A DNA stretch of 64,000 nt from Bryobacteraceae bacterium (GTDB lineage Bacteria > Acidobacteriota > Terriglobia > Bryobacterales > Bryobacteraceae). A program made the translations under genes and the position numbers. The notes under the pieces were generated by a model. The model was not told the origin of the DNA, ran no database searches, and saw only the letters and a program-made list of their open reading frames with translations. This document shows, one piece after another, positions 1 to 64,000 of this stretch (position 1 is the first letter of the stretch; the number at the start of each line of letters is the position of its first letter). The stretch is taken from the NCBI GenBank assembly GCA_028275505.1, contig JAPWUP010000002.1:9965-73964 (forward strand), written 5' to 3'.

Positions 1-88
1 GCGCCGTGCCGGCGTAGATGGTATCGCGGATTTGCGTTTGCGCCCATGCGGCGCAGGCCAGCATGAACAGTCCGATCAATCGCCTCAT
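1..88 (-). CDS. Phage tail-region protein, N-terminal 29 codons only (runs off left edge), signal-peptide-like
   Basis: ATG at 88-86 overlaps TGA of upstream tail gene (ATGA). Translation is MRRLIGLFMLACAAWAQTQ... Confidence 0.35.
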   Translation of the reverse strand, partial: MRRLIGLFMLACAAWAQTQIRDTIYAGTA

Positions 89-486
89 GCCACCTCCACC
101 AGCTCGAGCGAGACCTCGCCCAGGCCGAAGTTCACGTTCTGCTCCCAGCCACCTTCGAAGCGCACGGTGTAGCGGCCTTGGGTGGCCTCGCCCGTCGGGT
201 CGTAACTGAACTTCGGACTGGTTTCCCAGACGTCGTAGAAGTAGAACGGCTCGTGGGGGCCGCGGCGCGCCTCATAGAACTCGCGCAAGGCTTGAAGGCG
301 ATCGGGCGTCAATCGCAGCGCGAGCCGCCAGCGTTTGCGGCTGTTGGAGGCGAGGACAGACCGCTGGGACTCGCCGTTGCGGTACTGGTTCTCCAGCACG
401 GGGTAGTCCTGGCTCCGCACGAATGCCCTCGCCAGGTTCCACGGCATCACCGAGGACGCGACGGCATTCTGGACGGAGCCGGGCAT
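85..486 (-). CDS. Phage minor/distal tail protein
   Basis: Lies directly after the tape measure. NGESQR...LREFYEARRG..FYFYD resembles the DUF2460/GTA-type tail protein pattern (from memory). ATG 486 overlaps the upstream stop (TGATG). Confidence 0.5.
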   Translation of the reverse strand: MPGSVQNAVASSVMPWNLARAFVRSQDYPVLENQYRNGESQRSVLASNSRKRWRLALRLTPDRLQALREFYEARRGPHEPFYFYDVWETSPKFSYDPTGEATQGRYTVRFEGGWEQNVNFGLGEVSLELVEVA

Positions 487-695
487 CAATGACCTCCAGC
501 CTTGAGTCTTCGCTCGATCTGCTTGAACAGCAGCTCGGCCTCGCCCCGCGGCATGTAACGACCGTTCAAGGTCTCGAGCAGTTCCGCTTTGAAGTCACTG
601 AGCGCTGATTTGACGGTCAGGCGGACGTACAGGCCCAGCCCGCCAGCGACAGTACCGAACAACGCGGCCGTCGCCGAAAGCATCTCCCAGTTCAT
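486..695 (-). CDS. Small phage membrane protein (69 aa)
   Basis: ATG at 695-693, 9 nt after the tape-measure stop. One hydrophobic helix (LSATAALFGTVAGGLGLYV). Stop overlaps the next start. Confidence 0.4.
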   Translation of the reverse strand: MNWEMLSATAALFGTVAGGLGLYVRLTVKSALSDFKAELLETLNGRYMPRGEAELLFKQIERRLKAGGH

Positions 696-703
696 TGCGA
701 TCC

Positions 704-3700
704 CTACGTGATGACCAAGCCAGGACTGAATTGCAGAGCGGCCAACTCTCGCCGCCCCGCGTTGGCGCGGGTGGCGCTGAGGGTTGCCGACTGCACCGCG
801 CGCGGGTTGTCCACCACCACGCGCACGGTCTCCTTTTCGAAGAACTCCTTGGCCCCTGGCACGCTGATGTTGATGACGATGGGGCCGGTGGCAGGCGCGC
901 CCGCGGCGATGCGATCGAGGGTCGCTGTGGCGCCTGCGGTGAAGGTCTGCTGGTAGAGCATGCCGCCTTGCTGAATGAGCGACACCGGGCGCACCGTGGG
1001 CGGCAGGCCAGCCGTGCTCTGCCCGGTCGTCATGGCGTACAGCTCGATGAGATCGCGGACCTGCTGACTGCGGATGGCGGCATCCAGATTGCCGCCGAAA
1101 GCCTGCTTGGCGGTCTCGACGATCTGGCGCAGAATGCCCTTGTCGCGGACATCGACGCCGTAAGTGGCGCGGATTTTCTCGCGGGCTTTCTCCTCGGCGC
1201 TCTTCACGAACAGGCGAGCGATGCCGGCGATTGCCCCAATGCCGGCGCCGATCGCCGCGCCCAGCGGCCCGCCGTACTTGAAGCCAACCATCGCGCCGCC
1301 GGCCGTGGTCATCGCGAGGCCGGAAAGCCCGCCGCGCTGGAGGCCGGCCAGGGCCAGCAGACCACCTCCCAGAGCCGCGGCGGGCGAATGGCCGATGGCC
1401 GAGAGCTTCTGGGCCAGCGTAGCCGCTTGCCAGGTCGTGGCCATGCCGGGACCGAGCTGGACGCTGCCGCCAATGCCCCGGAATTCGCGCCACCCGCCAG
1501 CAAGTCCCGCCAGCCAACCGCGCCAGCCGCCGCCTCCCGCGGGCACGAAGGGCGGCGTTCCCCAACCTCCCGCGGCACCGCCAGGAATGGGACCGGCGGC
1601 GGCTAGCGCGGGCCCCAAGACCAAGCCCCCAAGTGAGGCTCGGCCAGCGGCTCCTGCAACCGGTATGCGCACACCAGCGAACAGTTCCATGAGCATTGCC
1701 GCCACGCGCGAGGTCACGATCTCTTTGATGGCCGTCAAGACCGCGGTCTTCAGCGCATTGCCAATGGCCGCAAACACCGACTGGGAGCGGGTCAGCAGTG
1801 CGTCGAAGACACCCTCGGCCTGCCGCTTGAGCGATTCGAAGATCTGCCGGTTGTGATCGCGGATGAGCTCGGCTTGGCGGATGGCGGCATTCTCCCGCGC
1901 GGCTTGGATGGCCGCCTCGGTAGCCTCCTGCTGCTGGCGTCGGATCTCTTCGCGTTGCTGGGTGAGTTCAGCGATGCGCGCTTGGATCTCATCGGCACGG
2001 TAACCCAGCCGGCGCAGATTGGCTTCTTCTTCCAAGACCATGCGCGAGGTCTCCAGATCAAACAGCCGCTGCTTGATCTCGTGGACGCGCTCGAGGTACT
2101 CGATCTCGATCGCGGCCTTGCGCTGCTCGAGGGCCAGCTTCTGATCGAGCGTCTGCGCGTCCGCGGCCTCGGCCTGGCGCAACTGAGCATCGCGCACCCA
2201 GCCGGCGCGCTCAAGTTCGAAGCTATAGACCTGCTCGGTGTGCTCGAGCGCCCGCCGCGCCGCATCTTCCTGATAATCGAGCCGGCGCTGGTAAAGCTCG
2301 GTCTCCCAAGCCAGCCGTTGCTCGTACTCTTCCCGGTAGCGCTTGAGCGTCTCCTCGATGGTTTCCTTCTGTAGACCACGCAGCTTGGCTTGAAGCTCGC
2401 GCTCGAGGTTGTGGCGGGCTTCGGCAAGCAGCGTGAATTGATGCATCGCGCCGTGCTCATCGACAAAGGTGGTCAGCCGCTGGGCCTCGCGCTGGAGCTC
2501 GAGCACCACGCGCGCCGGTCCTTGGAGCGCTTCCGCTTCCGCGGTCAGGGCGCTTTCGCGCGTTGCGCGCACCGCCTCGATCTGGCGCTTGCGGATCTCG
2601 GCGGCCCGCTCCAGGTTCTCGAGATCCGGCGCGGCTTCAAGCCTGACCTTGGGCCCGGGGACCTCAAAACTTTCCTCGCCGGGCAAGGCCCGCCGGCCGG
2701 CGACGAGCTCGCGCAGTTGCTCGTCCGTCATCCCGCGCCGGCGCAGCTCATCCAGGCTGACCTTGCCGGCCAGCAGCTGCATGCGCAGTGCGCGCCGTTC
2801 CATTTCGCCGAAGCGCGCTTCAACCTCTTCCTGACCACGCTTCCATTGCGCATAGACGGCCATGCCGGCGCCCACGGCGGCGACGCCCAATAAGGCATAG
2901 GGGTTCAGGGTGGCCAGATTGAGCGCCGCGATTGATTTGGCCAGAGCCAGGATCTTTTCTGCGAGCTTGTACGCGGCGAAGGCGGCTCCTACCGCGGCTA
3001 CCGCTTGAGCGAGCTTGACCAGACCGTCGGCGTTGTCGTGCAGCCAGCTCACCAGCTCACGCAGGTGGCCAAGCAGCGCCACCAGATCGCTCTGGAAGCG
3101 GGCGCCGATCTGCTCGCGGAGGTTCTGAAACTCACGCCGGAGGGCGCCGAGCTGACCGGCCGCGGTCTGCATGACGGCAGCATGCGCGCCCTGGATCTTG
3201 GCGCCCTCGCGCATGATCACGTTGTAGCGGAGCTGCTTCTCCTCGGCTTCGGTGAGGGCGCGGCCCAACCGGAGCTGCTCGGCCAGCGCCTCGCGCTCGA
3301 AGTTGACGAACAGCCCCAGGCTGCGCAAGCCGCGCGCATAGCCGGACTCGATCGCCATGATGATGGTCTCGAGCGCCTCGCCGGCGGCCACATTCTGGAT
3401 GGCGGCTGCGTCGTTGGCCAGCTTCGCCAACCCCTCCGCCTTGCTCAGATCCAGGTCGGCAATGAGAAAGCGCTTGACCGCCTGGGCGGCTTCGTTGTAC
3501 TCGAAGCCGATCTGCTCGATGGCCTCCACATGTCGGGCCGCCGCCGCGGCGCTTACCCCGTGCGCTTGCGCCATGGCGCGCACGCCCGCCTCGGCCTTGG
3601 CGTTTTGGGCCGCCAGCATCGCCGAGCCGGCGGTAAACTCCTTGACCCAGCCGAGGGCGCGCTCGATCGCACCGGCGAGCAGGTTGCCGGCGGTAGCGCC

Positions 3701-3868
3701 CTTGACGATGGCCGCGGTCATGCCGTCAATGCTGCGGGAGGCGCGGCGCGCTGCGCTGACGGCAGTGGTCTCGATCGAGGACAGGCCGGCGTTGACGCTC
3801 TTGATCGAGGCGTTGGCCTTCTCGGTATCAACGGTGACGATGAGTTCGAGCTTGTTGTCAGCGGGCAT
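704..3868 (-). CDS. Tail tape measure protein
   Basis: 1054 aa, Ala/Gly-rich ends and a long coiled-coil middle (EQ/RR-rich). Position is after the G/GT chaperones. Confidence 0.9.
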   Translation of the reverse strand: MPADNKLELIVTVDTEKANASIKSVNAGLSSIETTAVSAARRASRSIDGMTAAIVKGATAGNLLAGAIERALGWVKEFTAGSAMLAAQNAKAEAGVRAMAQAHGVSAAAAARHVEAIEQIGFEYNEAAQAVKRFLIADLDLSKAEGLAKLANDAAAIQNVAAGEALETIIMAIESGYARGLRSLGLFVNFEREALAEQLRLGRALTEAEEKQLRYNVIMREGAKIQGAHAAVMQTAAGQLGALRREFQNLREQIGARFQSDLVALLGHLRELVSWLHDNADGLVKLAQAVAAVGAAFAAYKLAEKILALAKSIAALNLATLNPYALLGVAAVGAGMAVYAQWKRGQEEVEARFGEMERRALRMQLLAGKVSLDELRRRGMTDEQLRELVAGRRALPGEESFEVPGPKVRLEAAPDLENLERAAEIRKRQIEAVRATRESALTAEAEALQGPARVVLELQREAQRLTTFVDEHGAMHQFTLLAEARHNLERELQAKLRGLQKETIEETLKRYREEYEQRLAWETELYQRRLDYQEDAARRALEHTEQVYSFELERAGWVRDAQLRQAEAADAQTLDQKLALEQRKAAIEIEYLERVHEIKQRLFDLETSRMVLEEEANLRRLGYRADEIQARIAELTQQREEIRRQQQEATEAAIQAARENAAIRQAELIRDHNRQIFESLKRQAEGVFDALLTRSQSVFAAIGNALKTAVLTAIKEIVTSRVAAMLMELFAGVRIPVAGAAGRASLGGLVLGPALAAAGPIPGGAAGGWGTPPFVPAGGGGWRGWLAGLAGGWREFRGIGGSVQLGPGMATTWQAATLAQKLSAIGHSPAAALGGGLLALAGLQRGGLSGLAMTTAGGAMVGFKYGGPLGAAIGAGIGAIAGIARLFVKSAEEKAREKIRATYGVDVRDKGILRQIVETAKQAFGGNLDAAIRSQQVRDLIELYAMTTGQSTAGLPPTVRPVSLIQQGGMLYQQTFTAGATATLDRIAAGAPATGPIVINISVPGAKEFFEKETVRVVVDNPRAVQSATLSATRANAGRRELAALQFSPGLVIT

Positions 3869-3901
3869 GCGCGGGCAAGAACTTGTTAGGATGAACGATT
3901 C

Positions 3902-4237
3902 GTGAAGCTTCCCAACCCGGAATTAGCCATCGTGGATATCGGCAAGCTGCGCGACTACTGTTTGAATCCCAAGCATCCGCGGGGGCGACACAAGGCCAGG
4001 GTGTTCGCATCGGTAGGGATTCACCAGACGGACGCAGTAAAGCTGCAGTCAGCGCTGCTTTGGGCAGCCCTTCACTGCGAAGCGGAGAGCGCTCCGCCAA
4101 GTCCTTACGGCGAGCGCTACATCGTGGATTTCGACTACCCCGGGGCAGAGCGCCCGGTGAGGATTCGCAGCAGTTGGATCGTGCGCGCAGGTGAGGGAAT
4201 CCCACGCCTGACGAGCTGTTATGTATTATCAAGGTGA
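3902..4237 (+). CDS. DUF6883-like protein (moron on opposite strand)
   Basis: KLRDYCLNPKHPRGRHKARVF ... YGERYIVDF ... VRIRSSWIV..G...PRLTSCYV matches my recollection of the DUF6883 family. GTG start. Confidence 0.55.
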   Translation: MKLPNPELAIVDIGKLRDYCLNPKHPRGRHKARVFASVGIHQTDAVKLQSALLWAALHCEAESAPPSPYGERYIVDFDYPGAERPVRIRSSWIVRAGEGIPRLTSCYVLSR

Positions 4238-4464
4238 GGTTGGTCATGGCGGAAATCGCACTCCATTCGGTGGTGGCGCTGCTTGAAGACCTGCCCGAAC
4301 AAGGTCTGGTCCGCGGGCAAGTGGGGACGGTGGTGGAGGTTTGGGCACCTGGGGTTTACGAGGTCGAATTCAGTGACGATGACGGGCGCACGTATGCCCT
4401 GGCGTCGCTCAAAGCCGAGCAACTGATGCGGCTCCATCACGAACCTGTCCACCAAGCCGCTTGA
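4234..4464 (+). CDS. DUF4926-like small protein, coupled to the DUF6883-like gene
   Basis: LEDLPEQGLVRGQVGTVVEVWAPGVYEVEFSDDDGRTYALASL matches the DUF4926 pattern. GTGA start/stop overlap with the upstream gene. Confidence 0.55.
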   Translation: MRLVMAEIALHSVVALLEDLPEQGLVRGQVGTVVEVWAPGVYEVEFSDDDGRTYALASLKAEQLMRLHHEPVHQAA

Positions 4465-4488
4465 AAGAGACGATCCCATCAGTCACGG

Positions 4489-5408
4489 TCAGGCATTGCG
4501 CCTCGAACGCTCTTCTTCCCAGCGCGCCTGCTCTTCTTCGATGATGAGCAGGGCCTGGAACTCATCCGCGGCGATCTCATCCAGTGAGAGGCTGACGCCC
4601 AGTTTCAAGGCCGTTCGCAGATCGAGCGCCCGGCGCAGGAGTTGGCCCGCCTCGGAGTTTTGCGCGCCATCCAAGCGGTCGAGCGGGCAATGGTCGCAAC
4701 GGCCGCCGTCATCCGGTGCGTCCGGGCACAGTCGTGGATCGCAGAGTTGCTCCCGCCGCAGCGACCAGTAGACCAGGTAGCGCAGGGAGGGCCGCTCGGG
4801 CCACTCCCCGCTCAGCAGTTTCCCTCGCGCTCCTCAAAGCCGGCCTCGAGCGCATCGATGGCCGCCTTCACTGCTACCGCTTGGTGGATGATCGGGACGG
4901 CGCCGGCGTAGCCCTCGCTCGTCTGGCAGAGCTTCTGATACAGGGTGCCGGCAGCGGCCAAGTTCACCGTCAGCTCCTGGCGGTTGAAGGGCAGATCCAG
5001 AATGCGGGCAAAACCGCGGCGATACTCGATCACGTCTTTGGCGCTCGGCATGCGTAGCACGTGTTCGGTCATCCCACCGGGCACGCGCAGAACGACGCGG
5101 AACCCGCCCGCCTCCTCGAGCACCTCGTCCACATCTGCCTGGCCCAACTGCTCGATGATCCGGCTGGCTTCATAGGCGTCCAGTTCATCACCATCATCCA
5201 AGCGGATCTTAGCGAACAAGGCAGCATCCACCTCTTCGGCGTTCGGGATCGTCGTCTCCGAGACGCCGCGCCCCAGATGCTTGATGATGATCTTGCGGCG
5301 CCGCTGGCGCTCGATCCACTCCTCATCGTTCGGGAAGCGGACCCTGACCGTACGCGCGCCCTCGGCGGAGCGAAGCTGCACGTGGATTTCTTTTTGTGAA
5401 TCGAACAT
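4489..5408 (-). CDS. Tail assembly chaperone -1 frameshift fusion (lambda GT analogue)
   Basis: The -1 frame is open from 4833 to 4489 with no plausible own start. It reads ...GK LLSGEWPERPSL... after the slip at 4818-4824. Confidence 0.6.
4812..5408 (-). CDS. Tail assembly chaperone (lambda G analogue)
   Basis: Acidic protein between major tail and tape measure. Ends ...EEREGNC* with slippery G GGA AAC 2 codons before the stop. Confidence 0.7.
   Translation of the reverse strand: MFDSQKEIHVQLRSAEGARTVRVRFPNDEEWIERQRRRKIIIKHLGRGVSETTIPNAEEVDAALFAKIRLDDGDELDAYEASRIIEQLGQADVDEVLEEAGGFRVVLRVPGGMTEHVLRMPSAKDVIEYRRGFARILDLPFNRQELTVNLAAAGTLYQKLCQTSEGYAGAVPIIHQAVAVKAAIDALEAGFEEREGNC
4818..4824 (-). 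promoter_or_regulatory. Programmed -1 ribosomal frameshift heptamer G GGA AAC
   Basis: X XXY YYZ in the zero frame of the chaperone gene. The overlapping -1 ORF continues for about 110 codons. Confidence 0.6.
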
Positions 5409-5410
5409 GG

Positions 5411-6442
5411 CTATCCGATGTTGTCCTGAGTGGTTTTGGCCACCGCCGTGAGCAGGCCGTTGGTCGCATCCCACAGCGGCGTGCACTCGACCTCGATGGT
5501 CACGATGCCGTCGGTATCGCCGACCACCGCGGTCCGGAAGGCAACCTTGTGGAAGCTCACCTCGAGCGAGTGGTAATCGCTACCCGAGATCAGGTCGCCC
5601 TGAAGGCCGACTACGGCCGTGCCGGTGGTCTGGTTGCGGAGCTTGGTCAGTTCAGTTGAGCCGTGCTCAAAGCGCGCCACAAACTTGAGCGAGGCCTCAC
5701 GGTCACCGAACTCCATCCGGCCGCGGATGGCCGCGCCGTCCTGTGTGCCTGAGCCAGGGTAGAAGCCCGAGTCGAGCCTGAGATTATTCTTGAAGCCCAG
5801 CTCGAGCGAGACCAGGTTGCGGCTGGTGACATAGTCCACGCCGTTGATGGTCACCTGAGCGCTGGCGCCGGGCAGCAGATGCTCGGTAGTGCCCGCCGGC
5901 AGTGTGATTCCGCTCGGCTCCACCAGTTTCCCCGAGCCGGCGAAGTGGATTGCGATACGCGAGTTGGCCCGACCCGGCCCCGAGCCGATCGTGATGGTGA
6001 AATCCTCGATCACGCAGCCCACCGCCATGCGGTCGAGCACCGCGCTCGCGCCCGGCCGGATCTGCTCGACAAAAGAAAACGCCGGCAGCTCAATGCCGCC
6101 CGTAACCGGATCCTGCGGGGTACAAGTATAGGTGATCGCGGGCGGGGTGCCGCTCTTTGTGCGGCCACCCAAGCCAAAGACGAACGCCCAGGCGGCGATC
6201 TCACTGGTGAGAAACTTCTCGATTGAGCCGCTCACGTCCCAGTGGGATTTGAAGACTTGCGTGGCGAACTCGTGCCCTTTGCCGAGATCGGCGGCATCGT
6301 TTTCGGTGTTCAGCGTCACGGTCGCAAGCGCGGCGTTGGTCTTGGTCAGGCTCCAGAGGTCACCGGAGACGTTGGGCGTTGACAGATCGGTCTGTTTCTT
6401 GTAACCAAAGCCGATCTTGGTTTCGCGAATGTTGGCGGGCAT
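5411..6442 (-). CDS. Major tail protein
   Basis: 343 aa, immediately upstream of the chaperone pair (positional call). No family motif recognised. Confidence 0.55.
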   Translation of the reverse strand: MPANIRETKIGFGYKKQTDLSTPNVSGDLWSLTKTNAALATVTLNTENDAADLGKGHEFATQVFKSHWDVSGSIEKFLTSEIAAWAFVFGLGGRTKSGTPPAITYTCTPQDPVTGGIELPAFSFVEQIRPGASAVLDRMAVGCVIEDFTITIGSGPGRANSRIAIHFAGSGKLVEPSGITLPAGTTEHLLPGASAQVTINGVDYVTSRNLVSLELGFKNNLRLDSGFYPGSGTQDGAAIRGRMEFGDREASLKFVARFEHGSTELTKLRNQTTGTAVVGLQGDLISGSDYHSLEVSFHKVAFRTAVVGDTDGIVTIEVECTPLWDATNGLLTAVAKTTQDNIG

Positions 6443-6443
6443 C

Positions 6444-6914
6444 TCAATCTCCCATCTCGGTGAAGCTCACCGTAACTTCGAAGTAGTCTGTCCCTTGCTC
6501 GTCGCTCGCGCGCTGGATCGAAGGCAGATCCATCGGGTGGCAGCGGGGGTGGATGGTGGTGTAGAGCATCTTCAGCGCACTCCCGGCGGGCACGCCGTTG
6601 ACGATCAGATCAAAGAGGCGGTAGTAAGCCGTGGGCGGGTCACCTTCGAGCGTCTCCCGCGCGCGCAGGTAAAGCGAGAGGTTGTGTTTCCAGGCTTCGC
6701 CGGCACCGAAGCTGCCCGGTGTGGTTCCCTGCCAAGCGACCAGGATCGAGGGCACTGGCATCTCGTAGATCGCCAGGGGCAGGCTGACGCGCTTGGGATA
6801 GAGGTCGTGGTAGGCGCGGATTCTTTGCGGGTCGCCTTCCATCTCCGCGACTAGCTCCGGGATCGCGCGCAGCTTTTCAACCAGTGCATCCACCAGCTCA
6901 GCCGGGTTGATCAT
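6444..6914 (-). CDS. Tail terminator / tail completion protein (positional call)
   Basis: 156 aa, tightly packed between the neck gene and major tail (2-nt gap, 4-nt overlap). Confidence 0.4.
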   Translation of the reverse strand: MINPAELVDALVEKLRAIPELVAEMEGDPQRIRAYHDLYPKRVSLPLAIYEMPVPSILVAWQGTTPGSFGAGEAWKHNLSLYLRARETLEGDPPTAYYRLFDLIVNGVPAGSALKMLYTTIHPRCHPMDLPSIQRASDEQGTDYFEVTVSFTEMGD

Positions 6915-7369
6915 GACTGTCGGCCTCCGAGCAAGCGCTCGACGATTAGCCGTGGCGTGATCTCGCGCAAGATGCGGCGGGCGGCCTCGAGGACGGCGGC
7001 GCGGTTACGCGGCGAGAAGACCAGCCACGGTTCACGACGCATGTTGACCAGTCCCTTGATGCGCTCCTTGCGGGAGGTGAGGGCCGCTTTGGCTGCGCGC
7101 TCGCTCACCGTGCGCACCGACAGGTTGCCGAGCATGCTGCCAGTGAGCGAGAGATCGCGCACGGCACGCCGCCTCAGGCGTTTGCTCTTATAGATCGCGT
7201 AGCGCTTGGTGAGCGGTTTGGCCGGCCCGTCCGTTGGCCCCAGGCCGGCGGCCAGCCGGTTCTTGACCGCCGCCAGCCCCACGGTGCCCAGCTTGAGCAT
7301 CTCAAGCTCGTGAAAGTTCAGGTGATCCACCCGGAGTTGCCTGCGGAACCAGATGCGAACGCTCGGCAC
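6911..7369 (-). CDS. Head-tail adaptor / neck protein (positional call)
   Basis: 152 aa basic protein with a DLSLTGSMLGNL motif reminiscent of virion-morphogenesis/neck proteins. Confidence 0.4.
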   Translation of the reverse strand: MPSVRIWFRRQLRVDHLNFHELEMLKLGTVGLAAVKNRLAAGLGPTDGPAKPLTKRYAIYKSKRLRRRAVRDLSLTGSMLGNLSVRTVSERAAKAALTSRKERIKGLVNMRREPWLVFSPRNRAAVLEAARRILREITPRLIVERLLGGRQS

Positions 7370-7415
7370 GGATGAGTTTTGAAGGGTCGCGTGACCTTGA
7401 GAACTGACAACTAAG

Positions 7416-7643
7416 TTACAGATCGTCGGGTTTTAGGCCCGTCTTTTCGGCCAGCAGCTTCAGCGCCACTGGTCCGAGCGTCACTTGGTCATGGTAGGCA
7501 AACAGCACATCAGGCCAGCCGGGTCTCTCCAAGATTCGGTGCGAGCCTCTCTGCCGCTTGATCCGCCAGCCAATGCGGAGGAGGGCAGCCAGCGCTTTCG
7601 AAGCTTTGACCGATGGCCAGCGGCCCGTAGACTCAGGCGGCAA
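7416..7643 (-). CDS. hicA: HicA-family toxin (prophage moron)
   Basis: KALAALLRIGWRIKRQRGSHRILERPGWPDVLFAYH...LGPVALKLLAEKTGL is a typical HicA/YcfA core with GSH. Confidence 0.75.
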   Translation of the reverse strand: MPPESTGRWPSVKASKALAALLRIGWRIKRQRGSHRILERPGWPDVLFAYHDQVTLGPVALKLLAEKTGLKPDDL

Positions 7644-7866
7644 CGAAGGACACCTGAAGTTCGCCCGGCACAGCCTCCCCGTGCTCCAACCGGTCGGCGA
7701 TCAAGCGTAAGGCCAGCGCCTGCGCCGCTGCGCAAGCCTGTTTCTTCGTGCGCCCATAAGCGGTGACTCCGGGTAGCGCCGGGATGTCCGCCAGCCAGCG
7801 CCCATCCTGCTCACGGTAGAACTTAACTTCCAGGACGAAATCCTGAATCCCGCGAGTCTTGCTCAT
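7633..7866 (-). CDS. hicB: HicB-family antitoxin (prophage moron)
   Basis: FVLEVKFYREQDGRWLADIPALPGVTAYGRTKKQACAAAQALALRLIADRLEHGEAVP is a UPF0150/HicB N-domain pattern. 11-nt overlap with hicA. Confidence 0.7.
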   Translation of the reverse strand: MSKTRGIQDFVLEVKFYREQDGRWLADIPALPGVTAYGRTKKQACAAAQALALRLIADRLEHGEAVPGELQVSFVAA

Positions 7867-7917
7867 GTACTTATGATGCTACAAGCGGCAGTGGGCGCGG
7901 CGCGCTCGCTCTCGGCG

Positions 7918-8229
7918 TCACCCCGCCCGGTGGAAATGCAGCACCAGGCGGAGGCCGCCCTCGGCGTCGGCTGCAAGATCGACGACCTTGTAGAGCGCGC
8001 CGTCCAGGCTGACCTCATCGCCCCGCGCCGGCGGATCCGGGAAAGCCGCCGCCGGCACGAACAGCAGCGCATACGTGCCCGGCGCGGCGTCCTCCGCCCG
8101 AGCCGCCTGGTCCACAATGCCAGTCAGCGTGAACGATGAGCCCGCCTGCGGGGTGTAGATTACTTGCCGACCGAAGGCCGCCAAGACTTGCTCGTTCAGC
8201 TTGTGCACCAGCCACGCCCAACCAGCCAT
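7918..8229 (-). CDS. Head-tail connector / head completion protein (positional call)
   Basis: 103 aa directly after the major capsid gene. Confidence 0.4.
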   Translation of the reverse strand: MAGWAWLVHKLNEQVLAAFGRQVIYTPQAGSSFTLTGIVDQAARAEDAAPGTYALLFVPAAAFPDPPARGDEVSLDGALYKVVDLAADAEGGLRLVLHFHRAG

Positions 8230-8232
8230 CGC

Positions 8233-9237
8233 TCAGGCCTTGGTCGCCCGGACCAGCACTTCGGGCCGGTGGCAGATGGGCAGCGGGTTCGATTGCGTGT
8301 GCAAATCGGTCCCCCGGCCGAACTTGCGCGGCTCCTGCTTGGCGTAGAGGGGCAGGCCGAGCGTGTTGGCGGTCTCGTTGAAGTCCGCCGGGGCAAAGTA
8401 GGTGCGGAACGTGGTGGCCGTGCCCAGCGGGAAAAAGTGCGCCTCACCGTCGGCGATGAACTTGCGCACGGTGCCGCTGGAGTCGGTCGCCTGGCCGCGG
8501 TACTCTTCAAACGTCACCCCGCCGAAGGTGAACCCGGTGCGGTTGTCCGAGAACAGCACCAGGCCCTCGCGCCAGCGCTGGTAGGCTTCCTTGACCTTGG
8601 GGTGCGTGGTCAGCGCGTCGAAGAAGCTCGGCGAGCACAGGCACATCACGCCGGTCATGAACTCGCCCTTGAGGTTGTCCTCGATGTGCCGGCGGACCTC
8701 GAGCACCTTGAGCAGCACTTCGGTCGAGGCCGTGGTCAGGGCGAAGTTCACCACCTTGGGCGTGATCTCGAACTCCTGGTAGAGGTCGTAGAGGGTGGAG
8801 CCGTCGGCATCGAGGATCACGCCCTTGAGCGCGCCCATGCGCAGGTGCTCGAGCGTGATGGCGTGCTTGGCGCGCATGGTCTGAAGCTTCTGGGCCATGA
8901 GGTTGGCCAAAGCGTCCATCTCGGTCTCCGAGCCGAAGGCGCGGATGCCTTGGACCTCCTCGGGCAGCACGACATCGTCGTGCGGAATGTGCGGGATGAC
9001 GAACGAGCGCACCTTGCGTTTCGCCTGCGTGCCCACCGTACCGGGCGAACCCACCGGACGCGTGGGGAGCAGGTTGAGCACGCCGTTCATCTCCTCGATG
9101 ATGATGGTGCGCGTGCGGACACCGACGGGCGGAAACAGGTTCAATTGCTCCAGGCGCCCGTAGGTGTTGGGGATCTTGTTGATGGCGGCCGTGAGGGCCG
9201 CCATGTCGAAAGCGTCGGAAGAAAAAGGATTCAGCAT
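8233..9237 (-). CDS. Major capsid protein, lambda gpE family
   Basis: MLNPFSSDAFDMAALTAAINKIPNTYGRLEQLNLF... is a characteristic gpE-family N-terminus. Follows the decoration gene. Confidence 0.85.
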   Translation of the reverse strand: MLNPFSSDAFDMAALTAAINKIPNTYGRLEQLNLFPPVGVRTRTIIIEEMNGVLNLLPTRPVGSPGTVGTQAKRKVRSFVIPHIPHDDVVLPEEVQGIRAFGSETEMDALANLMAQKLQTMRAKHAITLEHLRMGALKGVILDADGSTLYDLYQEFEITPKVVNFALTTASTEVLLKVLEVRRHIEDNLKGEFMTGVMCLCSPSFFDALTTHPKVKEAYQRWREGLVLFSDNRTGFTFGGVTFEEYRGQATDSSGTVRKFIADGEAHFFPLGTATTFRTYFAPADFNETANTLGLPLYAKQEPRKFGRGTDLHTQSNPLPICHRPEVLVRATKA

Positions 9238-9240
9238 GGC

Positions 9241-9615
9241 TCACGCTCCTTCGCGGACGAGAATGCCCAGGGCCTTGAGTTGCGCCAGGGCGGTGTTCTT
9301 CTGCGGACCCGTAATCCCGCTCGGCCACACCAGCCCCTTGTCGGAGCAGACGGCATGGCGCGCGATGATCACACCCGGGGTGTCCGCCGCGCTCGCATCC
9401 ACGTCACCGATGAGCACGCCGGCCGCGTTCTCCGAGCCGTCATTGGCCGAAGGCGCAAGTTGGGTCGCCATCCCGGTGGCAGTGATGATGCCCACCACGG
9501 TGCCGGTCTTGAGGTTCTGGCCGGAAGCCACCGTCACTTGATCGCGACTGTAGAGGTTGTCCTCTTCGAACTTCAGCCAGTCGCCCAGGTAGTTGGGTTC
9601 GGTCTTGGCAGCCAT
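9241..9615 (-). CDS. Head decoration protein (gpD-like)
   Basis: 124 aa between protease/scaffold and capsid. YLGDWLK.E...DGSENAAGVLIGDVDAS pattern. Confidence 0.65.
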   Translation of the reverse strand: MAAKTEPNYLGDWLKFEEDNLYSRDQVTVASGQNLKTGTVVGIITATGMATQLAPSANDGSENAAGVLIGDVDASAADTPGVIIARHAVCSDKGLVWPSGITGPQKNTALAQLKALGILVREGA

Positions 9616-9616
9616 G

Positions 9617-10750
9617 TCAGTTCCCTCCTTTGGCTAGCCGCTCCACCGCCTTGATGACCGGATTCTGCTCGAGCGGCACTTTGGCGCTGGTGGCGGTCTC
9701 CGGCATCACGTGCGAGCGGATTTCTGGGGCGTCTTCGGCCGCGCGGGCCTCGATGAGATACTGGCGTGCCTCCGCGGCCCTGGCGTGCTTGGCGAGCAGC
9801 GCGGCCGCTCGCGCCGGCAGGCCGGCCAGGGCACACAGCTCGACGATCTCGCGCGCCTCGGCGTAGCCTTCGCGGTGCGCTTCGGCGCGGATCGCCTCCA
9901 GGTCGATGGTGGGCTCGGGCACTTCCGCCCGAACCGTTTCTTCCTTCATACGTCTGCCTCCTTGCGCAATTGAAGTTGGTCTTACGAATGCGGCCAGATC
10001 GGCGAGCGCCGTGCGGAAGGTGCCCGTGCGGTCGGCCAAGCCGGCGGCCACGGCGTCGGGGCCGTACTTGAGGGCAGCGCCCAGTTGGCGCACGGCCTCA
10101 GAACTGAGCGGGCGGCGGCTGGCTACGGCTTCTACGAACAGCCCGTAGAGCCGCCGGACTTCGGCCTCAAGCGCCGCCCGCGCCGCCTCCGACAGCGGCT
10201 CGTTGGGGTTGCCGTCGGTCTTGCCTTCGCCCTCGGCGATGTAGGTGACCTTGACGCCCAGCTTGCGGTTGTACTCGCTCCAATCCACGTGCTCGGCGTA
10301 GACCCCGATCGAGCCGGCGCCACCGGTGAACTCGGGCACATAGATCCGCTCCGCCGCTGTTGCCAGCAAGTACGCTGCGCTGAACATCGAATTATCGGCC
10401 ACGGCCCAGATCGGCTTCTGGCGCGCCAGTTCGGCCAGCGCGGCTGCGGTCTCGAAGGCGTTCTCCGAATCGCCGCCCGGCGAATTGACGCGCAGCAGAA
10501 CGCCGCGCACCTCGGGATCAGCGATGGCCTGCTCGACCTCCTCAAGGATCTCGCCGTAGGCCGTAGCGCCCAACAGGATCGCATCGAACAGCGATGGCTC
10601 GTTGGCCAGCACGCCGGCCACATCAACCACGGCCACACCGTCCTGAACCGCATATGGCCTGCGCAAGCCGTAAGTGGCTTCCAATTTACCCACCTCAACC
10701 AGCAGCGGCTTGGCGCCCAATAGGCGCAGGACCTGTTCGCGTCTCCTCAT
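9617..10750 (-). CDS. S49 (SppA/ClpP-like) prohead protease with C-terminal scaffold region (lambda gpC/Nu3 analogue)
   Basis: VLLRVNSPGGDSE ... FSAAYLLATAAERIYVPEFTGGAGSIGVY. Ala-rich helical C-terminus. Confidence 0.85.
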   Translation of the reverse strand: MRRREQVLRLLGAKPLLVEVGKLEATYGLRRPYAVQDGVAVVDVAGVLANEPSLFDAILLGATAYGEILEEVEQAIADPEVRGVLLRVNSPGGDSENAFETAAALAELARQKPIWAVADNSMFSAAYLLATAAERIYVPEFTGGAGSIGVYAEHVDWSEYNRKLGVKVTYIAEGEGKTDGNPNEPLSEAARAALEAEVRRLYGLFVEAVASRRPLSSEAVRQLGAALKYGPDAVAAGLADRTGTFRTALADLAAFVRPTSIAQGGRRMKEETVRAEVPEPTIDLEAIRAEAHREGYAEAREIVELCALAGLPARAAALLAKHARAAEARQYLIEARAAEDAPEIRSHVMPETATSAKVPLEQNPVIKAVERLAKGGN

Positions 10751-12189
10751 GACTCCTCGCTGTCCTCGCTCGAAGGGTCGGTGTCGTAGCTGAGGCCCAG
10801 CTCCCGGGCCCGTGCGTTGTCGGCCGCGATCTCCCGATCAATCGCCTCGGCATCGTAACCTTGCTCAGAGACCACCTCGGCACGACTCTTGAACCCTGCC
10901 CGCACCGCCATGATCTGCGCTTTGATGTCCTTCAAGGGATCGACCCAGGCAAAGCCCGGCGGAATCCACTTGGCGTCGTAGTAAAGCGCTACGTCGCCTT
11001 GCTTGGGCAGAGCGCCACTCACTAGCGCCGCCTCGATCCAACGCCGCCACACCGGTCGGCAGAACTGGTAGACGAGCACCTGGTGCTGGAACTGCTCGCA
11101 GCGGCGGCGGAACTCGAGCAGCCCGGCACGGATCGAGGAGTAGTTGACGCCGGTCAGATCCCCGGTTAACTGCTCGTAGGTGATCCCCATGCCGGCGGCA
11201 ATCGAGCGCAACTGCACGCGCATGAAGGTCTCGTAGCTGGCGCCCACGTCGGCCGGGGTGGAGAACTTGATGTCCTCGCCCGGCAGCAGCACTTGAAGCG
11301 TGCCCGGCTCCAGACCCGCCAGGGCGGCGCCGCTTTGATCCGTCACCGTCTCGCCCAGCATCTGGTCCTCGGGGGCGTTCTTGAGGATGAAGCCGGCAAA
11401 CATGGCCGCCGTCTTCTTCCGGACCAGCTCGGCATCGTCGTACTGGTCGAGCTCGTAGAGCTTCACCAAGACCTGGGTAAGCCACGGCTGGCCGCGCAAC
11501 TGGCCGGGCCGAATGGGGCGGAACAGGTGCAGCACCGAATCGGCTGGCACGCGCACCAGCTCGGTCGAGGCCACTGGGTTGAGCGTGTCGAAAGGATGTT
11601 CGCGGTAGAGCCAGTAAGCCACGCGCCGCCCGATCTGGTCAAACTCGATGCCCGCGCGAACGTAGTTGCCGTTCTCGAGCTTTCTCGTCTCGCCCGTCGG
11701 TAGATGCTCGGCTTCGAGCAACTGCAGCTGCAAGGGAACCGTCAGGCCGTCCTTGGGCAGGCGCGGCCGCAGCCGGATCAAGCACTCGCCGGCCTCCATC
11801 ACCGCGCGGCAGGCCAGCGCCTGAAGGCCGTAGAAATCGGTCAGATTGCTGGCGTCGGCCTCGTCGGTCCAGCGCAGCCACAACTCTTGAATCCGCGCCT
11901 TGAGCCGCGCATCCGGATGGAGCGACTGCGGCTTGATGCCCGTGCCGATGGCGTTGGCCACGAAGGCATCGAGCGCGTTGGCCGCCCAGGGATTGCGCCG
12001 CACCATGTCGCGCGAGCGCGCGCGCAGCGTGTCCAGATTGCGGAAGACGAGCGTGTTGATGTCGCTGGTCGCCGGCAGCCAGCCGGTGGTGCGGCGCGTG
12101 GCCGCCGCGGCCTCGTAATCAGCCGCTGCCCGCCGCCGGGGCCAGGGGGCGCCCCTCACCGCTGCCTGAAGCTGCTTCCAGAAACCCAC
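10747..12189 (-). CDS. Portal protein, lambda gpB family
   Basis: 480 aa. MVRRNPWAANALDAFVANAIGTGIKPQS motif. Position is between gpW and the protease. Confidence 0.9.
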   Translation of the reverse strand: MGFWKQLQAAVRGAPWPRRRAAADYEAAAATRRTTGWLPATSDINTLVFRNLDTLRARSRDMVRRNPWAANALDAFVANAIGTGIKPQSLHPDARLKARIQELWLRWTDEADASNLTDFYGLQALACRAVMEAGECLIRLRPRLPKDGLTVPLQLQLLEAEHLPTGETRKLENGNYVRAGIEFDQIGRRVAYWLYREHPFDTLNPVASTELVRVPADSVLHLFRPIRPGQLRGQPWLTQVLVKLYELDQYDDAELVRKKTAAMFAGFILKNAPEDQMLGETVTDQSGAALAGLEPGTLQVLLPGEDIKFSTPADVGASYETFMRVQLRSIAAGMGITYEQLTGDLTGVNYSSIRAGLLEFRRRCEQFQHQVLVYQFCRPVWRRWIEAALVSGALPKQGDVALYYDAKWIPPGFAWVDPLKDIKAQIMAVRAGFKSRAEVVSEQGYDAEAIDREIAADNARARELGLSYDTDPSSEDSEES

Positions 12190-12192
12190 GCC

Positions 12193-12396
12193 TCAGAACC
12201 CCTTCTCGGTCCAGATCCGGACCTGCCGGATCGCCGGTTTGCCGCTGGCCTTGGCCACGTCGGCCTCGGCGGCGGCGATGGCGGCCTTGAGTTCCTCAAT
12301 GCTGCGGTACTCGATCTCGCGATTCTCAAAGCGCACTCGGCGCACGCCGTTGGCCAGGGCATCGCGCAGAGCCTGAAGCTGCTGTTCCGTGTACAT
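12193..12396 (-). CDS. gpW-family head-tail joining protein
   Basis: 67 aa. LQALRDALANGVRRVRFENREIEYRSIEELKAAI is the typical gpW pattern. Confidence 0.7.
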   Translation of the reverse strand: MYTEQQLQALRDALANGVRRVRFENREIEYRSIEELKAAIAAAEADVAKASGKPAIRQVRIWTEKGF

Positions 12397-12485
12397 CCCC
12401 GCTAAATCATCCGCGCCCGCGTCTGCTTGAAATGGCGCCAGTTCCAGCTGTCGAATTGTGCCTGCCTTTCGGTGCTGGTTGAGCG

Positions 12486-12734
12486 ATGAATGAAAGGGCT
12501 ATGACACGGGAAGAACTCATCGCTTGGGCCACACAGAACGGCTGGACCCTCGACCGCCACGGTCATCTGCACAAGATCGAGCACGATGGCCTGCGCCATT
12601 ACCGCATCAAATTGAGTCGCCTCGCCGCGCGCTTCGAGATCAAAACCGTGCATGGCTGGACGCGCGTGCGCAGCGGGTACCTGAAGGACCTCTACCTTAC
12701 CGCCGACGGCAAGTTGGCCGGTATGAAGTTCTAA
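12486..12734 (+). CDS. Hypothetical protein (opposite-strand moron)
   Basis: ORF only. It occupies an otherwise empty gap. No motif recognised. Confidence 0.3.
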   Translation: MNERAMTREELIAWATQNGWTLDRHGHLHKIEHDGLRHYRIKLSRLAARFEIKTVHGWTRVRSGYLKDLYLTADGKLAGMKF

Positions 12735-12842
12735 CTCCGTTGGGGCCGAAATTGCCGCCAGGGTGGCGCCATAGGTGCCCAGCTTGCGCCCCCGGCCGCG
12801 ACCGCAAGCCACCAGCTGGCAGGCGCACAGCGTCTGCCACCT

Positions 12843-13043
12843 TCACTGCTTGATGTAGGGCGCTGCCGCCGGCGTGCCGTCGGGGTTGGCAAAGTGGGCC
12901 AATACGGCGGTGAGGCCTTGCACCACCGACAGCACCACCATGGCCCAGAACTTGCCGCGCCCGGGCAATAAATCCTGAGTCGCGTTGATGGCTTGCGCTA
13001 CCAGCGCCAGCATCTGAATGGCAACGTTTACGGAGAACTTCAT
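12843..13043 (-). CDS. Small two-helix membrane protein (holin-like shape, function unknown)
   Basis: ATG 13043. MKFSVNVAIQMLALVAQAI...FWAMVVLSVVQGLTAVLA gives two hydrophobic segments. Confidence 0.4.
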   Translation of the reverse strand: MKFSVNVAIQMLALVAQAINATQDLLPGRGKFWAMVVLSVVQGLTAVLAHFANPDGTPAAAPYIKQ

Positions 13044-13110
13044 CTTGCTAAGCTCCTTGAATTCCCCATGAGCGGCCGCAGCCGCCACCCAATCCGTAGC
13101 TCGCGGATCA

Positions 13111-13470
13111 TCACGCCCAGTGCGGGACCCAGACCCAGTAGGCCACGATCAGCCCCTCGCCCACCACGTTCGCGTCCACGTAGTAGTCAGCGGGCCGCAG
13201 CAAATCGCCGTTTTGGGATTCGAGGATCAGCTCGTCGGCAATCCCGCCACCTGCGCCCGTGGGCCAGAACTCTTTGATCACGCCGCTGCCGGTGGCCTTG
13301 TTCATCCCCGCCACACCCAGGAAGACCCGCCCGGTCTCCCCGATCACCACGGCAAAGCGCAGCTTGGCCGCGCGCAGGTTGGTGTCCGTGGTGATGGGCA
13401 CAGGCGTGCCCGGCGTCGGCACGGCAACCTTGCCGAACGACCGGGCTTGGAGAAACTCGCGGTTTTCCAT
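13111..13470 (-). CDS. Hypothetical phage protein (119 aa)
   Basis: ATG 13470, 10 nt after the terL stop. No motif recognised. Confidence 0.4.
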   Translation of the reverse strand: MENREFLQARSFGKVAVPTPGTPVPITTDTNLRAAKLRFAVVIGETGRVFLGVAGMNKATGSGVIKEFWPTGAGGGIADELILESQNGDLLRPADYYVDANVVGEGLIVAYWVWVPHWA

Positions 13471-13480
13471 GGTGAGCCTC

Positions 13481-15334
13481 TTAAAAGTTGCGCACCCCGG
13501 ATTCCATCCACCGGCTGCGCAGCACTCTGCGTCCGGGCGCCGCGGGGTTGTCCTCGCTCGCGGCCGCCGGCCTGAGCGCGGCGATCCGATCAGCCTCGGC
13601 GTCCAGCCTGAAGCCCATCGAGACCAGCCCGCACAGCGCCGCGTAGGCGTAAGTCCGTGCATCCAGCACTTCACCCCGCACGCCTTTCTTGCGCCGCCAC
13701 TCCCGCACGGGCACCCCACGGGCGTAGCTCGTCACCAGCACCTCCGAGAGCAACTGCTCGAAGAACTCCTCGTTGCGCTCGTGCGGGAAGTGGCAGTAGC
13801 CCGGCCCCGGCTGCTCCACTTTGAGCCGGCTGTAGATGACGCTCTTGGCGCTATCCACACCCACAATCCACAAGGGCGTGCGGCCCAGCGTGCTCCGGCT
13901 CGGGCGCTTCGGCCACACCGGCAGCGGGCCGCCCTTGCCCTTGATCGCAAAGATGCGCCGCCCGTAGCGCGTGCGACAGAACTCATACACCGCCTGGGTG
14001 TGGAAGCCCGAATCAATCGCGCAGGCCGCCACCGGCAGCTTGATGCCGTACTCGTGCAGCCATTCTCGTTTGAGATACTCATCGAGCGCCTGCCAAAGCT
14101 GGGGAGCACTGGGATCACCGGGAAAGACGCGGTACTCCACCGACCACGACTCCTCGCCGCGTCCCCAGCCCACTAGCTCCAGCTCCGCCCGATCCACTTG
14201 AAGATCAATCCCCGCGGTCAACACGCACACGCCGGCCGGTAGCCGCGCACCGAACGCCTCGCGCCGGTTCATGAGCGTGGCCACCTCGACGCTGGTTTCC
14301 GCCTCGTCGTCCCAGGGCTCACCCAGCGCCGTGTTGATGAAGGCGCGCAGCGTCTCCGGCCCGCCGTGCTTGGCCTCCAAAAACTCGGCCGCCGTCTCCG
14401 GCCACTCCTTCCAGGGCGAGTAGAGCTGGGAAATCCAAAAGCCCGCGATCTTGGACTTGGGGTTGGCCGCCCGCCACTCACCGCGTGCCAGCATCCACGG
14501 CTTGCGGTGCGGCGCAATCAGCACGCCGCAGTGCGCGCAGCGGTATTGCGCTTCCTCCGGCCGCCCTTCGGGCCACTCCAGGTTTGGCCAGACCAGCACC
14601 TGGTAGGCGCCACACTCTGGACACGGCACCCAGTAGCTGGACTGATTGCTGCGCAGCCACCAGCTCTCGATGCGGCTGGCGCCCTTGATAGTCGGCGTGG
14701 AAACCAGCAGGATCTTGCGGTTCCACCAGGTGGCCGAGCGCTTGATGGCCAAACTGACCGGATCGCCTTCGGTGCCCGCCGAGGCTGGATAGCGGTCCAC
14801 CTCATCGAGCAGCACGTAACGAATGGGCCGCATGGCGAGGCCCGCGGGCGAGTTGGCGCCGGCGATGGTGATGCTGCCCCCTTGAAACTGCTTGTGCAAG
14901 ATGCGGTTGTTCGAGTCGCGCGTTCGCACGTCGGCCACCTTGCCCACCAGGCACGGCGTCGTGCGCAGCATGGGCGCCAGCCGGTCCTTGCTCCAGGCCT
15001 CGCCGTCTTCGACCCGCGGCAGCACCACCAGGATCGGCCCGGGATCGCGGTCGATGATGTAGCCGACCAGGCAAAGTAGGCATTCACTTTTTCCTGTCTG
15101 TGCCGCGGCCATCATCACCACGCACTCGTAAGGGCTGTTGGGCGTCAGCGCGTCTAGGATGGCGCGCTGGTAAGGCACCCGATCCGTTCGCCACGGTCCC
15201 GGCTCGGCTGAAGCCTCCGAGGATAGCCACCGATTCTGGTCCGCCCACTCCGACACGGTCTGCCGCGGCGGCGGCTCCAAGCCCGCCGCCAGCTGCTCCA
15301 GGCATTCCTCAAGGCCGGCGATAGCGGATGTCAT
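13481..15334 (-). CDS. Terminase large subunit, lambda gpA family
   Basis: 617 aa. PGPWRTDRVPYQRAILDAL, Walker A-like AAQTGKSE, ITIAGANSP. Confidence 0.9.
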   Translation of the reverse strand: MTSAIAGLEECLEQLAAGLEPPPRQTVSEWADQNRWLSSEASAEPGPWRTDRVPYQRAILDALTPNSPYECVVMMAAAQTGKSECLLCLVGYIIDRDPGPILVVLPRVEDGEAWSKDRLAPMLRTTPCLVGKVADVRTRDSNNRILHKQFQGGSITIAGANSPAGLAMRPIRYVLLDEVDRYPASAGTEGDPVSLAIKRSATWWNRKILLVSTPTIKGASRIESWWLRSNQSSYWVPCPECGAYQVLVWPNLEWPEGRPEEAQYRCAHCGVLIAPHRKPWMLARGEWRAANPKSKIAGFWISQLYSPWKEWPETAAEFLEAKHGGPETLRAFINTALGEPWDDEAETSVEVATLMNRREAFGARLPAGVCVLTAGIDLQVDRAELELVGWGRGEESWSVEYRVFPGDPSAPQLWQALDEYLKREWLHEYGIKLPVAACAIDSGFHTQAVYEFCRTRYGRRIFAIKGKGGPLPVWPKRPSRSTLGRTPLWIVGVDSAKSVIYSRLKVEQPGPGYCHFPHERNEEFFEQLLSEVLVTSYARGVPVREWRRKKGVRGEVLDARTYAYAALCGLVSMGFRLDAEADRIAALRPAAASEDNPAAPGRRVLRSRWMESGVRNF

Positions 15335-15806
15335 CTTGAAGACCCTTTAGGATCCCCTCGATCTCGCTGTCCAGTAACTCCCGCACGGCCCGCACGTCAC
15401 TGACAGCCGCCAACTGCGGCGCCAGCTTGGCCGGCAGGGCGAGTAACTTGTCACGAATCTGCCGGGCTTGCTTGAACCACACCGCCTTGACCTCGTCGGT
15501 CGGGATCAGCTTCGCCGACTTGGTCTCGTACTCGAGCTTGCGCAACCGGGCGCGGAAGAGCATGTCGGCCAGCTTGGCCTGGGCATAGCTGGTCGTCTGC
15601 CCACCCGCCTCTTCGGGAGCGCTGGTGGCGGCTTCGGAAACCTTCTCCGGGCGGTCATCGAGCACGGCATCGGAGGCGGCCACATCCACCTTGCCGCCGC
15701 GCACCACCAGCACGCCGGCCTTGGCCAGGCGGCTGATGTACTGGCGACTGACGCCCCGATGGCGCGCGTACTCGGCTTGGCTGAGGAGCTCGCGCCCAGC
15801 GGCCAA
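15309..15806 (-). CDS. Terminase small subunit (HTH)
   Basis: LSQAEYARHRGVSRQYISRLAKAGVL is an N-terminal HTH. 26-nt overlap with terL. TTG start with AGGAG upstream. Confidence 0.6.
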   Translation of the reverse strand: MAAGRELLSQAEYARHRGVSRQYISRLAKAGVLVVRGGKVDVAASDAVLDDRPEKVSEAATSAPEEAGGQTTSYAQAKLADMLFRARLRKLEYETKSAKLIPTDEVKAVWFKQARQIRDKLLALPAKLAPQLAAVSDVRAVRELLDSEIEGILKGLQDDIRYRRP

Positions 15807-15828
15807 GTCACATCACTCCTGCAGGCAT

Positions 15829-15844
15829 CTGTCAACCTGTCAAC
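15829..15844 (-). promoter_or_regulatory. Tandem 8-mer GTTGACAG x2 upstream of terS (protein-binding or -35-like; function unknown)
   Basis: The minus strand reads GTTGACAGGTTGACAG, 23-38 nt upstream of the terS start. No convincing -10 was found. Confidence 0.25.
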
Positions 15845-15935
15845 CTTCCGCGAGCGCCAGACCCTGGCCACAGCGTGCCAGCCATTCCACCCGCCGTTGC
15901 CGGGGCCGGGAAGGACCCGCAGATGTGCCCAAAAC

Positions 15936-16415
15936 TTACCCCCTGCCCCCTTTCGCCCACCGCCGCGAACCGGCAAAGTAATCCGAGAGCGGATAGAGCG
16001 GATAGGGCTCAGTCTCCCGAAGCGCCCGTCCTAACTTGGCCTCGATCCGATAAACCGCGTGAAAGAAATTACCCCGATCTACCCCCAGCTTGCCCGCGCA
16101 AGCATACCAGGGCTGGCCCTCCAGAAAATACATCTGAAACAATCGCCGCTCCCAGCCATCCAGCTGCCGGCGGCAAAGCAAAAGGAAGTCGGCCAGATAG
16201 TCAATGTTCCGCCACCACCGCCGGCCAAGACGATATTTCCAAGCTTCCCGCCTCAGCTCGTGATACTTTGCCAAGCAAATCCGGAAGATCTTCTTGAGCG
16301 CGCACTTACAAGGCCTCACGCCGCGTGAATGACGCCGGAGACCCAGGCCATGACACCACGGGCATCTGCCAGGGGCCAGCCCAATCACATCCCCGCGCTG
16401 CCACCCGGAGCCCAT
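15936..16415 (-). CDS. Putative phage transcription regulator (Zn-finger plus sigma-70 region-4-like HTH)
   Basis: CPWCHG...CKC, then LFQMYFLEGQPWYACAGKLGVDRGNFFHAVYRIEAKLG. Confidence 0.4.
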   Translation of the reverse strand: MGSGWQRGDVIGLAPGRCPWCHGLGLRRHSRGVRPCKCALKKIFRICLAKYHELRREAWKYRLGRRWWRNIDYLADFLLLCRRQLDGWERRLFQMYFLEGQPWYACAGKLGVDRGNFFHAVYRIEAKLGRALRETEPYPLYPLSDYFAGSRRWAKGGRG

Positions 16416-16463
16416 CCCCGAACGCTCAGCTCCCGGCCACCAGCCTGCTCCAGCTGGCTCGGC

Positions 16464-16808
16464 TCACCCGGCTCGCGCTGCATCGCGGCAGCGCTCGAGC
16501 ACCGTGGCCAAGAAAAAGGGACGCCAAGCGGTAGGCAGGCGCCGCAACGTCCAGCTCCGATATCCTGCCGGCAGGCGCTCGCGAAAGCTGTAGCGCGTAC
16601 CCAAGTATTGGTGCAACGCAATGGGACGGCCTTCGCTCGACCGGCAAGATAAGTAGGCCCGGCACACATGTCCCTTGGGATGCTTGATCACCCGGCGGAT
16701 CATGCCGTCGGCCTCTAAGCGGGCCAACCGCTGGAGACTGATCCACTCAGCCAGTGCGCCATCGGCGGTGTACAGAGGGATTCGAGCATTCACCCAGACA
16801 CACCTCAC
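16464..16808 (-). CDS. Hypothetical phage protein
   Basis: ORF only. It is the first gene of the leftward operon next to the AT-rich control region. Confidence 0.3.
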   Translation of the reverse strand: MRCVWVNARIPLYTADGALAEWISLQRLARLEADGMIRRVIKHPKGHVCRAYLSCRSSEGRPIALHQYLGTRYSFRERLPAGYRSWTLRRLPTAWRPFFLATVLERCRDAARAG

Positions 16809-16965
16809 GGGGAAAAGTCTGCGGGAAGGAGTTTCACGAGCGTCCCGGCGCTCGCTAGGGTGGGCTGCGGGTTTGTTTCGAGAGGGCCCGCCTCCCTCTG
16901 GGGGGGCCGCTCCAAAAGCGACCTACACCAACTATAGCACAGCTTACCCCGCTGTCAAGAGAAAA

Positions 16966-17010
16966 TTTTCCTAATCGTTCCCCATAGTTAGGAAAAATCA
17001 GTGATTTTTC
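16966..17010. promoter_or_regulatory. Operator-like overlapping inverted repeats in the divergent prophage control region
   Basis: TTTTCCTAA (16966-16974) / TTAGGAAAA (16988-16996), and GAAAAATCA-G-TGATTTTTC (16992-17010). This is the locally most AT-rich stretch of the window. Confidence 0.35.
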
Positions 17011-17355
17011 CGCTTACCGAGGTGTGGCAGCATGCTTCTAGAGCCTCCCGGCAGGCTAACTCTCCGAAATGCCCGCCGGGATGGGTTGGATTGGGAGCGA
17101 CTCCGCTCCTCGCGCAAGCTCGAGGAAAGCGAAACAAACGTGACAACTCAATCTCTTGCTGTTTCAAACAGATGCGGGCACATATGATTTGTTGGCGCAC
17201 GCCGACCAGCGAGGCTATCCTGCCCACCCTCGCAGCCGCCGACGGTGAAGGCAAGCTTGCTGCCCCTCGAAGCCCGATCCTGCCTCGCGCAAGATCACAA
17301 CTCTCGCACTCATTTGCTCTCGGGAACACCAGCAAGTGGGCCGCAGGGGCGGAGA

Positions 17356-17793
17356 ATGAGCAGCGGGGCGCGCCACTATTTTTGTTTTCGGCCCGTGACC
17401 GTCGATCTGCGGGGGTCTGTCACAGCAGTCACGCTCAGGCATCCGGGAACCGGTCTCGTCTTCACGATCCGGGGCGACCGCCCAGGCTGGTGGACGGAGC
17501 TGGGCCAGCACCTCGACCTGACACAATTCGAGATCGTCGAGGTCACTTTACCCGCGCACAGCCTGGACCTCGGGCCTGCTGAGCCTACGCCGTCCCCCAC
17601 ACCCCTTGCCCTCCGGCCAGGCCTCATCGCCAGCTACCGTGAGCGCCACCTGTGCACCATCCAGGAGATCGCAGCGCGGGCGAACGTGACTCCCAGGGCC
17701 CTGCGCGGCTGGCGCTCAGGAGACTTGCCCGACCGATCCTCCAAGTCCATCCGGATCGAGGCTCTCCTACAGCGCGGCCTGCGCAGCGACTGA
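17356..17793 (+). CDS. Putative HTH DNA-binding protein (early regulator)
   Basis: C-terminal CTIQEIAARANVTPRALRGWRSG is HTH-like. The start is uncertain. Confidence 0.4.
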   Translation: MSSGARHYFCFRPVTVDLRGSVTAVTLRHPGTGLVFTIRGDRPGWWTELGQHLDLTQFEIVEVTLPAHSLDLGPAEPTPSPTPLALRPGLIASYRERHLCTIQEIAARANVTPRALRGWRSGDLPDRSSKSIRIEALLQRGLRSD

Positions 17794-17814
17794 CCGCGCC
17801 TTCGCCTTATCTTC

Positions 17815-17859
17815 GGGCCGCTTTTGGGCCGCTTTTGGGCCGCTTTTCGGGCCGCTTTC
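17815..17859. repeat. Four tandem 11-bp repeats GGGCCGCTTTT (iteron-like)
   Basis: 17815-17825, 17826-17836 and 17837-17847 are identical. After one extra C, 17849-17859 reads GGGCCGCTTTC. The array ends 10 nt before the SNF2 helicase start. Confidence 0.6.
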
Positions 17860-17869
17860 TTTCGCAAAA

Positions 17870-19549
17870 TTGCCCCACCATATAGTCGTGGACCGCGAAA
17901 AGGTCATCGCGGACTTGGATCAGGGACGCATCCTGCTCCGCGCGCCGTTCTCCTATCTGCTCGTGTGCCAGCGGATTCCGGGCGCCTGTTGGGAAGCCGC
18001 GCGTAAGGCCTGGACCTACCCGGCCACGCGCCTACATGCCGCAACCATCGCTTCCTCGATCCCCCACCTGCAGAGCACAGAGCGATTTGCCGCCCTGCTG
18101 GCGCCGCGCGGCAGGGCGGCGAGCGAGCGAAGGCTCGAGCCCACAGGGGCGCCGAAGCCACCTCTCGCGCTCCCTGCGGGCCTGAAAACGAAGCCCTGGC
18201 GGCACCAGATCGCGGCCTACCACTTTGCCATGGAGCGATTCAGTCAGGGTTCGCCGGGCGTGCTGCTGGCATGCGAAATGGGCACGGGCAAAAGCCTGAT
18301 GGCCTGCATGATCTTGCTCGCCCTCCGCGCCATGCGCGTGCTCATTGCCTGTCCCTTGCGCGTCATCCGGGTGTGGGTTGAGCAGCTTGAGCATCACCTC
18401 GGTGTGCCCTTGGTCACCGTAGCGCTGGATGAGGACGTTGGCAGCGTGACCGACAAGCAGCGCCTGGCCGAGGAAAAGTTGCGGCTGGCCGAAACCAAAG
18501 CCCTCCCTTTTGTGGCCGTCATCAACTACGACTCGGCCTGGCGGGAGCCGTTCGCGAGCTGGGCCGAACGGCAAGCCTGGGACTTGGTCGTGGCCGACGA
18601 GTCTCACAAGCTGAAGCGTCCCGGCGGCAAGGCCTCGCTGTACTTCAAGCGGCTGCGCCACCGGGCGCGCCACCGCCTCGCTCTCACGGGCACGCCCCTG
18701 CCGCACTCGCCGCTGGATGTCTACGCCCAGTTCCGCTTCCTCGACCCCTCCCTCTTCGGCCCCTCCTTCCACGCCTTCAAGCAGACCTACGCCGTCCTGG
18801 GCGGCTTCCACAACAAGCAGGTCACCGCCTACCAAAACCTCGACCAGCTGGAGAGGCTCATCCGGCGCGTGACCTTCCGCGTCGCCAAAGACGTGCTCGA
18901 GCTGCCGCCCGAGGTGTCCGTGACCTACCATTGCGAGCTTTCCCCAGAAGCACGCCGGGTCTACCGCGACCTGGAAGAAGACCTCATGGCCGAGGTGCGT
19001 GAGGGTCGCGTCACGGCCGCCAACGCCATGGTGAAACTGCTCCGCCTCCAGCAACTCACGGGTGGCTGGGTCAAAACCGACGACGAGCGCTATCGGCGCC
19101 TGGATTGGGCCAAACAGCGGCTCCTCGAAGACACGCTGGAGGACATCGGAACCAAGGAGCCGGCGGTGGTCTTCTGCCGTTTCCACGCTGACCTGGATGC
19201 CGTCCAAGAGGCTTGCGCCTCGCTGGGCTCCACCTGTCGGGAACTCTCCGGCCGCCGGGATGAGCTCGAGTGCTGGCAGGCCGGCGAGGCTCAGGTGCTG
19301 GCGGTGCAGATCTCTAGCGGTGGCGTAGGGGTGGATTTGAGCCGCGCCCGCTACGCTCTCTATTACTCGCTCAGCTTCTCGCTAGGCGAGTACGATCAGG
19401 CGCGCTCGCGCGTGCACCGACCAGGCCAGACACGCCCGGTCGAGCACATCCACTTGGTCGCCAAAGGCACTGTGGACGAGCGCATCATGCGCGCGCTCGA
19501 GCGCCGCGCCGAAGTCATTCAGGCGATCCTCGCCGAAATCAAGGGGTAA
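17870..19549 (+). CDS. SNF2-family DEAD/H helicase
   Basis: LLACEMGTGKSL, VVADESHKLK, LTGTPL, and the C-terminal helicase motif QARSRVHRPGQTRPV. Confidence 0.85.
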   Translation: MPHHIVVDREKVIADLDQGRILLRAPFSYLLVCQRIPGACWEAARKAWTYPATRLHAATIASSIPHLQSTERFAALLAPRGRAASERRLEPTGAPKPPLALPAGLKTKPWRHQIAAYHFAMERFSQGSPGVLLACEMGTGKSLMACMILLALRAMRVLIACPLRVIRVWVEQLEHHLGVPLVTVALDEDVGSVTDKQRLAEEKLRLAETKALPFVAVINYDSAWREPFASWAERQAWDLVVADESHKLKRPGGKASLYFKRLRHRARHRLALTGTPLPHSPLDVYAQFRFLDPSLFGPSFHAFKQTYAVLGGFHNKQVTAYQNLDQLERLIRRVTFRVAKDVLELPPEVSVTYHCELSPEARRVYRDLEEDLMAEVREGRVTAANAMVKLLRLQQLTGGWVKTDDERYRRLDWAKQRLLEDTLEDIGTKEPAVVFCRFHADLDAVQEACASLGSTCRELSGRRDELECWQAGEAQVLAVQISSGGVGVDLSRARYALYYSLSFSLGEYDQARSRVHRPGQTRPVEHIHLVAKGTVDERIMRALERRAEVIQAILAEIKG

Positions 19550-19554
19550 CTGCC

Positions 19555-19998
19555 ATGAACATGGAACAACTCAAAGAATTCGTCGCGCTGGAAAAGCGCA
19601 AGCGCGATCTGGATGCGGAACTCAAAGCCGTGGCCGCACGGCTCGACGATCTCGAGCAGGCCTTGGTGCCGCAGTTTGTCACCGACGGGGTCGTCTCCAT
19701 GAAACTGGGTGGCTACACCGTTTACCTGGCCCAAGACGTCTACGCCAGCCCGCTGAACGGCCGCAGCCAGGTCATCGCGGCCTTGAAGGCCAGCGAGCTG
19801 GCCCAGTACGTCTCGGAAAACTACAACACGCAGTCGCTCAAGGCCTTCGTGCGCGAGCTGGCCGAAGAGGTCCGCTTGCGTTGCCAACAGCAGCAGCGGC
19901 TGTTCACCGAGGAGGAGGTGCGCGCCGCACTGCCTGCGCCTCTGGGCAACAGCTTGAAGATTTCCTTTGTCCATTCCCTTCGCACCAGAAAGGCATAA
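19555..19998 (+). CDS. Hypothetical phage replication/recombination-module protein (N-terminal coiled coil)
   Basis: ORF tightly packed after the helicase. No motif recognised. Confidence 0.45.
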   Translation: MNMEQLKEFVALEKRKRDLDAELKAVAARLDDLEQALVPQFVTDGVVSMKLGGYTVYLAQDVYASPLNGRSQVIAALKASELAQYVSENYNTQSLKAFVRELAEEVRLRCQQQQRLFTEEEVRAALPAPLGNSLKISFVHSLRTRKA

Positions 19999-20000
19999 CC

Positions 20001-20741
20001 ATGACGCAACCACTGGCACAACCCGATTCCCAGGCCGTGATCCTGGCCCTGCACACGGACCTGGACACCATCAACACCGCCCTCAGCACCAACATCGGTG
20101 CCGGCGGGCTGTCGGAGTTCGATCTGCCCCGCATCAAAATGCCGGCCGGGGGCGGACTGCAGTGGGCCGTGCCCGCGCTGGAAGGCGAGAGCATGGAGCC
20201 TGTGATCGAGGGCGTCATCGTGCTGGCGCGCGACACCCGCGCCTACTACGCCCAGCCTATCTCGGAAAGCGGCGGTGGCCAGCCGCCCGATTGCTGGTCG
20301 GGCGATGGCAGCAGCGGGCGCGGCCATCCGGGCGGCGCCTGCCTGGCCTGCCCACTGGCCCGCTGGGAGAGCGTGCCCGGCGGACGCGCTCAGGCCTGCA
20401 AGCAGATCAAGCAGCTTTTTGTTCTGCGCGGCAACCTGCTTTTGCCTGAGGTCATCAGCTTGCCGCCCACCAGCCTGAAGGCCGCCAAACAATACTTGCT
20501 CAAGCTCACCGCACAAGCCGTGCCCTACTACGCGGTCGTCACGCGCTTGGGCCTGGAACGCACCAAGAACGCCCAAGGCATCGCTTACAGCCGCGCCACC
20601 TTCGCCTTCGTGCGTCGGCTCAGCGAAGCGGAACGAGAGCGAGCCCGCCAGTACCACGAGATGCTCAAACCCCTGGTCGAGCGCATGCCAGTCGAGCTGG
20701 AAGCCGACGCCCAGCGACCCGAGGAAGCGGTTCCCTTTTAG
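20001..20741 (+). CDS. Hypothetical phage replication/recombination-module protein
   Basis: ATG 20001, 2 nt after the upstream stop. CWSGDG...CLACPLARW Cys cluster. Confidence 0.45.
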   Translation: MTQPLAQPDSQAVILALHTDLDTINTALSTNIGAGGLSEFDLPRIKMPAGGGLQWAVPALEGESMEPVIEGVIVLARDTRAYYAQPISESGGGQPPDCWSGDGSSGRGHPGGACLACPLARWESVPGGRAQACKQIKQLFVLRGNLLLPEVISLPPTSLKAAKQYLLKLTAQAVPYYAVVTRLGLERTKNAQGIAYSRATFAFVRRLSEAERERARQYHEMLKPLVERMPVELEADAQRPEEAVPF

Positions 20742-20750
20742 GAGCTCGCC

Positions 20751-21080
20751 ATGAAGGTTCCATCCCGCGAATCTGCCATCCTGCGGGCCATCCTGCAGGC
20801 CCTGCGCCGCCTTCCCGGCTTGGTGGTGCGCAAGCGGCACGGGAGCGCGGCAAGCTACGCCGGCGACGCTGACTTGTACGGCTGCTACCGAGGCCGCCAC
20901 TTTGAAATCGAGATCAAGCGCCCGGGCTGCACCGCCACGCCCCTGCAACAGCACAGGCTCAAGCAGTGGGCGCGCGCTGGCGCCCTGACCGGCCTAGTCC
21001 ACAGCGCGCAAGAAGCGCTCCAGCTCCTTGATGAGGACGGGAAGAGCCAGCATGAGCTACCGGTACACGACCGAGCATGA
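20751..21080 (+). CDS. VRR-NUC domain nuclease
   Basis: GDADLYGCYRGRHFEIEIKRPG..TPLQQHRLKQWARAGA is the D..ExK plus Q..w pattern of VRR-NUC. Confidence 0.7.
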   Translation: MKVPSRESAILRAILQALRRLPGLVVRKRHGSAASYAGDADLYGCYRGRHFEIEIKRPGCTATPLQQHRLKQWARAGALTGLVHSAQEALQLLDEDGKSQHELPVHDRA

Positions 21081-21246
21081 GATTGCCTGGATTTGCGAGC
21101 TCGCCAGGCGCGACCCCCAGGGCGCGGCAAGCTATTGCCGCATGATCCTGCGCATGCCCCGGCGATGGGACCAGGGCGTGGAGGTGGAAAGGCTGCAGGA
21201 GTTCTGCCGCCAGTACCTGAAGCGTGCTGGAAAGGAGGAGCCGTGA
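21052..21246 (+). CDS. Small hypothetical phage protein
   Basis: ORF only. It overlaps both neighbours by a few codons. Confidence 0.3.
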   Translation: MSYRYTTEHEIAWICELARRDPQGAASYCRMILRMPRRWDQGVEVERLQEFCRQYLKRAGKEEP

Positions 21247-22295
21247 AACGGGGCACCCCGGAGCACCCTAAGACCAAGGCGCTGGCCAGGCGCTTGGGGG
21301 TTCCCTGGCCGATGGCCGTGGGAACCCTGGAGCTGCTCTGGCATTTCACCGCCCGCTATGCGCCAGCGGGCGATATCGGGCGATTCCCGGATGAGGCAAT
21401 CGCAGCCGCTGTCGGCTGGCCCGAGAACCGCGATCCAGCCGAGCTGGTGCGCGCCCTGTGCGACTGCGGATGGCTCGATCCCCACCCAGAGCACAGGCTC
21501 ATGATCCACGACTGGCCAGATCACTGCGAAGACGCCGTACACGTGTTCCTGGCTCGCAGAGGCCTCACGTTCGCCTGCGGCAAGCCGCCTAAAACCAGCA
21601 AGTTGAGTAAGTCCGAACGGCGCGCGCACAACGTGCCCACTGAATGCGCACCCCGTACGCACCCCGGCTGCACCAGCCATAGCCATAGCCGTAGCCATAG
21701 CCGTAGCCGTAGCCGTAAGCCGGAGCCGATGCCGGCGCCATTGCCAGAGCCAGAGCCACAGCCAAAGCCGGAGCCGGCGCCAGAGCCAGGGCCGGTGCCG
21801 CAGCCGCTGCCCGCGCCGTTGCCAGAGCCGGCGCCGGTGCCGTTGCGACCGCCGCAGCAAACCACACCAGCTACGCGATCCCATGGCTCGGCCGGCTCGG
21901 CTTTGTGTGTGCAGAATCAGCAAAACGGCCCGCCTGCCCGCTGGCTGCAAGCCCTCGAGCAGGCAATCAGCCGGGCTGTGGGACGCCAACCACGGCCAGG
22001 CGCTGCACTCAAACTGGCCAGGCAGGCCGCCAGCATGGGCGTTCATCCCCGCTACCTTCTGGGCTGGATCCAACACCGGGCTAGAGCCTCGCCCCCGCGC
22101 AGCGACGGGCTGTTCCTCAAGGCCATTGCCGATCTCCCGGATTGGGTGCGCCGCAATCACGCCTACGACTCAAGCTGGGGCCTGCGCGAATCGGTCGTTT
22201 GCCCAAAATGCGGCGAGGCGATCTACGCGTTCCGGGATGTGATCGTGCCCTGCCCATGCGCCACCGAGAAGGGAGACTCGGATGATTCCAGCTGA
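21243..22295 (+). CDS. Phage replication-associated protein with low-complexity (SH/SR)n-(PE/PA/PL)n linker and C-terminal Zn ribbon
   Basis: GTG 21243 (GTGA overlap). N-domain LELLWHFTARYAPAGDIGRFPDEAIAAAVGW. C-terminal CPKCGE...CPC. Confidence 0.5.
   Translation: MKRGTPEHPKTKALARRLGVPWPMAVGTLELLWHFTARYAPAGDIGRFPDEAIAAAVGWPENRDPAELVRALCDCGWLDPHPEHRLMIHDWPDHCEDAVHVFLARRGLTFACGKPPKTSKLSKSERRAHNVPTECAPRTHPGCTSHSHSRSHSRSRSRKPEPMPAPLPEPEPQPKPEPAPEPGPVPQPLPAPLPEPAPVPLRPPQQTTPATRSHGSAGSALCVQNQQNGPPARWLQALEQAISRAVGRQPRPGAALKLARQAASMGVHPRYLLGWIQHRARASPPRSDGLFLKAIADLPDWVRRNHAYDSSWGLRESVVCPKCGEAIYAFRDVIVPCPCATEKGDSDDSS
21675..21848. repeat. 29 consecutive hexanucleotide units NNGCCR, starting with (AGCCRT)7
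   Basis: agccat agccat agccgt agccat agccgt agccgt agccgt aagccg gagccg atgccg ... gtgccg ttgcga. All six frames are open across it. Confidence 0.8.
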
Positions 22296-23055
22296 GAGCC
22301 CACTCATGCGCGGGGATTCCCTGGAAGCCCGACGCCCGAATGGGGGACCCGAAATGCTAACCCCGCACCAAGCCGCGCAAGCCGCAATCCGCGCCGTGAT
22401 GGCGGTGAACGGACCCGGGAGTCCGCGACCGACGGAGCGCCGCCGCAGCAAGGAGGTGGTCTCCCTCCGCCATGCTGCGATCTGGGTGGCGGCACAGTTG
22501 GCGCCCCACGCCAGCCTGCCCGAGTTGGCCAAGGCCTTCGGCGGCCTGCATCATACCAGCGTGCTCTACGCGCTGCGGCGGATCGGGAGCCGAGCGAACC
22601 TGGCTGCCTCCGCGCTGGCCGCCAGTGCCCTCCAGCTGGCGCGCCATACAGGCGAGCTGGCGCGGGCGGAACAGGGTGTCCCAGAACAGGGGTCGTCCAG
22701 CCGCGCCCTCGAGGCCGCTCTGCGGGCGCTCCTACACGCCTGTAGGCAAGTCGAAATCTGCGCGGCAGAACTGTTGCCGGACTATGATCCGCAACCAGAA
22801 GGCACGCCGACCGCGCCCCGGCAGCCAGAAGCGCCAGGGCATGGCAATCCGTCCGGCTCGCAGCCAGAACCGACTGCGCACGCGCCATGGAAGGCACCCG
22901 CCACCATCGTCGCGGCAGACGAGCCAATCCGCTGCCGGGAACGCGGCTGCGTGATGCCCGCCGCGCGGCATGGGTACTGCCGGCAGCATTGGGCCATGCG
23001 CAAAGACCCGACACCCTTCCTGCGCCGCGAACCGCTACCGCCAGCTCGGCGATGA
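22282..23055 (+). CDS. DnaA domain-IV-like HTH protein
   Basis: LRHAAIWVAAQLAPHASLPELAKAFGGLHHTSVLYALRRI resembles the DnaA C-terminal DNA-binding domain. C-terminal CRERGC...HGYCRQHW. Confidence 0.55.
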   Translation: MIPAESPLMRGDSLEARRPNGGPEMLTPHQAAQAAIRAVMAVNGPGSPRPTERRRSKEVVSLRHAAIWVAAQLAPHASLPELAKAFGGLHHTSVLYALRRIGSRANLAASALAASALQLARHTGELARAEQGVPEQGSSSRALEAALRALLHACRQVEICAAELLPDYDPQPEGTPTAPRQPEAPGHGNPSGSQPEPTAHAPWKAPATIVAADEPIRCRERGCVMPAARHGYCRQHWAMRKDPTPFLRREPLPPARR

Positions 23056-23499
23056 GGCACAGGACCAAGCCATGCGTGCCATGGAGTATCAGCAACGAAA
23101 TCGTCGCCCCAAGCAAAATTCCTGTTCAACCAAGCAAGAGAGCCTATGAAGCGAAGGGAAATGCCGATTAAATCACGCAATTTTCATAGGCCTGCTCGAA
23201 ATAATCGGCACAGGCACGCTCGTTATTCACAGATTTTCCGCTAAAACTGGCGTGGAAATAAAGCGAATCACGGAGACCGAGAAGAATCGCGAGCCTCAAA
23301 ACCGGCGACGAGCCGTTCCACCAGGCGCGCTCCCTCGCTCGTCAAGCCTGGAACGCCACCCACCTGGAGACCTTCCGCGTCGCGCTCCTGCGCGCGCCCG
23401 ATTTGACCATGGCCGCTGGCCTCATCAGCACCGTTTGCCCTCCGCCACCCGTTGTGGTTTCCTGTCAGTAGGCAACGAGCTCGGAAAGAGAAGACGACG

Positions 23500-24492
23500 A
23501 TGACTGCGCTAGTCGCCCAGCAGCTGTTCCCCCTCACCTCACCCGCTCCGGGTCGCGCCAAGCTAGAGGCCGCCTTCGCCCAGTTCCTCCGCCTGGACGT
23601 GGCCTCCGGCGACGCCTCGCCCCAAACCATCCGCAGCTACCAAGCCGAGGTGGCGGCTTGGGTGCGCTGGTGTGAAATCAACAGCGTCGATCCGGCTACC
23701 GCGACCGTCGCCCACATCAAGCTGTTTCGCGCCGAGCTGGTCGAGCGTGGCTACCAGCCCGTCACCATCGGCTGGAAACTCACCATCGTGCGACGCTTCT
23801 ACGAAGCCGCCCGCAGCGCCGGCCTGCGCCCCGATAACCCCGTGGCCGGCATCCGCCCACCCCGTAGCCACAAGGCAGCCGAGGACTTCAAGTACTTGAC
23901 CAGCCAACAGCTCACACGCCTGCTGGCTACCGTGCCCAATCCCGATGAGGCCACCGGCGTCGAGCAAATCAAGCGCTTGCGCGATCGGCTCATGCTCTCC
24001 CTGATGGCGTTGCACGGACTGCGCACCATCGAGCTGCACCGCGCCAGCCTCGAGGATCTGACCGAGCGCGACGGCTACACCGCTCTGCTGGTGCGCGGCA
24101 AAACCCGCGAGCGCCTGGTCTACCTGCGCGCCGACACCGCCCAAACGCTCGCCCGCTACCTCGAGCTGCGCGGCGACATACCTCGGGACGGGGTCGGCAC
24201 ACCCCTGTTGGTGGCTTTGGACCGTGGCTTTCAAGGACACCGCCTTAGCCGCCGGCACATCCGCACCACCGCCGACCGCTACCTGCACGCCGCCGGCCTG
24301 AAGCGCCAGGGCCTGTCCTGCCACGCCTTGCGTCATACCGCCGCTACCCTGGGTTACCTGCACACCGGCGACTTGCGCGCCGTGCAGGAACTGCTCGGCC
24401 ACGCCGACCCGCGCACCACCGCCCGCTACGCACACGTGGTGGATGCCGCCCGCCGCAACCCAGCCCTGTTCATCCCGGTCAGTGAGCCATGA
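23500..24492 (+). CDS. int: Tyrosine recombinase / phage integrase
   Basis: N-terminal SAM-like domain (SPQTIRSYQAEVAAWVRWC). Catalytic LRTIELHR, HALRHTAAT, LLGHADPRTTARYAHV. Confidence 0.9.
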   Translation: MTALVAQQLFPLTSPAPGRAKLEAAFAQFLRLDVASGDASPQTIRSYQAEVAAWVRWCEINSVDPATATVAHIKLFRAELVERGYQPVTIGWKLTIVRRFYEAARSAGLRPDNPVAGIRPPRSHKAAEDFKYLTSQQLTRLLATVPNPDEATGVEQIKRLRDRLMLSLMALHGLRTIELHRASLEDLTERDGYTALLVRGKTRERLVYLRADTAQTLARYLELRGDIPRDGVGTPLLVALDRGFQGHRLSRRHIRTTADRYLHAAGLKRQGLSCHALRHTAATLGYLHTGDLRAVQELLGHADPRTTARYAHVVDAARRNPALFIPVSEP

Positions 24493-24604
24493 GTCCAAAC
24501 ACACCTCCGCCCCCCTGGGTCACAGTAAGGAAGGGAAGGCTCGGGGCGAGCCGCGCCGCTTACTTACCACGCGGCCGCATGTGGGAAACTAAGAGGGGAG
24601 CTTG

Positions 24605-24958
24605 ATGCGGAAACCACACGCAGCGGCATTCCGGCCGCCTTCAGCCGATGATCCCGTGCTGGCCGAGGTCGTGCGGCGCCTGGTCGAGGTGTATCATCCC
24701 CTGCGCATCTACCTGTTCGGCTCTGTGGCGCGCGGCGACGCCGGCCCAGACAGCGACTACGACATCCTGGTGGTGGTGCCCGACGGGGCGCCTCCGGAGC
24801 TGCAGGATAGCAAGTTGGGCTACCGAGCCCTTCAGGGTCTGCGGATCGCGAAAGACCTTCTGGTGTGGAAACAGAGCGACTTCGAAGGCCGGCTCCACTT
24901 GAAGGCCTCACTGCCCTCCACCGTGGTGCGGGAAGGCAAGCTATTGTATGCCGGCTGA
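24605..24958 (+). CDS. MNT-type nucleotidyltransferase (antitoxin of HEPN/MNT pair)
   Basis: LFGSVARGDAGPDSDYDILVV is the GS..RG..D.D motif. Confidence 0.75.
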   Translation: MRKPHAAAFRPPSADDPVLAEVVRRLVEVYHPLRIYLFGSVARGDAGPDSDYDILVVVPDGAPPELQDSKLGYRALQGLRIAKDLLVWKQSDFEGRLHLKASLPSTVVREGKLLYAG

Positions 24959-25361
24959 GGCCTTCCGGAACGAAGACACCAAGGCTTGGCTGCTCAAGGC
25001 CAGCCAAGATCTCCGGCGCGTCTCACTCTTGCTGGCTCTGACCCCACCCGACATTGAGGACGCACTCTTCCACGCCCAACAAGCTGTGGAGAAAGCCTTC
25101 AAGGCTTTGCTGACTTGGCACGATGTCCCTTTCCAGCGGGTTCACGATCTGGACGCCCTCGGCAGCCAGTGTGTTGACTTGGATGCGAGCCTGCGTGAAA
25201 TAGCCGCACGGGCAGAAGGTCTGAGTGCCTACGCCGTTCGCTTCCGCTATCCCGGCGCCCCTTACCAGCCTAGCCTCGAGGAAGCGCGCGCCGCCGAGGC
25301 AATCGCCCGCGAGGTCTTCGAAGCCATCCTGGCCCGCCTGCCCGAGGAAGTGCGGCCTTAA
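24948..25361 (+). CDS. HEPN domain protein (toxin of HEPN/MNT pair)
   Basis: 11-nt overlap with the MNT gene. FHAQQAVEKAFKALL ... AVRFRYPG are HEPN features. Confidence 0.7.
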   Translation: MPAEAFRNEDTKAWLLKASQDLRRVSLLLALTPPDIEDALFHAQQAVEKAFKALLTWHDVPFQRVHDLDALGSQCVDLDASLREIAARAEGLSAYAVRFRYPGAPYQPSLEEARAAEAIAREVFEAILARLPEEVRP

Positions 25362-25427
25362 GTCTCACGCCTTGGGCGCGCACACCTCCGGCCCTGTGAG
25401 TTCCACGCTCAGGAAAGCCGTTGGCGC

Positions 25428-25802
25428 TCAGAGAAGGCTCAGGCAGGCGCGCAGCGGTACACCCAACAGAGCACCGCAGCCAACACCTACCCCGTTAGCG
25501 ACAATGTCCCGCAGCTCCACCGCGCGCCCCGCCACGAAGTGCTGCAGCCCTTCCAGCACCAGCCCCAGCCCGAACATCGCGAGCCCCACGGTCAGCCCGC
25601 AGCGCCTCTCCCGAAACCCCATCACCGGCAAGGCCGCCAGCGCCAGGTAAGCAGCAAAGTGCAGCGCTTTGTCACTCACGGGAAGCTGGCTCACCGCCAC
25701 AACAAGTGGGGAGCTGGCGGGCAGTAGCGAGCCCACCACTACGCAGCCCATCAGGAGACCCCAGATGACCAGTACAGCGAGACGTTTGGTCGACTCAACC
25801 AC
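25428..25802 (-). CDS. VanZ-family membrane protein
   Basis: 4 hydrophobic helices. The DKALHFAAYLALA motif is typical of VanZ-like proteins. Confidence 0.6.
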   Translation of the reverse strand: MVESTKRLAVLVIWGLLMGCVVVGSLLPASSPLVVAVSQLPVSDKALHFAAYLALAALPVMGFRERRCGLTVGLAMFGLGLVLEGLQHFVAGRAVELRDIVANGVGVGCGALLGVPLRACLSLL

Positions 25803-26150
25803 GCTGCCTTCCTCACCTCACCTGTGTGCGCGGTCCAGCGCTCGTTTCACACATTAGGGGTTCGTGCACTTGTTCCGGGAGGGGGTTACCGAAACGCTCA
25901 CGACGGCCCCAGCACTGCACAAGAAACAGGGTTGTTGGTGCGCCCCATGAAGGCAGTCCAGCTATGCTCGGAAGGGATGAGCTTCATCCAGCTCATGCCC
26001 AGAGTGCTTGGTGCTGCTGCCCTGCGACGGACAGCACAGCCCCTCCTGTCGTCTCCTCTAGCACCCGCCCACTTCCTGTTCGCCGCCTGCTGACTATCGG
26101 TCCACGAGGTCAGGCAGCCGAAGGTCCGGCGAGCGGATGCCGAACTGGAC

Positions 26151-26843
26151 TTAGCGCAAGGTCCCGTAATAGCCGAGGGCGGGGTTGACTGGGCTTTTGT
26201 AAAGCAAGCCGTGCACCCCTGCCATGGGGTCGTTGTAGACCTCTTGAACGATGGCGAAGCTCCCCCAAACCTGTTTGCCCATTGGCTTGCCATTGAGGTA
26301 CACGGTAAGCTCGCGAGTGTCGGGCCATTCCGGCGGCCCAATGGTGGCGGACGTGGGAATGGCGACAATCTTCACGAAGTAAGTCCAGTGAGCGCCGTCC
26401 GCCATGTCCGACTGGTGATTCGTCAGCCATGCCCCCGAACCCTCATAGGACGAGAAGCCGTGATGCCGGTCCAGCAAGCCATCGCCATCACAATCCTTGT
26501 TGCTCAACCAGGCATCGTTCCACTTCATGTTCAGCGTGATGGACCGATACGGCCAGTACCACTTCTGGGCTGCCTCGGGGTGTGCGGCCAGATAACTCGT
26601 ATCGTCACCCTCGTAAGGCGGCAACCCATCTCGCCCGAGGTAGGCATTGGCGTAGGACCCCACGAACAAATGGGCCTCATAGTTGTATCCAAAAATATCG
26701 AAACCCGGCTTGAGCGGCTGACCTGCCAGGTAATGACCCTCGGGGTAACGGAGTATCCCTTGGCGAATGGTGGTGCATACTTGGGCCTCAAGCACGCTGC
26801 CGAACCCTGCTAACAGCGTCAACCAAACGGTACCTCGACTCAT
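26151..26843 (-). CDS. Secreted hypothetical protein
   Basis: ATG 26843. Signal-like MSRGTVWLTLLAGFGSVLEAQ. Trp/Tyr-rich. No family recognised. Confidence 0.45.
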   Translation of the reverse strand: MSRGTVWLTLLAGFGSVLEAQVCTTIRQGILRYPEGHYLAGQPLKPGFDIFGYNYEAHLFVGSYANAYLGRDGLPPYEGDDTSYLAAHPEAAQKWYWPYRSITLNMKWNDAWLSNKDCDGDGLLDRHHGFSSYEGSGAWLTNHQSDMADGAHWTYFVKIVAIPTSATIGPPEWPDTRELTVYLNGKPMGKQVWGSFAIVQEVYNDPMAGVHGLLYKSPVNPALGYYGTLR

Positions 26844-27142
26844 TGCTGAACCTCCTTCATACATCCGCTCATGAACGATGCGGGCACCTCAACGTCATTC
26901 TGGAACGGGCGGCCAACGAGAAGATGGCCGCCCGCGCCCCAACGTCCTGTAATCCGATCGGCGATGTGTGCAAAATACTTGAGATCTGCGGAGAGCTGAA
27001 ACCCGAAGTCGCTCCGAGGGACGGGGTGGCCCGTGGGACCCCAGCGCACCGGATCAGCACTGCGGAAGAAGATCCACGAAGTAGAGAGCTCGTTCGCCTT
27101 GGGTGCAATCGTCGTAGCCGCACCCGAGGGCACTATGTTCAC
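26840..27142 (-). CDS. Hypothetical protein, translationally coupled to 26151-26843
   Basis: ORF with an ATGA stop/start overlap to the downstream gene. No motif recognised. Confidence 0.3.
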   Translation of the reverse strand: MNIVPSGAATTIAPKANELSTSWIFFRSADPVRWGPTGHPVPRSDFGFQLSADLKYFAHIADRITGRWGAGGHLLVGRPFQNDVEVPASFMSGCMKEVQQ

Positions 27143-27183
27143 CCTCCTCGGCGATTTGAAGCAGACCCCGCGGGTTCACTCTG

Positions 27184-27320
27184 AACGTCCGGCGCTTCGC
27201 ACCCTGACCACCGGCATCGCAGCCAGGTTCCGGTGCAAGGCCTCCGCAAACGGCACCAGCACCGTGGGAGCCGAGCCAGCTCCAAAACAGCGCTCCAGGC
27301 GCAGGTAACCATGCGGCTTC
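27184..27320 (-). pseudogene. Remnant of the 3' end of a wecA-like gene
   Basis: 137 nt align by eye to 30046-30182 (the end of the intact transferase). Peptide RCFGAGSAPTVLVPFAEALHR.L...PVVRVRSAGR is shared. Confidence 0.6.
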
Positions 27321-27369
27321 GGTTGAACTCCGGCGCCACCACGGTCCTGCGTACCACCCAATTAGACCC

Positions 27370-27636
27370 TCAAGCCTCCAGAAACTCTTCCGAACTGATA
27401 CCTGCCCGCTTTAAGATTGCCCGCAGGGTCCCTCCAGGCATATCCCCCGGGTGATTTGGGACCGTTGTGTAGCGGTTTGTATCGGGGTTAGACCAGATCT
27501 CGTGGCTGCCTGCTGCCTGGTGGTCAAAAGGAAAACCCAAACGCTTCAGCTTGCGCACGATCTCCGGGTACCGAAACCCAGCCAGGCGGGCCCACTCATC
27601 CTCCCACCGGGATCGTGCACTCAGTCCGCTCCGCAA
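27370..27636 (-). CDS. hicA: HicA-family toxin (pair 1 of the island)
   Basis: IVRKLKRLGFPFDHQAAGSHEIWSNPDTNRYTTVPNHPGDMPGGTLRAILKRAGIS. The start is uncertain. Confidence 0.7.
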   Translation of the reverse strand: MRSGLSARSRWEDEWARLAGFRYPEIVRKLKRLGFPFDHQAAGSHEIWSNPDTNRYTTVPNHPGDMPGGTLRAILKRAGISSEEFLEA

Positions 27637-27826
27637 CCGCGGGCACAGTCACCCTTCCCTCTCTCTCCCGCCGAGCCTCGATCAAGCGGCTGGCCACGTC
27701 CCGGGCTATCTCAAGCGCTTCGGCGGCCGTCCGGCCTTGAGCCACCAGGCCCGGCAGATCTTCAGAGGTGGCTAAGTAAACGCCTTCCGGCTGCCTCTGG
27801 ATCTGCATGCGAATCACGAACTCCAT
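27596..27826 (-). CDS. hicB: HicB-family antitoxin (pair 1)
   Basis: ATG 27826. QPEGVYLATSEDLPGLVAQGRTAAEALEIARDVASRLIE. Confidence 0.6.
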   Translation of the reverse strand: MEFVIRMQIQRQPEGVYLATSEDLPGLVAQGRTAAEALEIARDVASRLIEARREREGRVTVPAVAERTECTIPVGG

Positions 27827-27900
27827 AAGCACTCTGATCTCACCAGTGTCCCCGAGGGTTGAGCGCCCAGTCGCCCCAGCTCGACGTCGAGAGAGCGATT

Positions 27901-28170
27901 TCACTGGGTCGCAGCTTGCGCAGCCGGAAGCCTGCCCCTGCGAATCAGCTCACCCCAAATCCATTCGTAGGTGATCCGCAGGCCCTCCTCGAGCGGCGTC
28001 TGCGGCTCCCAGCCCAACACCTGCCTGAGGCGCGTGTTGTCGCTGTTGCGCCGGCGCACACCTCGGAGCCGACGCACCCGCCTCCAGCGCCGGCATACAT
28101 TGCGCCGGAGGAAGGTCAAAAAGAGGGCCAGCACAAAAGAGGTGACCGCCAAAACAGCCCGTAAATACAT
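27901..28170 (-). pseudogene. Chimeric remnant: first ~29 codons of a wecA paralogue fused to the last ~50 codons of the GME-like epimerase
   Basis: MYLRAVLAVTSFVLALFLTFLRRNVCRRW (cf. the intact MYSLAVLAFTSFLLALLLTPLWRNLCRRW), then GVRRRNSDNTRLRQVLGWEPQTPLEEGLRITYEWIWGELI (cf. the intact GME C-terminus). Confidence 0.6.
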
Positions 28171-28221
28171 GGGTACCTACGCGGCGCGAGGCCCGCTCCC
28201 GGAATTCGATATGCTGGAGGC

Positions 28222-28491
28222 ATGCTGTTTTACCACGTGGCCTTTTATCTGCCCCGAGGCAGTGACCATATGGTCGTCGCTGAAGCGCTCGATTTCCCTG
28301 GCGCCCTCAGTCAGGGCTTCGACCTGGCCGACGCCCGCCTGATGATCGCCAGTGCGATCCAAGAACTGGCTGAGGCGCTGTTGGAGGAGGGCAAGCCCCT
28401 GCCGCGGCCAGACCCGATGGTTTCCGCTCCCGATGCTGATTTGATCGAGCTCGTGCCCGTAAGCGTCGAGGGCGGGGTGCCTCGCCGATGA
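28222..28491 (+). CDS. hicB: HicB-family antitoxin (pair 2)
   Basis: VVAEALDFPGALSQGFDLADARLMIASAIQELAEALLEEGKPLPRP. GGAGG 5 nt upstream of the ATG. Confidence 0.6.
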   Translation: MLFYHVAFYLPRGSDHMVVAEALDFPGALSQGFDLADARLMIASAIQELAEALLEEGKPLPRPDPMVSAPDADLIELVPVSVEGGVPRR

Positions 28492-28715
28492 AACGCCACC
28501 AGTTACTCCAACACCTTGAGCGCTGCGGCTGTCGGCTGGAACGTGAGCGCCGATGGCATTCCATCTACGTGCATCCTGAAACTGGTGCGCGCACTACGGT
28601 GCCCCGTCATTCCGAGATTGACAACCGCCTCGCCGCGAAGATTTGCCGCCAACTGGGTGTCGCACCGGCAACCGAAAGATCATTAAGTAGCTGCACCGCA
28701 GGACTGTTCGGCTGA
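28488..28715 (+). CDS. hicA: HicA-family toxin (pair 2)
   Basis: MKRHQLLQHLERCGCRLERERRWHSIYVHPETGARTTVPRHSEIDNRLAAKICRQLGV. 4-nt overlap with hicB. Confidence 0.7.
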   Translation: MKRHQLLQHLERCGCRLERERRWHSIYVHPETGARTTVPRHSEIDNRLAAKICRQLGVAPATERSLSSCTAGLFG

Positions 28716-29012
28716 CAGGGCCGCAGCCTGCGCCGGCTTGAGTTTGCCGCCCTGGATCAGCTCTCCCCGGATCCATTCATACGTGATCCGCAGGCCCTCC
28801 CCGAGCGGCGTCTGCGGCTCCCAGCCCAACACCTGCCGCAGGCGCGTGTTGTCACTGTTACGCCCCCTCACCCCTTGCGGCTTCGTCAAATCATAGCGCT
28901 TGCGAATCCGCTTGTCGGCAATCCGCGCCACGATATCCACCAGGTCGTTGATGGAAACCAGCCGGTCCGTGCCCAGATTTTCCGCAGCCGACCTCTCGGA
29001 CAGTTTTTTCAT
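28683..29012 (-). pseudogene. Remnant of the 3' third of the GME-like epimerase gene
   Basis: NLGTDRLVSINDLVDIVARIADKRIRKRYDLTKPQGVRGRNSDNTRLRQVLGWEPQTPLGEGLRITYEWIRGELI is nearly identical to the C-terminus of 31921-32967. DNA 28726-28979 aligns with 31982-32235. Confidence 0.65.
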
Positions 29013-29085
29013 TATGACCGTGCGGCAGCCTCGAGGGCAAGCAGCCTCTGGCGAGCCTGCCGCACGTAGTGGAAGTTCAATCTTT

Positions 29086-30036
29086 TCACCAGCCTGACAA
29101 CAGCCACTGCGCGAAAGCCCGCAAGCCCGCTTTGAATTCAGTCCGTGGCTCATAGCCGAGCAGACGCTTGGCCTTGCTGACGTCGGCCCATGTCTGAGGC
29201 ACGTCACCCGGCTGCTCCGGCAAGTACTCGCAGCGCGCTTCAACGCCCAAGGCTTCTTCAAGCGCTCGGATCATTTCGCGCAGGCTCACGGTGCGATTGT
29301 TGCCCAGATTGATAACCTCATAGCGACTGCCATCAAACTCCATGGCTGCGCGCAAGCCGGCAACCACATCGTCCACGTAAGTGTAATCGCGCCGGCTGGA
29401 GCCGTTCCCGTATACCGGCACCGCTCCCCCGCGTAGCATCTGACGCGCAAACTTGTGAATCGCCAGATCAGGCCTCTGCCGCGGCCCATACACCGTGAAC
29501 AATCGCAGCGCTAAGAACCGAATGCCGTAAAGGTGACTGTAAACGTGCCCGAGTAGCTCTCCGCTCACCTTCGTGCTGGCATACGGGCTTATGGGCAGCA
29601 ACACATGGTCGTCCTCGCGCCAGGGTACGCGCGGGTTCACCCCATAAACGCTGCTCGATGACGCAAAGACGAATTGTCGCACTCCCCACTCCTTGGCTAG
29701 CTCGAGCAAATTCTGGGTACCGCGGACATTGACCTCCTGATAAGCGAGCGGGTCCTGCAAGGAGGGACGGACACCAGCTTTGGCCGCCAAGTGCACAATG
29801 ACTTCATAATCGCCAGTCAGTCGCTCGCGCAATGCGCTGAGATCCCGCAGATCTGCCTCAACCAACTGGAAATTTGGGTGCCCCTGACACCTGGCCAGGT
29901 TGGCGCGCTTGACAGCCGGGCTGTAAAACGGGTCGAAGTTATCCACCACCGTGACGCGCCAGCCCTCGGCCAACAGCTTCTCCACGAGGTGGCTACCGAT
30001 GAATCCCGCTCCGCCGGTGACTAACGCCCTTCTCAC
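29086..30036 (-). CDS. SDR-family NAD-dependent sugar-nucleotide epimerase (UDP-hexose/uronate 4-epimerase type)
   Basis: LVTGGAGFIGSHL, SSSSVYG, YASTK. GTG 30036 with GAGGG upstream, 8 nt after the wecA stop. The ORF-track N-terminal extension overlaps wecA and is discounted. Confidence 0.8.
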   Translation of the reverse strand: MRRALVTGGAGFIGSHLVEKLLAEGWRVTVVDNFDPFYSPAVKRANLARCQGHPNFQLVEADLRDLSALRERLTGDYEVIVHLAAKAGVRPSLQDPLAYQEVNVRGTQNLLELAKEWGVRQFVFASSSSVYGVNPRVPWREDDHVLLPISPYASTKVSGELLGHVYSHLYGIRFLALRLFTVYGPRQRPDLAIHKFARQMLRGGAVPVYGNGSSRRDYTYVDDVVAGLRAAMEFDGSRYEVINLGNNRTVSLREMIRALEEALGVEARCEYLPEQPGDVPQTWADVSKAKRLLGYEPRTEFKAGLRAFAQWLLSGW

Positions 30037-30043
30037 GAGGCCC

Positions 30044-31456
30044 TCAACGTCCGGCGCTCCGCACCCTGACCACGGGCGCCTCAGCCAGCTTCCGGTGCAA
30101 CGCCTCCGCAAAGGGCACCAGCACCGTGGGCGCCGAGCCAGCTCCAAAACAGCGCTCCAGGCGCAGGTAACCGTCCGGCTTCAGCGGAATCTCGATCCTC
30201 CAGCAAGGCTCCCCATTGGTCGCCGCCAGATCCTCTTCAAAATACCGACCCGCCCAGCTCATCTCGGCGCGCGCGAAACCAAAACGCTCCGAGGCCTCGC
30301 GCACCGCCCGCCAGCGCTCCTCCAATGTCTGCGCCCGTTGCAGGGCTTCCTCGAAAGCCTGCAGAGCAAGCTGGCTGGCCAAGTGCCGGCGAAAAGCCCC
30401 CTCCAGGAACATCCGCCCCGCGGTCCCAAACTCCACATAACCCAAATGCTGGACCCCAATCCAGGCCGCCGCGCAGAACAGCACAATGATCAGCCCCTTG
30501 GCCTCCCCACGGCTCAGACTGCTCATCAGCGACAGCGCCGCCGCCAAACCGCAGGCCCCGTACAGCATCAGCACGGCTCGCCGCGGCGTCAGCCCCCGCG
30601 CCAGCAGCCGATGATGGATGTGCCCGGTGTCGGGCGCAAACAAGGGCTGGCCCCGCAGAAAGCGCCGCGCAATGGCAATCGCTGTGTCCAGCAGCGGCAC
30701 CGCCAGCGCCATCAACGGCGCTGTCATACCCAATACCGTGGCCGACTTCTGCCCCCACAGTACGGCGAAGCAGCCCAGCAGGAACCCTAAGGTCAGGCTG
30801 CCCGAATCCCCCAGAAAGATCGAGGCAGGGTTGAAGTTGTAGCGCAGGAAACCAGACAGCGCCCCAGCCAACGGCACCGTCGCCAGCGCTAGCCCCATAT
30901 TGTCCTGAAGCAGAGCGCCCAACAGGATGGTCACCGTGGCGAACAAGGCTGCGCCCGCGCCCAGTCCATCCACGCCGTCAATCAAGTTGAAGGCGTTCGA
31001 GCAGCCCGCCAGCCACAGCAGCGTCCCTGGCAGGCTCAGCCAAGTGGGCACCGCAAAGCCGGCCACGCTGGTGATCTGCACCCCGGCCCAGAAGACGATG
31101 TAGCCGGCGGTGAACTGCACGGCCAGCTTCTGCCATGGCTTCAACCCGCGTAGATCATCCGCCAGCCCGGCCAGGAAGACCAAAGCGGCGCCGGGCAGAA
31201 TGCGCCAAGCCATCGGCAGGGCGCTCTGCACGAGATTGCCGCCAGCGAGCGGCGTGACCATCAGCAGCGCGAGGGCGCCCAGGTAAGCGGCAAGGATCGG
31301 CACGCCGCCCACCCGCGGCACTGGCACGCAGTGCAAGCGCCGCCCGCCGTCAGGCTGATCCACCCACCCCCACCGCCGGCAAAGATTGCGCCACAGGGGA
31401 GTCAGCAGCAGCGCGAGCAGGAAGGATGTGAATGCCAGGACGGCCAGCGAGTACAT
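30044..31456 (-). CDS. WecA/WbpL-like polyprenyl-phosphate hexosamine-1-phosphate transferase (GT4/MraY superfamily) with a ~110-aa cytoplasmic C-terminal extension
   Basis: About 10 TM helices. NAFNLIDGVDGL, FLGDSGS, HIHHRL motifs. Confidence 0.8.
   Translation of the reverse strand: MYSLAVLAFTSFLLALLLTPLWRNLCRRWGWVDQPDGGRRLHCVPVPRVGGVPILAAYLGALALLMVTPLAGGNLVQSALPMAWRILPGAALVFLAGLADDLRGLKPWQKLAVQFTAGYIVFWAGVQITSVAGFAVPTWLSLPGTLLWLAGCSNAFNLIDGVDGLGAGAALFATVTILLGALLQDNMGLALATVPLAGALSGFLRYNFNPASIFLGDSGSLTLGFLLGCFAVLWGQKSATVLGMTAPLMALAVPLLDTAIAIARRFLRGQPLFAPDTGHIHHRLLARGLTPRRAVLMLYGACGLAAALSLMSSLSRGEAKGLIIVLFCAAAWIGVQHLGYVEFGTAGRMFLEGAFRRHLASQLALQAFEEALQRAQTLEERWRAVREASERFGFARAEMSWAGRYFEEDLAATNGEPCWRIEIPLKPDGYLRLERCFGAGSAPTVLVPFAEALHRKLAEAPVVRVRSAGR
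30046..30182. repeat. wecA 3'-end repeat (intact copy), partner at 27184-27320
   Basis: Read-by-eye alignment with few mismatches over 137 nt. Confidence 0.6.
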
Positions 31457-31486
31457 AGCTCAGAAGGTGTTACACTGGTTTCCGGT

Positions 31487-31759
31487 ATGGCCCTACGCTA
31501 TGTGCTCACTGACTACCTCGAACAGGCTTTGGCGCAGGCCATTTACGACAAGCTCGAAGACGGCAGCTTCGCCGGTCGGATTCCCGCCTGCCCCGGCGTA
31601 GTTGCCTTCGGCGCCAGCCTGTCCGAGTGCGAGCACGAGCTGCGATCGACGCTGGAAGAATGGATTCTCCTGGGCCTGAAGCTGGGTCACCCGCTGCCGG
31701 TAATCGGCGGCATCGATTTGAACCGGGAGCCGCTGCGTGAGCCGGTGGACGCCCTGTAA
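31487..31759 (+). CDS. hicB: HicB-family antitoxin (pair 3)
   Basis: DGSFAGRIPACPGVVAFGASLSECEHELRSTLEEWILLGLKLGHPLP. Confidence 0.55.
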   Translation: MALRYVLTDYLEQALAQAIYDKLEDGSFAGRIPACPGVVAFGASLSECEHELRSTLEEWILLGLKLGHPLPVIGGIDLNREPLREPVDAL

Positions 31760-31967
31760 GCGCCGCGACTTCATTCGAAAGCTGCGCTCGCTGGGGTTCG
31801 ACGGGCCGTTTTTCGGGACGCGGCACTCCTTCATGGTGTGGGGCGCACATCGCTTGGCGATCCCTTCCAATGCCGAGTATTCTGTCGCCCAATTACGCAT
31901 GCTGCTCAGCGAGGTGGAGGCTATCCTGGGACGACCTGTGAGCCCCGAGGAGTGGGAGGGACTCTAA
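31737..31967 (+). CDS. hicA: HicA-family toxin-like protein (pair 3)
   Basis: CKRRDFIRKLRSLGFDGPFFGTRHSFMVWGAHRLAIPS. It overlaps hicB by 23 nt, and its 3' end overlaps the convergent epimerase by 47 nt. Confidence 0.55.
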   Translation: MSRWTPCKRRDFIRKLRSLGFDGPFFGTRHSFMVWGAHRLAIPSNAEYSVAQLRMLLSEVEAILGRPVSPEEWEGL

Positions 31968-32967
31968 CCTCAACCCCGCCCGCCTGCGCCGACTCCAGCC
32001 TCCCTGTCCGAATGAGCTCGCTGCGGATCCATTGGTACGTGATCCGCAGGCCTTCCTCGAGCGGCGTCTGCGGCTCCCAGCCCAACACCTGCCGCAGGCG
32101 CGTGTTGTCGCTGTTGCGCCCTCTCACCCCTTGCGGCTTCGTCAAATCATAGCGCTTGCGAATCCGTTTGCCGGCAATCCGCGCCACGATATCCACCAGC
32201 TCGTTGATCGAAACCAGCCGGTCCGTGCCCAGATTCAGCGGATGGGGATAGTCGGAGCGCATCAGCCGGTACAGGCCCTCCACGCAGTCGTCAATGTAAC
32301 AGTAGGAACGCGTCTGCTGCCCGTCACCCCACACCTCAATCTCATCCCCATCGTTGGCCAGCGCCACCTTGCGGCAAATGGCCGCCGGCGACTTCTCCCT
32401 GCCGCCATCGTAGGTTCCCAAGGGTCCGTAGATGTTGTGGAACCGCACCACCCGTGTCTCCAGACCAAAATCCTCACGGTAGTGGCGGCAGGTGCGCTCC
32501 ATATAGAGCTTTTCCCACCCATAGCCGTCTTCGGCATCTGCGGGATAGGCGTCTTCCTCCTTGAGGGGCGTCACATCCGTCGTGTTCTGCCGGTAGCCCG
32601 GGTATACGCAGGCGCTCGAGGTGAAAAGAAATCGCTTCACACCGTGAATGCGCGCCGCCTCGATCGTGTTGATGTTGATCATCGTGTTGTCGCGCACGAT
32701 CTCGCCTTTGTAGGTCTCGATGAACCCGATGCCGCCCATGTTCGCCGCCAGGTGATACACCTCATCCACACCGCGCATGGCGATCAGGCAGTTGTCAAAC
32801 CGACGCAGGTCCAGCAGCTCGAATTCGTGCGCTACCGTTGGTTCGAACTCCGGGTATTTGATATCCACTCCCCGCACCCGGTAGCCACGGGCGACAAGAT
32901 ATTTCACCAGATGATGGCCTATAAAGCCGCCAGCACCGGTAACCAAGACCAGCTTAGTGTCCGGCAT
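31921..32967 (-). CDS. GDP-mannose 3,5-epimerase-like SDR enzyme
   Basis: Collinear with the plant GME sequence as I remember it: TGAGGFIG.H, LAANMGGIGFI, IEAARIHGVKRF.F.SSACVYP, YGWEKL, RFHNIYGP.GT..GGREK.PAA.CRK, VWGDG.QTRS, GVRGRNSDN, GLRITY.WI. ATG 32967; the upstream ORF extension is discounted. Confidence 0.8.
   Translation of the reverse strand: MPDTKLVLVTGAGGFIGHHLVKYLVARGYRVRGVDIKYPEFEPTVAHEFELLDLRRFDNCLIAMRGVDEVYHLAANMGGIGFIETYKGEIVRDNTMININTIEAARIHGVKRFLFTSSACVYPGYRQNTTDVTPLKEEDAYPADAEDGYGWEKLYMERTCRHYREDFGLETRVVRFHNIYGPLGTYDGGREKSPAAICRKVALANDGDEIEVWGDGQQTRSYCYIDDCVEGLYRLMRSDYPHPLNLGTDRLVSINELVDIVARIAGKRIRKRYDLTKPQGVRGRNSDNTRLRQVLGWEPQTPLEEGLRITYQWIRSELIRTGRLESAQAGGVEVRVPPTPRGSQVVPG
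31982..32235. repeat. GME 3'-end repeat (intact copy); partners 28726-28979 and ~27911-28062
   Basis: Shared core GATCCGCAGGCC.TCC.CGAGCGGCGTCTGCGGCTCCCAGCCCAACACCTGCC..AGGCGCGTGTTGTC.CTGTT.CGCC in all three copies. Confidence 0.7.
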
Positions 32968-34186
32968 AGGCAGGCACCTCCGTAAGTGAGACTTCGGATC
33001 CGCGTACCAGCAGTTCCACCAGCTTCGGCGCGAGCGCGGCCTCGGAAAACCCGGCCGCCAGCCGCACTGCCTCCGCCGACCGACGCAGCGGACTCTCGGC
33101 GCACTTTGCAATGCAGGCTACAACTCCCTCCACGTCGCCGTGCCTAAAGCGATGGGCCCAGACCCCGATGGCCTCGGGCGGGATCAGATCCGTAATGTGA
33201 CCCTCCGCCGGCCCGATGTACAGCACAGGGATGCCCAAACGCAGAATGTTATAGATCTTGCACGGGTGCACGATGCCCACGAACGGCTCGCCCATCACCA
33301 CCACGTGCAGATCCGCGGCCGAAAGCGATGCGCCAAGCTGATCGAGCGGCTGGTAAGGCAGACTGACCACATTCCTGAGACCGCTGCGCCGAACTTTTAC
33401 GAACTCGCTTCCCCCACCCACAAAGCAAAAGACAATGTCCTGCCGCTCTTGCAGGCGCCGCGCCGCCGCCAGCAGCGTGTCGAGTGGATGACAAGGGCTG
33501 TGATTGCCCGAGTACATTACCACGAACTTCCCTTCCAGCCCGTGCTGCTGGCGGAAGCGCCGGCGGCCCGCCTCGTCGTACCGCACTGCATCATCGTGAG
33601 CCCAAGGGGGCAGAATTTGGATTTTCTCCGGCGCTACGCCCTTATCCAGCAGCCGCTGCCTCATGAAGCGATCCAGCGCTATCACCTGCACCGCCGTCTG
33701 AAGCGAGAAATGCAAGCAGGCCTCCAAGAAACGGTGCACGAGACTGCCTGCCCTGAGCCAGCCTGCGGCTACCGCCTGGTCGGGATTCAGGTCCATCAAC
33801 CACAGATGCAGCGCGCCCCCCTTGAGACGGACAAACAGGGCGGCCAGGAAGGAAATGAGCGGCGGTGTGGTCATGGCCACAACCACATCGAAGCGTGGCA
33901 TCCAGACCAATCGCCACGCACAGGCCGCCATAAAGCTGGCGAAGTCCGCGGCGCGCCGCCAACGCGATCCCTTGCCCATCCAGGTCTGCGGCACGCGCAG
34001 GATTCGAACCCCTTCCCACAGCTCCTCGGCGGCAAACCTCACCCGAGGGTTCGCGTAGCTGCGCTGGCTGGCAACGACGGTCACTTCGTCACCGCGCCTG
34101 GCCAGGCGCCGCGCAAGGTCTGTGGCGTGCTGGGCGGTTGAGGCGACGTCGGGGTAAAAGAATTGATTGAGCAGCAGGATTTTCAT
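32954..34186 (-). CDS. Glycosyltransferase, GT-B fold (GT4/GT1 family)
   Basis: MKILLLNQFFYPDVASTAQHATDLARRLARRGDEVTVV. C-terminal sugar-donor half. Confidence 0.75.
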   Translation of the reverse strand: MKILLLNQFFYPDVASTAQHATDLARRLARRGDEVTVVASQRSYANPRVRFAAEELWEGVRILRVPQTWMGKGSRWRRAADFASFMAACAWRLVWMPRFDVVVAMTTPPLISFLAALFVRLKGGALHLWLMDLNPDQAVAAGWLRAGSLVHRFLEACLHFSLQTAVQVIALDRFMRQRLLDKGVAPEKIQILPPWAHDDAVRYDEAGRRRFRQQHGLEGKFVVMYSGNHSPCHPLDTLLAAARRLQERQDIVFCFVGGGSEFVKVRRSGLRNVVSLPYQPLDQLGASLSAADLHVVVMGEPFVGIVHPCKIYNILRLGIPVLYIGPAEGHITDLIPPEAIGVWAHRFRHGDVEGVVACIAKCAESPLRRSAEAVRLAAGFSEAALAPKLVELLVRGSEVSLTEVPAYAGH

Positions 34187-35209
34187 GGCGATCTTCCAGG
34201 CGCCGGATCATCCTCCTTGGCCGTGCCGGAGGCTTGCTCTGCCAAGCGGAGTATCTCTTGCGCAACCGTTCGAGCCATCAGCAAGTTGCCGCGCTCGTTG
34301 GGGTGGACGTCGTCCCGAAACGCGCCGTGGCCGCGGTCGGGTTCGCGTCGGAAGACCTCGAGCATGTCCACGAGTGGCGCCCGCTCGCGATGCGCAAGCT
34401 CAGTCAGATCACCCCGCCAGCGCTCGGATCGGTTCGGGCGGTCGAGCTCCTCGCGGTCCGGGGTGAAGAGGATCAGGGGTTTCGCAGACCGGCTCCGAAC
34501 CACCTCGATCATCTCCCCAATGACCTGCATGCAGGCTCGGTGGTCTTCCTCGGTGGGCGCCGGCGCTGGTCGCGGGCTTTCGAGCCAATTGGCGAGCCTG
34601 GGCCCTGCGTACCGCTCGACCAGCTCCTGCCAGGCCAGCAGGGGTTTGTGGTCGGGCAGGCTCACATCCCGCCCCACCTTGTCGCCGGTGCTCTTCCGCT
34701 GGGCCAGATCGTGCGTGCCGATTTGAAGGACCACCACATCCGAGCTGAAGAGGCCTCGCTTCTTGAGCCAGGCCAGTTCGTTCTCCACGCCCCAACTCCC
34801 AGCCGAAGCATTGAGCGCGCGCCTGCAACCCCGCGCGGCGAAGCTCAGCCTCAAGCAGGTAAGGGTAAGTCTGGCTTTGATCGGTCAATACTCCGCCATT
34901 GGTGACCGAATCGCCGATGCACAAGACGCGCAGCTCACCCGGCGGCTTGACTGCGGGCAGAGGTTCGGAGCGGAAGCCCTCCTCGTTGTAAAAGACCCGG
35001 CGTCCGAAGCGCCGCAAATTCTGGTTCGGCTTGAATGCGTAGCCGTAGTCCGGGTCGGCGTAAGACAGCAGCGGACTCCCCAAACCGAGGAAAACCCTGA
35101 AGCCGACCTCCGTGGCCGCGAACAAGCCGACCAGCGTTACCACTGCCCACCGTAGTGCCCTTCGCCTGTTGGGAAGCATCTCCGAATCCTTCCGGCGCAC
35201 GATTTGCAC
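34183..35209 (-). pseudogene. SGNH/GDSL hydrolase interrupted by a frameshift
   Basis: Block I CIGDSVTNGG is in the frame of 34409-35209. Blocks II-V (NASAGSWG ... DDVHPNERG) are in the frame of 34183-34854. The switch maps to the GCGCGCGC run at 34815-34822. Confidence 0.65.
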
Positions 35210-35212
35210 CGT

Positions 35213-35995
35213 TTAGCCAGGCAGCGCCAGCGTGTTGTAGGCAGGACGCGACAGCGGCGTGCGGTCTTCGCGCCGCACCTCGGCATCGAACAGCCGGTAT
35301 CCGTATCCGCGGAGCATGGCTCCGACCTCGTCGGCGTTCTCGTCGTAAACCTCGAGCAGCAGCCTCGGCCGCGCCTCGCCCAGTACCCGCTCCCCGCCGC
35401 GCAGCGCCAGCACCTCAGCGCCCTCGATGTCAATCTTCAGCACCGCCGGCGCGGGAAACCAGCCCAGCAGCCAATCAAGCGTCACCGTTATCACCCATTG
35501 CCTTTCCCGTTCACCGCCGGTTTGCGACCCCAGCCCCCGTAAGTAGTTCGAGCACCGCCCGCGCTTTGCAATACAGAACTCGGCTACGCCCACGCGATCC
35601 GATACGGCAGCCGAAAGCACGGTCACGGCAGCACTGCTCGCCGGCTGGCAGCACGCCGACCGACGCAGCAGGGAGACCAGCCATTGATCCGCTTCAATAG
35701 CCAGCACACGCCCGGTCGCGCCCGCCCGCGCCGCCGCAGCAAAGGTGAACAGGCCCACGTTCGCGCCGACGTCCCACACCACATCGCCGGGGTGCACGAG
35801 GTCCTGCGCGGACCGGAGCAGCGACCGGTCCACCCTGGCAATATCGCGCCGCCAAAATGCCAGACGAGCGTCCGGGCTAACATAGAGCGGAGCGCGCCCA
35901 AACTCCTCGGGCAGGTGCCTCCTTATCACCCGTCCACGGGCGAGCAGTTCCGCAACGCGGCGGATCGTCCCGCCTAAGGCACCCGTTCGCAACAT
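35213..35995 (-). CDS. FkbM-family methyltransferase
   Basis: VWDVGANVGLFTFAAAARAGATGRVLAIEA ... LKIDIEGAE. Confidence 0.75.
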   Translation of the reverse strand: MLRTGALGGTIRRVAELLARGRVIRRHLPEEFGRAPLYVSPDARLAFWRRDIARVDRSLLRSAQDLVHPGDVVWDVGANVGLFTFAAAARAGATGRVLAIEADQWLVSLLRRSACCQPASSAAVTVLSAAVSDRVGVAEFCIAKRGRCSNYLRGLGSQTGGERERQWVITVTLDWLLGWFPAPAVLKIDIEGAEVLALRGGERVLGEARPRLLLEVYDENADEVGAMLRGYGYRLFDAEVRREDRTPLSRPAYNTLALPG

Positions 35996-36033
35996 CCCGC
36001 GTCAGCCTCCTCCTGGCAGGTGCCCGCCGCAAC

Positions 36034-36636
36034 TCACGCCGGCTCGCGTTCCGCGGTTCCGAGCACTCTCGCCGCCTTGAGGATGGCGGCCACGCTGGTT
36101 GAGTCCGTGATTCGCCCGTCCATTACCATCTGTACGCAGTCATCAAACGGCACCAGTCGGCACGTGATCCTCTCGAATGGGTCGGGGTGGCTACCCACGT
36201 ACTCAAGCTCCATGGCGAGGAAAAGATGCGCACGATCCGTGGTGACAGCGTTCGAATTGTCAACGGTTCCGAGGCTACGCCAACTCCTAGCCCGCAAACC
36301 AGCCTCCTCCTCGAGCTCTCGCCGTGCTGCTGCCAAGGGATCTTCGCTACGCCCGCAAAATCCGGTCGGGACTTCCCATGAAAAACGTCCGAGCGGGTAG
36401 CGCCATTGACCGACCAGGCAAACCCGACCCAGTTCGTCAACCGCCACTATGCCAACGGAGGGCGGCAACTCCACCACGCCGTAGATGCCCTCCTGACCAT
36501 CCGGTCGGATGACCTGGTCTTCCCTAACGCTGAACCAAGGATTCTCGTACACACGTCGGCTGGCTACGGTTCGCCATGGGTTACCCGTTTCTCCCCGGTC
36601 TGGGGGCCTACCAACGCACTGGTTCCAATTGTTCAC
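36034..36636 (-). CDS. NUDIX hydrolase (nucleoside-diphosphate-sugar pyrophosphatase type)
   Basis: Nudix box GFCGRSEDPLAAARRELEEEAGL. N-terminal WRTVASRRVYENPWFSVRED. The start is uncertain (GTG 36636 or further upstream to 36714). Confidence 0.7.
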   Translation of the reverse strand: MNNWNQCVGRPPDRGETGNPWRTVASRRVYENPWFSVREDQVIRPDGQEGIYGVVELPPSVGIVAVDELGRVCLVGQWRYPLGRFSWEVPTGFCGRSEDPLAAARRELEEEAGLRARSWRSLGTVDNSNAVTTDRAHLFLAMELEYVGSHPDPFERITCRLVPFDDCVQMVMDGRITDSTSVAAILKAARVLGTAEREPA

Positions 36637-37927
36637 GCGCGGTCTCCGTCCGTGTATGCTCGTACCGACGTTTTGCCTCCAGAGCCGCCTCGTAGTGCCT
36701 CGGTGGAGCGACAACCGAATCCAACCAGGCGCCGTCCGGGCACCTCGCTGGGGCGCGTTGCAATGGCTCGACCCCGAAGTGCCGGCAGGTGTTCACGGCC
36801 AAACTGAAAGCAAGCGTGAATTTCCCCGGAAGCACCACGGTGCAGTGGTCGGTGTCCCGAATGTGGTATTGATAGTTGCGAAGCTGCGTTGCGCCGACCA
36901 GCTCGGTCTTTGGGCCGAAATAGGCGGACCAAACATGACTGCCCGCCTCGGGAAACACTTGCTCCAGTCGGCGCCGCATGATTTGCAGGGCAACCTCCCG
37001 GCTTTCGTCCGAGTCCACGTCATAGTACAAGGCGCTACCCACGACCGAGTATTCCACGTCACCCGCCCGGTGATACAGATGGTTGATCGTCTGGTCCGGT
37101 CTCGGAGTCATGCGGACAAAGTTCAGGGCAGCCAGAGCGGGATACACCACAAGCAACGGGCTGAAAACCCGCCGCACACGGACCCCGGCAAGCCGCTCGG
37201 CTTCGGCCCCAGCGGCCACCACAATATGTCTTGCCCGCACAGTGCCCCGATCAATGACGACTTCGTTTTTCCGAATCTCTCGCGCCGGGCTGTTAAGGAA
37301 GAGGTCTCCGCCCCAACCCAGAAACGAAGCTGTCAAGTCCTTGGCAATCAACCGCGTGTTCATCGTGCGATCCCTGCTTTTTAGCACGACTGCCAGCCTG
37401 CCGAGCTCGACCCCCAGCACCCCCTTGCGCTTCACGAGTTCGACCGAAACCTTTCGCTCCACGCGCCGCACCTGATCGCTCAGGACGCGAGCAAAATCAA
37501 GATTTTCGAACCACGCCAGCCGACGCTCGGCGCGATGGATCGCCACCCACCAGGGCAACTTCCACCGCAAGGGTATTTCGGCGGCGCGCGGGCTTACGTA
37601 GGCGTAAAAAATGGTGTGGTTACTGAACCAGCCTTCAGGGCTCGTAGTGTGGATGTTCCTGCCCGCACGCAAATTCATGTTTGGGAAACAAGCATAATAA
37701 TCAAGCAAATCGTCCACATTGCCGACCAGCGTGCGGAAAAAAGCGTTGGTTGGTAGCGCCGCATAAAGAGCCCCAGCGTGAAACCAGGAGTGCTGGGCAG
37801 CGGACGCCTCACTGCACAGCTTATCGGTCCGCTCGAGCAAGGCAACCGACCTCCCCGAGCGAGCGAGCAGCTCCGCCACCGCCAACCCGGCAATGCCGCC
37901 TCCGACTACACAAAAGTCGTACACCAT
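36608..37927 (-). CDS. FAD-dependent oxidoreductase (DAO-like)
   Basis: ATG 37927 preceded by GGAGGG. YDFCVVGGGIAGLAVAELLARSG dinucleotide-binding motif. Confidence 0.7.
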   Translation of the reverse strand: MVYDFCVVGGGIAGLAVAELLARSGRSVALLERTDKLCSEASAAQHSWFHAGALYAALPTNAFFRTLVGNVDDLLDYYACFPNMNLRAGRNIHTTSPEGWFSNHTIFYAYVSPRAAEIPLRWKLPWWVAIHRAERRLAWFENLDFARVLSDQVRRVERKVSVELVKRKGVLGVELGRLAVVLKSRDRTMNTRLIAKDLTASFLGWGGDLFLNSPAREIRKNEVVIDRGTVRARHIVVAAGAEAERLAGVRVRRVFSPLLVVYPALAALNFVRMTPRPDQTINHLYHRAGDVEYSVVGSALYYDVDSDESREVALQIMRRRLEQVFPEAGSHVWSAYFGPKTELVGATQLRNYQYHIRDTDHCTVVLPGKFTLAFSLAVNTCRHFGVEPLQRAPARCPDGAWLDSVVAPPRHYEAALEAKRRYEHTRTETAREQLEPVRW

Positions 37928-37953
37928 GCCTTTTCCCTCCGGCAGGCGCAGGG

Positions 37954-39072
37954 CTAAAGAATCGCGCGCAAAACCTCTACCACGTATTCGGCTTCCTCGC
38001 GGGTCATACCGTAATAGATGGGCAGACACACGTGGCGCGAGCAGAACTCCTCGGCGCCCTGGAAGTGATCAGGCGGCGTACCCGCGAAAACCGGTTGCCT
38101 GTGCAACGGAAGATCGTAAACGCCGCCGGCGAATGCCACGCCGCGCTCTTTTGCGGCCCCTTTGAATTTTTCCCGGTCAACCCCCTGGGGAAGCAGGATG
38201 ATGTACTTGTACCAGCTCGACCGACCGTGTGGCAGGATGGGCTGGACCCCTTCAAGTGATTGAAGGCGGCTGGTGTAAAGCGCGGCAATTCCCTCGCGCC
38301 ACCGAATCATTTCGTCCAGCCGCTTCAACTGAACTACGCCGACGGCCGCCGCTAGCTCGTTCAACCGCCAGTTGGCGCCCAGTTCCGTGCTGTAGGTCAC
38401 CCAAGGTTCCGGCTTGCCGTAGTTCCGCAGTAGGGCCACCTTTTTTGCCAAGCTCTGATCGTCACTGACCACCATCCCCCCCTCGCCGCAAGTCATTACC
38501 TTCGTCGAAAAGAACGAATAGGCCCCGCCGATACCAAACGTCCCAGCTCGTTTGCCGTTCAATTCGCTTCCGTGGGCGTGGGCGCAGTCCTCGAATAACC
38601 ACAGGCCCCTCGAGCTGCACCAATCTCGTATCGCTTCAATCTCCGGCGAAATGATGCCGCCGATATGGACCATGATCACGCCAGCTGTCCTGGAAGAAAC
38701 GGAACGGCGAAGGATATCGAGATTGGGCGCCGCTGTTCGGGGATCGATGTCGACCAGCTTGACCTGCCCCCCTGCGAGGAGCACGGCGGCAGCCGTTGCC
38801 AGGAACGTGTTGGTGGGCACCAACACCTCCTTGCCACGGACATCCAATGCCCACATCGCTACTTCCAGGGCGGCACCCCCGCTGCTCACCGCGAGCGCGT
38901 AGCGACACCCGCAATATTCAGCGAAGCGTTCTTCGAATTCCCGCACGTTGCTTCCCTGGGCGACCTGCCCCTCGGCCAGGCACCTCTCGATCCGCTGGTG
39001 GATCTCTTTCCGGTCCTCTTCCGGAAACCAAAGCCTCAGTGGAGGAATCTTGCGTGTAGCGGTCGTCATCAA
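37954..39072 (-). CDS. DegT/DnrJ/EryC1/StrS-family PLP-dependent sugar aminotransferase
   Basis: GGAALEVAMWAL, DCAHAHG, YSFFSTKVMTCGEGGMVV. Confidence 0.85.
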   Translation of the reverse strand: MMTTATRKIPPLRLWFPEEDRKEIHQRIERCLAEGQVAQGSNVREFEERFAEYCGCRYALAVSSGGAALEVAMWALDVRGKEVLVPTNTFLATAAAVLLAGGQVKLVDIDPRTAAPNLDILRRSVSSRTAGVIMVHIGGIISPEIEAIRDWCSSRGLWLFEDCAHAHGSELNGKRAGTFGIGGAYSFFSTKVMTCGEGGMVVSDDQSLAKKVALLRNYGKPEPWVTYSTELGANWRLNELAAAVGVVQLKRLDEMIRWREGIAALYTSRLQSLEGVQPILPHGRSSWYKYIILLPQGVDREKFKGAAKERGVAFAGGVYDLPLHRQPVFAGTPPDHFQGAEEFCSRHVCLPIYYGMTREEAEYVVEVLRAIL

Positions 39073-40010
39073 TGCTTCCTCTCAGAATCCGTCGGCGCCA
39101 GCCGATCCTCCCACGCTCTTGAGCCGGTGTACTCCGAGCGCAGGCATGCTCGCTCCAAGCCAAACTTCCTCGCCTCGTAAATCTTCGCGTCGACCAAAAA
39201 GCGGTACCAAAAGGCTTGCAGGAAGTGAAAGATAAGGCCTTCCGTGCCGTCAAGGAATCCTAGCCGAAGGAAGTAACGGTACGCAAAATACAGAAAGCTT
39301 CGCAAGAAGAGGGGAGTTCGAGCGTAGATGTTGCCCTTCAACCAGCGAGTGCGTTGTTCCTGCGTTCCTGTCAGCCGCGCCCGAACCGTGCCCTCGGCCA
39401 GGGTGCCGTAACCCATCAGAGCCATCGTGTCGAGCATCTCACCCAGCGCCCAGTGGTTGTGTTTATCGACCCAGTAGGTCAGGCCGCGGCGGTTGTTGTC
39501 AGTGAAATCCAAAGCAAGCTTTCTTGCCTTGCCCCACCGAAGTACGACATGTTCTTCGGTCGTGTCCTCATATCTGCCGGCGTCTTTGCGAAACAACCGC
39601 AGGATCCACCTCGGGTACATGCCGCCGTGCTTCATCCACCGACCCATGAAGTACAAGCGTCGGCGCAGGTAGATGCCAGTGACATCATCGCCTGTGTTTG
39701 CCAAGGCGGCTGAGACGCGTTGGCCGAAGTCGCCCGCCACGGTCTCGTCGGCATCCAGGCGGAGCACCCAGTCATGACGCAACGGTATGTTGTCCAACGC
39801 CCAGTTGAACTGCTTGGCCTGGTTCTCAAAGGCATGCTGGTAGACCCGCGCGCCGCAGCGTTCAGCGATCTCGCACGTCCGGTCCGTGCTGAAGGAGTCC
39901 ACCACGACGATTTCCCCTACCTGTCCCTGAATGCTTTCTAGCAGGAAGGGCAGATTTAACTCCTCGTTATACGTGAGGACCACCAGTGACACAGGTGCAC
40001 CCGCAACCAT
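39069..40010 (-). CDS. Glycosyltransferase family 2
   Basis: VSLVVLTYNEELNLPFLLESI ... VVVDSFSTDRT ... RLDADE. Confidence 0.8.
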   Translation of the reverse strand: MVAGAPVSLVVLTYNEELNLPFLLESIQGQVGEIVVVDSFSTDRTCEIAERCGARVYQHAFENQAKQFNWALDNIPLRHDWVLRLDADETVAGDFGQRVSAALANTGDDVTGIYLRRRLYFMGRWMKHGGMYPRWILRLFRKDAGRYEDTTEEHVVLRWGKARKLALDFTDNNRRGLTYWVDKHNHWALGEMLDTMALMGYGTLAEGTVRARLTGTQEQRTRWLKGNIYARTPLFLRSFLYFAYRYFLRLGFLDGTEGLIFHFLQAFWYRFLVDAKIYEARKFGLERACLRSEYTGSRAWEDRLAPTDSERKH

Positions 40011-40127
40011 ATCAGCGCCTCAGTCTCAAAACCTTCGAACATGGAGGTTACCTGCGAACCTCGCGTGAATGGGTCACGGCCCACAGCCTCTGAGACCAGC
40101 TAAACCGGGTCTCGGTGGAGGATCCGC

Positions 40128-40721
40128 TCACGGCGTGCTTGTAAGCTTGTGCGGCAGCCCCGGTTCGCCCGCCACCATCGCGCGACATTTGACGGGCTTA
40201 GCGGGATTGCCGACCGCCACACACCACGCTGGTAGGCTCCGGTGCACCGACGATCGAGCTCCAACGACACAGCCCTCATCGATCGTTACGCCGGGTCCCA
40301 CGTACACGTCCGCCGCAACCCAGGCCCAGTCTCCTATCTTGATGGGCCTTGCAATGAGCGGCATCTCGCGCTTGTTGTAATCGTAGGTGGCAGTGCAAAG
40401 GTAGCTGTATTGGGACACCGTCGCAAATGCTCCGACATGAACCGGGGCGACGTTGTAACAATCTACGTATGAGCCCAGACAAGAGTGATCGCCCATCTCG
40501 AGGTTCCAAGGCGCCCAGATCCTGACCGAAGGGTACACGTGCACACGGCGCCCGATCCTGGCCCCGAACAGCCGTAGCAGCCACCGCCGCCACGCGTGAA
40601 AGATCCTTGGGCTGGACCGAAACAGGAGCAGCCAGACTATCCCCCACATGGCCCTCAACGCGCGGTTGCCCAAGCTGAACGGGCTAGGCCACGGATTCTC
40701 ATCAAGTTTTGGAACTGACAT
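40128..40721 (-). CDS. Hexapeptide-repeat O-acetyltransferase (WcaF-like)
   Basis: ATG 40721 (TAATG overlap with the upstream stop). N-terminal helix, then IGDWAWVAADVYVGPGVTIDEGCVVGARSSV. Confidence 0.75.
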   Translation of the reverse strand: MSVPKLDENPWPSPFSLGNRALRAMWGIVWLLLFRSSPRIFHAWRRWLLRLFGARIGRRVHVYPSVRIWAPWNLEMGDHSCLGSYVDCYNVAPVHVGAFATVSQYSYLCTATYDYNKREMPLIARPIKIGDWAWVAADVYVGPGVTIDEGCVVGARSSVHRSLPAWCVAVGNPAKPVKCRAMVAGEPGLPHKLTSTP

Positions 40722-41890
40722 TAATCCGTCTGCACCCATTCCGGTTTCGGCCCTCCGCCCAGAACCCACTCGTAAACGGCTTTCATCTGTTGGGCGATCT
40801 TCGGCCACGAAAAACGCTCTTCGACTAAGCGCCGCCCGCGCTCGCCCATGGCCTCCCGCTCGGCGTCGCTCATCCGAAACAGCTCCCACAGGCCCGCCGC
40901 AATGGATGCCGGCTCGGGATCTACCTGCACAGCCGCACCAGCGGCGAGTCCCTCCGGCAAGTTGCACTGGGGAGTCATCACCACCGGCAAGCCATGCGCC
41001 CAGGCCTCCAGGACCGCAACGGGCAGGCCTTCGCTGAACGAGGGAAGCACAAAGGCTGTGGCACGATGGAAGCTGGCGGCCTTGTCTTCGCCGAATTGCG
41101 GCCCCGCAAACACAACGGTTTCCGCAATGCAGAGTTCCTCGGCCAATCGCCTCAGCTCTGCCTCATGGCCGCCTTGGTCCCAACCCGCGATCACCAGCCG
41201 CCATTTACTGGATCCGCGTTCTCGCGCCGACAGGCGCCACGCCCGCAACAAATTGGGCAGGCCCTTCTTGGGATGCAGCCGTCCGAGATACAAAAGCACT
41301 TTCGCTCCGTCCGGCAGGTCGGCCTCCCAACGAGTCGGCTTCGAAACTTGCTGGCGGGGCAGGTCCACGCCGTTCGGAACGACGGCGACCGGATTACGCA
41401 AACCATAGGTACGGATCGCTTGCAGCTCCGAGTCGCACAGCGCATGAATGCAGGCAGCGCCACGAAGGTTGGCATTCTCGTAGGCCCAAGCCGCCAGGCG
41501 CTTCTTCCACGCCGAATTGCGCAGCGCCCAAGGATCGAGCATTCCGCGCGGGGAGACAACGTAGCGTCGGTCATTTCCACGCCCCCACCTCCAGCAAGCC
41601 ACCGAGGGGTACATCCACAGACCATGAAGGTGTACGAGGTCCGGCCTCTCCTGCTCGAGTAGACGGAGCAGCTCGGGGCAATATCCGAACGCCGCCGGTC
41701 CTAGCACGTTCCCGGCAAAGACGTCAACGCCTGTCCACGCTGGACGGTCCCTCTCCGTGTCTGGATCCCGCAATGTGAATACCTTCACCGTCACGGCGTC
41801 CACATTGAGCTGTTGAGCCAGCCGCCTCACGGAATAGAAGAAACCGCCTCCCCGGCGCGAAATGGAGGCCGTCAGAAATCCGATCGTCAT
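40721..41890 (-). CDS. Glycosyltransferase, GT-B fold (GT4)
   Basis: GGGFFYSVRRLAQ, LHGLWMY, VLPSFSEGLPVAVLEAWAHGLPVVMT. Confidence 0.8.
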   Translation of the reverse strand: MTIGFLTASISRRGGGFFYSVRRLAQQLNVDAVTVKVFTLRDPDTERDRPAWTGVDVFAGNVLGPAAFGYCPELLRLLEQERPDLVHLHGLWMYPSVACWRWGRGNDRRYVVSPRGMLDPWALRNSAWKKRLAAWAYENANLRGAACIHALCDSELQAIRTYGLRNPVAVVPNGVDLPRQQVSKPTRWEADLPDGAKVLLYLGRLHPKKGLPNLLRAWRLSARERGSSKWRLVIAGWDQGGHEAELRRLAEELCIAETVVFAGPQFGEDKAASFHRATAFVLPSFSEGLPVAVLEAWAHGLPVVMTPQCNLPEGLAAGAAVQVDPEPASIAAGLWELFRMSDAEREAMGERGRRLVEERFSWPKIAQQMKAVYEWVLGGGPKPEWVQTD

Positions 41891-43077
41891 AGAAAGGTGG
41901 CTGGGCGGTGTATCAATGCCCAGAGCAGGAACTTATCCAACAGCGTGGCTTTGGGCCGCGGAGCAGCGAGTGCAGCTTCGACGGCCTTCACCAGGTTCGT
42001 TGCGAAGGTTTCCGGCGTCCAGCGGCTGATAATCTCGCGCGAGGCTTGTCCCATTGCCGCCCGCTCTGCGTCGCTCATCGTGCTCATGCGCACCATCAGG
42101 CGGGCCAGCCCTTCGATGTCATAGGGATCGAAAGTAAACCCGTTCCGCCCCTCCTCGACCAGTTCCGGTGCACAGCCGCAACGGTTAGAGACAAGTACGG
42201 GTAGCCCGGCGGCCATGGCTTCGTTCACCACGAGGCCCCAGGTCTCGGACACACTCGGAAGGATAAGGACTCCAGCCCGCGCGTACAACGCCGGCAGTTC
42301 GCCATACTGAACGAAACCGGGCAGTCGAACCGAACCGTCGAGTCCGAGCATCCTAATGGCTTGTACGAGCTTATCCCTTTCCGGGCCGTCGCCAGCCAGG
42401 ACCAGGTCCCAAGCCGAGCTGCCGGCCGCCTGGCGATACCGGGCGTAAGCTTCCAGCAGGCGCGGAAGGTTCTTCACAGGGTCAAAACGGCAACACACCA
42501 GAAAGGACGACCGGGCTGCCACGCCGCCCTCATCTGGGAACCGGAAGGCCTGAAAATGGGCATTGTCCACCACGGGGTAACCGGGAAAGATTGCCGTTTC
42601 GGTAAACCCGAGAAGGCGAAGGTATTCGATTTGGCGGCCCCCACCTGTCAACGCCGAGGAGTACAGGCGGAGCAAGCGCCCTTTCACCCACTCGGCGAGA
42701 GAAATTCGGCGCTTGTCCAGGACCGTGCTGTCTGCCATGAGCACCGCCGGGATGGCCTTGTGGAGACACCAATTGAGCGCCAGTAGCGCGTAAGGCGCAG
42801 ACCAGCCGGGGATGGCTACTGCTCGAGGGTGCTCCTTTTCCAGACATGAATAAAGCCTGCGGCGGAGCTCGCGCAGCGAAGGCTGATTACCTTCCAGTTC
42901 AGGGAACAGCGTCACGCGACGAAACCCCCGCGCGTCATGGATGACATCCCACTGGTACGTGCTGTCCTTGCGAACTACCTCGATGCCAACCACGGGGGCT
43001 TTGGCCGCCACGGCCCGCACACGCGCACAGTGGTAAGGGCCGAAGCGGTGGAAGATGATCGCGACGGGGCGTTCCAT
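41887..43077 (-). CDS. Glycosyltransferase, GT-B fold (GT4)
   Basis: ATG 43077, 1 nt after the upstream stop. ILPSVSETWGLVVNEAMAAGLPVLVSNRCG. Confidence 0.75.
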   Translation of the reverse strand: MERPVAIIFHRFGPYHCARVRAVAAKAPVVGIEVVRKDSTYQWDVIHDARGFRRVTLFPELEGNQPSLRELRRRLYSCLEKEHPRAVAIPGWSAPYALLALNWCLHKAIPAVLMADSTVLDKRRISLAEWVKGRLLRLYSSALTGGGRQIEYLRLLGFTETAIFPGYPVVDNAHFQAFRFPDEGGVAARSSFLVCCRFDPVKNLPRLLEAYARYRQAAGSSAWDLVLAGDGPERDKLVQAIRMLGLDGSVRLPGFVQYGELPALYARAGVLILPSVSETWGLVVNEAMAAGLPVLVSNRCGCAPELVEEGRNGFTFDPYDIEGLARLMVRMSTMSDAERAAMGQASREIISRWTPETFATNLVKAVEAALAAPRPKATLLDKFLLWALIHRPATFL

Positions 43078-43078
43078 T

Positions 43079-44329
43079 TCAGGGGGTGTTGGCGGCGAGC
43101 GTAGTCTGATCATTTGCTTGAGCGCCCCGGATCGCCGCCAGCAGCCGCTCGCCGTACTTTTCAACAGTGAACTCGCGGGAGCGGGCAAGAGCGTTGGCGG
43201 ACATCCAGGCGAGCAAGTCGCGGTCGCGGGCCAGCCGCTCGAGTTTTTCCGCGATGGCCTCGGCATCGCGGATGGGTACGATGAAACCGTCCACCCCGTC
43301 GCGGACGACGCTGCCTGCGTTCGGCGTCGTGATGACGGGCAAGCCCGCGGCCAGGGCTTCGTAGCACACGGTCGCTGACCCTTCGCAGATCGAGGGCAGC
43401 AGAAAGACGTCGGCCCATCCGTAGTGTTCGGCCATCTGGGGTCGGGGTACGGCGCCTACAAGATCAATGTGCCGCCGCATCTCTGCGGCCGCGTTTTCCA
43501 TCAGACCAACCGGTCCGACCCACCGGAACTGAGCTATGCCCTTCGTGAGCTGCGCCGCCCGGAGGACGTACGGAGCGCCCTTTCGAAGGCCCACGGCCCC
43601 GGCCACCAACACGCGCAGTTCGCGAACGCAGGCCGTCTTTGGCGTCGCCTGCCAGGGCGGATCAAAGCCATAAGGAACCACTCGACAGCGCTCAATCGGG
43701 CCACCACATGCGGCAATGCCTTGGCGCACGAAATCCGAACCACAAAGGATCAGTTCCGCACAGTTCCATTCCGCTCGTTCGCGGGCTGCGAATTCGGCCC
43801 GGTAACGATCCGGTCCAGCGGGCCGCTCCCAGCCCGGGAAAGCGTCTTGCTCCTCCGCGAGCAACCTATCCTCGATCTCGGCAGGTGCGATCGTCTGCTC
43901 CATTACGCAGAACAAGCCCCGCGCTCGTGCGTGCTCCAATAGCTCGAGGCCAGCCGAATTGAACGTGTAAACGCCTGTTGCGCCGCCGAGACCGTGCCGT
44001 ACGATCCGCCGGCAGAACTCGCGGCCCGCCCAAAGATGAACTCTGGTCAGCTCCGCAGGAGACCTGGCTCTTCGCTGGCGCAAGTTGTACTCGAAAGCGA
44101 ATCCCGGCCAGTGAGTCAGCTTGCGGGCGGGTATGCCCTCCGGCACTCGGGCCGCCATGCGCGCAAGCAAACCGTTCGACCAACCCACGGCACTCAACAG
44201 CTTCCAGACGCCCTTGGTAGAGGCGAAGTCCGTGTACAGACGTTCCAGCATCCCCGCGGCCTCCAGAATCCGCGGTACGGCATAATGCATCCGGGCGCCG
44301 AGCTGGGCAACGGCAACCATTGACGGCAT
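43079..44329 (-). CDS. Glycosyltransferase, GT-B fold (GT4)
   Basis: FLLPSICEGSATVCYEALAAGLPVITTPNAGSVVRDGVDGFIV. Confidence 0.75.
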   Translation of the reverse strand: MPSMVAVAQLGARMHYAVPRILEAAGMLERLYTDFASTKGVWKLLSAVGWSNGLLARMAARVPEGIPARKLTHWPGFAFEYNLRQRRARSPAELTRVHLWAGREFCRRIVRHGLGGATGVYTFNSAGLELLEHARARGLFCVMEQTIAPAEIEDRLLAEEQDAFPGWERPAGPDRYRAEFAARERAEWNCAELILCGSDFVRQGIAACGGPIERCRVVPYGFDPPWQATPKTACVRELRVLVAGAVGLRKGAPYVLRAAQLTKGIAQFRWVGPVGLMENAAAEMRRHIDLVGAVPRPQMAEHYGWADVFLLPSICEGSATVCYEALAAGLPVITTPNAGSVVRDGVDGFIVPIRDAEAIAEKLERLARDRDLLAWMSANALARSREFTVEKYGERLLAAIRGAQANDQTTLAANTP

Positions 44330-44355
44330 TTACAGTCGCCCGTACAGGTGCCGGG

Positions 44356-45597
44356 CTACCGGAAGCAGCGCTCTCTCCACAGGCGAATGATTTCCGATGC
44401 CAACAGCCTTCCGCGACGCTCGAAGTGCAACTCGTCCTGAAAAGCACGCCGCACCAACTGGCGTCGCTCCGTCAGTCCCGGCGGGCCTTCGACAACCCTT
44501 CGGATGGCTTCTGCTATCGCCCCCGGCTCATACGGGTTACAACAACTGCCCAGGTTCCATTTGTAAACTAAGGCCTCGAGATTCGGCACGTCCGACGTCA
44601 CCACCGGTACTGAAGCGGCGAGATAGTCCGCGAGCCGTCCGGAGTTGGCCATCCAGTACCCGCTGCTTTGCCTCCAATCGTTCAACACTACACCTATATC
44701 CGCGCACGCCAGGTATCGCCCCAGCTCCCAATAGGGCACTGGATCAAGCATCGTGATGCGCCCCGCCAATCTCGGCGATCGGGCCAGCGTTTGACATTCC
44801 AGGGCGTACTTGCCGGAACCCCTAAAGGTAAGCAGAACGTACTCGTCAGGAAGCAATGTGAAAGCCTCGATCAACTCCCGGTGAAGCCGCGCTGGTGACG
44901 CTACTGAGGCGCAGACCACAAGGATCCGACCGCCATTGCCTAGCAACGCGCTTCGGAGGCTTTCATCTCTCGGTGGAGGCAGTTCCTCTCGGAGGGGAAA
45001 GTTGGGCACCCACAATGGCATTCGCTCTAGACCGTATAACGTCTGCATCAGCCGGGCACGGCTGCGGTCAACATTTACGCAGAGGTCTGCGATCAGGCAA
45101 AAGTGTCTTTCATACCAACGATGGATCCAGAGATGGAGGTTCGGCTCCAGCCAGTCAAACGTGTGGTAGACCAGGGTCCGCGCCAACCTATGGGGTTTGC
45201 CGGCTCCTGCGAGCAAGATCACGGGGACCGTCCAGCTGTCAATGACATAGATCAGGTCAGGATGCCACCTTCCCACCACCCTTCGAAAATTCAAGGCTGC
45301 CCGCAGAAGCGTCACTACCTTCGAGCAATTTGAGGCATCTTCGCGGCAAAGGCTTAAAAACTCAACAGACTCAGCAAGAGACATTGGGCGTTTACCAGCT
45401 TCGACTGCAACGTACTGGGTATCGAATCCTTGCTGAGCCAGAAAATTCAGAAGCCTAACGATGTGTGGGCTTTTGCCTAGTTCGCTCCAACGCAACACCA
45501 GCACTCTCGGCACAGGTGGCTTCGGCGCTCGTAGAGCATCAGGGCCAAGGTAACTTAGGTCCTTTTTTGCTTTATAATTTTTTGCCAACACGCGCAC
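44356..45597 (-). CDS. Probable glycosyltransferase (GT-B-like), divergent
   Basis: The C-terminal half has a GT-B donor-domain flavour (ADYLAASVPVVTSDVPNLEALV). The start is uncertain (GTG 45597/45591). The long ORF-track extension overlaps the upstream gene. Confidence 0.5.
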   Translation of the reverse strand: MRVLAKNYKAKKDLSYLGPDALRAPKPPVPRVLVLRWSELGKSPHIVRLLNFLAQQGFDTQYVAVEAGKRPMSLAESVEFLSLCREDASNCSKVVTLLRAALNFRRVVGRWHPDLIYVIDSWTVPVILLAGAGKPHRLARTLVYHTFDWLEPNLHLWIHRWYERHFCLIADLCVNVDRSRARLMQTLYGLERMPLWVPNFPLREELPPPRDESLRSALLGNGGRILVVCASVASPARLHRELIEAFTLLPDEYVLLTFRGSGKYALECQTLARSPRLAGRITMLDPVPYWELGRYLACADIGVVLNDWRQSSGYWMANSGRLADYLAASVPVVTSDVPNLEALVYKWNLGSCCNPYEPGAIAEAIRRVVEGPPGLTERRQLVRRAFQDELHFERRGRLLASEIIRLWRERCFR

Positions 45598-46229
45598 ACC
45601 ACTCCTTCGTGGGCCCAAAGGCTCTCGAGCTGCACCGTTATGGCCTCGCGTTGTCCTACAAAGCATCTTATGTCTTCGAACCAGTCGAGGTGGAACCGTA
45701 CGTAGTCCCTCGGATATCGATGCAGATGAAACGAGGGCATCACTGTCATCACGTACAGGAAACCGCCTGGCCACAGTGCGGCCACCATATTCTTGAACGC
45801 GGTGACAGGGTCGATGACGTGTTCCAGCAACGTGTGGCCTATTACGGAGGAAAACTGCCCTTGGAGCGGGTCAGGGAGAGGCTCCAGGACATCCCACTCG
45901 AAGTCAGGGGCTGCCCCGTCGCCTGGGCCGAAAAGCTCCGGATGCAGATTGGAGGTGAGAAACTCCGTGGTCGGATATCGGTCTCGCATGACCTCCGCAA
46001 CGGCACGACTTTCAGAGACCAGGAGACAGCGTGACCCAAGTCCGTAAGACTCCCACATCCAGCGGAGCGCGCCCGCGAAGTGGCCACTGAGGTTCGGAAC
46101 TCGGAGGATCAGTCGCTCGGCGTCGCCCGGCAGCGGAGTGCCGGATCGGCTAAACCAAAACACGCCGCGAGGCTCTAACCCCCCCGCGCCATGATCTCGT
46201 GGCGCAGCCATAGGTAGGCGGGACGGCAA
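45555..46229 (-). CDS. Class I SAM-dependent methyltransferase-like protein
   Basis: FSSVIGHTLLEHVIDPVTAFKNMVAALWPGGFLYV (Methyltransf_11-like C-terminal half). The N-terminal SAM motif is not clear. Confidence 0.55.
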   Translation of the reverse strand: MPSRLPMAAPRDHGAGGLEPRGVFWFSRSGTPLPGDAERLILRVPNLSGHFAGALRWMWESYGLGSRCLLVSESRAVAEVMRDRYPTTEFLTSNLHPELFGPGDGAAPDFEWDVLEPLPDPLQGQFSSVIGHTLLEHVIDPVTAFKNMVAALWPGGFLYVMTVMPSFHLHRYPRDYVRFHLDWFEDIRCFVGQREAITVQLESLWAHEGVVCACWQKIIKQKRT

Positions 46230-46280
46230 ATGCTTTTCAGAGTGCCCTTCAAAATTTTTCCTTCACCTCAGGACCTGGCT

Positions 46281-46985
46281 TCATAACCGTCGCAGCAAGC
46301 CAGCGTGATCGATATATCGAATGGCGGCAATCGTAGCCGCCAGATAGGGGCGTCGGTAGCACATCCATTGCAATCCCCTCTCCAGGCTGCGCGTGATGAA
46401 CTCACACCGGCACCACAAAAGGTCGGCACCGCCGCGCAGCCCTGCGAGGCCCATCCCGAATACAGTGTACCCACGCGCCTCGAAATCCCAGGGGAACCAG
46501 CCGGAGAGGTGCGCGTGAAGCCGCGGCTCTTTCAGGTAGGCGGGCTCAACGAAGCCGCGCGGAGTTTCGATATAAACCAGCCGCGGATTTAAAAGTTCCA
46601 CGAGTCGCAGGAAGTGCTCACCTCGCTCTCGTGGAAGGTGCTCGATCAGGTGGGATGCCACGATGGCATCATAGTGAGTCCCCGACGTGACCTGCTCGCG
46701 TAGCCACTCGAGCACGTCGGTCTGAACGTACTCATCAAAAGCGTTTAGTTCCCTTGCGCGGCTTAATGCCTGCGCGGACGCGTCCACTCCGGTGCATCTG
46801 ACACCTTTGGCTCGGAGGGGTGTCAACAGGCTATTCGTCCCGCATCCTAGATCGGCCGCCTTCTGGCAGCCCGACTTAATGACCAGGTACTGGAAGTACC
46901 TCCGCGGTGACGGACAGATCTTCTGTACCCAGGATCCGTAATGAACAGGCCCCAGCCGACGCTTCATGAGTCGCTGGTAGCTCAC
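46281..46985 (-). CDS. Class I SAM-dependent methyltransferase
   Basis: AADLGCGTNS, VDAS, YDAIVASHLIEHLP. Confidence 0.7.
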   Translation of the reverse strand: MSYQRLMKRRLGPVHYGSWVQKICPSPRRYFQYLVIKSGCQKAADLGCGTNSLLTPLRAKGVRCTGVDASAQALSRARELNAFDEYVQTDVLEWLREQVTSGTHYDAIVASHLIEHLPRERGEHFLRLVELLNPRLVYIETPRGFVEPAYLKEPRLHAHLSGWFPWDFEARGYTVFGMGLAGLRGGADLLWCRCEFITRSLERGLQWMCYRRPYLAATIAAIRYIDHAGLLRRL

Positions 46986-48370
46986 TGCTTGCAGCGTACG
47001 CGGACCACCGGCTCGCTCACACCTCGGCGGGCTGCCAGCGCTCGCTGTGTCAGGAGCCGCTGTTTGGAACCTTTGCTCATCGAAGTGGATACGCTCATGA
47101 TCAGCAGGCCCAAAGGAAGCACGACTTTGAATAGGGGGAGATAGAAGGAGTATATGTCGTTTACGATGCTCGTGAGGGCATAGGGGGCGCTAACGGCGTA
47201 CACAGTCTGAGACCAAATATTCCCTGTCGAGGCCGCCAGCCAATGTTTTTTGAGCCAGCGCGCGAGTAACCAGTAGCAGATCCAGCCCAGATACCAGAAT
47301 TGCTGGAAGACCGACGCCGGGCCAGTAGGCACTGTGGTGGGGTCGATCTGCCATTCGTAACGGTTGGCGACGGCACTGGCTTTTGGACCCACGTGCCCCG
47401 CATCGGGCAGATCGAGCAGCAGCCTTTCCTTGCCTTCGTCGCCCACAATCCGCCGGGGAACGAAATACCTCACCCAGGAGTTGTAAAAGCCCAGACCGTA
47501 CTGGAACGCTTTTTCCTCTTCTGTGACTTGAAGCAGGAAGCAACCATCCTGAAACTCCGTACCGCCCTTCCTCAACGCTTCACCCACCGCCCCAAATGCT
47601 GTCTCACGAATCGGCAGGCCCGAAAAAATCCCGCCGGGTACACGGAACAGCGGCAGCGCAAACATCATCGCTGCCGTCAAGCCGCCGATACAAAGGACCG
47701 GCAGTCGCGACGGCAGCCAACCACGAGTCCAGTAAAGCAGGCAGCCAACCGTCACCAATAGAACCGCCAGCGGTGTTCGGCGGGCGACCAACAGCACCGT
47801 CGCCATCTGTAAAGCAAGCGCGGGAAGCGCGAAGACCAAGCGCCACGACGACCGCAGCCGTAACGCAGCGAGAGCCACCAGCAGGCCGCCCGGCACCAGG
47901 TAATCCGCGAAGAACGCGTAAATGACCGGCTCGCCTCGCCATTCCAAACCGTAGCCGGCCGCTCCCAAATAAAGGTTTCTGAACCCACCGACGAGGCCAG
48001 CCAGCCTCCACTGGCCCAGCAACCCCAGTACCTCGAGCCCAAGGCCGATCCAAAAAAGCAGCCGGAGCTCGGCACGGTACAGGCGGGGATCGGCGAGCCT
48101 TGCCGGTCGGGTGGGACCGTGCGCCCAGCCCCAGTAGACCGCAGCCACGCACAAGGCTGAAAAGAGCAGGAACTTGCAGACTGCATACCACGGTGCGCTC
48201 CCAGACCTGATGACCCCGATTGCCTGTGGTCCTAGGAAGCCCAGAAACGCGAGGGCCACGAGGGAAGGCAGATAAAGAATGCCCGATCGGAACCTCAGGG
48301 TCTTCACGCACACCAAGAATGCGACCCCTGCGAGCACCCCAAGGCATGTCCACTCGGCCGCAGTCTCCAT
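46982..48370 (-). CDS. Polytopic membrane protein, probable O-antigen/EPS polymerase (Wzy-like)
   Basis: About 10-12 hydrophobic segments with a larger loop. Located between methyltransferases and the flippase. No strong motif. Confidence 0.5.
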   Translation of the reverse strand: METAAEWTCLGVLAGVAFLVCVKTLRFRSGILYLPSLVALAFLGFLGPQAIGVIRSGSAPWYAVCKFLLFSALCVAAVYWGWAHGPTRPARLADPRLYRAELRLLFWIGLGLEVLGLLGQWRLAGLVGGFRNLYLGAAGYGLEWRGEPVIYAFFADYLVPGGLLVALAALRLRSSWRLVFALPALALQMATVLLVARRTPLAVLLVTVGCLLYWTRGWLPSRLPVLCIGGLTAAMMFALPLFRVPGGIFSGLPIRETAFGAVGEALRKGGTEFQDGCFLLQVTEEEKAFQYGLGFYNSWVRYFVPRRIVGDEGKERLLLDLPDAGHVGPKASAVANRYEWQIDPTTVPTGPASVFQQFWYLGWICYWLLARWLKKHWLAASTGNIWSQTVYAVSAPYALTSIVNDIYSFYLPLFKVVLPLGLLIMSVSTSMSKGSKQRLLTQRALAARRGVSEPVVRVRCKQ

Positions 48371-48456
48371 GGCCTAAGTACTCCCCACGACCGCTACCGT
48401 CCCACGAGCGCTGCTAGCGCACTCATGCGCCACACGCAGATCAGGCGAGCCAAAAG

Positions 48457-49179
48457 CTACTGCTTCGTTTCAGCTACCCAGAAGGACATGCGTCCGTGGC
48501 CGGCAATCCTGCACCAAAGCGAGGGCTTGTTGGTCCAAACGCGCACGCACTTCGATAGGATCACCCGCAGCATTGCATCGGCGCTGCCCCACTGAAAAGT
48601 GTGGGGGTGGGCCACGAAGAACCAATCCTGAGGCCGCAGGCTACGCCGCAGACGCCAGGCGAGTTCGCCCATCAGGCTCAGCGTGTTCACTCCGAACACC
48701 AGAATTCCACCGGGTTTGAGAACACGGCCGATTTCGGCGACGATGCGGGACGGTTGCCACGCATGATCTACAACGTTGATGCACGCGACTATATCGAAGG
48801 TACCGCCGGCCGCCGGAATGTATTCTCCGCAGCCGCGGATGTACTTCACCCGTCCTCGGATTTCGGCGACCAATTGCCGGAGATCGGGGTCTCCAATATC
48901 CACCTTTATAAGTGGTAACGGATCCAGTCCGTAGATCTCGTCGATCTGCTGACGCAGGTGCGCACCAAGAAAACCGAGCCCGTAAGGTCCTACCCCGACG
49001 TCCAACCCCCTACGAAAGCGACGATCGCCAAACAGCTCACGAAACGGGTTTAGGACCTCCGAATGCTCCACCAGTTCATAGCGAACATGGTCTTCATCCC
49101 ACGCGCCCCGAAGCCAGGCCTGTAGCTCTGCGCACTGTGCTCGCCGAAACTGCTCAGCCGTCAAGTTACACTGCGGCAT
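48457..49179 (-). CDS. Class I SAM-dependent methyltransferase
   Basis: ATG 49179. GLDVGVGPYG, FDIVACINVVDHAWQPSRIVAEIGRVLKPGGILVF. Confidence 0.65.
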   Translation of the reverse strand: MPQCNLTAEQFRRAQCAELQAWLRGAWDEDHVRYELVEHSEVLNPFRELFGDRRFRRGLDVGVGPYGLGFLGAHLRQQIDEIYGLDPLPLIKVDIGDPDLRQLVAEIRGRVKYIRGCGEYIPAAGGTFDIVACINVVDHAWQPSRIVAEIGRVLKPGGILVFGVNTLSLMGELAWRLRRSLRPQDWFFVAHPHTFQWGSADAMLRVILSKCVRVWTNKPSLWCRIAGHGRMSFWVAETKQ

Positions 49180-50612
49180 GCTTCTGCCACCATGAACCCT
49201 GAACGGATCTTGACCCGCAACTGCTTGAAAGCGTACGGAACGGAAAGCCCCACATCCAAAGCATGCGCCACCGCGCCGGCCACGGGCAAACCCAGCAGCC
49301 CCAGCCAGCGCACCGAAAGCCAAGCAGTTGTGACGTAAATGAGCGCCACTGAGCTGTAAACGCAGGCGGCGAACCGCACCAAGCCCAGGCCTACCAGCAG
49401 TACCCCTGTGGTATTGCTACAGGCTTTGAGCAGGGAAAAACACGCCAGGCCGATGAGCAAGCCAAGCGTCGGAGTTACGTGGCCCGCACTCCACAGACGG
49501 ATGCCTTCTTGTCCCGCGATCGCCAGCAGCGCGCCTCCGCCACCGAGGACCATCACGGTCAGCGCCAGCGTCTGCCGGGCCCGCCGCCGAATCCAAGCCA
49601 CATCCCCACGGGCGAGGGCGTCGGCGTACGCCGGCAAGTAAGGGGATACGGTGTAATACGCGACCGAGATCAACACGGCAAACACCGCGTAAGGAACCGA
49701 ATACTGCGTCACGGCCGCGGGGCCGAGCCGGTTTGCAATGATCAGGTTGGCTGAATAAAGCACCGCCAGGTTCGCAGCCTGGTGAAGAGTCAACCAACCG
49801 CCCACTCCCCACAGCTCTCGCAAGCTGGAGAGGTTCGAGTCGCCCGCGCGCGGCCGCAAATCGCGGTGTCGTTTGCCGAAGAAGTAAGCTCCTAGCCCGA
49901 TTTGCGCGAGCAGGGGCGGCAAGCCCATCACCAATGCGTAGGTGATCAGCGAGGCGCCAGTCTTGGTAAGGACCACCAGAACAGCCAAGCTCACCACGGT
50001 TCCGCTGATCTGGCTCCAAGCGCCGTAATAACCTTCCTGAAGCGCAATGCACGCCGTGGGAATGACGCGGGTCAGGCTGCTCAGGGCGAACAACGCGCCG
50101 CAGAGGGCCACCAGTTGCCGTGCCCGAGCCGCCAGTTCGGGAGCCCGAATGCCTAGCAAGCTCGGGACAGCCTGCCAGTGGGAGACTAGTATGAACCCAA
50201 CAAAGAGGACACCCGCCAGAACTGCGTACGCTCCCAAGGCCGTCGAGATGTACCGGCGTGCGCTTAGGCGGTCTTCCCGCCCGCAGGCCGAAGCGACCAA
50301 GTTCACCAAGCCCGGCGTCAAGCCCAGGTCCGCCACCCCACCCCACGCAATGAGTGAACCCACGGCTAGCCAGAGACCATATTGCTCGGGTCCGAGCAAA
50401 GCCAGCGAAAGCGGTATTATCGCCAGCCGGCTTGCGCAACCTACCGCTTGTACGAGGAGACCGGCAGCAGCCGTCTTGATCGCCTGCCGATCGCGAAGGT
50501 GCAATCTCGGGGGACACACCAAGGCCTTGTTCTGATCACTTTGGAGTAGCCTCGTGGCCCGTTGCGACCCTAGCTTTAGGCCCACGCCATTCCCGCGACC
50601 TGCCTCCGGCAT
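49161..50612 (-). CDS. Polysaccharide flippase (Wzx, MOP superfamily)
   Basis: About 12-14 TM helices with typical Wzx-like length and composition. Abuts the upstream stop. Confidence 0.65.
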   Translation of the reverse strand: MPEAGRGNGVGLKLGSQRATRLLQSDQNKALVCPPRLHLRDRQAIKTAAAGLLVQAVGCASRLAIIPLSLALLGPEQYGLWLAVGSLIAWGGVADLGLTPGLVNLVASACGREDRLSARRYISTALGAYAVLAGVLFVGFILVSHWQAVPSLLGIRAPELAARARQLVALCGALFALSSLTRVIPTACIALQEGYYGAWSQISGTVVSLAVLVVLTKTGASLITYALVMGLPPLLAQIGLGAYFFGKRHRDLRPRAGDSNLSSLRELWGVGGWLTLHQAANLAVLYSANLIIANRLGPAAVTQYSVPYAVFAVLISVAYYTVSPYLPAYADALARGDVAWIRRRARQTLALTVMVLGGGGALLAIAGQEGIRLWSAGHVTPTLGLLIGLACFSLLKACSNTTGVLLVGLGLVRFAACVYSSVALIYVTTAWLSVRWLGLLGLPVAGAVAHALDVGLSVPYAFKQLRVKIRSGFMVAEACRSVT

Positions 50613-51423
50613 TCAGTTAATATCGGCCGTGCGAGCGAAGGCCCACACTGCTGTCCTGCCTAAGTCCTGACGCCAGACTTCCTGAAACCCCTGCAGCAGG
50701 CGTGGCAACCGCTTCGCGAAGTCTGAACTATGCGTCTCGACGATCAGCGCCCTAACCCGGGGCAACCACTCCCCGCAGTCCGCGAAAACTTCCACCTCCG
50801 AACCCTCGATGTCCGACTTTACCAAGTCTACACCATCCCAGCCCAGTTCTCGCAACAACTCGCTGACCGTCCATACCCTTGCTGTCTGGCAGGATCCCAG
50901 TCCCGCTTCTCGGGAAAGAAAGAACCCCCATTCACCGCCCGTGTCCGGCTTCCGGACATACCCTGTGCCTGGCTCTCCGCCGACGAATCCCTGCACAGTG
51001 CTTACGTTTCCTAGCAGCTCCGCGTTGATCTTCAAGACCTCAAAGTTCTCCTGCTCCGGTTCGACGCAGCAGATGAGAGCCTGGGGGAACAGCTCGCGGA
51101 AGCACGCCGCTGCCAGCCCGACGTTCGCGCCGAGATCCAAAACGCGTCTCACGGAAGCCCCCGAAAGTGCGGGACCCAGTGCCCGCACCGCGTCGAAGTA
51201 GAGGCGCTGGAAATAATTCCTGGACCACCAGAATGTCAGTGGTGGCAGCCCTGACCACGCAGCGCCGACCGCTGTTGAGCCGCAGCTCGGTCAACCGCCC
51301 TCTCCTCATCGATAAACTACGATTTCTGCGGAGCGCCGGAAGTCGGTATCGGACGTACTTGAGCTTGCTGACAAAGTCCAGCTCGCTCAGGAGAACGGCC
51401 CGGATGTGCGCTATCCGTTTCAT
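50613..51423 (-). pseudogene. FkbM-family methyltransferase, apparently frameshifted
   Basis: The N-terminal part (..RAATTDILVVQE) is in the frame of 51040-51423. The continuation (NYFQRLYFDAVRALGPAL..VLDLGANVGLAA ... VKSDIEGSE) is in the frame of 50613-51188. The switch is near 51213-51224. Confidence 0.55.
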
Positions 51424-52289
51424 AGTGTCGCGTTTTGGCGCAGGCGGCGCCAGCTCCGATAAGTGTCCCAGCTTACAGGACGGCGCCAGCGCACCGCCGC
51501 CGCTAACAACCAGGGCAACTCTCGCAACACCCTTAGTTCCGTCGAAAGCATACGGACTCTCAAGTTATACAGGGTATTCGAAAGCCAGGTGCCCAGTGCA
51601 TAGTACGGGAGGACGGGCCCCGGGCATCTCAGCAGCTCTCGCAAGACACTGTTTCGGTGACCCATCCAGCGAACTCGCCGCCAATCGCGATTCAGAGGCG
51701 ACTGCGCGTGGTAGACAACCACAGCAGGCAACGCAACCGTGGACCAGCCTGCGTCCAGCAAACGCAAGCTCAAGTCTTCCTCCTCCCCCATGAACTGGAA
51801 GACCTCGCCATACAAACCCACTTCACGCACGGCCGCCTTGCGCAAGAGGCACCCACAACCCGTATGGGTAGCTGTCGAAAATGGATCCCGACGCACATCC
51901 CAAGCCGGCTCGCCTCCCGGGCCGGTGATGTTTAGCGCGAAGACCCCTGCCCTTGGATACTTCTCCACGAAAGACGACAGCTCCTCCAACGCGGTCTCTG
52001 CGGTCAACTCGGCGTCGTCGTCCAGCATCAGGATCCAATCGCCCACGGCGGTCTCGATCGCAAGATTTCTGGCAAAAATGTACCCCATGCGCCGGGGTAG
52101 CCGAATATGCTTAACGCCTCGAAACTCGTTTTCGATGCCGCGGTAGGCGCTCTCAGGCGAGTGGTCGTCGATCACGAGGATTTCTGCTGGCTGGTGGGTT
52201 TGCCGAACCACGCTGGACAAACAGCGGCGAAGTTCGCGAGGACGGTTATAGGTTGCCACGGCAACGCTGACCAGTCCGCTTGGCTCCAT
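51420..52289 (-). CDS. Glycosyltransferase family 2
   Basis: VSVAVATYNRPRELRRCLSSV..VIDDHS ... MLDDDAE. Confidence 0.8.
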   Translation of the reverse strand: MEPSGLVSVAVATYNRPRELRRCLSSVVRQTHQPAEILVIDDHSPESAYRGIENEFRGVKHIRLPRRMGYIFARNLAIETAVGDWILMLDDDAELTAETALEELSSFVEKYPRAGVFALNITGPGGEPAWDVRRDPFSTATHTGCGCLLRKAAVREVGLYGEVFQFMGEEEDLSLRLLDAGWSTVALPAVVVYHAQSPLNRDWRRVRWMGHRNSVLRELLRCPGPVLPYYALGTWLSNTLYNLRVRMLSTELRVLRELPWLLAAAVRWRRPVSWDTYRSWRRLRQNATL

Positions 52290-52316
52290 CAGTGTCTCCT
52301 GGTGGACGAGCGGCTC

Positions 52317-53162
52317 TCAGCTTTCAGGAGGCCACTCCGTCCCCGCGCGCCGAGACACGAACGCCTCCATCGGCCGCTCGTTTCGCTCGATGACGGCGAG
52401 GTAGGGATATTGATGAACCGCCTTGACAAAGCGCTGCAAGCCCGTGGCTCGATATGACCAAGGCTGGTCACCGGGGAGGGCTTCGTTCAGCCGGTGCGTG
52501 AGCGCAGCCACGTAACCTGCGAAGGGGTTATGGATCCCGTGAATGTCCTCACAGATGTAGACGCCCCCGGGCTGCAGGTGCGGCAGGATCTCTTCCAGCG
52601 TGGTGGCTTGGTGATCAGGAAGGTGGCTGCCGTCGTCGATAAAAATGTGCAAGACGGGTACCGATCGCTTGAACCGTTGCCAGAAATCCCTATTTCCTTG
52701 GTCGCCAATGAAAATCTCTATCCGCTCGCTTCGGTAACGTTTGCAGTGCGGGTTGATGTCGATGCCGTATACCGTGCACCTGTCTCCAAAATAATCGCGC
52801 CACATTCGCAGGCTCCCCCCGCCGAATACGCCGCACTCCGCCACGTGGACTTCGCTGCCTCGAAACCTTTCGAAGTACCTTGCGTAAATGTCGAGGTAGT
52901 GGTCTCACTTCCAAACGCCTGGGCCACTGACGTGCGCCGCAAGCCAATCTCGAAAAGGATTTAACTCGCTCTCCAATTGTGGAGGCTCACAGTGGGTTTC
53001 CTGGGAGAGATGCCCCAGAAAGTCGGGCTTCCACCGCAGGGCACGGATGGCGTAGGAGAGGCACCGCAGGGCCCGGATCGCAGAAACTGGATGTGAGCAT
53101 GCCGACGACGCGGTGAGCCACATGGCATGCACCAACTGCTTAGTCGATCGTTTAGCTCTCAC
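52317..53162 (-). pseudogene. Class I SAM-dependent methyltransferase with an in-frame TGA
   Basis: 52905-53162 and 52317-52904 are the same reading frame, separated only by TGA at 52905-52907: ..GPGVWK*DHYLDIYARYFERFRGSEVHVAECGVFGGGSLRMWRDYFG..IYGIDINP..IDDGSH..GGVYICED. Confidence 0.6.
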
Positions 53163-53436
53163 GGCGTCCAGGCCGTGCTACGAGATCGTACGCAAGGCCC
53201 CCTTTGCGGGGCAGCGGCTCGAAGGCGAAGACTCTCCCCAGCGGCCCGACCAGCTCGGCAAACAGCAACGTGTAGAATCCCACGTGGGCGCCCACGTCCC
53301 AACAGACCATTCCCGGACGTACGAGCTCAATCACCTTCCGCTGCTTCGCCAGTTCGTACGACCCAAGCCAGCAGCCGTGATTGGACGACCCCGCAATCCA
53401 CCGTTTGCCGCGCAGCGGCCCTTGCACCACATGCAC
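53152..53436 (-). pseudogene. Truncated FkbM-family methyltransferase fragment (94 codons)
   Basis: VCWDVGAHVGFYTLLFAELVGPLGRVFAFEPLP, then the ORF stops. The whole C-terminal half of the family is missing. Confidence 0.5.
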
Positions 53437-53572
53437 GACCGCGCCGTCGGGAATCTATCGTAGCGGGAACCTCAACGCCCTCCCCAATAAGCTCGAGCAA
53501 CTAATCCCCGAGAAGTTAATCACCTTGCGCTTTTTCCCCCAATTCCGTTTGGGGGACCCTTAGGGAGGGGGG

Positions 53573-55825
53573 TCAGGCGTCCTCGTCGGTTTCGTAGCGG
53601 CGGTAGTACTTGTAATACTTGCCGTAATAGCCGTAGTACCCGTAGTAGCCGTCGCTGAGCGAGGGCGTCACTTCGTTCAGGACCACGCCCAGAATATTGG
53701 CCCGCAGCCGCTCCAGCACGCCTACAGCCGAGGCCAAGGCCTTGCGATGCGTCTCGCCCGCTACCGTGACCAGCACCACGCCGTCCACCGCAGCAGCCAT
53801 CTGAAGCGGCTCCGGGAACCCGAGCACCGGTGGCGAGTCCACGATCACCAGGCTGTACTCGTTTGCCGCCTCGCGCAGGATGGCCGGCAGCGCCTTGCCC
53901 AGCGCATCCGCGGCGGCGCGCGAGGCAGGACCGGCGGGCAGAATGTCCAGCTCGGGCAGACCCTCCACGCGCACGAGCTGGTCGCGCCAGTTGCCACCCT
54001 GCGTCAGCAGCACCGAGAGGCCCGCTTTCAAGTTGCCGTCCATACCAAAGAAGTTCGCCACGCCAGGCCGGCGCAGGTCTCCGTCAATCAGCAAGGTGCG
54101 ATCCTTTTGCTGCGCGTGCGCCACAGCAAGATGCACCGAGACCGTCGTCTTGCCTTCCCTCGGCCCGGCGCTGGTAATCAACACGCTCTTCAGGGGCTGC
54201 CCGATTGACCCTAGAAGGATCGAGTTGCGCAACGTCCGGATCGCTTCGCTGAAAGGGGCACCCGCTTGCGGGACGGCGGGCGCGCGCAATTCCTTCACGG
54301 GCACAAGCGAGGTCTGAGCACCTTGCGGACTTGCCGCCGGCAGCAACGGGCGCTTGCGCCACTCCTTCACCAAAGGCAGGGATCCCACCACTTCGGCGCC
54401 CGTCGTCAACCGGACGATCTCGGGATCGCGCACGGTCTTGTCCAGGCTGTCGCTCAGGATGGCTACGCCCACGGCGACGAGGCTGGAGAGCAGGAACGCG
54501 AGCGCGAGGTTGAGCCGCGTGTTGGGGAACACGGGGTTCAGCGGCGGGCGCGCGGGATCTGCCAGCCGCACGGCGCTGTTCTGAAAGCCGGCGTTGATTC
54601 CGGCTTCCTTGATCTTGCGCAGCAGCTCCTCGTACAGCTTCTTGTCCGCGTCAGCTTCCCGTTTCAGGGCCTGGTACTCGAACCAGCGGGCGTTGAGTCG
54701 GTCCAGCTCAGCCTTGGTCTGCTCGACCGCCTTGCGGAGCATCTCCTCGCGGTTTACTGCCTGCCGGTACTCGGCCTCCACCCGCCGCAAGATGCTACGC
54801 CTGGTCTCCTCGACCTGCCGTTCCAACTGGGCCACTTGCGTCGCAACGCGCCGATACTCGGGATGGTTGGGTCCGTACTGAGCTTTGATGACCGCGAACT
54901 TTTCCTGCGCTTCATCCAAGCGATCGCTCAACTTTTTCAGGGCCTCGCCCTGCGAGGACGCCAGCGCGGCCTCCAGACTGCCGCTGCGAACCGAGTTGTA
55001 GGCCGCCTCCTTGGCCACCCGATCGGCCTGCGCGTTGGTGTACTCGGTGTTGAGTTGCAGGAGGCGGGCGGAAAGGATGTTGGTCTTCTCCTCGGGGTTG
55101 ACGACGTTCAGCTCGCGCTCGAACTGGGCCAGGGCCGCGCTGGAGCGTTCCATCTTCGCCTTCAAGTCCTCGAGCTGTTTCTCCATGAAGCTGGAAAGGC
55201 CTACCATGGAGCGGTAGCGGATCGAGTAGGTGTGCTCGATGTACGAGTTGGCAATCGCGTTGGCGACGTCGGCAGCCAGTCGCGGATTCGGGCAGCGGTA
55301 GCTGATCTGGATCAGGAAGGTGTTCGGCGGACGCGTCACTTTCAGGCCGGGCAAACCAACCGGGGCATCCTCGCGATTGACTTCCGGCAGCGACTCCTGC
55401 TTGGCTCCCGGGTTCTCGTACAGGTGGAACCGGCGCACCACCGGGCGCAGCACGGAGTCCGATTGGATCAGTTTGACCTGGGTAGCCATGAACTGATCCG
55501 TGTTCCAGTCGGCCACGGGCGTGGCTTCCTGCCCGAGAATGCCACGCGGCACAGTGCGATCCACGTCTACGGTGGCGGTAGCCTCATAGAGTGGTTGCAA
55601 GCGCGAAGAAATGATGTAGGTGCCCGTCACGCAGCAGGCGACAAAGGCCAGGATCTTCCAGCGGTGACGCTTAAGAATCCACCAGTAGCGGCTCAGGGTG
55701 GGTTCCGCCGGCTCGTACTCCACGTACTCCTGGCCGTACCAAGGCGGGGGCGCATAGACCGGGGCCGGCGGCTGGCCGCTGCCGCTGGCCGGTGGCAATG
55801 CGGGGTGTCGCTCGCGCTCGTCCAT
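53573..55825 (-). CDS. wzc: Polysaccharide co-polymerase / BY-kinase (Wzc/GumC-type tyrosine autokinase)
   Basis: Wzz-like N-domain with 2 TM and a long coiled coil. Walker A SAGPREGKT. C-terminal Tyr cluster DGYYGYYGYYGKYYKYYRRY. Confidence 0.85.
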   Translation of the reverse strand: MDERERHPALPPASGSGQPPAPVYAPPPWYGQEYVEYEPAEPTLSRYWWILKRHRWKILAFVACCVTGTYIISSRLQPLYEATATVDVDRTVPRGILGQEATPVADWNTDQFMATQVKLIQSDSVLRPVVRRFHLYENPGAKQESLPEVNREDAPVGLPGLKVTRPPNTFLIQISYRCPNPRLAADVANAIANSYIEHTYSIRYRSMVGLSSFMEKQLEDLKAKMERSSAALAQFERELNVVNPEEKTNILSARLLQLNTEYTNAQADRVAKEAAYNSVRSGSLEAALASSQGEALKKLSDRLDEAQEKFAVIKAQYGPNHPEYRRVATQVAQLERQVEETRRSILRRVEAEYRQAVNREEMLRKAVEQTKAELDRLNARWFEYQALKREADADKKLYEELLRKIKEAGINAGFQNSAVRLADPARPPLNPVFPNTRLNLALAFLLSSLVAVGVAILSDSLDKTVRDPEIVRLTTGAEVVGSLPLVKEWRKRPLLPAASPQGAQTSLVPVKELRAPAVPQAGAPFSEAIRTLRNSILLGSIGQPLKSVLITSAGPREGKTTVSVHLAVAHAQQKDRTLLIDGDLRRPGVANFFGMDGNLKAGLSVLLTQGGNWRDQLVRVEGLPELDILPAGPASRAAADALGKALPAILREAANEYSLVIVDSPPVLGFPEPLQMAAAVDGVVLVTVAGETHRKALASAVGVLERLRANILGVVLNEVTPSLSDGYYGYYGYYGKYYKYYRRYETDEDA

Positions 55826-55879
55826 CGGAACCTCTTGAGGATCGGCTTCGGAATCTCTCCGACGCCTGACAGCTCTTCA

Positions 55880-56857
55880 TCAGTCTCGGCCGGTGCGCCA
55901 GATCAGGATGCCACTCGCGGTCGTTGCCCCGAAGCCGGCAATCCTATCAAGCGCCTGGATGGTGGCCCTCCTTCCCGAGCGATCCGGAACGTAGAGGATG
56001 TCATTTGCGACCAAAGGGACGTCCGGGGCCTTGCGCTCCATCAACTTTTTGAGCTCGACGGGCAGTTCGCGGACCGCGCCGGTGCGCTCATCCCTGCGGA
56101 TGATGTAGGCCTGCTTGCCTGCGTACGGCGCGAGGCCCTCAGCCAGCGCCAGCACGCGGAGGACGGTGGTTTCGGTTCCCTCGACGAGCGGGAAGGCCCC
56201 GGGCTTTTTGACGTTGCCAACCACGTACACCTTCCCGGCCTCGGGGACGCGGATCTCTTCGCCGCCGTAGAGCTTCAAATTCGCCTCGGGATCCGCCGAA
56301 TCGAACAAGGCCTTGACCGCCACACGACGCGTGATCTGGACCGGCTTTCCGTCCGGACCCTTTTGCGTGTGGGTGACGAGAATTTCAGGACCCGCGTCGG
56401 GATTCAGCCCTCCGGCCCGCGTGAGCGCCTCCAGCAACGTGACTGCGCCCACGGCCTGGAAGGTGATCGGATTGCGTACAGCACCTGCCACCGAAATGGG
56501 GCGGCTGAAGTACTCAACCACGGTCACAGTCACAACCGGGTCCACGAGCAACTGTTCCTGCTTTAGCGCGCTGGCGATGGCTTCCTCCAGCTCCGCGGGC
56601 AGCAGCCCTTGCGCGGCGATCCGTTGCTTGAGCATGGGCAGGCGGATAAACCCGTCCGCCGAGACCCGGACCGTGCGCGTCAACTCCGGCGCGTCGAGCA
56701 CGGAGACCGCGATCAAGTCGTTCGCTCCGATCGGCTGGGCCGGCAGATTCGCGGCGCCGGGTTCTACCGCGGCTGGGGGGCGTGGCGCCTGCCCCATGCA
56801 CAGAGGCAGCATGAAGCTGGCCAGAGATAGACACACCGACACCGCGCGCATGGCCAT
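55880..56857 (-). CDS. wza: Polysaccharide export outer-membrane protein (Wza-type; Poly_export + SLBB)
   Basis: Signal peptide. PIGANDLIAVSV ... VSADGFIRLPML ... RPISVAGAVRNP ... YVVGNVKKPG. Confidence 0.85.
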   Translation of the reverse strand: MAMRAVSVCLSLASFMLPLCMGQAPRPPAAVEPGAANLPAQPIGANDLIAVSVLDAPELTRTVRVSADGFIRLPMLKQRIAAQGLLPAELEEAIASALKQEQLLVDPVVTVTVVEYFSRPISVAGAVRNPITFQAVGAVTLLEALTRAGGLNPDAGPEILVTHTQKGPDGKPVQITRRVAVKALFDSADPEANLKLYGGEEIRVPEAGKVYVVGNVKKPGAFPLVEGTETTVLRVLALAEGLAPYAGKQAYIIRRDERTGAVRELPVELKKLMERKAPDVPLVANDILYVPDRSGRRATIQALDRIAGFGATTASGILIWRTGRD

Positions 56858-56879
56858 TACCTCCCCTTAATTGTACGAC

Positions 56880-57194
56880 TCAAGCTCGGCCGGCGACCGC
56901 ACGCTGTGTGGCACCGTCGGAGAGGCGCCCATTGGTCTCCTGGAGCGTAGCCACAAGGTTTGAGAGCACAGTTTCCACTGCGCTGAGTCGCACCTCCAGG
57001 CTCGCGAGCTTCTGCTCAATGGGTGGTTTCTCTTCCGTGGCGCGATGGATTCCCTCGACCAAAGCCCACCGAGCGAACTCGGAGATGCTTCGCGCGCCCC
57101 GCAGTTGGCAAGCATTGCAGAGCGCGCGAAATTCGTCTTCGCTCAGACGGACGGACAAGGGGCGGACGCGGAAGCCTGTGAACAAGCGAGGCAT
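56880..57194 (-). CDS. Ribbon-helix-helix-like small protein, first gene of the export operon
   Basis: ATG 57194. RPLSVRLSEDEFRALCNACQLRGARSISEFARWAL followed by a coiled coil. Confidence 0.45.
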   Translation of the reverse strand: MPRLFTGFRVRPLSVRLSEDEFRALCNACQLRGARSISEFARWALVEGIHRATEEKPPIEQKLASLEVRLSAVETVLSNLVATLQETNGRLSDGATQRAVAGRA

Positions 57195-57383
57195 AGGTTC
57201 CCGCCGGTCAATCCGCAGGACGGAAGTAGTCGTCCGTGTGCAGGTTGGAAGCTTCCGGAGGCTCCGAATAAACAAGCCTCCGGCTTCGTGAGTCACATCG
57301 GGACTCGATGTTGAAGCGCGTATCCGCGGCGCCCGGCGCTATCGCCAGCGCCGTAAGGCATACGCCCGACGATAGAACGACAG

Positions 57384-57411
57384 TTTAAAGTCTGACGGGC
57401 AACCTTGTCAA
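57384..57411 (-). promoter_or_regulatory. Candidate sigma-70-type promoter for the RHH-wza-wzc operon
   Basis: The minus strand reads TTGACA (57411-57406), 16 nt, then TTTAAA (57389-57384), about 190 nt upstream of the RHH start. Confidence 0.25.
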
Positions 57412-57499
57412 TACCTAATCGCATGCCCAAGTAACGAGGGAGGATCACGCGCAAGTCAGTTAGTACTATCAGTACTATCAGCACCTGGCTGCTTACGGA

Positions 57500-58357
57500 T
57501 CAAGGACTTACAGGAGCAGCAGGACCGCGCGTGACTGCGATTGCGACTCCTGCCACTGCACCGCCTATCGCTACTCCGGCTATGATCGCTTTCGTTTTAG
57601 CTGTCAAAGCCGCTTTGGCAGGCTTGGGCGCTGCGGGAGGCAGGGGGCATCCACGTTCCACCAAGCGAACCTCCACCACACGGATCACCTGCGTTGCCCC
57701 GGGAGCGGGCTTTGCAGCGGGTTCGACCGTGCCCGTGATCTCGATCCGATCGCCCACGCGCGCGTCCAAACCCGTACCGACGAGCTCCACCGTGATGCCG
57801 GCTGTCGCGTCGGTCAAAAGAAAGCGCCCGTCCTTCTTCTCCAGGCACCCAGAAAGCTTGGCGGCAGCAGCAGCACCCGCCACTTGGGGCTCGAGCACCA
57901 CTGCCTTGCCCGGCCAAACCTTCGCCACCGTAATGCCACCGGCCTTTACAACGCGTGCGGGCGCCTCAAAGGCGGTGACGTGTAGGGCTGAGTTCCCGGT
58001 CGCATCCACCAGCGCTCCCCCCTCCGGCTCGATCCACAACCCAAGGGCTTCCAAGCGGTAACCCGATCCTTTCAACATCTGCACCTTGCCCTTTTCGAGC
58101 AAGAACCGGTCACGATGAACCCGCCCTGCGGTATAGGGACCGAGCCGCAACCGCACGCCGGAATGAAGCTGCAGGTCGGACGTGGCTTCGCTGGTTTCGA
58201 TGAAGCTCCCGTCGAACACGGTCGCGCTGCCGTGTGCTGGCGCCGCGTCGAGGCGAAATTGCCCGTCCGCCACGACAAGCCCGATAGGGGTCCCCGCAAC
58301 GTTGCCCGCTAGCAGCAGAACGGTGCTCAGCAGTGCCATGAATATCACTCGCCACAT
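57500..58357 (-). CDS. Signal-peptide protein with FecR-like N-domain and C-terminal membrane anchor
   Basis: MWRVIFMALLSTVLLLAGNVAG. C-terminal AIIAGVAIGGAVAGVAIAV. No catalytic motif. Confidence 0.45.
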   Translation of the reverse strand: MWRVIFMALLSTVLLLAGNVAGTPIGLVVADGQFRLDAAPAHGSATVFDGSFIETSEATSDLQLHSGVRLRLGPYTAGRVHRDRFLLEKGKVQMLKGSGYRLEALGLWIEPEGGALVDATGNSALHVTAFEAPARVVKAGGITVAKVWPGKAVVLEPQVAGAAAAAKLSGCLEKKDGRFLLTDATAGITVELVGTGLDARVGDRIEITGTVEPAAKPAPGATQVIRVVEVRLVERGCPLPPAAPKPAKAALTAKTKAIIAGVAIGGAVAGVAIAVTRGPAAPVSP

Positions 58358-58446
58358 AACGATGTCTCCTCGCAGCGCCAATTTGGCTCGTCCCTCGTAT
58401 TATAGGGCACGTCGCTTGTTAGTACAATACTGCGCGATAGAAGACC

Positions 58447-59568
58447 GTGGCGTCGGACAATCGTCAGACAAAACACCTTACCCGCTTCTCTCCCCCCAAC
58501 TACTACGAGGAGCTTGGGCTCTCGCGTCATGCGAGCCCGGAGGAAATTCGGCGAACCTATCGTAATCTGGCCTGGCTATTGCATCCGGATCGCTGCCAGG
58601 ACGATGACATGAGGCGAGTGGCCGAGGCGCAGCTCAAGCGTCTGAACGCGATCGTTGCTGTCCTGCTCGATCCCGAGCAGCGGCGCCGCTATGACGAGAG
58701 CCTGGAGCGCTCCGAGGGCTCCTGGTTGTGGAAGATCCGTGCCTTACAAGTCCGGCTCGCCGCGCTGAGCGCTACCCGGTCCCGCTCATGGGTTTGGGCG
58801 GGTGGCGGTCTCCTCCTGCTTGGCTTGCTGACGTGGCTGGTGGTGGCGAAACCCAGCCGTGCTCCACGTTCCCTGAGCTCGGCGACACCGCACGTGCAGC
58901 GTGACCTGGCGGAAAACAGAGCCGTTCCCGCAAAGCTGCAACCCGCTCCGGCGGCTCTTCCTTTAGCGGGCGCCCCTCAAAGAACTACGAATTCGAAGAA
59001 GCTACCGCAGCTCGCGCCTCCGCAACCCGAGGCGGACGACATCCAGACGACGCTCGAACTTCCGCGTTCCGAGTCGCCTGCGCCCCACGCCGAATCCGCC
59101 AGTGAGCAAGCTTCACCACCCGCGCCTTCCATCGCGGAGGCCGCCCCATCGACGCCAAGGCCTGCGGAGGGCGGCCCGGCACGCGACCGCTCAGCTCGTA
59201 CTTACTCAGGGTGGTGGGTGCTTGTGCCAGGCAAGGCCACAGAAATGCCCGCTGAATTATACCCTCCCATCTACGTGGAGATGTTCATCGAGCAAAAAGG
59301 CGCGGTTCTCCGCGGCCGCTACAAGGGCCGTTACCAAGTCACTGATCGTGCGATCTCGCCCGAAGTCAGCTTCACCTTCGAGGGTCGAGCTCAGGGTGAC
59401 GAGCCTGAATTCACGTGGCGCGGCGCCCAGGGCGCCGAGGGACGGTTGCGCTTGCGCTGGGTAGGTGAAAACTCGATGGAAGTCCGCTGGTGGACCACGA
59501 ACTTCGGAACCGAGCTGGGGCTGAGCTCGGGCATCGCCACGCTGATCCGGGTGGAAGACCGCCGATGA
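58447..59568 (+). CDS. J-domain (DnaJ-like) membrane protein
   Basis: NYYEELGLSRHASPEEIRRTYRNLAWLLHPDR (HPD). One TM (WVWAGGGLLLLGLLTWLVV). Pro/Ala-rich linker. Confidence 0.7.
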   Translation: MASDNRQTKHLTRFSPPNYYEELGLSRHASPEEIRRTYRNLAWLLHPDRCQDDDMRRVAEAQLKRLNAIVAVLLDPEQRRRYDESLERSEGSWLWKIRALQVRLAALSATRSRSWVWAGGGLLLLGLLTWLVVAKPSRAPRSLSSATPHVQRDLAENRAVPAKLQPAPAALPLAGAPQRTTNSKKLPQLAPPQPEADDIQTTLELPRSESPAPHAESASEQASPPAPSIAEAAPSTPRPAEGGPARDRSARTYSGWWVLVPGKATEMPAELYPPIYVEMFIEQKGAVLRGRYKGRYQVTDRAISPEVSFTFEGRAQGDEPEFTWRGAQGAEGRLRLRWVGENSMEVRWWTTNFGTELGLSSGIATLIRVEDRR

Positions 59569-59599
59569 ATGTGGCGCAACCAGCCTTCCTGGGGCCACA

Positions 59600-60823
59600 G
59601 TGATGCGAGTGCTCACGCACCGTTTGCCGGCGCTCGGCCTGGCGATCGCTTTAGCGGTGGGTTTCTACTGGTCCGTGCGATTGACTCAGGCTGATACCTA
59701 CTATCGCAGGGCTACTGCAGAGAGCCTGGCACGCGCCCTTATCCTGGATCCGGGCAACGCAGATTATCAGCTCGCCTGGGCCGATGTGGTCTCCGGGGAC
59801 TACCTGACGGCTTTACAGCGGGCCGTGCGACTCAATCCGTTTCAGTCGTCGTTGTGGATGGAGCTCGGCTTGCGCGCGGAGATGGAAGGCGATTTGGCGC
59901 TGGCGGAGAAAGCCCTGTTGGAGGCCGCCCGGCGCGACCGCACGCACAAACCCAGGCTCATGCTGGCCCACTTCTATTTTCGTCGCGGGAACCAGACGGC
60001 CTTCTGGCGTTGGGTCCGCGAGGCCCTCGCGACTGCGCCTTCCGATGCCTCGATTTTGTTCCGCCTGTGCTGGAGCCTGACCCAGGACGCCGACGCGATT
60101 CTGGAGCGTGCGATCCCGGCCCGTCGCGAAATCATCGCGCAGTACATCAACTTTCTTGCCGCCGAGCGGCGTTGGCGCGCAGCCGTTGCGGCCGCCGAGC
60201 GGCTGGCCGCGATTGGCGACTCTGCTGACGCCGACGTGCTTGAAGGTCTCTGTGACCGCCTCATCCAGGCCGGAGAGAGCGCCCTGGCCGTTGAGACCTG
60301 GAACCTGCTCGCCGCACGGCGTTGGGTACCTTACCCGGCGCTGGATCCATCACGCGGGGTCATTCTCACCAACCCTGATTTTGAGCATCGAGCTCGCCAG
60401 CGAGGCTTTGATTGGCGCATGTCACCGAGCGAAGAAATTACTATTGCGCGCGATCCAACACAAGCGGCCCTGCGAATTTCTTTTACTGGTCGCCAAGCAG
60501 AGCCATATGAAATTCTGGCCCAGTATGTACCCTTGGTTCCCGCGACGCGCTATGCCTTCCGGTTCGAGTTCCACACAGTGGACATTCCCGCAGGGGCCGG
60601 CCCTCGCTGGATCATCCTCGAAGGATCGAAACCACCGAGCGAACTGGCGCGAACCGATCCCCTGTTCGCTCCCGATTGGGCCAAAGGCGAGTTGGTCTTT
60701 CAGACCGGGCCCGCCACCCGGATCGGACGGCTGGTCTTTGTGTACCGGCGAGAGCCTGGGACCACGCGGATCAGTGGCTCGATCTGGTTGCGGCGCCTGG
60801 CCCTCGCCATTGCAAGCCAGTGA
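59600..60823 (+). CDS. TPR-repeat protein with C-terminal beta-sandwich (carbohydrate-binding-like) domain
   Basis: N-terminal TM. TPR-like helices (NADYQLAWADV, LWMELGLRAEMEGDLALAEKALLEAA). C-terminal FRFEFHTV ... GSIWLRRLAL. Confidence 0.6.
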   Translation: MMRVLTHRLPALGLAIALAVGFYWSVRLTQADTYYRRATAESLARALILDPGNADYQLAWADVVSGDYLTALQRAVRLNPFQSSLWMELGLRAEMEGDLALAEKALLEAARRDRTHKPRLMLAHFYFRRGNQTAFWRWVREALATAPSDASILFRLCWSLTQDADAILERAIPARREIIAQYINFLAAERRWRAAVAAAERLAAIGDSADADVLEGLCDRLIQAGESALAVETWNLLAARRWVPYPALDPSRGVILTNPDFEHRARQRGFDWRMSPSEEITIARDPTQAALRISFTGRQAEPYEILAQYVPLVPATRYAFRFEFHTVDIPAGAGPRWIILEGSKPPSELARTDPLFAPDWAKGELVFQTGPATRIGRLVFVYRREPGTTRISGSIWLRRLALAIASQ

Positions 60824-61238
60824 CCCCTCGGGATTCGCCCAGGGCCTGCGGCCGCGGGACACGCGTGTTGTGGACCGCAACTGCACCCATCAATCCCGCG
60901 GCCACGAAGTTCGTTGTGGCTGAAGTCCAGTATCGCTCCGACCATGAGGATTTCCGTGAGACCAGGTATTCGGTGAGGACAGCCGCGGAAGCGATCGAGA
61001 ATTTCACGGTCAGTGCCTTGCCATAGCTCAGCCTGCCATCAGGCCCTCGCAGAATGGGATTCGCCTCGAACTTGTGCCGTGATGTATGAACATCGAGATA
61101 ATTGGCGGCGTAAAGACCAAAAATGGAAATCAGCCAAAGTTTCTTGCCTTTCTCCCGTTGTTGGCCGTAAGTTAGCTGTCCCGAGAATAACAGGCCCAGA
61201 AGCAAAAATACACCCGTCCTGCTGCACCGCGCGCGCAC
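60771..61238 (-). CDS. Hypothetical membrane protein
   Basis: GTG 61238 with AAGGAG 8 nt upstream. Signal-like N-terminus. HKFEANPILR motif. Confidence 0.45.
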   Translation of the reverse strand: MRARCSRTGVFLLLGLLFSGQLTYGQQREKGKKLWLISIFGLYAANYLDVHTSRHKFEANPILRGPDGRLSYGKALTVKFSIASAAVLTEYLVSRKSSWSERYWTSATTNFVAAGLMGAVAVHNTRVPRPQALGESRGVTGLQWRGPGAATRSSH

Positions 61239-61387
61239 CTTTTGTTCTCCTTGACCCGCGTCGCCTGCCGGGCGTTGCCAGCCCGGGGTTCGACCACGCT
61301 GTCAACGGACTTATCGGTGCGCGCGGCACAACCTTGAGCAAGCAGGATCGGGAAAGGTGTAGCTGAGTGAAAGTTACTGACGAGCGG

Positions 61388-62560
61388 TTAGTGCTGCAAC
61401 AGGCCCCGGATCGCAGGCTTGAGCCCGTGCTTGACGATCAGACGTCCGGCTCGCAACGGGTAGTAAAGCGGGGAGAGAAGCCGGGGCAGAGGCAGGATCT
61501 GAAGTTCGATGGTCGTGGGAGCCAACAGAGTGTAATAGGCGCAAATCACTTTGTGCTGCCAGCGATCGAGTACTCGCAGCGTGAACCACAGATCGGCGAG
61601 CGCGGACCTGGGAGCTCCGTTGCGCCAGCTCGCGATGACCCTCTGGCCGATCTCGCTGGCTTGTCGCCACACGCCTTCGCCCGCCCACAGACCAGCGGGG
61701 GCGCTGACGCCCATCACCTTCTCGGCCAGCCAGCACGAGGTGGCAAGGGCTCTCGAAGCGCCCGCGCGCTCGGCCAGTTGCCTCAGCTCAGCGCGATTCA
61801 GAACCTGTGCGTGCATGAACCACGCAATGTCCGCGACTTGTTGGAGTGTCGACCACCGGTGCTTGGCTGCATGCACACAGAGCAGAAAGAAGGAGTGCTC
61901 AGGCGAGGGTTGCAGGATTCTCCGGCCCTCGAATTCAGTCCACCGGGCGCTTGCCCAGACGGCTTCGGCCGGGAAATCGCAAGGATAGGACTTCGGAAAA
62001 AGCTCCCAGTGCGGTTCCACGGAGATCCCATTGCGGCCGCCGAAACAAAACTCACAGTTCTGTTGCAACGTGAGGGCTTGCTGGGCGGCGTTGAGTTCCG
62101 GCGCCAGCCGAAAGCCGCGGGCACGCAGCGTTTCGCAAACGGCTTGGAGATCCTCCCGGCGCACCAGCAGGTCGAGGTCGGCGCTCGCACGCACGGCAGC
62201 CTCTCCGTAAAGAAATTTGGCCAGCACCGGGCCGCGCAACGGAATCACCGGAACGCCCCTGCGCTCCAGTTCATCGAGCAGGCCGTGCAGTTCACGACAT
62301 AGCGTGAGGCTGCGGGCAGCGGTCCCGCGCAGGAGGTTCCGAAACTGTGCGACGATCGGCTCCGGGATCGCCTCCACGCGGTGTTGCTTCAGGCGCCACC
62401 AGACGAGGGGCGCGACACCGAGCTGCTTTGCCGCCTCGAGGACGTGCTCCCAGTCGGCATTGATCGCGAGGCTATGCAACGCCGCGGCGTCGGGAGCCGG
62501 CCTAGTCGCCTCGACCAGAAACTCGATCTCGGCTCCCAAATCCGTTCCTGGCTTGGGCAC
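61388..62560 (-). CDS. Nucleotidyltransferase-family protein (the 'uncharacterised nucleotidyltransferase' family often next to PqqD/lasso-type genes)
   Basis: IPLRGPVLAKFLYGEAAVRASADLDLLVRREDL..ARGF, then ISVEPHWELF. Confidence 0.65.
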   Translation of the reverse strand: MPKPGTDLGAEIEFLVEATRPAPDAAALHSLAINADWEHVLEAAKQLGVAPLVWWRLKQHRVEAIPEPIVAQFRNLLRGTAARSLTLCRELHGLLDELERRGVPVIPLRGPVLAKFLYGEAAVRASADLDLLVRREDLQAVCETLRARGFRLAPELNAAQQALTLQQNCEFCFGGRNGISVEPHWELFPKSYPCDFPAEAVWASARWTEFEGRRILQPSPEHSFFLLCVHAAKHRWSTLQQVADIAWFMHAQVLNRAELRQLAERAGASRALATSCWLAEKVMGVSAPAGLWAGEGVWRQASEIGQRVIASWRNGAPRSALADLWFTLRVLDRWQHKVICAYYTLLAPTTIELQILPLPRLLSPLYYPLRAGRLIVKHGLKPAIRGLLQH

Positions 62561-62563
62561 GCC

Positions 62564-63598
62564 TTACTCCGCCAGGGGTGCCGGCCGCAGGCCTGTTCGC
62601 GCATAGGCTTTTTCGCAATCCAGTCGCGAGGGCCCCAGCAGATCCCCTTCCATGTATGCCAGGCCCGGGCAGCGCGAACAGACGTTGTGCAGCTCACAAG
62701 TGCGGCAAACCACCAGATCAGCGTTTCGCACGGCGCGCCAGCGCAGGAGCGCGGGCGATTCGCGCCAGATTTTCTCGAAACTCTGCTCCCGGACGTTGCC
62801 CAGCCGCAGTGGGAACTGCACGCACGGGTACACGTCGCCGAAAGGAGAGATGTAGCATGCGGTATGCCCCGCAGAGCAGGGGAGCTCCGCGAGGGCCGAA
62901 GGCGCCGATCGCGGCGAGTCCGGCATCAACGGCCCAACCAGCTCGGGGTCATTGTAAATCTCGCGCCAGATCGCGTCCGGCACGTTCAATCGGAGCACGC
63001 CCGCATTTCCATCCAGGCGGGGAGTGATCGTCGCGTCCAATTTGTAAGTGGCGCCCAGCTCAGCCGCGAGCCGCCGCACTTCAGTGTAACTCGCAGCAGC
63101 TTGGCGCATCAGAACGTGCGAGATCTGGACCTTGACCCCGCGGGACGTCAGTTCCCTGACGGCTGCCATGGTGCGAGCGAAGGAGCCGGGAGCTTGTGTC
63201 ACGGCGTCGTGGATCTCGGGCTGGTGGGAATAAAGCGAGACGTCCACCCGCGCCACATTCAACTCTGCCAACCGCCGCACCGCCTCTGCTTCCAGCATGG
63301 TTCCATTGGTCTTTACCGTGATGTAAAAGTTGAGGCGGCGCGCCCGTTCCATGATATCGAACAGATCCTCGCGCAGCATAACCTCACCGCCGCTGAGGCA
63401 CAGGAACAGGGTCCCGCAGGCGGCAAGCTCCTCGAGAACCCGGCTCACCTCCTCCAACTTCAGCTCCGGCCCCTCCCGTTGCACCAGGTAGCAATGCACA
63501 CAACGGAGGTTGCATCGCCAGGTAAGATCGAGATGGACGTTCCAGGGAATCCCCAAGCGCAGGGCTTTTTCGTGAACTTCGCCCAGCAAGCGGCTCAT
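62564..63598 (-). CDS. Radical SAM enzyme with C-terminal SPASM domain (peptide-maturase type)
   Basis: CNLRCVHCY (CxxxCxxC), SGGEVMLR, and a C-terminal Cys cluster CSAG..CYISPFGDVYPC ... CRTCELHNVCSRCPG. Confidence 0.85.
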   Translation of the reverse strand: MSRLLGEVHEKALRLGIPWNVHLDLTWRCNLRCVHCYLVQREGPELKLEEVSRVLEELAACGTLFLCLSGGEVMLREDLFDIMERARRLNFYITVKTNGTMLEAEAVRRLAELNVARVDVSLYSHQPEIHDAVTQAPGSFARTMAAVRELTSRGVKVQISHVLMRQAAASYTEVRRLAAELGATYKLDATITPRLDGNAGVLRLNVPDAIWREIYNDPELVGPLMPDSPRSAPSALAELPCSAGHTACYISPFGDVYPCVQFPLRLGNVREQSFEKIWRESPALLRWRAVRNADLVVCRTCELHNVCSRCPGLAYMEGDLLGPSRLDCEKAYARTGLRPAPLAE

Positions 63599-63897
63599 CT
63601 CCCGTCCCCGCCGGTAATCGGCTCCCCCGAGACTATCAGGATGCCCTTTCCCGCCAACTGTTCGACCAACTCCCGGGCGTCGCTGTAGGCCTCATCGAAT
63701 CCCACGTCGTAGCGGGTGACGATGTGCTGGGCAACGATTTCGGCCAGCGGTGTCCGGCCGTCGGCGCATTCCCAGATTTCCGCCGCCACCTCGTTGAGCG
63801 TGAACAGTGAGGAGTCGGAGGCCGAAATCACGATCACCTCATCCTCCAGACGACGCCAGGCCGCGGCGGGATGTCGGGCGATGTAGACTGGATCCAT
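63595..63897 (-). CDS. PqqD-family protein (RiPP recognition element-like)
   Basis: About 100 aa. WRRLEDEVIVISASDSSLFTLNEVAAEIWECADGRTPLAEIV...DARELVEQLAGKGIL. 4-nt overlap with the rSAM gene. Confidence 0.7.
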   Translation of the reverse strand: MDPVYIARHPAAAWRRLEDEVIVISASDSSLFTLNEVAAEIWECADGRTPLAEIVAQHIVTRYDVGFDEAYSDARELVEQLAGKGILIVSGEPITGGDGR

Positions 63898-64000
63898 CAG
63901 ATCCTCTCCCACACGTCTGGCTCAGGCCGAAACTCGAGGCGGTAAACGGGGGTGGAGCGGGTGAACTGGCAAACGGCGTTCAGGACCGCTTGCACCGACT
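63897..64000 (-). CDS. C-terminal 33 codons of an upstream gene in the same operon (runs off right edge)
   Basis: The open frame ends ..TPVYRLEFRPEPDVWERI*, with TGATG overlap to the PqqD start. Confidence 0.35.
   Translation of the reverse strand, partial: SVQAVLNAVCQFTRSTPVYRLEFRPEPDVWERI

Follow-up and report, generated by a model that had tools for sequence, protein, structure and literature searches.

Three tandem copies of a GME-hicBA-wecA junction, each with a different HicBA pair, at the end of an acidobacterial polysaccharide cluster

At the end of a polysaccharide cluster of a soil-type Bryobacteraceae bacterium (Acidobacteriota), a junction made up of a GDP-mannose 3,5-epimerase gene (GME), a hicBA toxin-antitoxin (TA) pair and wecA occurs three times in tandem, each time with a different HicBA pair. 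The window, that is, the whole stretch of DNA analyzed, comprises 64 kb of the MEGAHIT metagenome contig JAPWUP010000002.1. The stack resembles a fossil record of repeated DNA imports, a process already described for other toxin/immunity loci. An earlier note on this DNA had reported the three stacked junctions, which are confirmed here, and had read them as serial stacking with decay, which is supported by the allelic nature of the relics, a strain without units 2 and 3, falling constraint, and erosion of the toxins in those two units. The stack contains the following features:

31921..32967, minus strand: GME of unit 1, intact GDP-mannose 3,5-epimerase (ORF, Pfam Epimerase)
31737..31967, plus strand: hicA1, 76-aa HicA-like toxin of unit 1, convergent with GME (fold, hhalign, homologues)
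31487..31759, plus strand: hicB1, 90-aa HicB-like antitoxin (UPF0150) of unit 1 (PF21748, 94 bits)
30044..31456, minus strand: wecA of unit 1, intact WecA-type initiating glycosyl-1-phosphate transferase, 470 aa (Glycos_transf_4, PF00953)
29086..30036, minus strand: epi2 of unit 1, second SDR-family NDP-sugar epimerase/dehydratase (Pfam, PDB matches)
29019..29066, minus strand: strong hairpin, 15-nt stem, 20 nt past the epi2 stop (inverted repeat, 93% complementary)
28716..28979, minus strand: GME' relic of unit 2, 3'-terminal 254 nt of a second GME allele (89.8% to 31982-32235)
28488..28715, plus strand: hicA2, HicA toxin of unit 2 (PF07927, 44.9 bits)
28222..28491, plus strand: hicB2, 89-aa HicB-like antitoxin of unit 2 (weak HicB_lk_antitox match)
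28075..28170, minus strand: wecA'' relic of unit 2, first ~32 codons of a distant wecA allele (69.8% to 31361-31456)
27901..28063, minus strand: GME'' relic of unit 3, 3'-terminal ~160 nt of a third GME allele, natural stop kept (86% to unit 1, 82% to unit 2)
27596..27826, minus strand: hicB3 of unit 3, HicB-like antitoxin of 76 aa in the same orientation as the cluster (weak DUF1902 match, fold)
27370..27558, minus strand: hicA3, HicA toxin of unit 3, 62 aa from GTG 27558 (PF07927, 65 bits)
27181..27320, minus strand: wecA' relic, oldest layer, 3'-terminal 140 nt of a wecA allele (91.4% to 30043-30182)

Repeats were measured by self-BLASTN of 26-34 kb against the entire window. The GME 3' end of unit 1 matches those of unit 2 (31982-32235 vs. 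28726-28979; 89.8%, 254 nt, E 5e-95) and unit 3 (31997-32131 vs. 27929-28063; 85.9%, 135 nt, E 1e-39), and the latter two match each other (28715-28875 vs. 27903-28063; 82%, 161 nt, E 4e-40). The wecA 3' end is likewise repeated (30043-30182 vs. 27181-27320; 91.4%, 140 nt, E 4e-52), and a weak match of the wecA 5' end (31361-31456 vs. 28075-28170; 69.8%, 96 nt, E 7e-5) is backed by the peptide pattern MY..AVLA.TSF.LAL.LT.L.RN.CRRW common to both. A repeat search recovered the same families. This self-similarity is highly significant (E 5e-95 to 1e-39, and 7e-5 for the wecA 5' stub), and repeats and ORFs lie where they had first been placed, except that an ORF called at 27139 is spurious, the wecA relic there being 27181-27320, and that hicA3 likely has another start. 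According to the alignments, similarity in each copy extends no farther than the natural GME terminus, as had been noted, and in the wecA' relic no farther than the wecA stop codon, where TGA is mutated to TCA.

The unit 1 epimerase scores 365 bits against GME structures (PDB 8sg0/2c59) and is a true GDP-mannose 3,5-epimerase relative. Its last ~8 codons overlap hicA1 antisense, and 30 nt lie between the start of hicB1 and that of the divergent wecA. The hairpin past epi2 is probably the end of the newest block; ~40 nt separate it from the start of the GME' relic. The wecA'' relic is fused in frame with the following GME'' relic, and a 1-nt indel disrupts the fusion ORF in L121, L123, and L124.

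Pfam, predicted fold or operon partner identifies each of the six small proteins as HicA-like or HicB-like, so that the original calls stand, three of them above Pfam thresholds and three by fold or operon context. HicA2 and HicA3 exceed the threshold of PF07927 (44.9 and 65 bits) and HicB1 that of UPF0150/PF21748 (94 bits). HicB2 is sub-threshold against HicB_lk_antitox (20.6 bits, cut-off 27); the partner of its homologues is always a bona fide HicA, including in unrelated contexts in L125 and L126 (69-74% nucleotide identity). HicB3 is also sub-threshold (DUF1902), but its model (pLDDT 80.6) has the HicB proteins of E. coli and B. pseudomallei as top structure matches (probability 1.00), and its 5687 homologues are named HicB by NCBI and JGI. 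For HicA1, sequence searches of Pfam, NCBIfam, and PDB gave no match, while hhalign aligned its G-x-R-H-S motif with a HicA profile at 58% probability. Its AlphaFold model (pLDDT 92.7) has an alpha-beta-beta-beta-alpha order and best matches 1WHZ (TM 0.72/0.77, probability 1.00), which we take to be a HicA-family structure, followed by the HicA chains of 6g26 and 6hpb; some of its 1159 homologues carry the NCBI name HicA. The start of hicA3 is GTG 27558 in strains L133 and L134, and most likely here as well, giving 62 aa. As had been observed, the three HicA proteins differ from each other, as do the three HicB proteins, with at most 31% identity in short local alignments only. Homologues of hicBA1, hicBA2, and hicBA3 (69-78% identity) occur in unrelated contexts, which shows the TA modules to be mobile independently of the sugar genes.

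Another 13 contigs, drawn from 12 other metagenomes and at least two data sources, carry the same stack at 95.8-99.3% identity. Strain L037 is 97.3% identical from GT4 through epi2 and diverges 10 nt before the epi2 stop (29096 in window coordinates); it has unit 1 but lacks units 2 and 3, and may just as well have arisen by deletion as represent a donor-like state. None of the contigs searched for extant intermediates has an intact GME'-hicBA2-wecA'' or GME''-hicBA3-wecA', and no relative shows three intact paralogous units. In seven distant relatives (L046, L058, L060, L068, L088, L114, and L116), GT4, GME, and wecA are contiguous, with a spacer of 50-215 bp and no TA pair. L039 and L136 (88% nucleotide identity) share GME-hicBA1, but their similarity ends at the GME start, the genes upstream being unrelated; GME-TA-wecA is therefore the conserved flank of a variable cluster. 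On its right-hand side, the strain-variable polysaccharide cluster (O-antigen/EPS-type) of this Bryobacterales/Solibacter-like acidobacterial population is bordered by conserved GME-wecA, whose short spacer is occupied by hicBA modules that differ by lineage.

Most differences between the relics and the intact genes are synonymous (dN/dS 0.11-0.30, dS 0.18-1.65 overall). Individual values are dN/dS 0.25 and dS 0.26 for GME' (A1/A2), dN/dS 0.13-0.15 and dS ~0.55 for GME'' (0.13 for A1/A3), dN/dS 0.30 for the wecA 3' relic, and dN/dS 0.11 and dS 1.65 for the wecA 5' stub. The relics are therefore imported alleles, not local duplicates, and were still functional in diverged lineages until just before they were truncated. 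Because dS is unequal within unit 2 (0.26 in GME', 1.65 in wecA''), the TA spacer itself is a recombination boundary. What had been called cassettes are not cassettes in the integron sense but successive alleles of one junction with pieces of the flanking genes.

Selective constraint drops from unit 1 to unit 3, and decay tracks layer order. The unit 1 genes are under purifying selection, with pN/pS of 0.02 for GME (against L037), 0.05-0.09 for wecA among strains, and 0.07-0.15 for epi2. For the small genes, where values are based on 4-13 substitutions, pN/pS is 0.19-0.26 for hicBA1 (measured at 88% divergence), ~0.3-0.5 for hicB2, ~1 for hicA2, and ~1.1 for hicB3, and hicA3 has nine nonsynonymous and one synonymous difference from L129-L134. 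All HicB ORFs are open: hicB1 is intact in L037, L039, L118, L129, and L132, hicB2 in all strains compared, and the hicB3 ORF is open in 13/13 covering strains. Eroded toxins occur only in units 2 and 3. The hicA1 gene is intact wherever fully covered (L037, L039, L118, and L132) and in L136; hicA2 carries G21R/R23W beside the catalytic His in 4 of 8 strains; in the window it has both changes, and a stop-loss also extends it to 75 aa from 65, whereas the consensus allele with the natural stop is found in L118, L132, L133, and L135. Though intact in the window, hicA3 is frameshifted in 5 of 12 strains by two independent 1-nt deletions, one in L118 alone and one common to L121-L124. The toxins erode before the antitoxins, in agreement with the two-step decay described for chromosomally encoded TA systems (PMC13617665).

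We favor, with a probability of about 0.58, serial additive recombination of junction alleles by homology-facilitated illegitimate recombination (HFIR), with the resident TA pair kept by addiction; the mechanism, the order of events, and a causal role of addiction in TA retention are what we infer. The stack would record at least three imports of foreign junction alleles, each placed upstream of the resident junction instead of being substituted for it. The left end would be set by homologous recombination inside the cluster and the right end by an illegitimate join just upstream of the resident TA pair, through HFIR or an equivalent RecA-dependent additive event. Recombinants deleting the resident hicBA would be expected to die from freed toxin, which would leave additive ones as the sole survivors, with the old junction displaced downstream. 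Deletions would then trim the redundant GME and wecA copies up to the TA operons, and these would last until inactivation of the toxin, when the pair would begin to drift. We know of no demonstration of natural transformation or HFIR in Acidobacteriota. The earlier note knew of no described mechanism acting without a recombinase, but HFIR, or "sequential displacement," has been proposed to account for the orphan immunity arrays of Vibrio T6SS clusters, in which an intact module is followed by 3' relics each with a protective gene, the same architecture as here (PMC5361080); the model extends to Rhs and CDI loci, going by the citations in that paper. TA stabilization of chromosomal regions is established, according to work cited in PMC7167474 (Szekeres, 2007; Wozniak and Waldor, 2009).

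Serial additive recombination might also have carried the TA pairs as passive passengers, with hicBA modules simply filling this spacer across the population, the relics being neutral leftovers awaiting deletion and addiction being irrelevant. The lack of purifying selection on hicB3 and hicA3 fits this; since TA3 now evolves neutrally, any addiction from it lies in the past. Belot et al. (PMC13617665) found that TA systems do not preserve chromosomal neighborhoods long-term, which speaks against the addiction reading. Pairs of hicBA are also frequent in this contig (a fourth lies at 7416-7866), which weakens the argument from TA presence alone, and the GME' relic is retained downstream of hicA2 without obvious reason. 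However, the older layers are reduced to a TA operon plus at most 254 nt per side, more than 1 kb of each GME or wecA copy having been lost, and the stack is kept across lineages 3-5% apart. Moreover, open antitoxins in every strain beside inactivated toxins are the pattern expected if deletion is tolerated only after toxin loss. We consider passive carriage unlikely, though deserving of real weight.

A Campbell-type origin is improbable. Circularized fragments of GME 3' end-hicBA-wecA would insert by a single RecA crossover in the GME 3' homology, each insertion leaving a partial GME direct repeat. Indeed, each layer starts with a partial GME 3' end, a direct repeat of the next, and homologous recombination would suffice for a unit that has no recombinase gene. 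The repeats are, however, interleaved (GME, wecA, GME', GME'', wecA') rather than nested, which calls for extra deletions; very small circles would be needed (~0.8 kb for unit 2), and the in-frame wecA''/GME'' fusion is explained no better than by an illegitimate join.

In situ tandem duplication of GME-TA-wecA, followed by divergence, TA replacement, and deletion, is suggested by the repeat order A, B, A, A, B, which resembles that of tandem units, but truncated, non-functional duplicates would give a dN/dS near 1 instead of 0.11-0.30, the wecA 5' stub reaches a dS of 1.65, and no relationship links the three TA pairs (at most 31% identity). On these sequence comparisons it is already disfavored and appears very improbable.

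Another candidate involves the neighborhood beyond the stack:

25698..27168, minus strand: strain-variable segment adjoining the stack, replaced in other strains
25428..25802, minus strand: VanZ-like gene (Pfam VanZ)
24602..25361, plus strand: MNT/HEPN toxin-antitoxin-like pair (PF01909, PF05168)
23452..24492, plus strand: Xer-like tyrosine recombinase, island edge (Pfam, NCBIfam)

Site-specific capture of TA cassettes, integron-like or integrase-mediated, could be ascribed to this recombinase, which adjoins the MNT/HEPN pair; in relative L002, a 76%-identical integrase lies 2.7 kb from wecA with a VapBC pair adjoining. The enzyme matches XerC/D-like NCBIfam models (~145 bits), and as an integron integrase it was rejected (49.5 bits against a cut-off of 265, C-terminus only). 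It borders an island with an SNF2 helicase, DUF7307, and a DnaA_C-like protein, 2.7 kb from the last relic, and nothing implicates it in the stack. The earlier note had proposed inspecting the junctions for att-like cores; repeat and inverted-repeat searches found no attC-like sites or other shared inverted repeats flanking the TA pairs. The recombinase closest to the stack is of the Xer rather than the IntI type. Orientation differs among the TA pairs, the intact and presumably newest unit is farthest from the integrase, and truncated pieces of flanking genes have been dragged along, unlike in cassette exchange. Such capture is likewise already disfavored, and we give it very little credence. 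Concatenation of strain variants of one junction by the assembler, conceivable for a MEGAHIT metagenome contig, is hardly credible, as the 13 independently assembled stacks share one relic order with strain-specific differences, and repeats only 82-91% identical are too divergent to merge in a k=141 graph.

The strain-variable segment is replaced by ~630 bp in L118, L122, L123, L129, L131, L133, and L134, and its 237-aa ORF (26151-26864) has no Pfam or NCBIfam match. In relative L010, wecA (69%) is followed directly by a VanZ gene (59%), and the VanZ-like gene is probably the ancestral right neighbor of wecA.

The window forms a portion of a 78.5-kb MEGAHIT contig (ENA assembly ERZ27247212), which the relatives of its WecA protein place in the Acidobacteriota, near Bryobacterales/Solibacter. 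A polysaccharide cluster with genes for glycosyltransferases, an aminotransferase, an acetyltransferase, a methyltransferase and a GDSL esterase runs on the minus strand from ~50 kb down to 29 kb. The features at and beyond the end of this cluster, with relic identities from self-BLAST against the whole window, are:

32967-31921, minus strand: GME, GDP-mannose 3,5-epimerase (365 bits to PDB 8sg0/2c59)
31487-31967, plus strand: hicB1-hicA1 pair, convergent with GME
31456-30044, minus strand: wecA, WecA-type initiating transferase (PF00953)
30036-29086, minus strand: epi2, second SDR epimerase, which closes the cluster
28726-28979: GME' 3' end, 254 nt (89.8% identity, E 5e-95)
28222-28715, plus strand: hicB2-hicA2 pair, between relics
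28075-28170: wecA'' 5' end, 96 nt (69.8% identity, E 7e-5)
27903-28063: GME'' 3' end, third copy (82-86% identity, E ~1e-40)
27826-27370, minus strand: hicB3-hicA3 pair, between relics
27181-27320: wecA' 3' end, 140 nt (91.4% identity, E 4e-52)
23452-24492: tyrosine recombinase, Xer-like

The layers, together termed the stack, follow one another as (i) the intact GME-hicBA1-wecA-epi2 (unit 1); (ii) the GME' 3' end, hicBA2 and the wecA'' stub (unit 2); (iii) the GME'' 3' end and hicBA3 (unit 3); and (iv) the wecA' 3' end. The third GME end and the wecA 5' stub form an in-frame fusion, and the joins are placed at 28063-28075, ~28980-29019 and 27320-27370. A hairpin just beyond epi2 lies at 29019-29066, and ~40 nt separate it from the GME' relic. 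In all GME copies, similarity runs out at the natural end of the gene, as located from strain L038, in which GME closes its cluster with no toxin-antitoxin (TA) pair behind it. The earlier note had described a junction of GME 3' end, hicBA and wecA occurring three times in tandem, with gene relics and a HicAB pair at each; self-BLAST, Pfam, predicted folds and operon partner confirm this in every particular, and the feature is real and well-supported.

Several smaller observations concern the junctions. Where the convergent TA pairs abut the GME end, at 31921-31967 and 28683-28715, the GME frame lacks its natural stop and ends in hicA antisense; in unit 2, the TGA that terminates an extended hicA2 is the mutated GME' stop (TGA to TCA) read from the opposite strand. 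A 15-nt inverted repeat, 87% complementary (31445-31459 / 31497-31511), spans the 30-nt gap between the divergent starts of wecA and hicB1, and could be either a HicB operator or a chance occurrence. A promoter/terminator consensus scan returned 2 promoter-like sites against 0.8 expected, none of them upstream of any hicB; the scan is uninformative, and the retained stubs may carry the TA promoters. No known RNAs (Rfam) and no tRNA genes were found in the window, so that there is no tRNA-linked island boundary.

The toxins have the HicA fold (PF07927, dsRBD-like) and its conserved catalytic His, hicA1 on the evidence of a predicted fold. HicA2 and hicA3 score 44.9 and 65.3 bits on PF07927 (cut-off 27). 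HicA1 has no sequence-profile match, but its predicted model (pLDDT 92.7) has an alpha-beta-beta-beta-alpha order, with 1WHZ and the HicA chains of 6g26 and 6hpb as best matches, and the HicA profile aligns with its G-x-R-H motif. Among the antitoxins, hicB1 and hicB3 have the partial RNase-H-like N-terminal domain of HicB/UPF0150: hicB1 scores 94 bits on PF21748, above threshold, and the predicted model of hicB3 (pLDDT 80.6) matches the HicB structures 6u0i, 6hpb_B and 6g1c at probability 1.00. The models of hicA1 and hicB3 were both built from alignments of homologues. HicB2 has only a sub-threshold Pfam match (HicB_lk, 20.6 vs 27), and every one of its homologues has a true HicA as partner. 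As had been claimed earlier, the three HicA and the three HicB proteins are mutually unlike, with a maximum identity of 31% among the toxins and likewise among the antitoxins. The genes of the first and second pairs overlap by 23 and 4 nt, respectively, and those of the third are 37 nt apart. The antitoxin gene comes first in all three pairs, the reverse of hicAB in E. coli, where the toxin gene is first.

A fourth hicB-hicA-like pair lies at 7416-7866 on the minus strand, with a HicB-like ORF of 77 aa (7633-7866) and a HicA-like ORF of 75 aa with a GSH motif (7416-7643), among neighbour ORFs that may be phage-like. This genome is evidently rich in hicBA modules. Like the characterized systems of E. 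coli, B. pseudomallei and Y. pestis, those of the stack have a small HicA with a dsRBD-like fold and conserved His, a HicB with a partial RNase-H-like N-terminal domain (putative in hicB2), a bicistronic arrangement of overlapping or close genes, and high mobility across genomic contexts (reviewed in PMC11594946). Unlike them, HicB is here of 76-90 aa with no C-terminal DNA-binding domain, and hicA1 belongs to a 76-aa subfamily that is missed by the Pfam HicA model.

The same succession of relics was found by exact-protein look-ups (ENA and JGI) in 13 other contigs from 12 other samples, at 95.8-99.3% identity to the window and with strain-specific differences, which rules out an assembly artefact. 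Only two states were encountered, the full stack (13 contigs) and, in L037, no old layers at all; under the thin database sampling of this lineage, no strain with unit 2 or unit 3 as an intact top layer and no simpler intermediate array was found. L037 is 97.3% identical from the GT4 gene to epi2, with divergence setting in 10 nt short of the epi2 stop; it lacks the older layers, and could be a deletion derivative instead of a donor-like state. In a search for donor or intermediate loci, relatives of hicA2 (59-72%), hicB3 (70-72%) and hicA1 (78%) were all in unrelated contexts, and every closer relative of hicB3 (91-96%) was in the same stack. Gene conversion between stacked GME ends was considered for L121, the first 180 nt of which are 95% identical to unit 1, but rejected, the figure having come from an alignment that was truncated and covered the conserved portion of the repeat. 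In strain L132, codon 72 of epi2 (2141-3100, equivalent to window 29086-30036) is changed from R to a stop, so that even the newest layer has a gene inactivated in one strain.

The relics differ from the intact genes mainly at synonymous sites, with dN/dS of 0.11-0.30 and dS of 0.18-1.65. The individual values are 0.25 (dS 0.26) for GME/GME', 0.13 (dS 0.54) for GME/GME'', 0.30 (dS 0.18) for wecA and the wecA' 3' end, and 0.11 (dS 1.65) for wecA and the wecA'' 5' stub. Truncated duplicates decaying in place would be expected to give a ratio near 1, and in situ tandem duplication is excluded on this ground. The pieces were therefore working genes of diverged lineages until shortly before they were trimmed. 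Together with the dS values and the unrelated TA pairs, this indicates that the copies arrived as alleles by horizontal transfer and did not arise by local duplication. GME' and wecA'' have very different dS within one unit, which shows the TA spacer to be a boundary separating recombination blocks. The data demonstrate an allelic layering.

Relatives place the junction at the edge of a variable cluster. Seven distant relatives have contiguous GT4-GME-wecA genes, with a spacer of 50-215 bp that holds no TA pair. L039 and L136 (88% nucleotide identity) have GME-hicBA1 in common and wholly different genes upstream of GME, the similarity ending at the GME start codon; GME-TA-wecA is therefore the conserved flank of a strain-variable cluster. 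GME itself is conserved at 82-90% nucleotide identity among the layers, and also among L037, L038, L039 and L136. A VanZ gene directly follows wecA in relative L010 and lies beyond the stack in the window, so that the cluster probably ended, originally, at the 140-nt wecA' relic. For each TA pair, homologues (69-78% identity) occur at unrelated sites, namely beside gltB, beside an FGGY kinase gene, in a defence-island-like region, beside a TIR protein gene and beside an RNase J-like gene, which indicates that the TA modules move independently. Narrow HMMs, which other TA types would escape, found no genes of the three TA families in the other ~110 GME or wecA loci.

Constraint declines with depth in the stack. 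Between strains, pN/pS is 0.02-0.15 for GME, wecA and epi2 of unit 1 and 0.19-0.26 for hicBA1 (over the 88% lineages); it is ~0.3-0.5 for hicB2, ~1 for hicA2 and ~1.1 for hicB3, and hicA3 has 9 nonsynonymous changes to 1 synonymous. Counts for all of the short genes are small. In 4 of 8 strains, the window among them, hicA2 carries G21R and R23W beside the catalytic His, and 3 of these 4 have lost its stop codon; the other 4 retain the family consensus REG-RH and the natural length of 65 aa. HicA3 is broken in 5 of 12 strains by two independent 1-nt deletions (L118; L121-L124). The hicB ORFs are open in all strains. The pattern of the older layers is the toxin-first, two-step decay of chromosomal TA systems, in which inactivation reaches the toxin ahead of the antitoxin (Belot et al., 2026, PMC13617665). 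Serial stacking with decay, as suggested earlier, holds in light of the allelic dN/dS, the gradient of constraint and the erosion of toxins in older layers.

Sequential displacement is known from the orphan immunity arrays of the Vibrio cholerae type VI secretion system (T6SS), where it has been explained by homology-facilitated illegitimate recombination (HFIR; Kirchberger et al., 2017, PMC5361080); that paper cites the same idea, with C-terminal displacement, for Rhs and CDI loci. The T6SS arrays resemble the present stack in having an intact upstream module followed by a string of displaced older ones, each with the 3' end of a displaced gene and a gene that it would be lethal to lose; in the horizontally acquired alleles, which are not duplicates; in the lack of a recombinase within the unit; and in the HFIR proposed for them, anchored in conserved upstream sequence. 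On the other hand, the T6SS arrays keep an immunity gene against attack by sister cells and displace toxin domains, whereas here a complete type II TA pair (self-addiction) is kept and the displaced genes are the sugar-nucleotide and initiating-transferase genes of a polysaccharide cluster. Also unlike those arrays, the relics include the 5' stub of a downstream gene (wecA'') besides 3' ends, and intermediates were not observed. The earlier note knew of no described mechanism that does this without a recombinase in the unit; for such stacks, HFIR has already been published.

By analogy, we propose HFIR as in the T6SS arrays, with self-addiction to the resident hicBA replacing sister-cell immunity. 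An import that deleted the resident hicBA pair would free its toxin, and because this release would be lethal, the survivors would be recombinants joined upstream of the resident pair. Surplus copies of GME and wecA would then be deleted back to the TA operons, which would persist until their toxin was inactivated. Three parts of this proposal we infer: the joining by HFIR, the order in which the events took place, and addiction as a causal factor. The reading that hicBA pairs in the GME-wecA spacer are locus guards, such that the incoming HicB is non-cognate, clean replacement is lethal, only additive illegitimate joins survive and imports become stratified, is a tentative one, with a probability of about 0.3. 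If it were true, a TA pair would bias the evolution of a serotype-type locus and leave a readable stratigraphy of imports, and a general 'TA ratchet' might be possible at other hypervariable loci.

A serious alternative is that the TA pairs are passive passengers. TA3 is under neutral evolution, hicBA pairs are frequent in this contig (the fourth being at 7416-7866) and TA systems lack long-term stabilisation of their neighbourhoods (PMC13617665). Were the pairs only passengers, the locus would be a clean example of serial additive recombination and no more; its significance would rise if they proved to force additive recombination. Campbell-type single crossovers of circular fragments, which are also recombinase-free, are a poorer match to the interleaved order of the repeats. 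Capture by an integron or another site-specific system is rejected, as the integrase is Xer-like (XerC/XerD models as best matches, and 49.5 bits against a cut-off of 265 on the integron-integrase model TIGR02249, over the C-terminal 70 residues only), the seams have no shared inverted repeats or attC-like sites, the TA pairs are not co-oriented (hicBA1 and hicBA2 on the plus strand, hicBA3 on the minus strand) and the intact unit is farthest from the integrase.

Stabilisation of chromosomal segments by TA systems is established (Szekeres, 2007; Wozniak and Waldor, 2009; both as cited in PMC7167474). In the stabilisation and erosion studies (PMC7167474, PMC13617665), as here, TA pairs outlast the neighbouring DNA, toxins are inactivated first, and TA systems cluster in small high-turnover spots, at times near integrases; the cases in these studies are integron arrays, ICEs or general hot spots, none with a TA-pinned stack of allelic junction relics. 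In displacement arrays so far, the retained gene guards against attack by neighbouring cells (T6SS, Rhs and CDI immunity). If the hicBA pairs are indeed locus guards, an ordinary type II TA pair would fill the same role through self-addiction, at a non-toxin locus. Chromosomal TA pairs would then gain a concrete, testable effect, the steering of recombination at hypervariable surface-polysaccharide loci, and their frequent adjacency to gene fragments would be explained. For an uncultured soil phylum, the stack would also serve as a natural record of TA decay through time, from constrained to toxin mutated, toxin frameshifted and neutral drift.

O-antigen and capsule loci, such as E. coli galF/gnd and pneumococcal dexB/aliA, undergo recombinational switching between conserved flanking genes. 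They share with the present locus a hypervariable glycosyltransferase region, conserved genes as homology arms and common gene remnants at the edges. The classical loci undergo clean, reciprocal replacement, and their remnants are usually IS-associated, whereas those here are TA-pinned. No account of TA-pinned relic stacks at polysaccharide loci turned up in the literature searches; what is new is the pinning of relic layers by TA pairs at such a locus, the recombinase-free stacking mechanism being known.

Further observations concern the region beyond the stack. An island from ~17.3 to 24.5 kb includes genes for an SNF2 helicase, a DUF7307 protein and a DnaA_C-like protein, and an MNT/HEPN pair adjoins the Xer-like integrase (window 23452-25361). 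In L002 (wecA 81% identical; 3575-5182), a 76%-identical integrase lies at a distance of 2.7 kb from wecA and a VapBC-like pair (PIN and RHH) occupies the equivalent position, so that the association of wecA, TA pair and integrase is conserved and the TA pair is changed. The integrase and island are absent from L037, in which 74 nt (5043-5116) match window 24459-24532 at 77% identity, covering the last integrase codons and ~40 nt downstream; this stretch may be either an att site or a scar left by an island since lost. Lastly, the segment at 25698-27168 contains a 237-aa ORF of no family (26151-26864). In L118, L122, L123, L129, L131, L133 and L134, ~630 bp of unrelated sequence takes its place, with the same breakpoints in all, 27168 and 25698, immediately beyond the wecA' relic.

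Follow-up and report, generated by a model that had tools for sequence, protein, structure and literature searches.

A probable six-gene peptide-maturation operon, found mainly in Acidobacteriota, that joins a radical SAM/SPASM enzyme to a phospho-peptide toolkit

What would a cassette act on that encodes a peptide-recognition protein and a radical SAM (rSAM)/SPASM enzyme, sits at the border of a large EPS locus and has no precursor peptide in sight? The window, by which we mean the whole 64,000-nt stretch of DNA analysed, ends within such a cassette. ORF calls and Pfam matches place four genes there, at the position given in the original prediction and all on the minus strand: a ScmC-family gene cut by the window edge (63897..64000; the last 33 codons and the stop codon, 63897-63899), a discrete PqqD-like recognition protein (RRE) of 100 aa (63595..63897; PF05402, E 1.3e-15), an rSAM/SPASM enzyme of 344 aa (62564..63598; PF04055, E 1e-23; PF13186, E 1e-12) and, as the final gene of the operon, an ‘uncharacterised nucleotidyltransferase’ of 390 aa with a GTG start (61388..62560; PF14907, E 9e-55 across the entire profile). 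The translational coupling proposed for all four holds at two junctions, namely a TGATG with a 1-nt overlap, in which the ATG of the PqqD gene overlaps the stop of the cut gene, and an ATGA with a 4-nt overlap between the PqqD and rSAM genes, but the third junction has 3 nt between the rSAM stop and the GTG start and no overlap. In the 149-nt gap 3' of the operon (61239..61387, minus strand), neither a precursor-like ORF nor a terminator-like site is seen. Moreover, when all six frames of the 64-kb window were searched with the leader motif and with a profile derived from the precursors of 56 related-locus sequences, no precursor was returned (best profile E 0.09; motif absent), in agreement with what had been noted before.

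The missing genes lie just past the edge. The contigs of two related loci, L002 and L003, are 100% identical to the window over its final 11,437 nt, and on L002 a sigma-70-like promoter (TTGACA-17-TAGACT, 3033-3061; 0.2 such sites expected by shuffling) stands 5' of a precursor gene of 61 aa (3143-3328, with GGAG 9 nt before its ATG), which is the 5'-most gene of the operon. A SEC11/SipW-type signal-peptidase homologue (3370-3837) lies between the precursor and the full ScmC-like gene of 268 aa (3801-4607), whose part past the window corresponds to virtual coordinates 64001-64703. The gene order is thus precursor, SEC11/SipW-type peptidase homologue, ScmC-family protein, PqqD-like protein, rSAM/SPASM enzyme and PF14907 nucleotidyltransferase; its 3' two-thirds fall within the window, whose end cuts off the first three genes in part or entirely. 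A substrate peptide encoded past the edge had been suggested, and its stop codon is found 1,176 nt beyond position 64000. The short ORF and the HPr-kinase-like gene for which a rightward extension was proposed are both present, the latter being the cut gene itself, which encodes an HPr-kinase/PEPCK-fold protein. The cassette and its extension probably form a six-gene RiPP operon, with modifications read by analogy with characterised systems, and what was an orphan cassette becomes a six-gene pathway that can be tested and whose substrate is named.

A regular-expression and HMM search of the flanks of rSAM relatives found 72 distinct precursor peptides in related loci, the 61-aa ORF of the window strain included, with the consensus PYxKPxFRxExVFET-xALxCGKxxxTxxxCxxxRKxS. 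The Y and P of the YxxP motif are conserved in 100% of them, E74 in 99% and the FET residues in 90-97%. The tail that follows is 20-22 residues long, has a pair of conserved Cys, ends in Ser and is conserved over its whole length: the A, L, C, G and K of the core reach 96-99% and the second Cys 97%, Leu occupies core position 3 after FET in 96%, Ser or Thr occupies position 4 in ~68%, and Thr11 is present in 82%. Exactly two Cys occur in 67 of the 72 precursors, a C-terminal Ser in 69 (96%), and the length from PY to the end is identical in 63. The two Cys, the fixed length and the terminal Ser are clear mutational targets. A precursor match is present in 74 of 90 related loci; its position could be scored in 72 of these, and in 68 it is adjacent to the peptidase gene, while ~10 apparently complete loci have none within 6 kb. 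Pfam and NCBIfam matched no family to these precursors, and a database search with the 61-aa peptide returned only the peptide of the same species because that search requires shared 5-residue words. The conserved precursor and the recognition protein accompany the rSAM gene in most loci, and the assignment of the cassette to the peptide-maturation (RiPP) type is supported.

This peptide pathway belongs to a large, uncharacterised family from soil bacteria. Relatives of the cassette occur at no fewer than ~580 places in species-representative soil-bacterial genomes, mainly in Acidobacteriota, with some in Binatia and Proteobacteria; relatives of the window organism are mostly Terriglobia. Soil and peat harbour abundant Acidobacteriota, which are poorly cultured and from which few natural products are known. 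Among the 90 related loci, the rSAM gene is present in 90, the PqqD gene in 89, the ScmC-like gene in 86, the peptidase gene in 80 and PF14907 in 42, and the rSAM gene adjoins the PqqD gene in 90/90. A conserved secreted protein of 600-950 aa flanks the cassette in 55 of the 90 loci; it has no Pfam match at E up to 1, and neither the window nor the 4.5 kb of L002 past its end encodes it.

The ScmC-family protein is covered by a Pfam ScmC match (PF27840; full gene of L002), and its NCBIfam matches, TIGR04249 (E 2e-10), HprK_rel_A (E 1.7e-5) and a weak HprK_rel_B, are all below cut-offs. Its AF2 model (pLDDT 89) retrieves PEPCK (E 1e-9) and the HprK/P C-terminal domain (E 4e-4) from the PDB with Foldseek, and a P-loop (G141, S143, G146, K147, T148, T149) together with D163-E164 is invariant in 32 sequences. 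Judging by the model, it is a putative peptide kinase of the PEPCK/HPr-kinase fold, which gives the ScmC family, with at least 5,000 database proteins, its first concrete hypothesis. The peptidase homologue matches archaeal signal peptidase I (TIGR02228, E 4e-10, below cut-off), its family profile matches human SEC11C (4e-8) and SEC11A (3.5e-7), and Ser30, His68, Asp83 and Asp89 are invariant. As for a strict tie of the kinase gene to the terminal Ser, two loci disagree. The sister locus L008 agrees with it, having neither kinase nor peptidase gene and two peptides that both end in other residues. L026 contradicts it: no ScmC-like or peptidase gene lies within 8.3 kb, yet its precursor keeps the C-terminal Ser, so the link between kinase and terminal Ser is not clean.

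The PqqD-like protein reaches no NCBIfam cut-off, and no HPr-rel-A PqqD model is among its six NCBIfam matches. Against the PDB, its family profile finds the lasso RREs TbiB1 (3e-10), PbaB1 (9x90; 8e-9) and TfuB1 (1.4e-6), and more weakly PqqD (7e-4) and LppB (9x8z; 3.7e-3). The rSAM enzyme has the cluster motif C29-x3-C33-x2-C36 and the full SPASM Cys set (C241, C259, C298, C301, C307, C310 and C328) in the pattern CX12GX4C ... CX2CX5CX2C ... C, all conserved in 26 relatives. None of the NCBIfam equivalog cut-offs is approached (bits/cut-off: ahbD 156/500, MftC 137/265, StsB 120/625, PqqE 109/381, ScmE 108/400, ScmF 90/400, AlbA 85/850, SkfB 63/300), and only two curated models align over the full length, those of the mycofactocin maturase MftC and of a sactipeptide maturase; the best PDB sequence matches are SkfB (2e-14), BlsE (3e-12), PqqE (2e-11), SuiB and CteB. 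The nucleotidyltransferase has, by eye, an ASADLDLLV motif (DxD) at the position expected for the NTase fold; it has no NCBIfam match and no PDB sequence match, and AF2 run from the single sequence gave an unusable model (pLDDT 41).

Cassettes of PqqD-like, nucleotidyltransferase and HPr-kinase-like genes had been described in the original prediction as defined by comparative genomics only, a statement now outdated by work on lasso peptide tailoring (PMC6993621) and on linear phosphopeptides (PMC13381572). The linear polyphosphorylated peptides (LPP) of Bacillota, encoded by lppA-K-B-S-D-N (Popov et al., Nat Commun 2026, PMC13381572), offer a close comparison. Their clusters encode a signal-peptidase-like protease, a recognition protein, an HprK-like kinase and an NTP transferase and have been shown to make phosphorylated linear peptides; LppN was inactive when assayed (PMC13381572). 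The leader, YxxPxVLxHQxIxFETxxS, is cut after T-1, and a core Ser is polyphosphorylated (PMC13381572). The present family resembles this system in having an archaeal/SipW-type signal-peptidase homologue beside a discrete RRE (in 80 of the 90 loci) and a PqqD-like discrete RRE, here closer to lasso B1 proteins than to LppB (3.7e-3), and probably also in having a PEPCK/HprK-fold kinase-like protein (here by fold and P-loop, with LppK compared by description only) and an ‘uncharacterised’ NTP transferase, LppN and PsmN being placed in PF14907 by their description only. In addition, the leader has YxxP followed by FET, the LPP cleavage site, in the 72 distinct peptides, so that cleavage at the same place is predicted, and in the window lineage the cluster lies beside polysaccharide genes. 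It differs in its rSAM/SPASM enzyme, present in 90/90 loci and not mentioned for LPP, whose products are linear and whose class is defined by no cross-linking enzyme, and in its core, which is short, conserved, of fixed length and ends in Ser with two Cys, whereas LPP C-termini are long and variable. Core position 3 is Ser in LPP and Leu in 96% here, and FET lies two residues nearer YxxP. Moreover, LPP clusters include an MsbA-like exporter, whereas tblastn with an ABC ATPase found no ABC exporter in the 64-kb window, and no ABC family is among the genes called in L002 and L091, the loci of the window strain. LPP are stated to be restricted to Bacillota (PMC13381572), whereas most hosts here belong to Acidobacteriota and some to Binatia and Proteobacteria. 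The rSAM enzyme, the two-Cys core and mainly acidobacterial hosts are not reported for LPP in that paper (PMC13381572), and in the literature searched we found no account of this family, nor of a phospho-peptide toolkit combined with an rSAM/SPASM enzyme. The toolkit, so far reported from Bacillota only, is thereby extended mainly to Acidobacteriota and joined to rSAM chemistry.

Other known systems share parts of this arrangement. In the lasso tailoring of pseudomycoidin, the C-terminal Ser of the peptide is phosphorylated by PsmK, and hexoses are then attached to this phosphate by PsmN, described as an ‘uncharacterized NTP transferase’ (PMC6993621). The paeninodin type (PadeK/PsmK, PsmN) likewise has an HprK-type kinase, a nucleotidyltransferase, a B1-like recognition protein and a Ser-terminated precursor (PMC6993621), but the Pfam matches of the L002 and L091 genes include no lasso cyclase or B2 protease, the leader protease is of another type, and an rSAM enzyme stands in place of the cyclase. 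Sactipeptide and ranthipeptide maturases (SkfB, AlbA, StsB, CteB, PapB) resemble our rSAM enzyme as two-cluster SPASM proteins that work with a recognition element on a Cys-bearing core, SkfB being its best PDB sequence match (2e-14), whereas here all curated models score below their cut-offs, recognition falls to a separate protein and there are only two Cys. Mycofactocin and PQQ pathways (MftB/MftC, PqqD/PqqE) pair a discrete PqqD-like protein with a SPASM rSAM enzyme on a short peptide, and MftC aligns full length; the scores, however, are under the cut-offs, and the downstream cofactor genes are absent, with a kinase, a signal-peptidase homologue and a nucleotidyltransferase found instead. 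The SynChlorMet (SCM) cassette, TIGR04248-TIGR04251, is defined by comparative genomics, and we know of no product for it. It has a ScmC-family protein, a PqqD homologue and an rSAM/SPASM enzyme in one operon, but the matches here are far from its equivalogs in bits (ScmC 40.4 against 125 and ScmD 23.4 against 100, besides the ScmE and ScmF scores above), one rSAM enzyme is encoded here rather than two, and a peptidase, a nucleotidyltransferase and an identified precursor are present. The kinase-fold protein also differs from the HPr-rel-A system (TIGR04352), an HprK-related kinase with a PqqD-family partner, at 24 bits against a cut-off of 200.

By analogy with these systems, the PqqD-like protein would bind the leader through the Y-x-x-P motif and hand the peptide to the enzymes. 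The rSAM/SPASM enzyme may cross-link the tail at its two conserved Cys, with thioether bridges as the most likely bond; since it reaches no cut-off and its full-length matches include the mycofactocin maturase, a thioether is only the most economical reading of the two Cys. The kinase-fold protein would phosphorylate a Ser. As the LPP acceptor is core residue 3, here Leu in 96%, the phospho-acceptor must differ, and the best candidate is the near-invariant C-terminal Ser, as in paeninodin and pseudomycoidin. Both modifications, the thioether cross-links and the phosphorylation of the C-terminal Ser, we infer from the related pathways. The nucleotidyltransferase could decorate the phosphate, for example with a hexose as PsmN does, although in more than half of the loci no PF14907 gene lies within 6 kb and LppN was inactive when assayed (PMC13381572). 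The signal-peptidase homologue would cut the leader after FET, as LppS does, to give MALTCGKTPPAYGSCTPAHS as the predicted product of the window strain.

How far might the substrate be something other than this peptide? The cassette does border a large EPS locus, with Wzy_C upstream and Wza, Wzc, GT2, GT4, a flippase and methyltransferases downstream, in Bacilli, too, LPP and paeninodin clusters tend to be placed in capsule loci (PMC13381572), and the PDB sequence matches of the rSAM enzyme include the sugar-nucleotide decarboxylase BlsE (3e-12). One may thus argue that the rSAM enzyme and the nucleotidyltransferase tailor a sugar or a lipid-linked intermediate exported by Wza/Wzc, a non-peptidic substrate that had been raised before. 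The description of the cassette as next to EPS export genes is, however, true only loosely: it shares their neighbourhood, but Wza (55880-56857) and Wzc (53573-55825) are ~4.5 kb away, with five ORFs on both strands in between. Furthermore, among the 90 loci the proposed check for co-occurrence found homologues of Wza, Wzc and Wzy_C in the lineage of the window alone (L001-L004 and L008), whereas the conserved precursor and its recognition protein travel with the rSAM gene in most of them. A non-peptidic substrate is therefore extremely improbable. It is very unlikely, too, that the peptide is a cofactor or ligand precursor of the PQQ or mycofactocin type, on whose C-terminus the rSAM enzyme acts to yield a product that serves the flanking secreted protein. 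MftC acts on C-terminal residues of its peptide and is one of only two curated models that align full length, PqqE is among the PDB matches (2e-11), the C-terminal Ser and its spacing hardly vary, and that secreted protein without Pfam match is a frequent neighbour. Nevertheless, the rSAM enzyme is far under both cut-offs (MftC 137 against 265, PqqE 109 against 381), the recurrent neighbours yielded no cofactor-dependent oxidoreductase and no enzyme of a later step, the full 22-residue tail is conserved and not merely two residues, neither the window nor the adjoining 4.5 kb encodes the secreted protein, and the logic of leader and peptidase agrees with LPP.

Within a peptide pathway, the sites and bonds might still be others. 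SPASM enzymes catalyse many reaction types, so the rSAM enzyme could form a C-C or C-O cross-link or epimerise a residue while the two Cys form a disulfide, and the kinase-fold protein could phosphorylate an internal Ser or Thr (position 4 or Thr11) or act as an ATP-dependent scaffold. The target Ser of LppK is near the cleavage site and not C-terminal (PMC13381572), position 4 is often Ser or Thr (~68%) and Thr11 is common (82%), and L026 retains the terminal Ser with no kinase gene nearby. These internal hydroxyl residues are, however, less conserved than the terminal Ser (96%), L008, where the kinase and peptidase genes are missing, has no peptide ending in Ser, and for HprK-like kinases phosphorylation of a C-terminal Ser has direct precedent (PMC6993621). 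We consider such alternatives unlikely.

Returning to the preferred reading of a Cys-linked, Ser-phosphorylated peptide, a further step would make the product a cross-linked peptide whose C-terminal phosphoserine holds a sugar added by the PF14907 enzyme and, in the boldest form, a primer or anchor for building or tethering EPS units. This is quite unlikely, but if true it would account for the presence of related phospho-peptide clusters in the capsule or EPS loci of Bacilli as well as of this Acidobacteria-like lineage, and a peptide-phosphoglycan conjugate made by an rSAM enzyme, a kinase and a nucleotidyltransferase would be a product type not known from any RiPP class. The PF14907 gene lies within 6 kb in 41-42 of the 90 loci and directly 3' of the rSAM gene, as in the window, in 15.

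At its right end, the window carries a minus-strand cassette that opens with a gene truncated by the edge, of which the final 33 codons remain (stop at 63897-63899), followed by a PqqD-family protein of 100 aa (63595-63897; PF05402, E 1.3e-15), a 344-aa radical SAM (rSAM) enzyme with a SPASM domain (62564-63598; PF04055, E 1e-23; PF13186, E 1e-12), and a 390-aa "uncharacterised nucleotidyltransferase" (61388-62560; PF14907, E 9e-55). The original prediction described these genes and their overlaps correctly, as well as the lack of a precursor within the window, where the leader motif of the precursor family is absent and a six-frame search with a profile from 56 related-locus precursors returned nothing (best E 0.09). 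The first two junctions are TGATG and ATGA overlaps; at the third, the GTG start of the nucleotidyltransferase lies 3 nt beyond the rSAM stop, without overlap. The rSAM enzyme has a C29-x3-C33-x2-C36 cluster motif and the full set of SPASM cysteines, all kept in 26 relatives. None of the cassette proteins approaches the cut-off of a curated NCBIfam model, and the best rSAM scores against their cut-offs are ahbD 156/500, NirJ2 142/500, MftC 137/265, StsB 120/625, WgkB 111/650, PqqE 109/381, and ScmE 108/400. Thus, the rSAM enzyme does not fall in a well-characterised non-peptide family, the assignment that the original prediction had named as contradicting its reading. Its top sequence match in the PDB is the thioether-forming SkfB (2e-14), with PqqE, SuiB, and CteB also matched. 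Membership of the cassette in the SynChlorMet system, for which the ScmE score is an example, or in the HPr-rel-A system was likewise rejected by curated cut-offs.

An identical rSAM protein is present on six public contigs, two of which, L002 and L003, are 100% identical to the window over its final 11,437 nt; therefore, L002 1-4503 is a faithful extension of the window (window coordinate = 68504 - L002 position). The complete cut gene encodes a 268-aa ScmC-like protein (L002 3801-4607; Pfam PF27840 "ScmC"), with weak NCBIfam matches to ScmC (E 2e-10), HprK-related kinase A (1.7e-5), and PEP carboxykinase (PEPCK). Its AF2 model, built with 32 homologues, is confident (pLDDT 89, pTM 0.86), and Foldseek matches it at E 1e-9 to ATP-dependent PEP carboxykinases and at E 4e-4 to the C-terminal catalytic domain of HPr kinase/phosphorylase. 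In the family, the P-loop GxSGxGKTT (G141, S143, G146, K147, T148, and T149) and a following L-L-x-D-E are invariant, and both align with PEPCK nucleotide-binding motifs by phmmer. Given these fold matches and the invariant P-loop, the HPr-kinase-like gene that was to be sought by extending the window is the cut gene itself.

The start of the ScmC-like gene is overlapped by the gene of a 155-aa signal-peptidase homologue (L002 3370-3837), whose top curated match, the archaeal-type signal peptidase I TIGR02228 (E 4e-10), is below cut-off. A profile of 13 members of this family matches the human signal-peptidase catalytic subunits SEC11C (4e-8) and SEC11A (3.5e-7); Ser30, His68, Asp83, and Asp89 do not vary within the family, and the first three lie in the SM-P, HRV, and GD stretches that the alignment spans. 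The short ORF anticipated beyond the edge is also found: 41 nt upstream of the peptidase gene lies a 61-aa precursor ORF, MAMEREDIRDQKQVSEIAQQPATGRRPYVKPAFHWEPVFETMALTCGKTPPAYGSCTPAHS (L002 3143-3328; 65176-65361 in virtual window coordinates), with GGAG 9 nt ahead of its ATG. Upstream of it, a promoter-like TTGACA-17-TAGACT (L002 3033-3061) is the sole such site in the region, where 0.2 are expected, and it is preceded by a divergent Wzy_C gene. The operon therefore numbers six genes, from the precursor to the nucleotidyltransferase (L002 3143-7116), and window 61388-64000 is its 3' part.

The cassette belongs to a large family: more than 2,200 rSAM relatives are found at E <= 1e-30 and a one-genome-per-species scan yields at least 582 encoding stretches. 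We compared 90 loci, namely 80 kept from the species scan and ten metagenomic ones. About 70 of the 80 are from Acidobacteriota (Terriglobia, Terriglobales, Acidobacteriaceae, Sulfotelmatobacter, and Bryobacteraceae), and the remainder from Binatia, Lysobacteraceae/Thermomonas, Nevskia soli, and other Proteobacteria. By phmmer, all 90 loci have the rSAM enzyme, 89 have PqqD, 86 the ScmC-like protein, 80 the peptidase, and 42 PF14907; several of the shortfalls are on truncated contigs. A homologous short ORF occurs in 74 of the 90 (regex, then HMM), adjoining the peptidase gene in 68 of 72 scorable loci. The consensus of 72 distinct peptides is P-Y-x-K-P-x-F-R-x-E-x-V-F-E-T-x-A-L-x-C-G-K-x-x-x-T-x-x-x-C-x-x-x-R-K-x-S-stop. 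In the leader, Tyr and Pro are conserved in 100% and FET in 90-97%; in the core, A, L, C, G, and K reach 96-99% and the second Cys 97%. Moreover, 69 of the 72 precursors end in Ser, 67 have exactly two Cys, and in 63 the distance from PY to the end is the same. Although divergent, the window strain's peptide retains the leader, both Cys (core positions 5 and 14), and a terminal Ser (position 20). With a conserved precursor and a kinase-like gene just outside the window, the RiPP reading is borne out, and the cassette is very probably an operon for maturation of the identified precursor peptide.

The best description of this large and uncharacterised family is an LPP-type phospho-peptide module combined with an rSAM/SPASM maturase. 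Clusters for linear polyphosphorylated peptides (LPPs) have as core genes those for LppS, a signal peptidase of the SipW-like archaeal type, the discrete recognition protein LppB, the HprK-like kinase LppK, LppN, an NTP transferase described as uncharacterised, and an exporter resembling MsbA; the precursors have the leader consensus YxxPxVLxHQxIxFETxxS (PMC13381572, 2026). LppS, aided by the recognition protein, cuts after T-1 of FET, and LppK adds up to four phosphates to core Ser3, while LppN showed no activity in a heterologous host (PMC13381572). A peptidase of this type, a discrete recognition protein, and a YxxP...FET leader are common to the cassette and these clusters, and the kinase fold and an NTP transferase of the same kind are probably shared as well. 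In contrast to LPP clusters, the cassette family always has an rSAM/SPASM enzyme, and its core is short and conserved, with two Cys and a terminal Ser but no Ser3, Leu occupying this position in 96%; an ABC exporter is missing from the window, and the host range differs from the Bacillota to which LPPs are restricted according to the authors (PMC13381572). The terms radical, SPASM, and Acidobacteria are absent from the text of that paper, and our literature searches found no description of this combination. The pathway is well defined, widespread, and directly testable in a poorly explored phylum, and the ScmC family gains its first functional hypothesis.

The operon layout, the family and fold assignments, and the conservation of the precursor are established here, whereas the enzyme roles are proposed by analogy. 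The PqqD-like protein would bind YxxP and present the peptide; its profile matches the lasso B1 proteins in the PDB (TbiB1 3e-10, PbaB1 8e-9, TfuB1 1.4e-6) better than PqqD (7e-4) and LppB (3.7e-3). The rSAM/SPASM enzyme may cross-link the tail via the two conserved Cys, the kinase-fold protein phosphorylate a Ser, the PF14907 protein elaborate the phosphate, and the SEC11-like peptidase cleave after FET. The terminal Ser is the favoured acceptor because it is the sole near-invariant hydroxyl residue and has direct precedent in paeninodin-type peptides. In the lasso peptide pseudomycoidin, the HprK-like PsmK phosphorylates the C-terminal Ser, and PsmN, of "a family of uncharacterized nucleotidyltransferases", is required for one or two hexoses on the phosphate (PMC6993621). 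The proposed roles fit the sister locus L008, where the kinase and peptidase genes are lost and both precursor copies carry VEAV instead of FET, with Pro and Cys rather than Ser as their last residues, but not L026, where the precursor is Ser-terminated with no kinase or peptidase gene within 8.3 kb. We regard the full scheme, including these analogy-based roles, as likely. The specific chemistry taken jointly (thioethers at both Cys, a phosphate on the terminal Ser, and its glycosylation) is more tentative, at best an even prospect. For the rSAM step, a reaction of the MftC kind directed at the C-terminus is a possible alternative to cross-linking, since, among the curated models, only MftC and one other align with the enzyme over its full length.

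The cassette borders a large EPS locus with Wza (55880-56857) and Wzc (53573-55825), beyond which come a GT2, methyltransferases, a flippase, and GT4s. The cassette is separated from Wza by five ORFs on both strands: a 155-aa hydrophobic protein (60771-61238, minus), a 407-aa TPR protein (59600-60823, plus), a 373-aa DnaJ-domain protein with a Pro/Ala-rich linker (58447-59568, plus), a 293-aa protein with no Pfam match (57500-58381, minus), and a 138-aa protein. The first four are conserved solely in the window's lineage (L001-L003 and L008). The suggested co-occurrence with Wza/Wzc did not hold up, as Wza, Wzc, and Wzy_C homologues among the 90 loci are confined to the window's own lineage, and thus the polysaccharide association is not a family trait. 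A link of the cassette to polysaccharide is retained with low probability because this neighbourhood echoes LPP clusters in Bacilli, which are frequently within capsular polysaccharide loci (PMC13381572). In L007, Pfam identifies a Wzy_C gene and a PEP-CTERM protein.

A secreted protein of 600-950 aa with no Pfam match lies beside the cassette in 55 of the 90 loci, more commonly than the PF14907 gene, on the same strand and immediately ahead of the precursor or immediately behind the rSAM gene (e.g. L019 7284-9152, L007 3546-5219, L010 3024-5165, and L026 5639-7447). It has a signal-peptide-like N terminus and a conserved C-terminal C-A-[VI]-K-L-T-Q-x-x-L-Q; neither the window nor the 4.5 kb of L002 past its end contains it. 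Two adjacent ABC ATPase genes, with no counterpart in the window, lie directly upstream of the precursor in L012 (2155-3998), L014, L017, L038, and L063, and in L051 a 676-aa ORF of the same cluster follows a second precursor-peptidase pair.

A rearranged version of the cassette is seen at L008 1-3574 and around window position 62885 (L002 5619). From this point, inside the 3' end of the rSAM gene, L008 and the window strain share 91% DNA identity through the nucleotidyltransferase (95% aa identity) and onward, while upstream a precursor-rSAM / PqqD / precursor-rSAM arrangement replaces the window-type cassette. Its rSAM copies share 99.4% identity with one another but 54% with the window's enzyme, and a nucleotidyltransferase fragment comes after the first; this looks like a module swap with its breakpoint in the SPASM-coding region. 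Between L001 (6823-7020) and L002 (3143-3328), whose strains are ~95% DNA-identical, precursor codons 1-50 are almost unchanged, whereas the 11-15 codons at the end bear no relation to each other in sequence or length (TPAWGEHPKCPGSPHSS versus TPPAYGSCTPAHS), despite which both retain a second Cys and a terminal Ser. L050, a Bryobacteraceae contig, carries a second, different ScmC / PqqD / rSAM set (3355-6762), whose own short ORF reads ...KKPYRKPVLVQIPLRPEEAVLGNCKTAGTAGPVSGSNCSPVGNCSSIGT, with the same YxxP leader logic, a Cys-rich core, and a terminal Thr. Finally, on the 1.3-Mb contig L010, a YcaO-TfuA pair (8457-10507), genes of thioamide-type peptide modification, directly follows the family rSAM gene but on the opposite strand.
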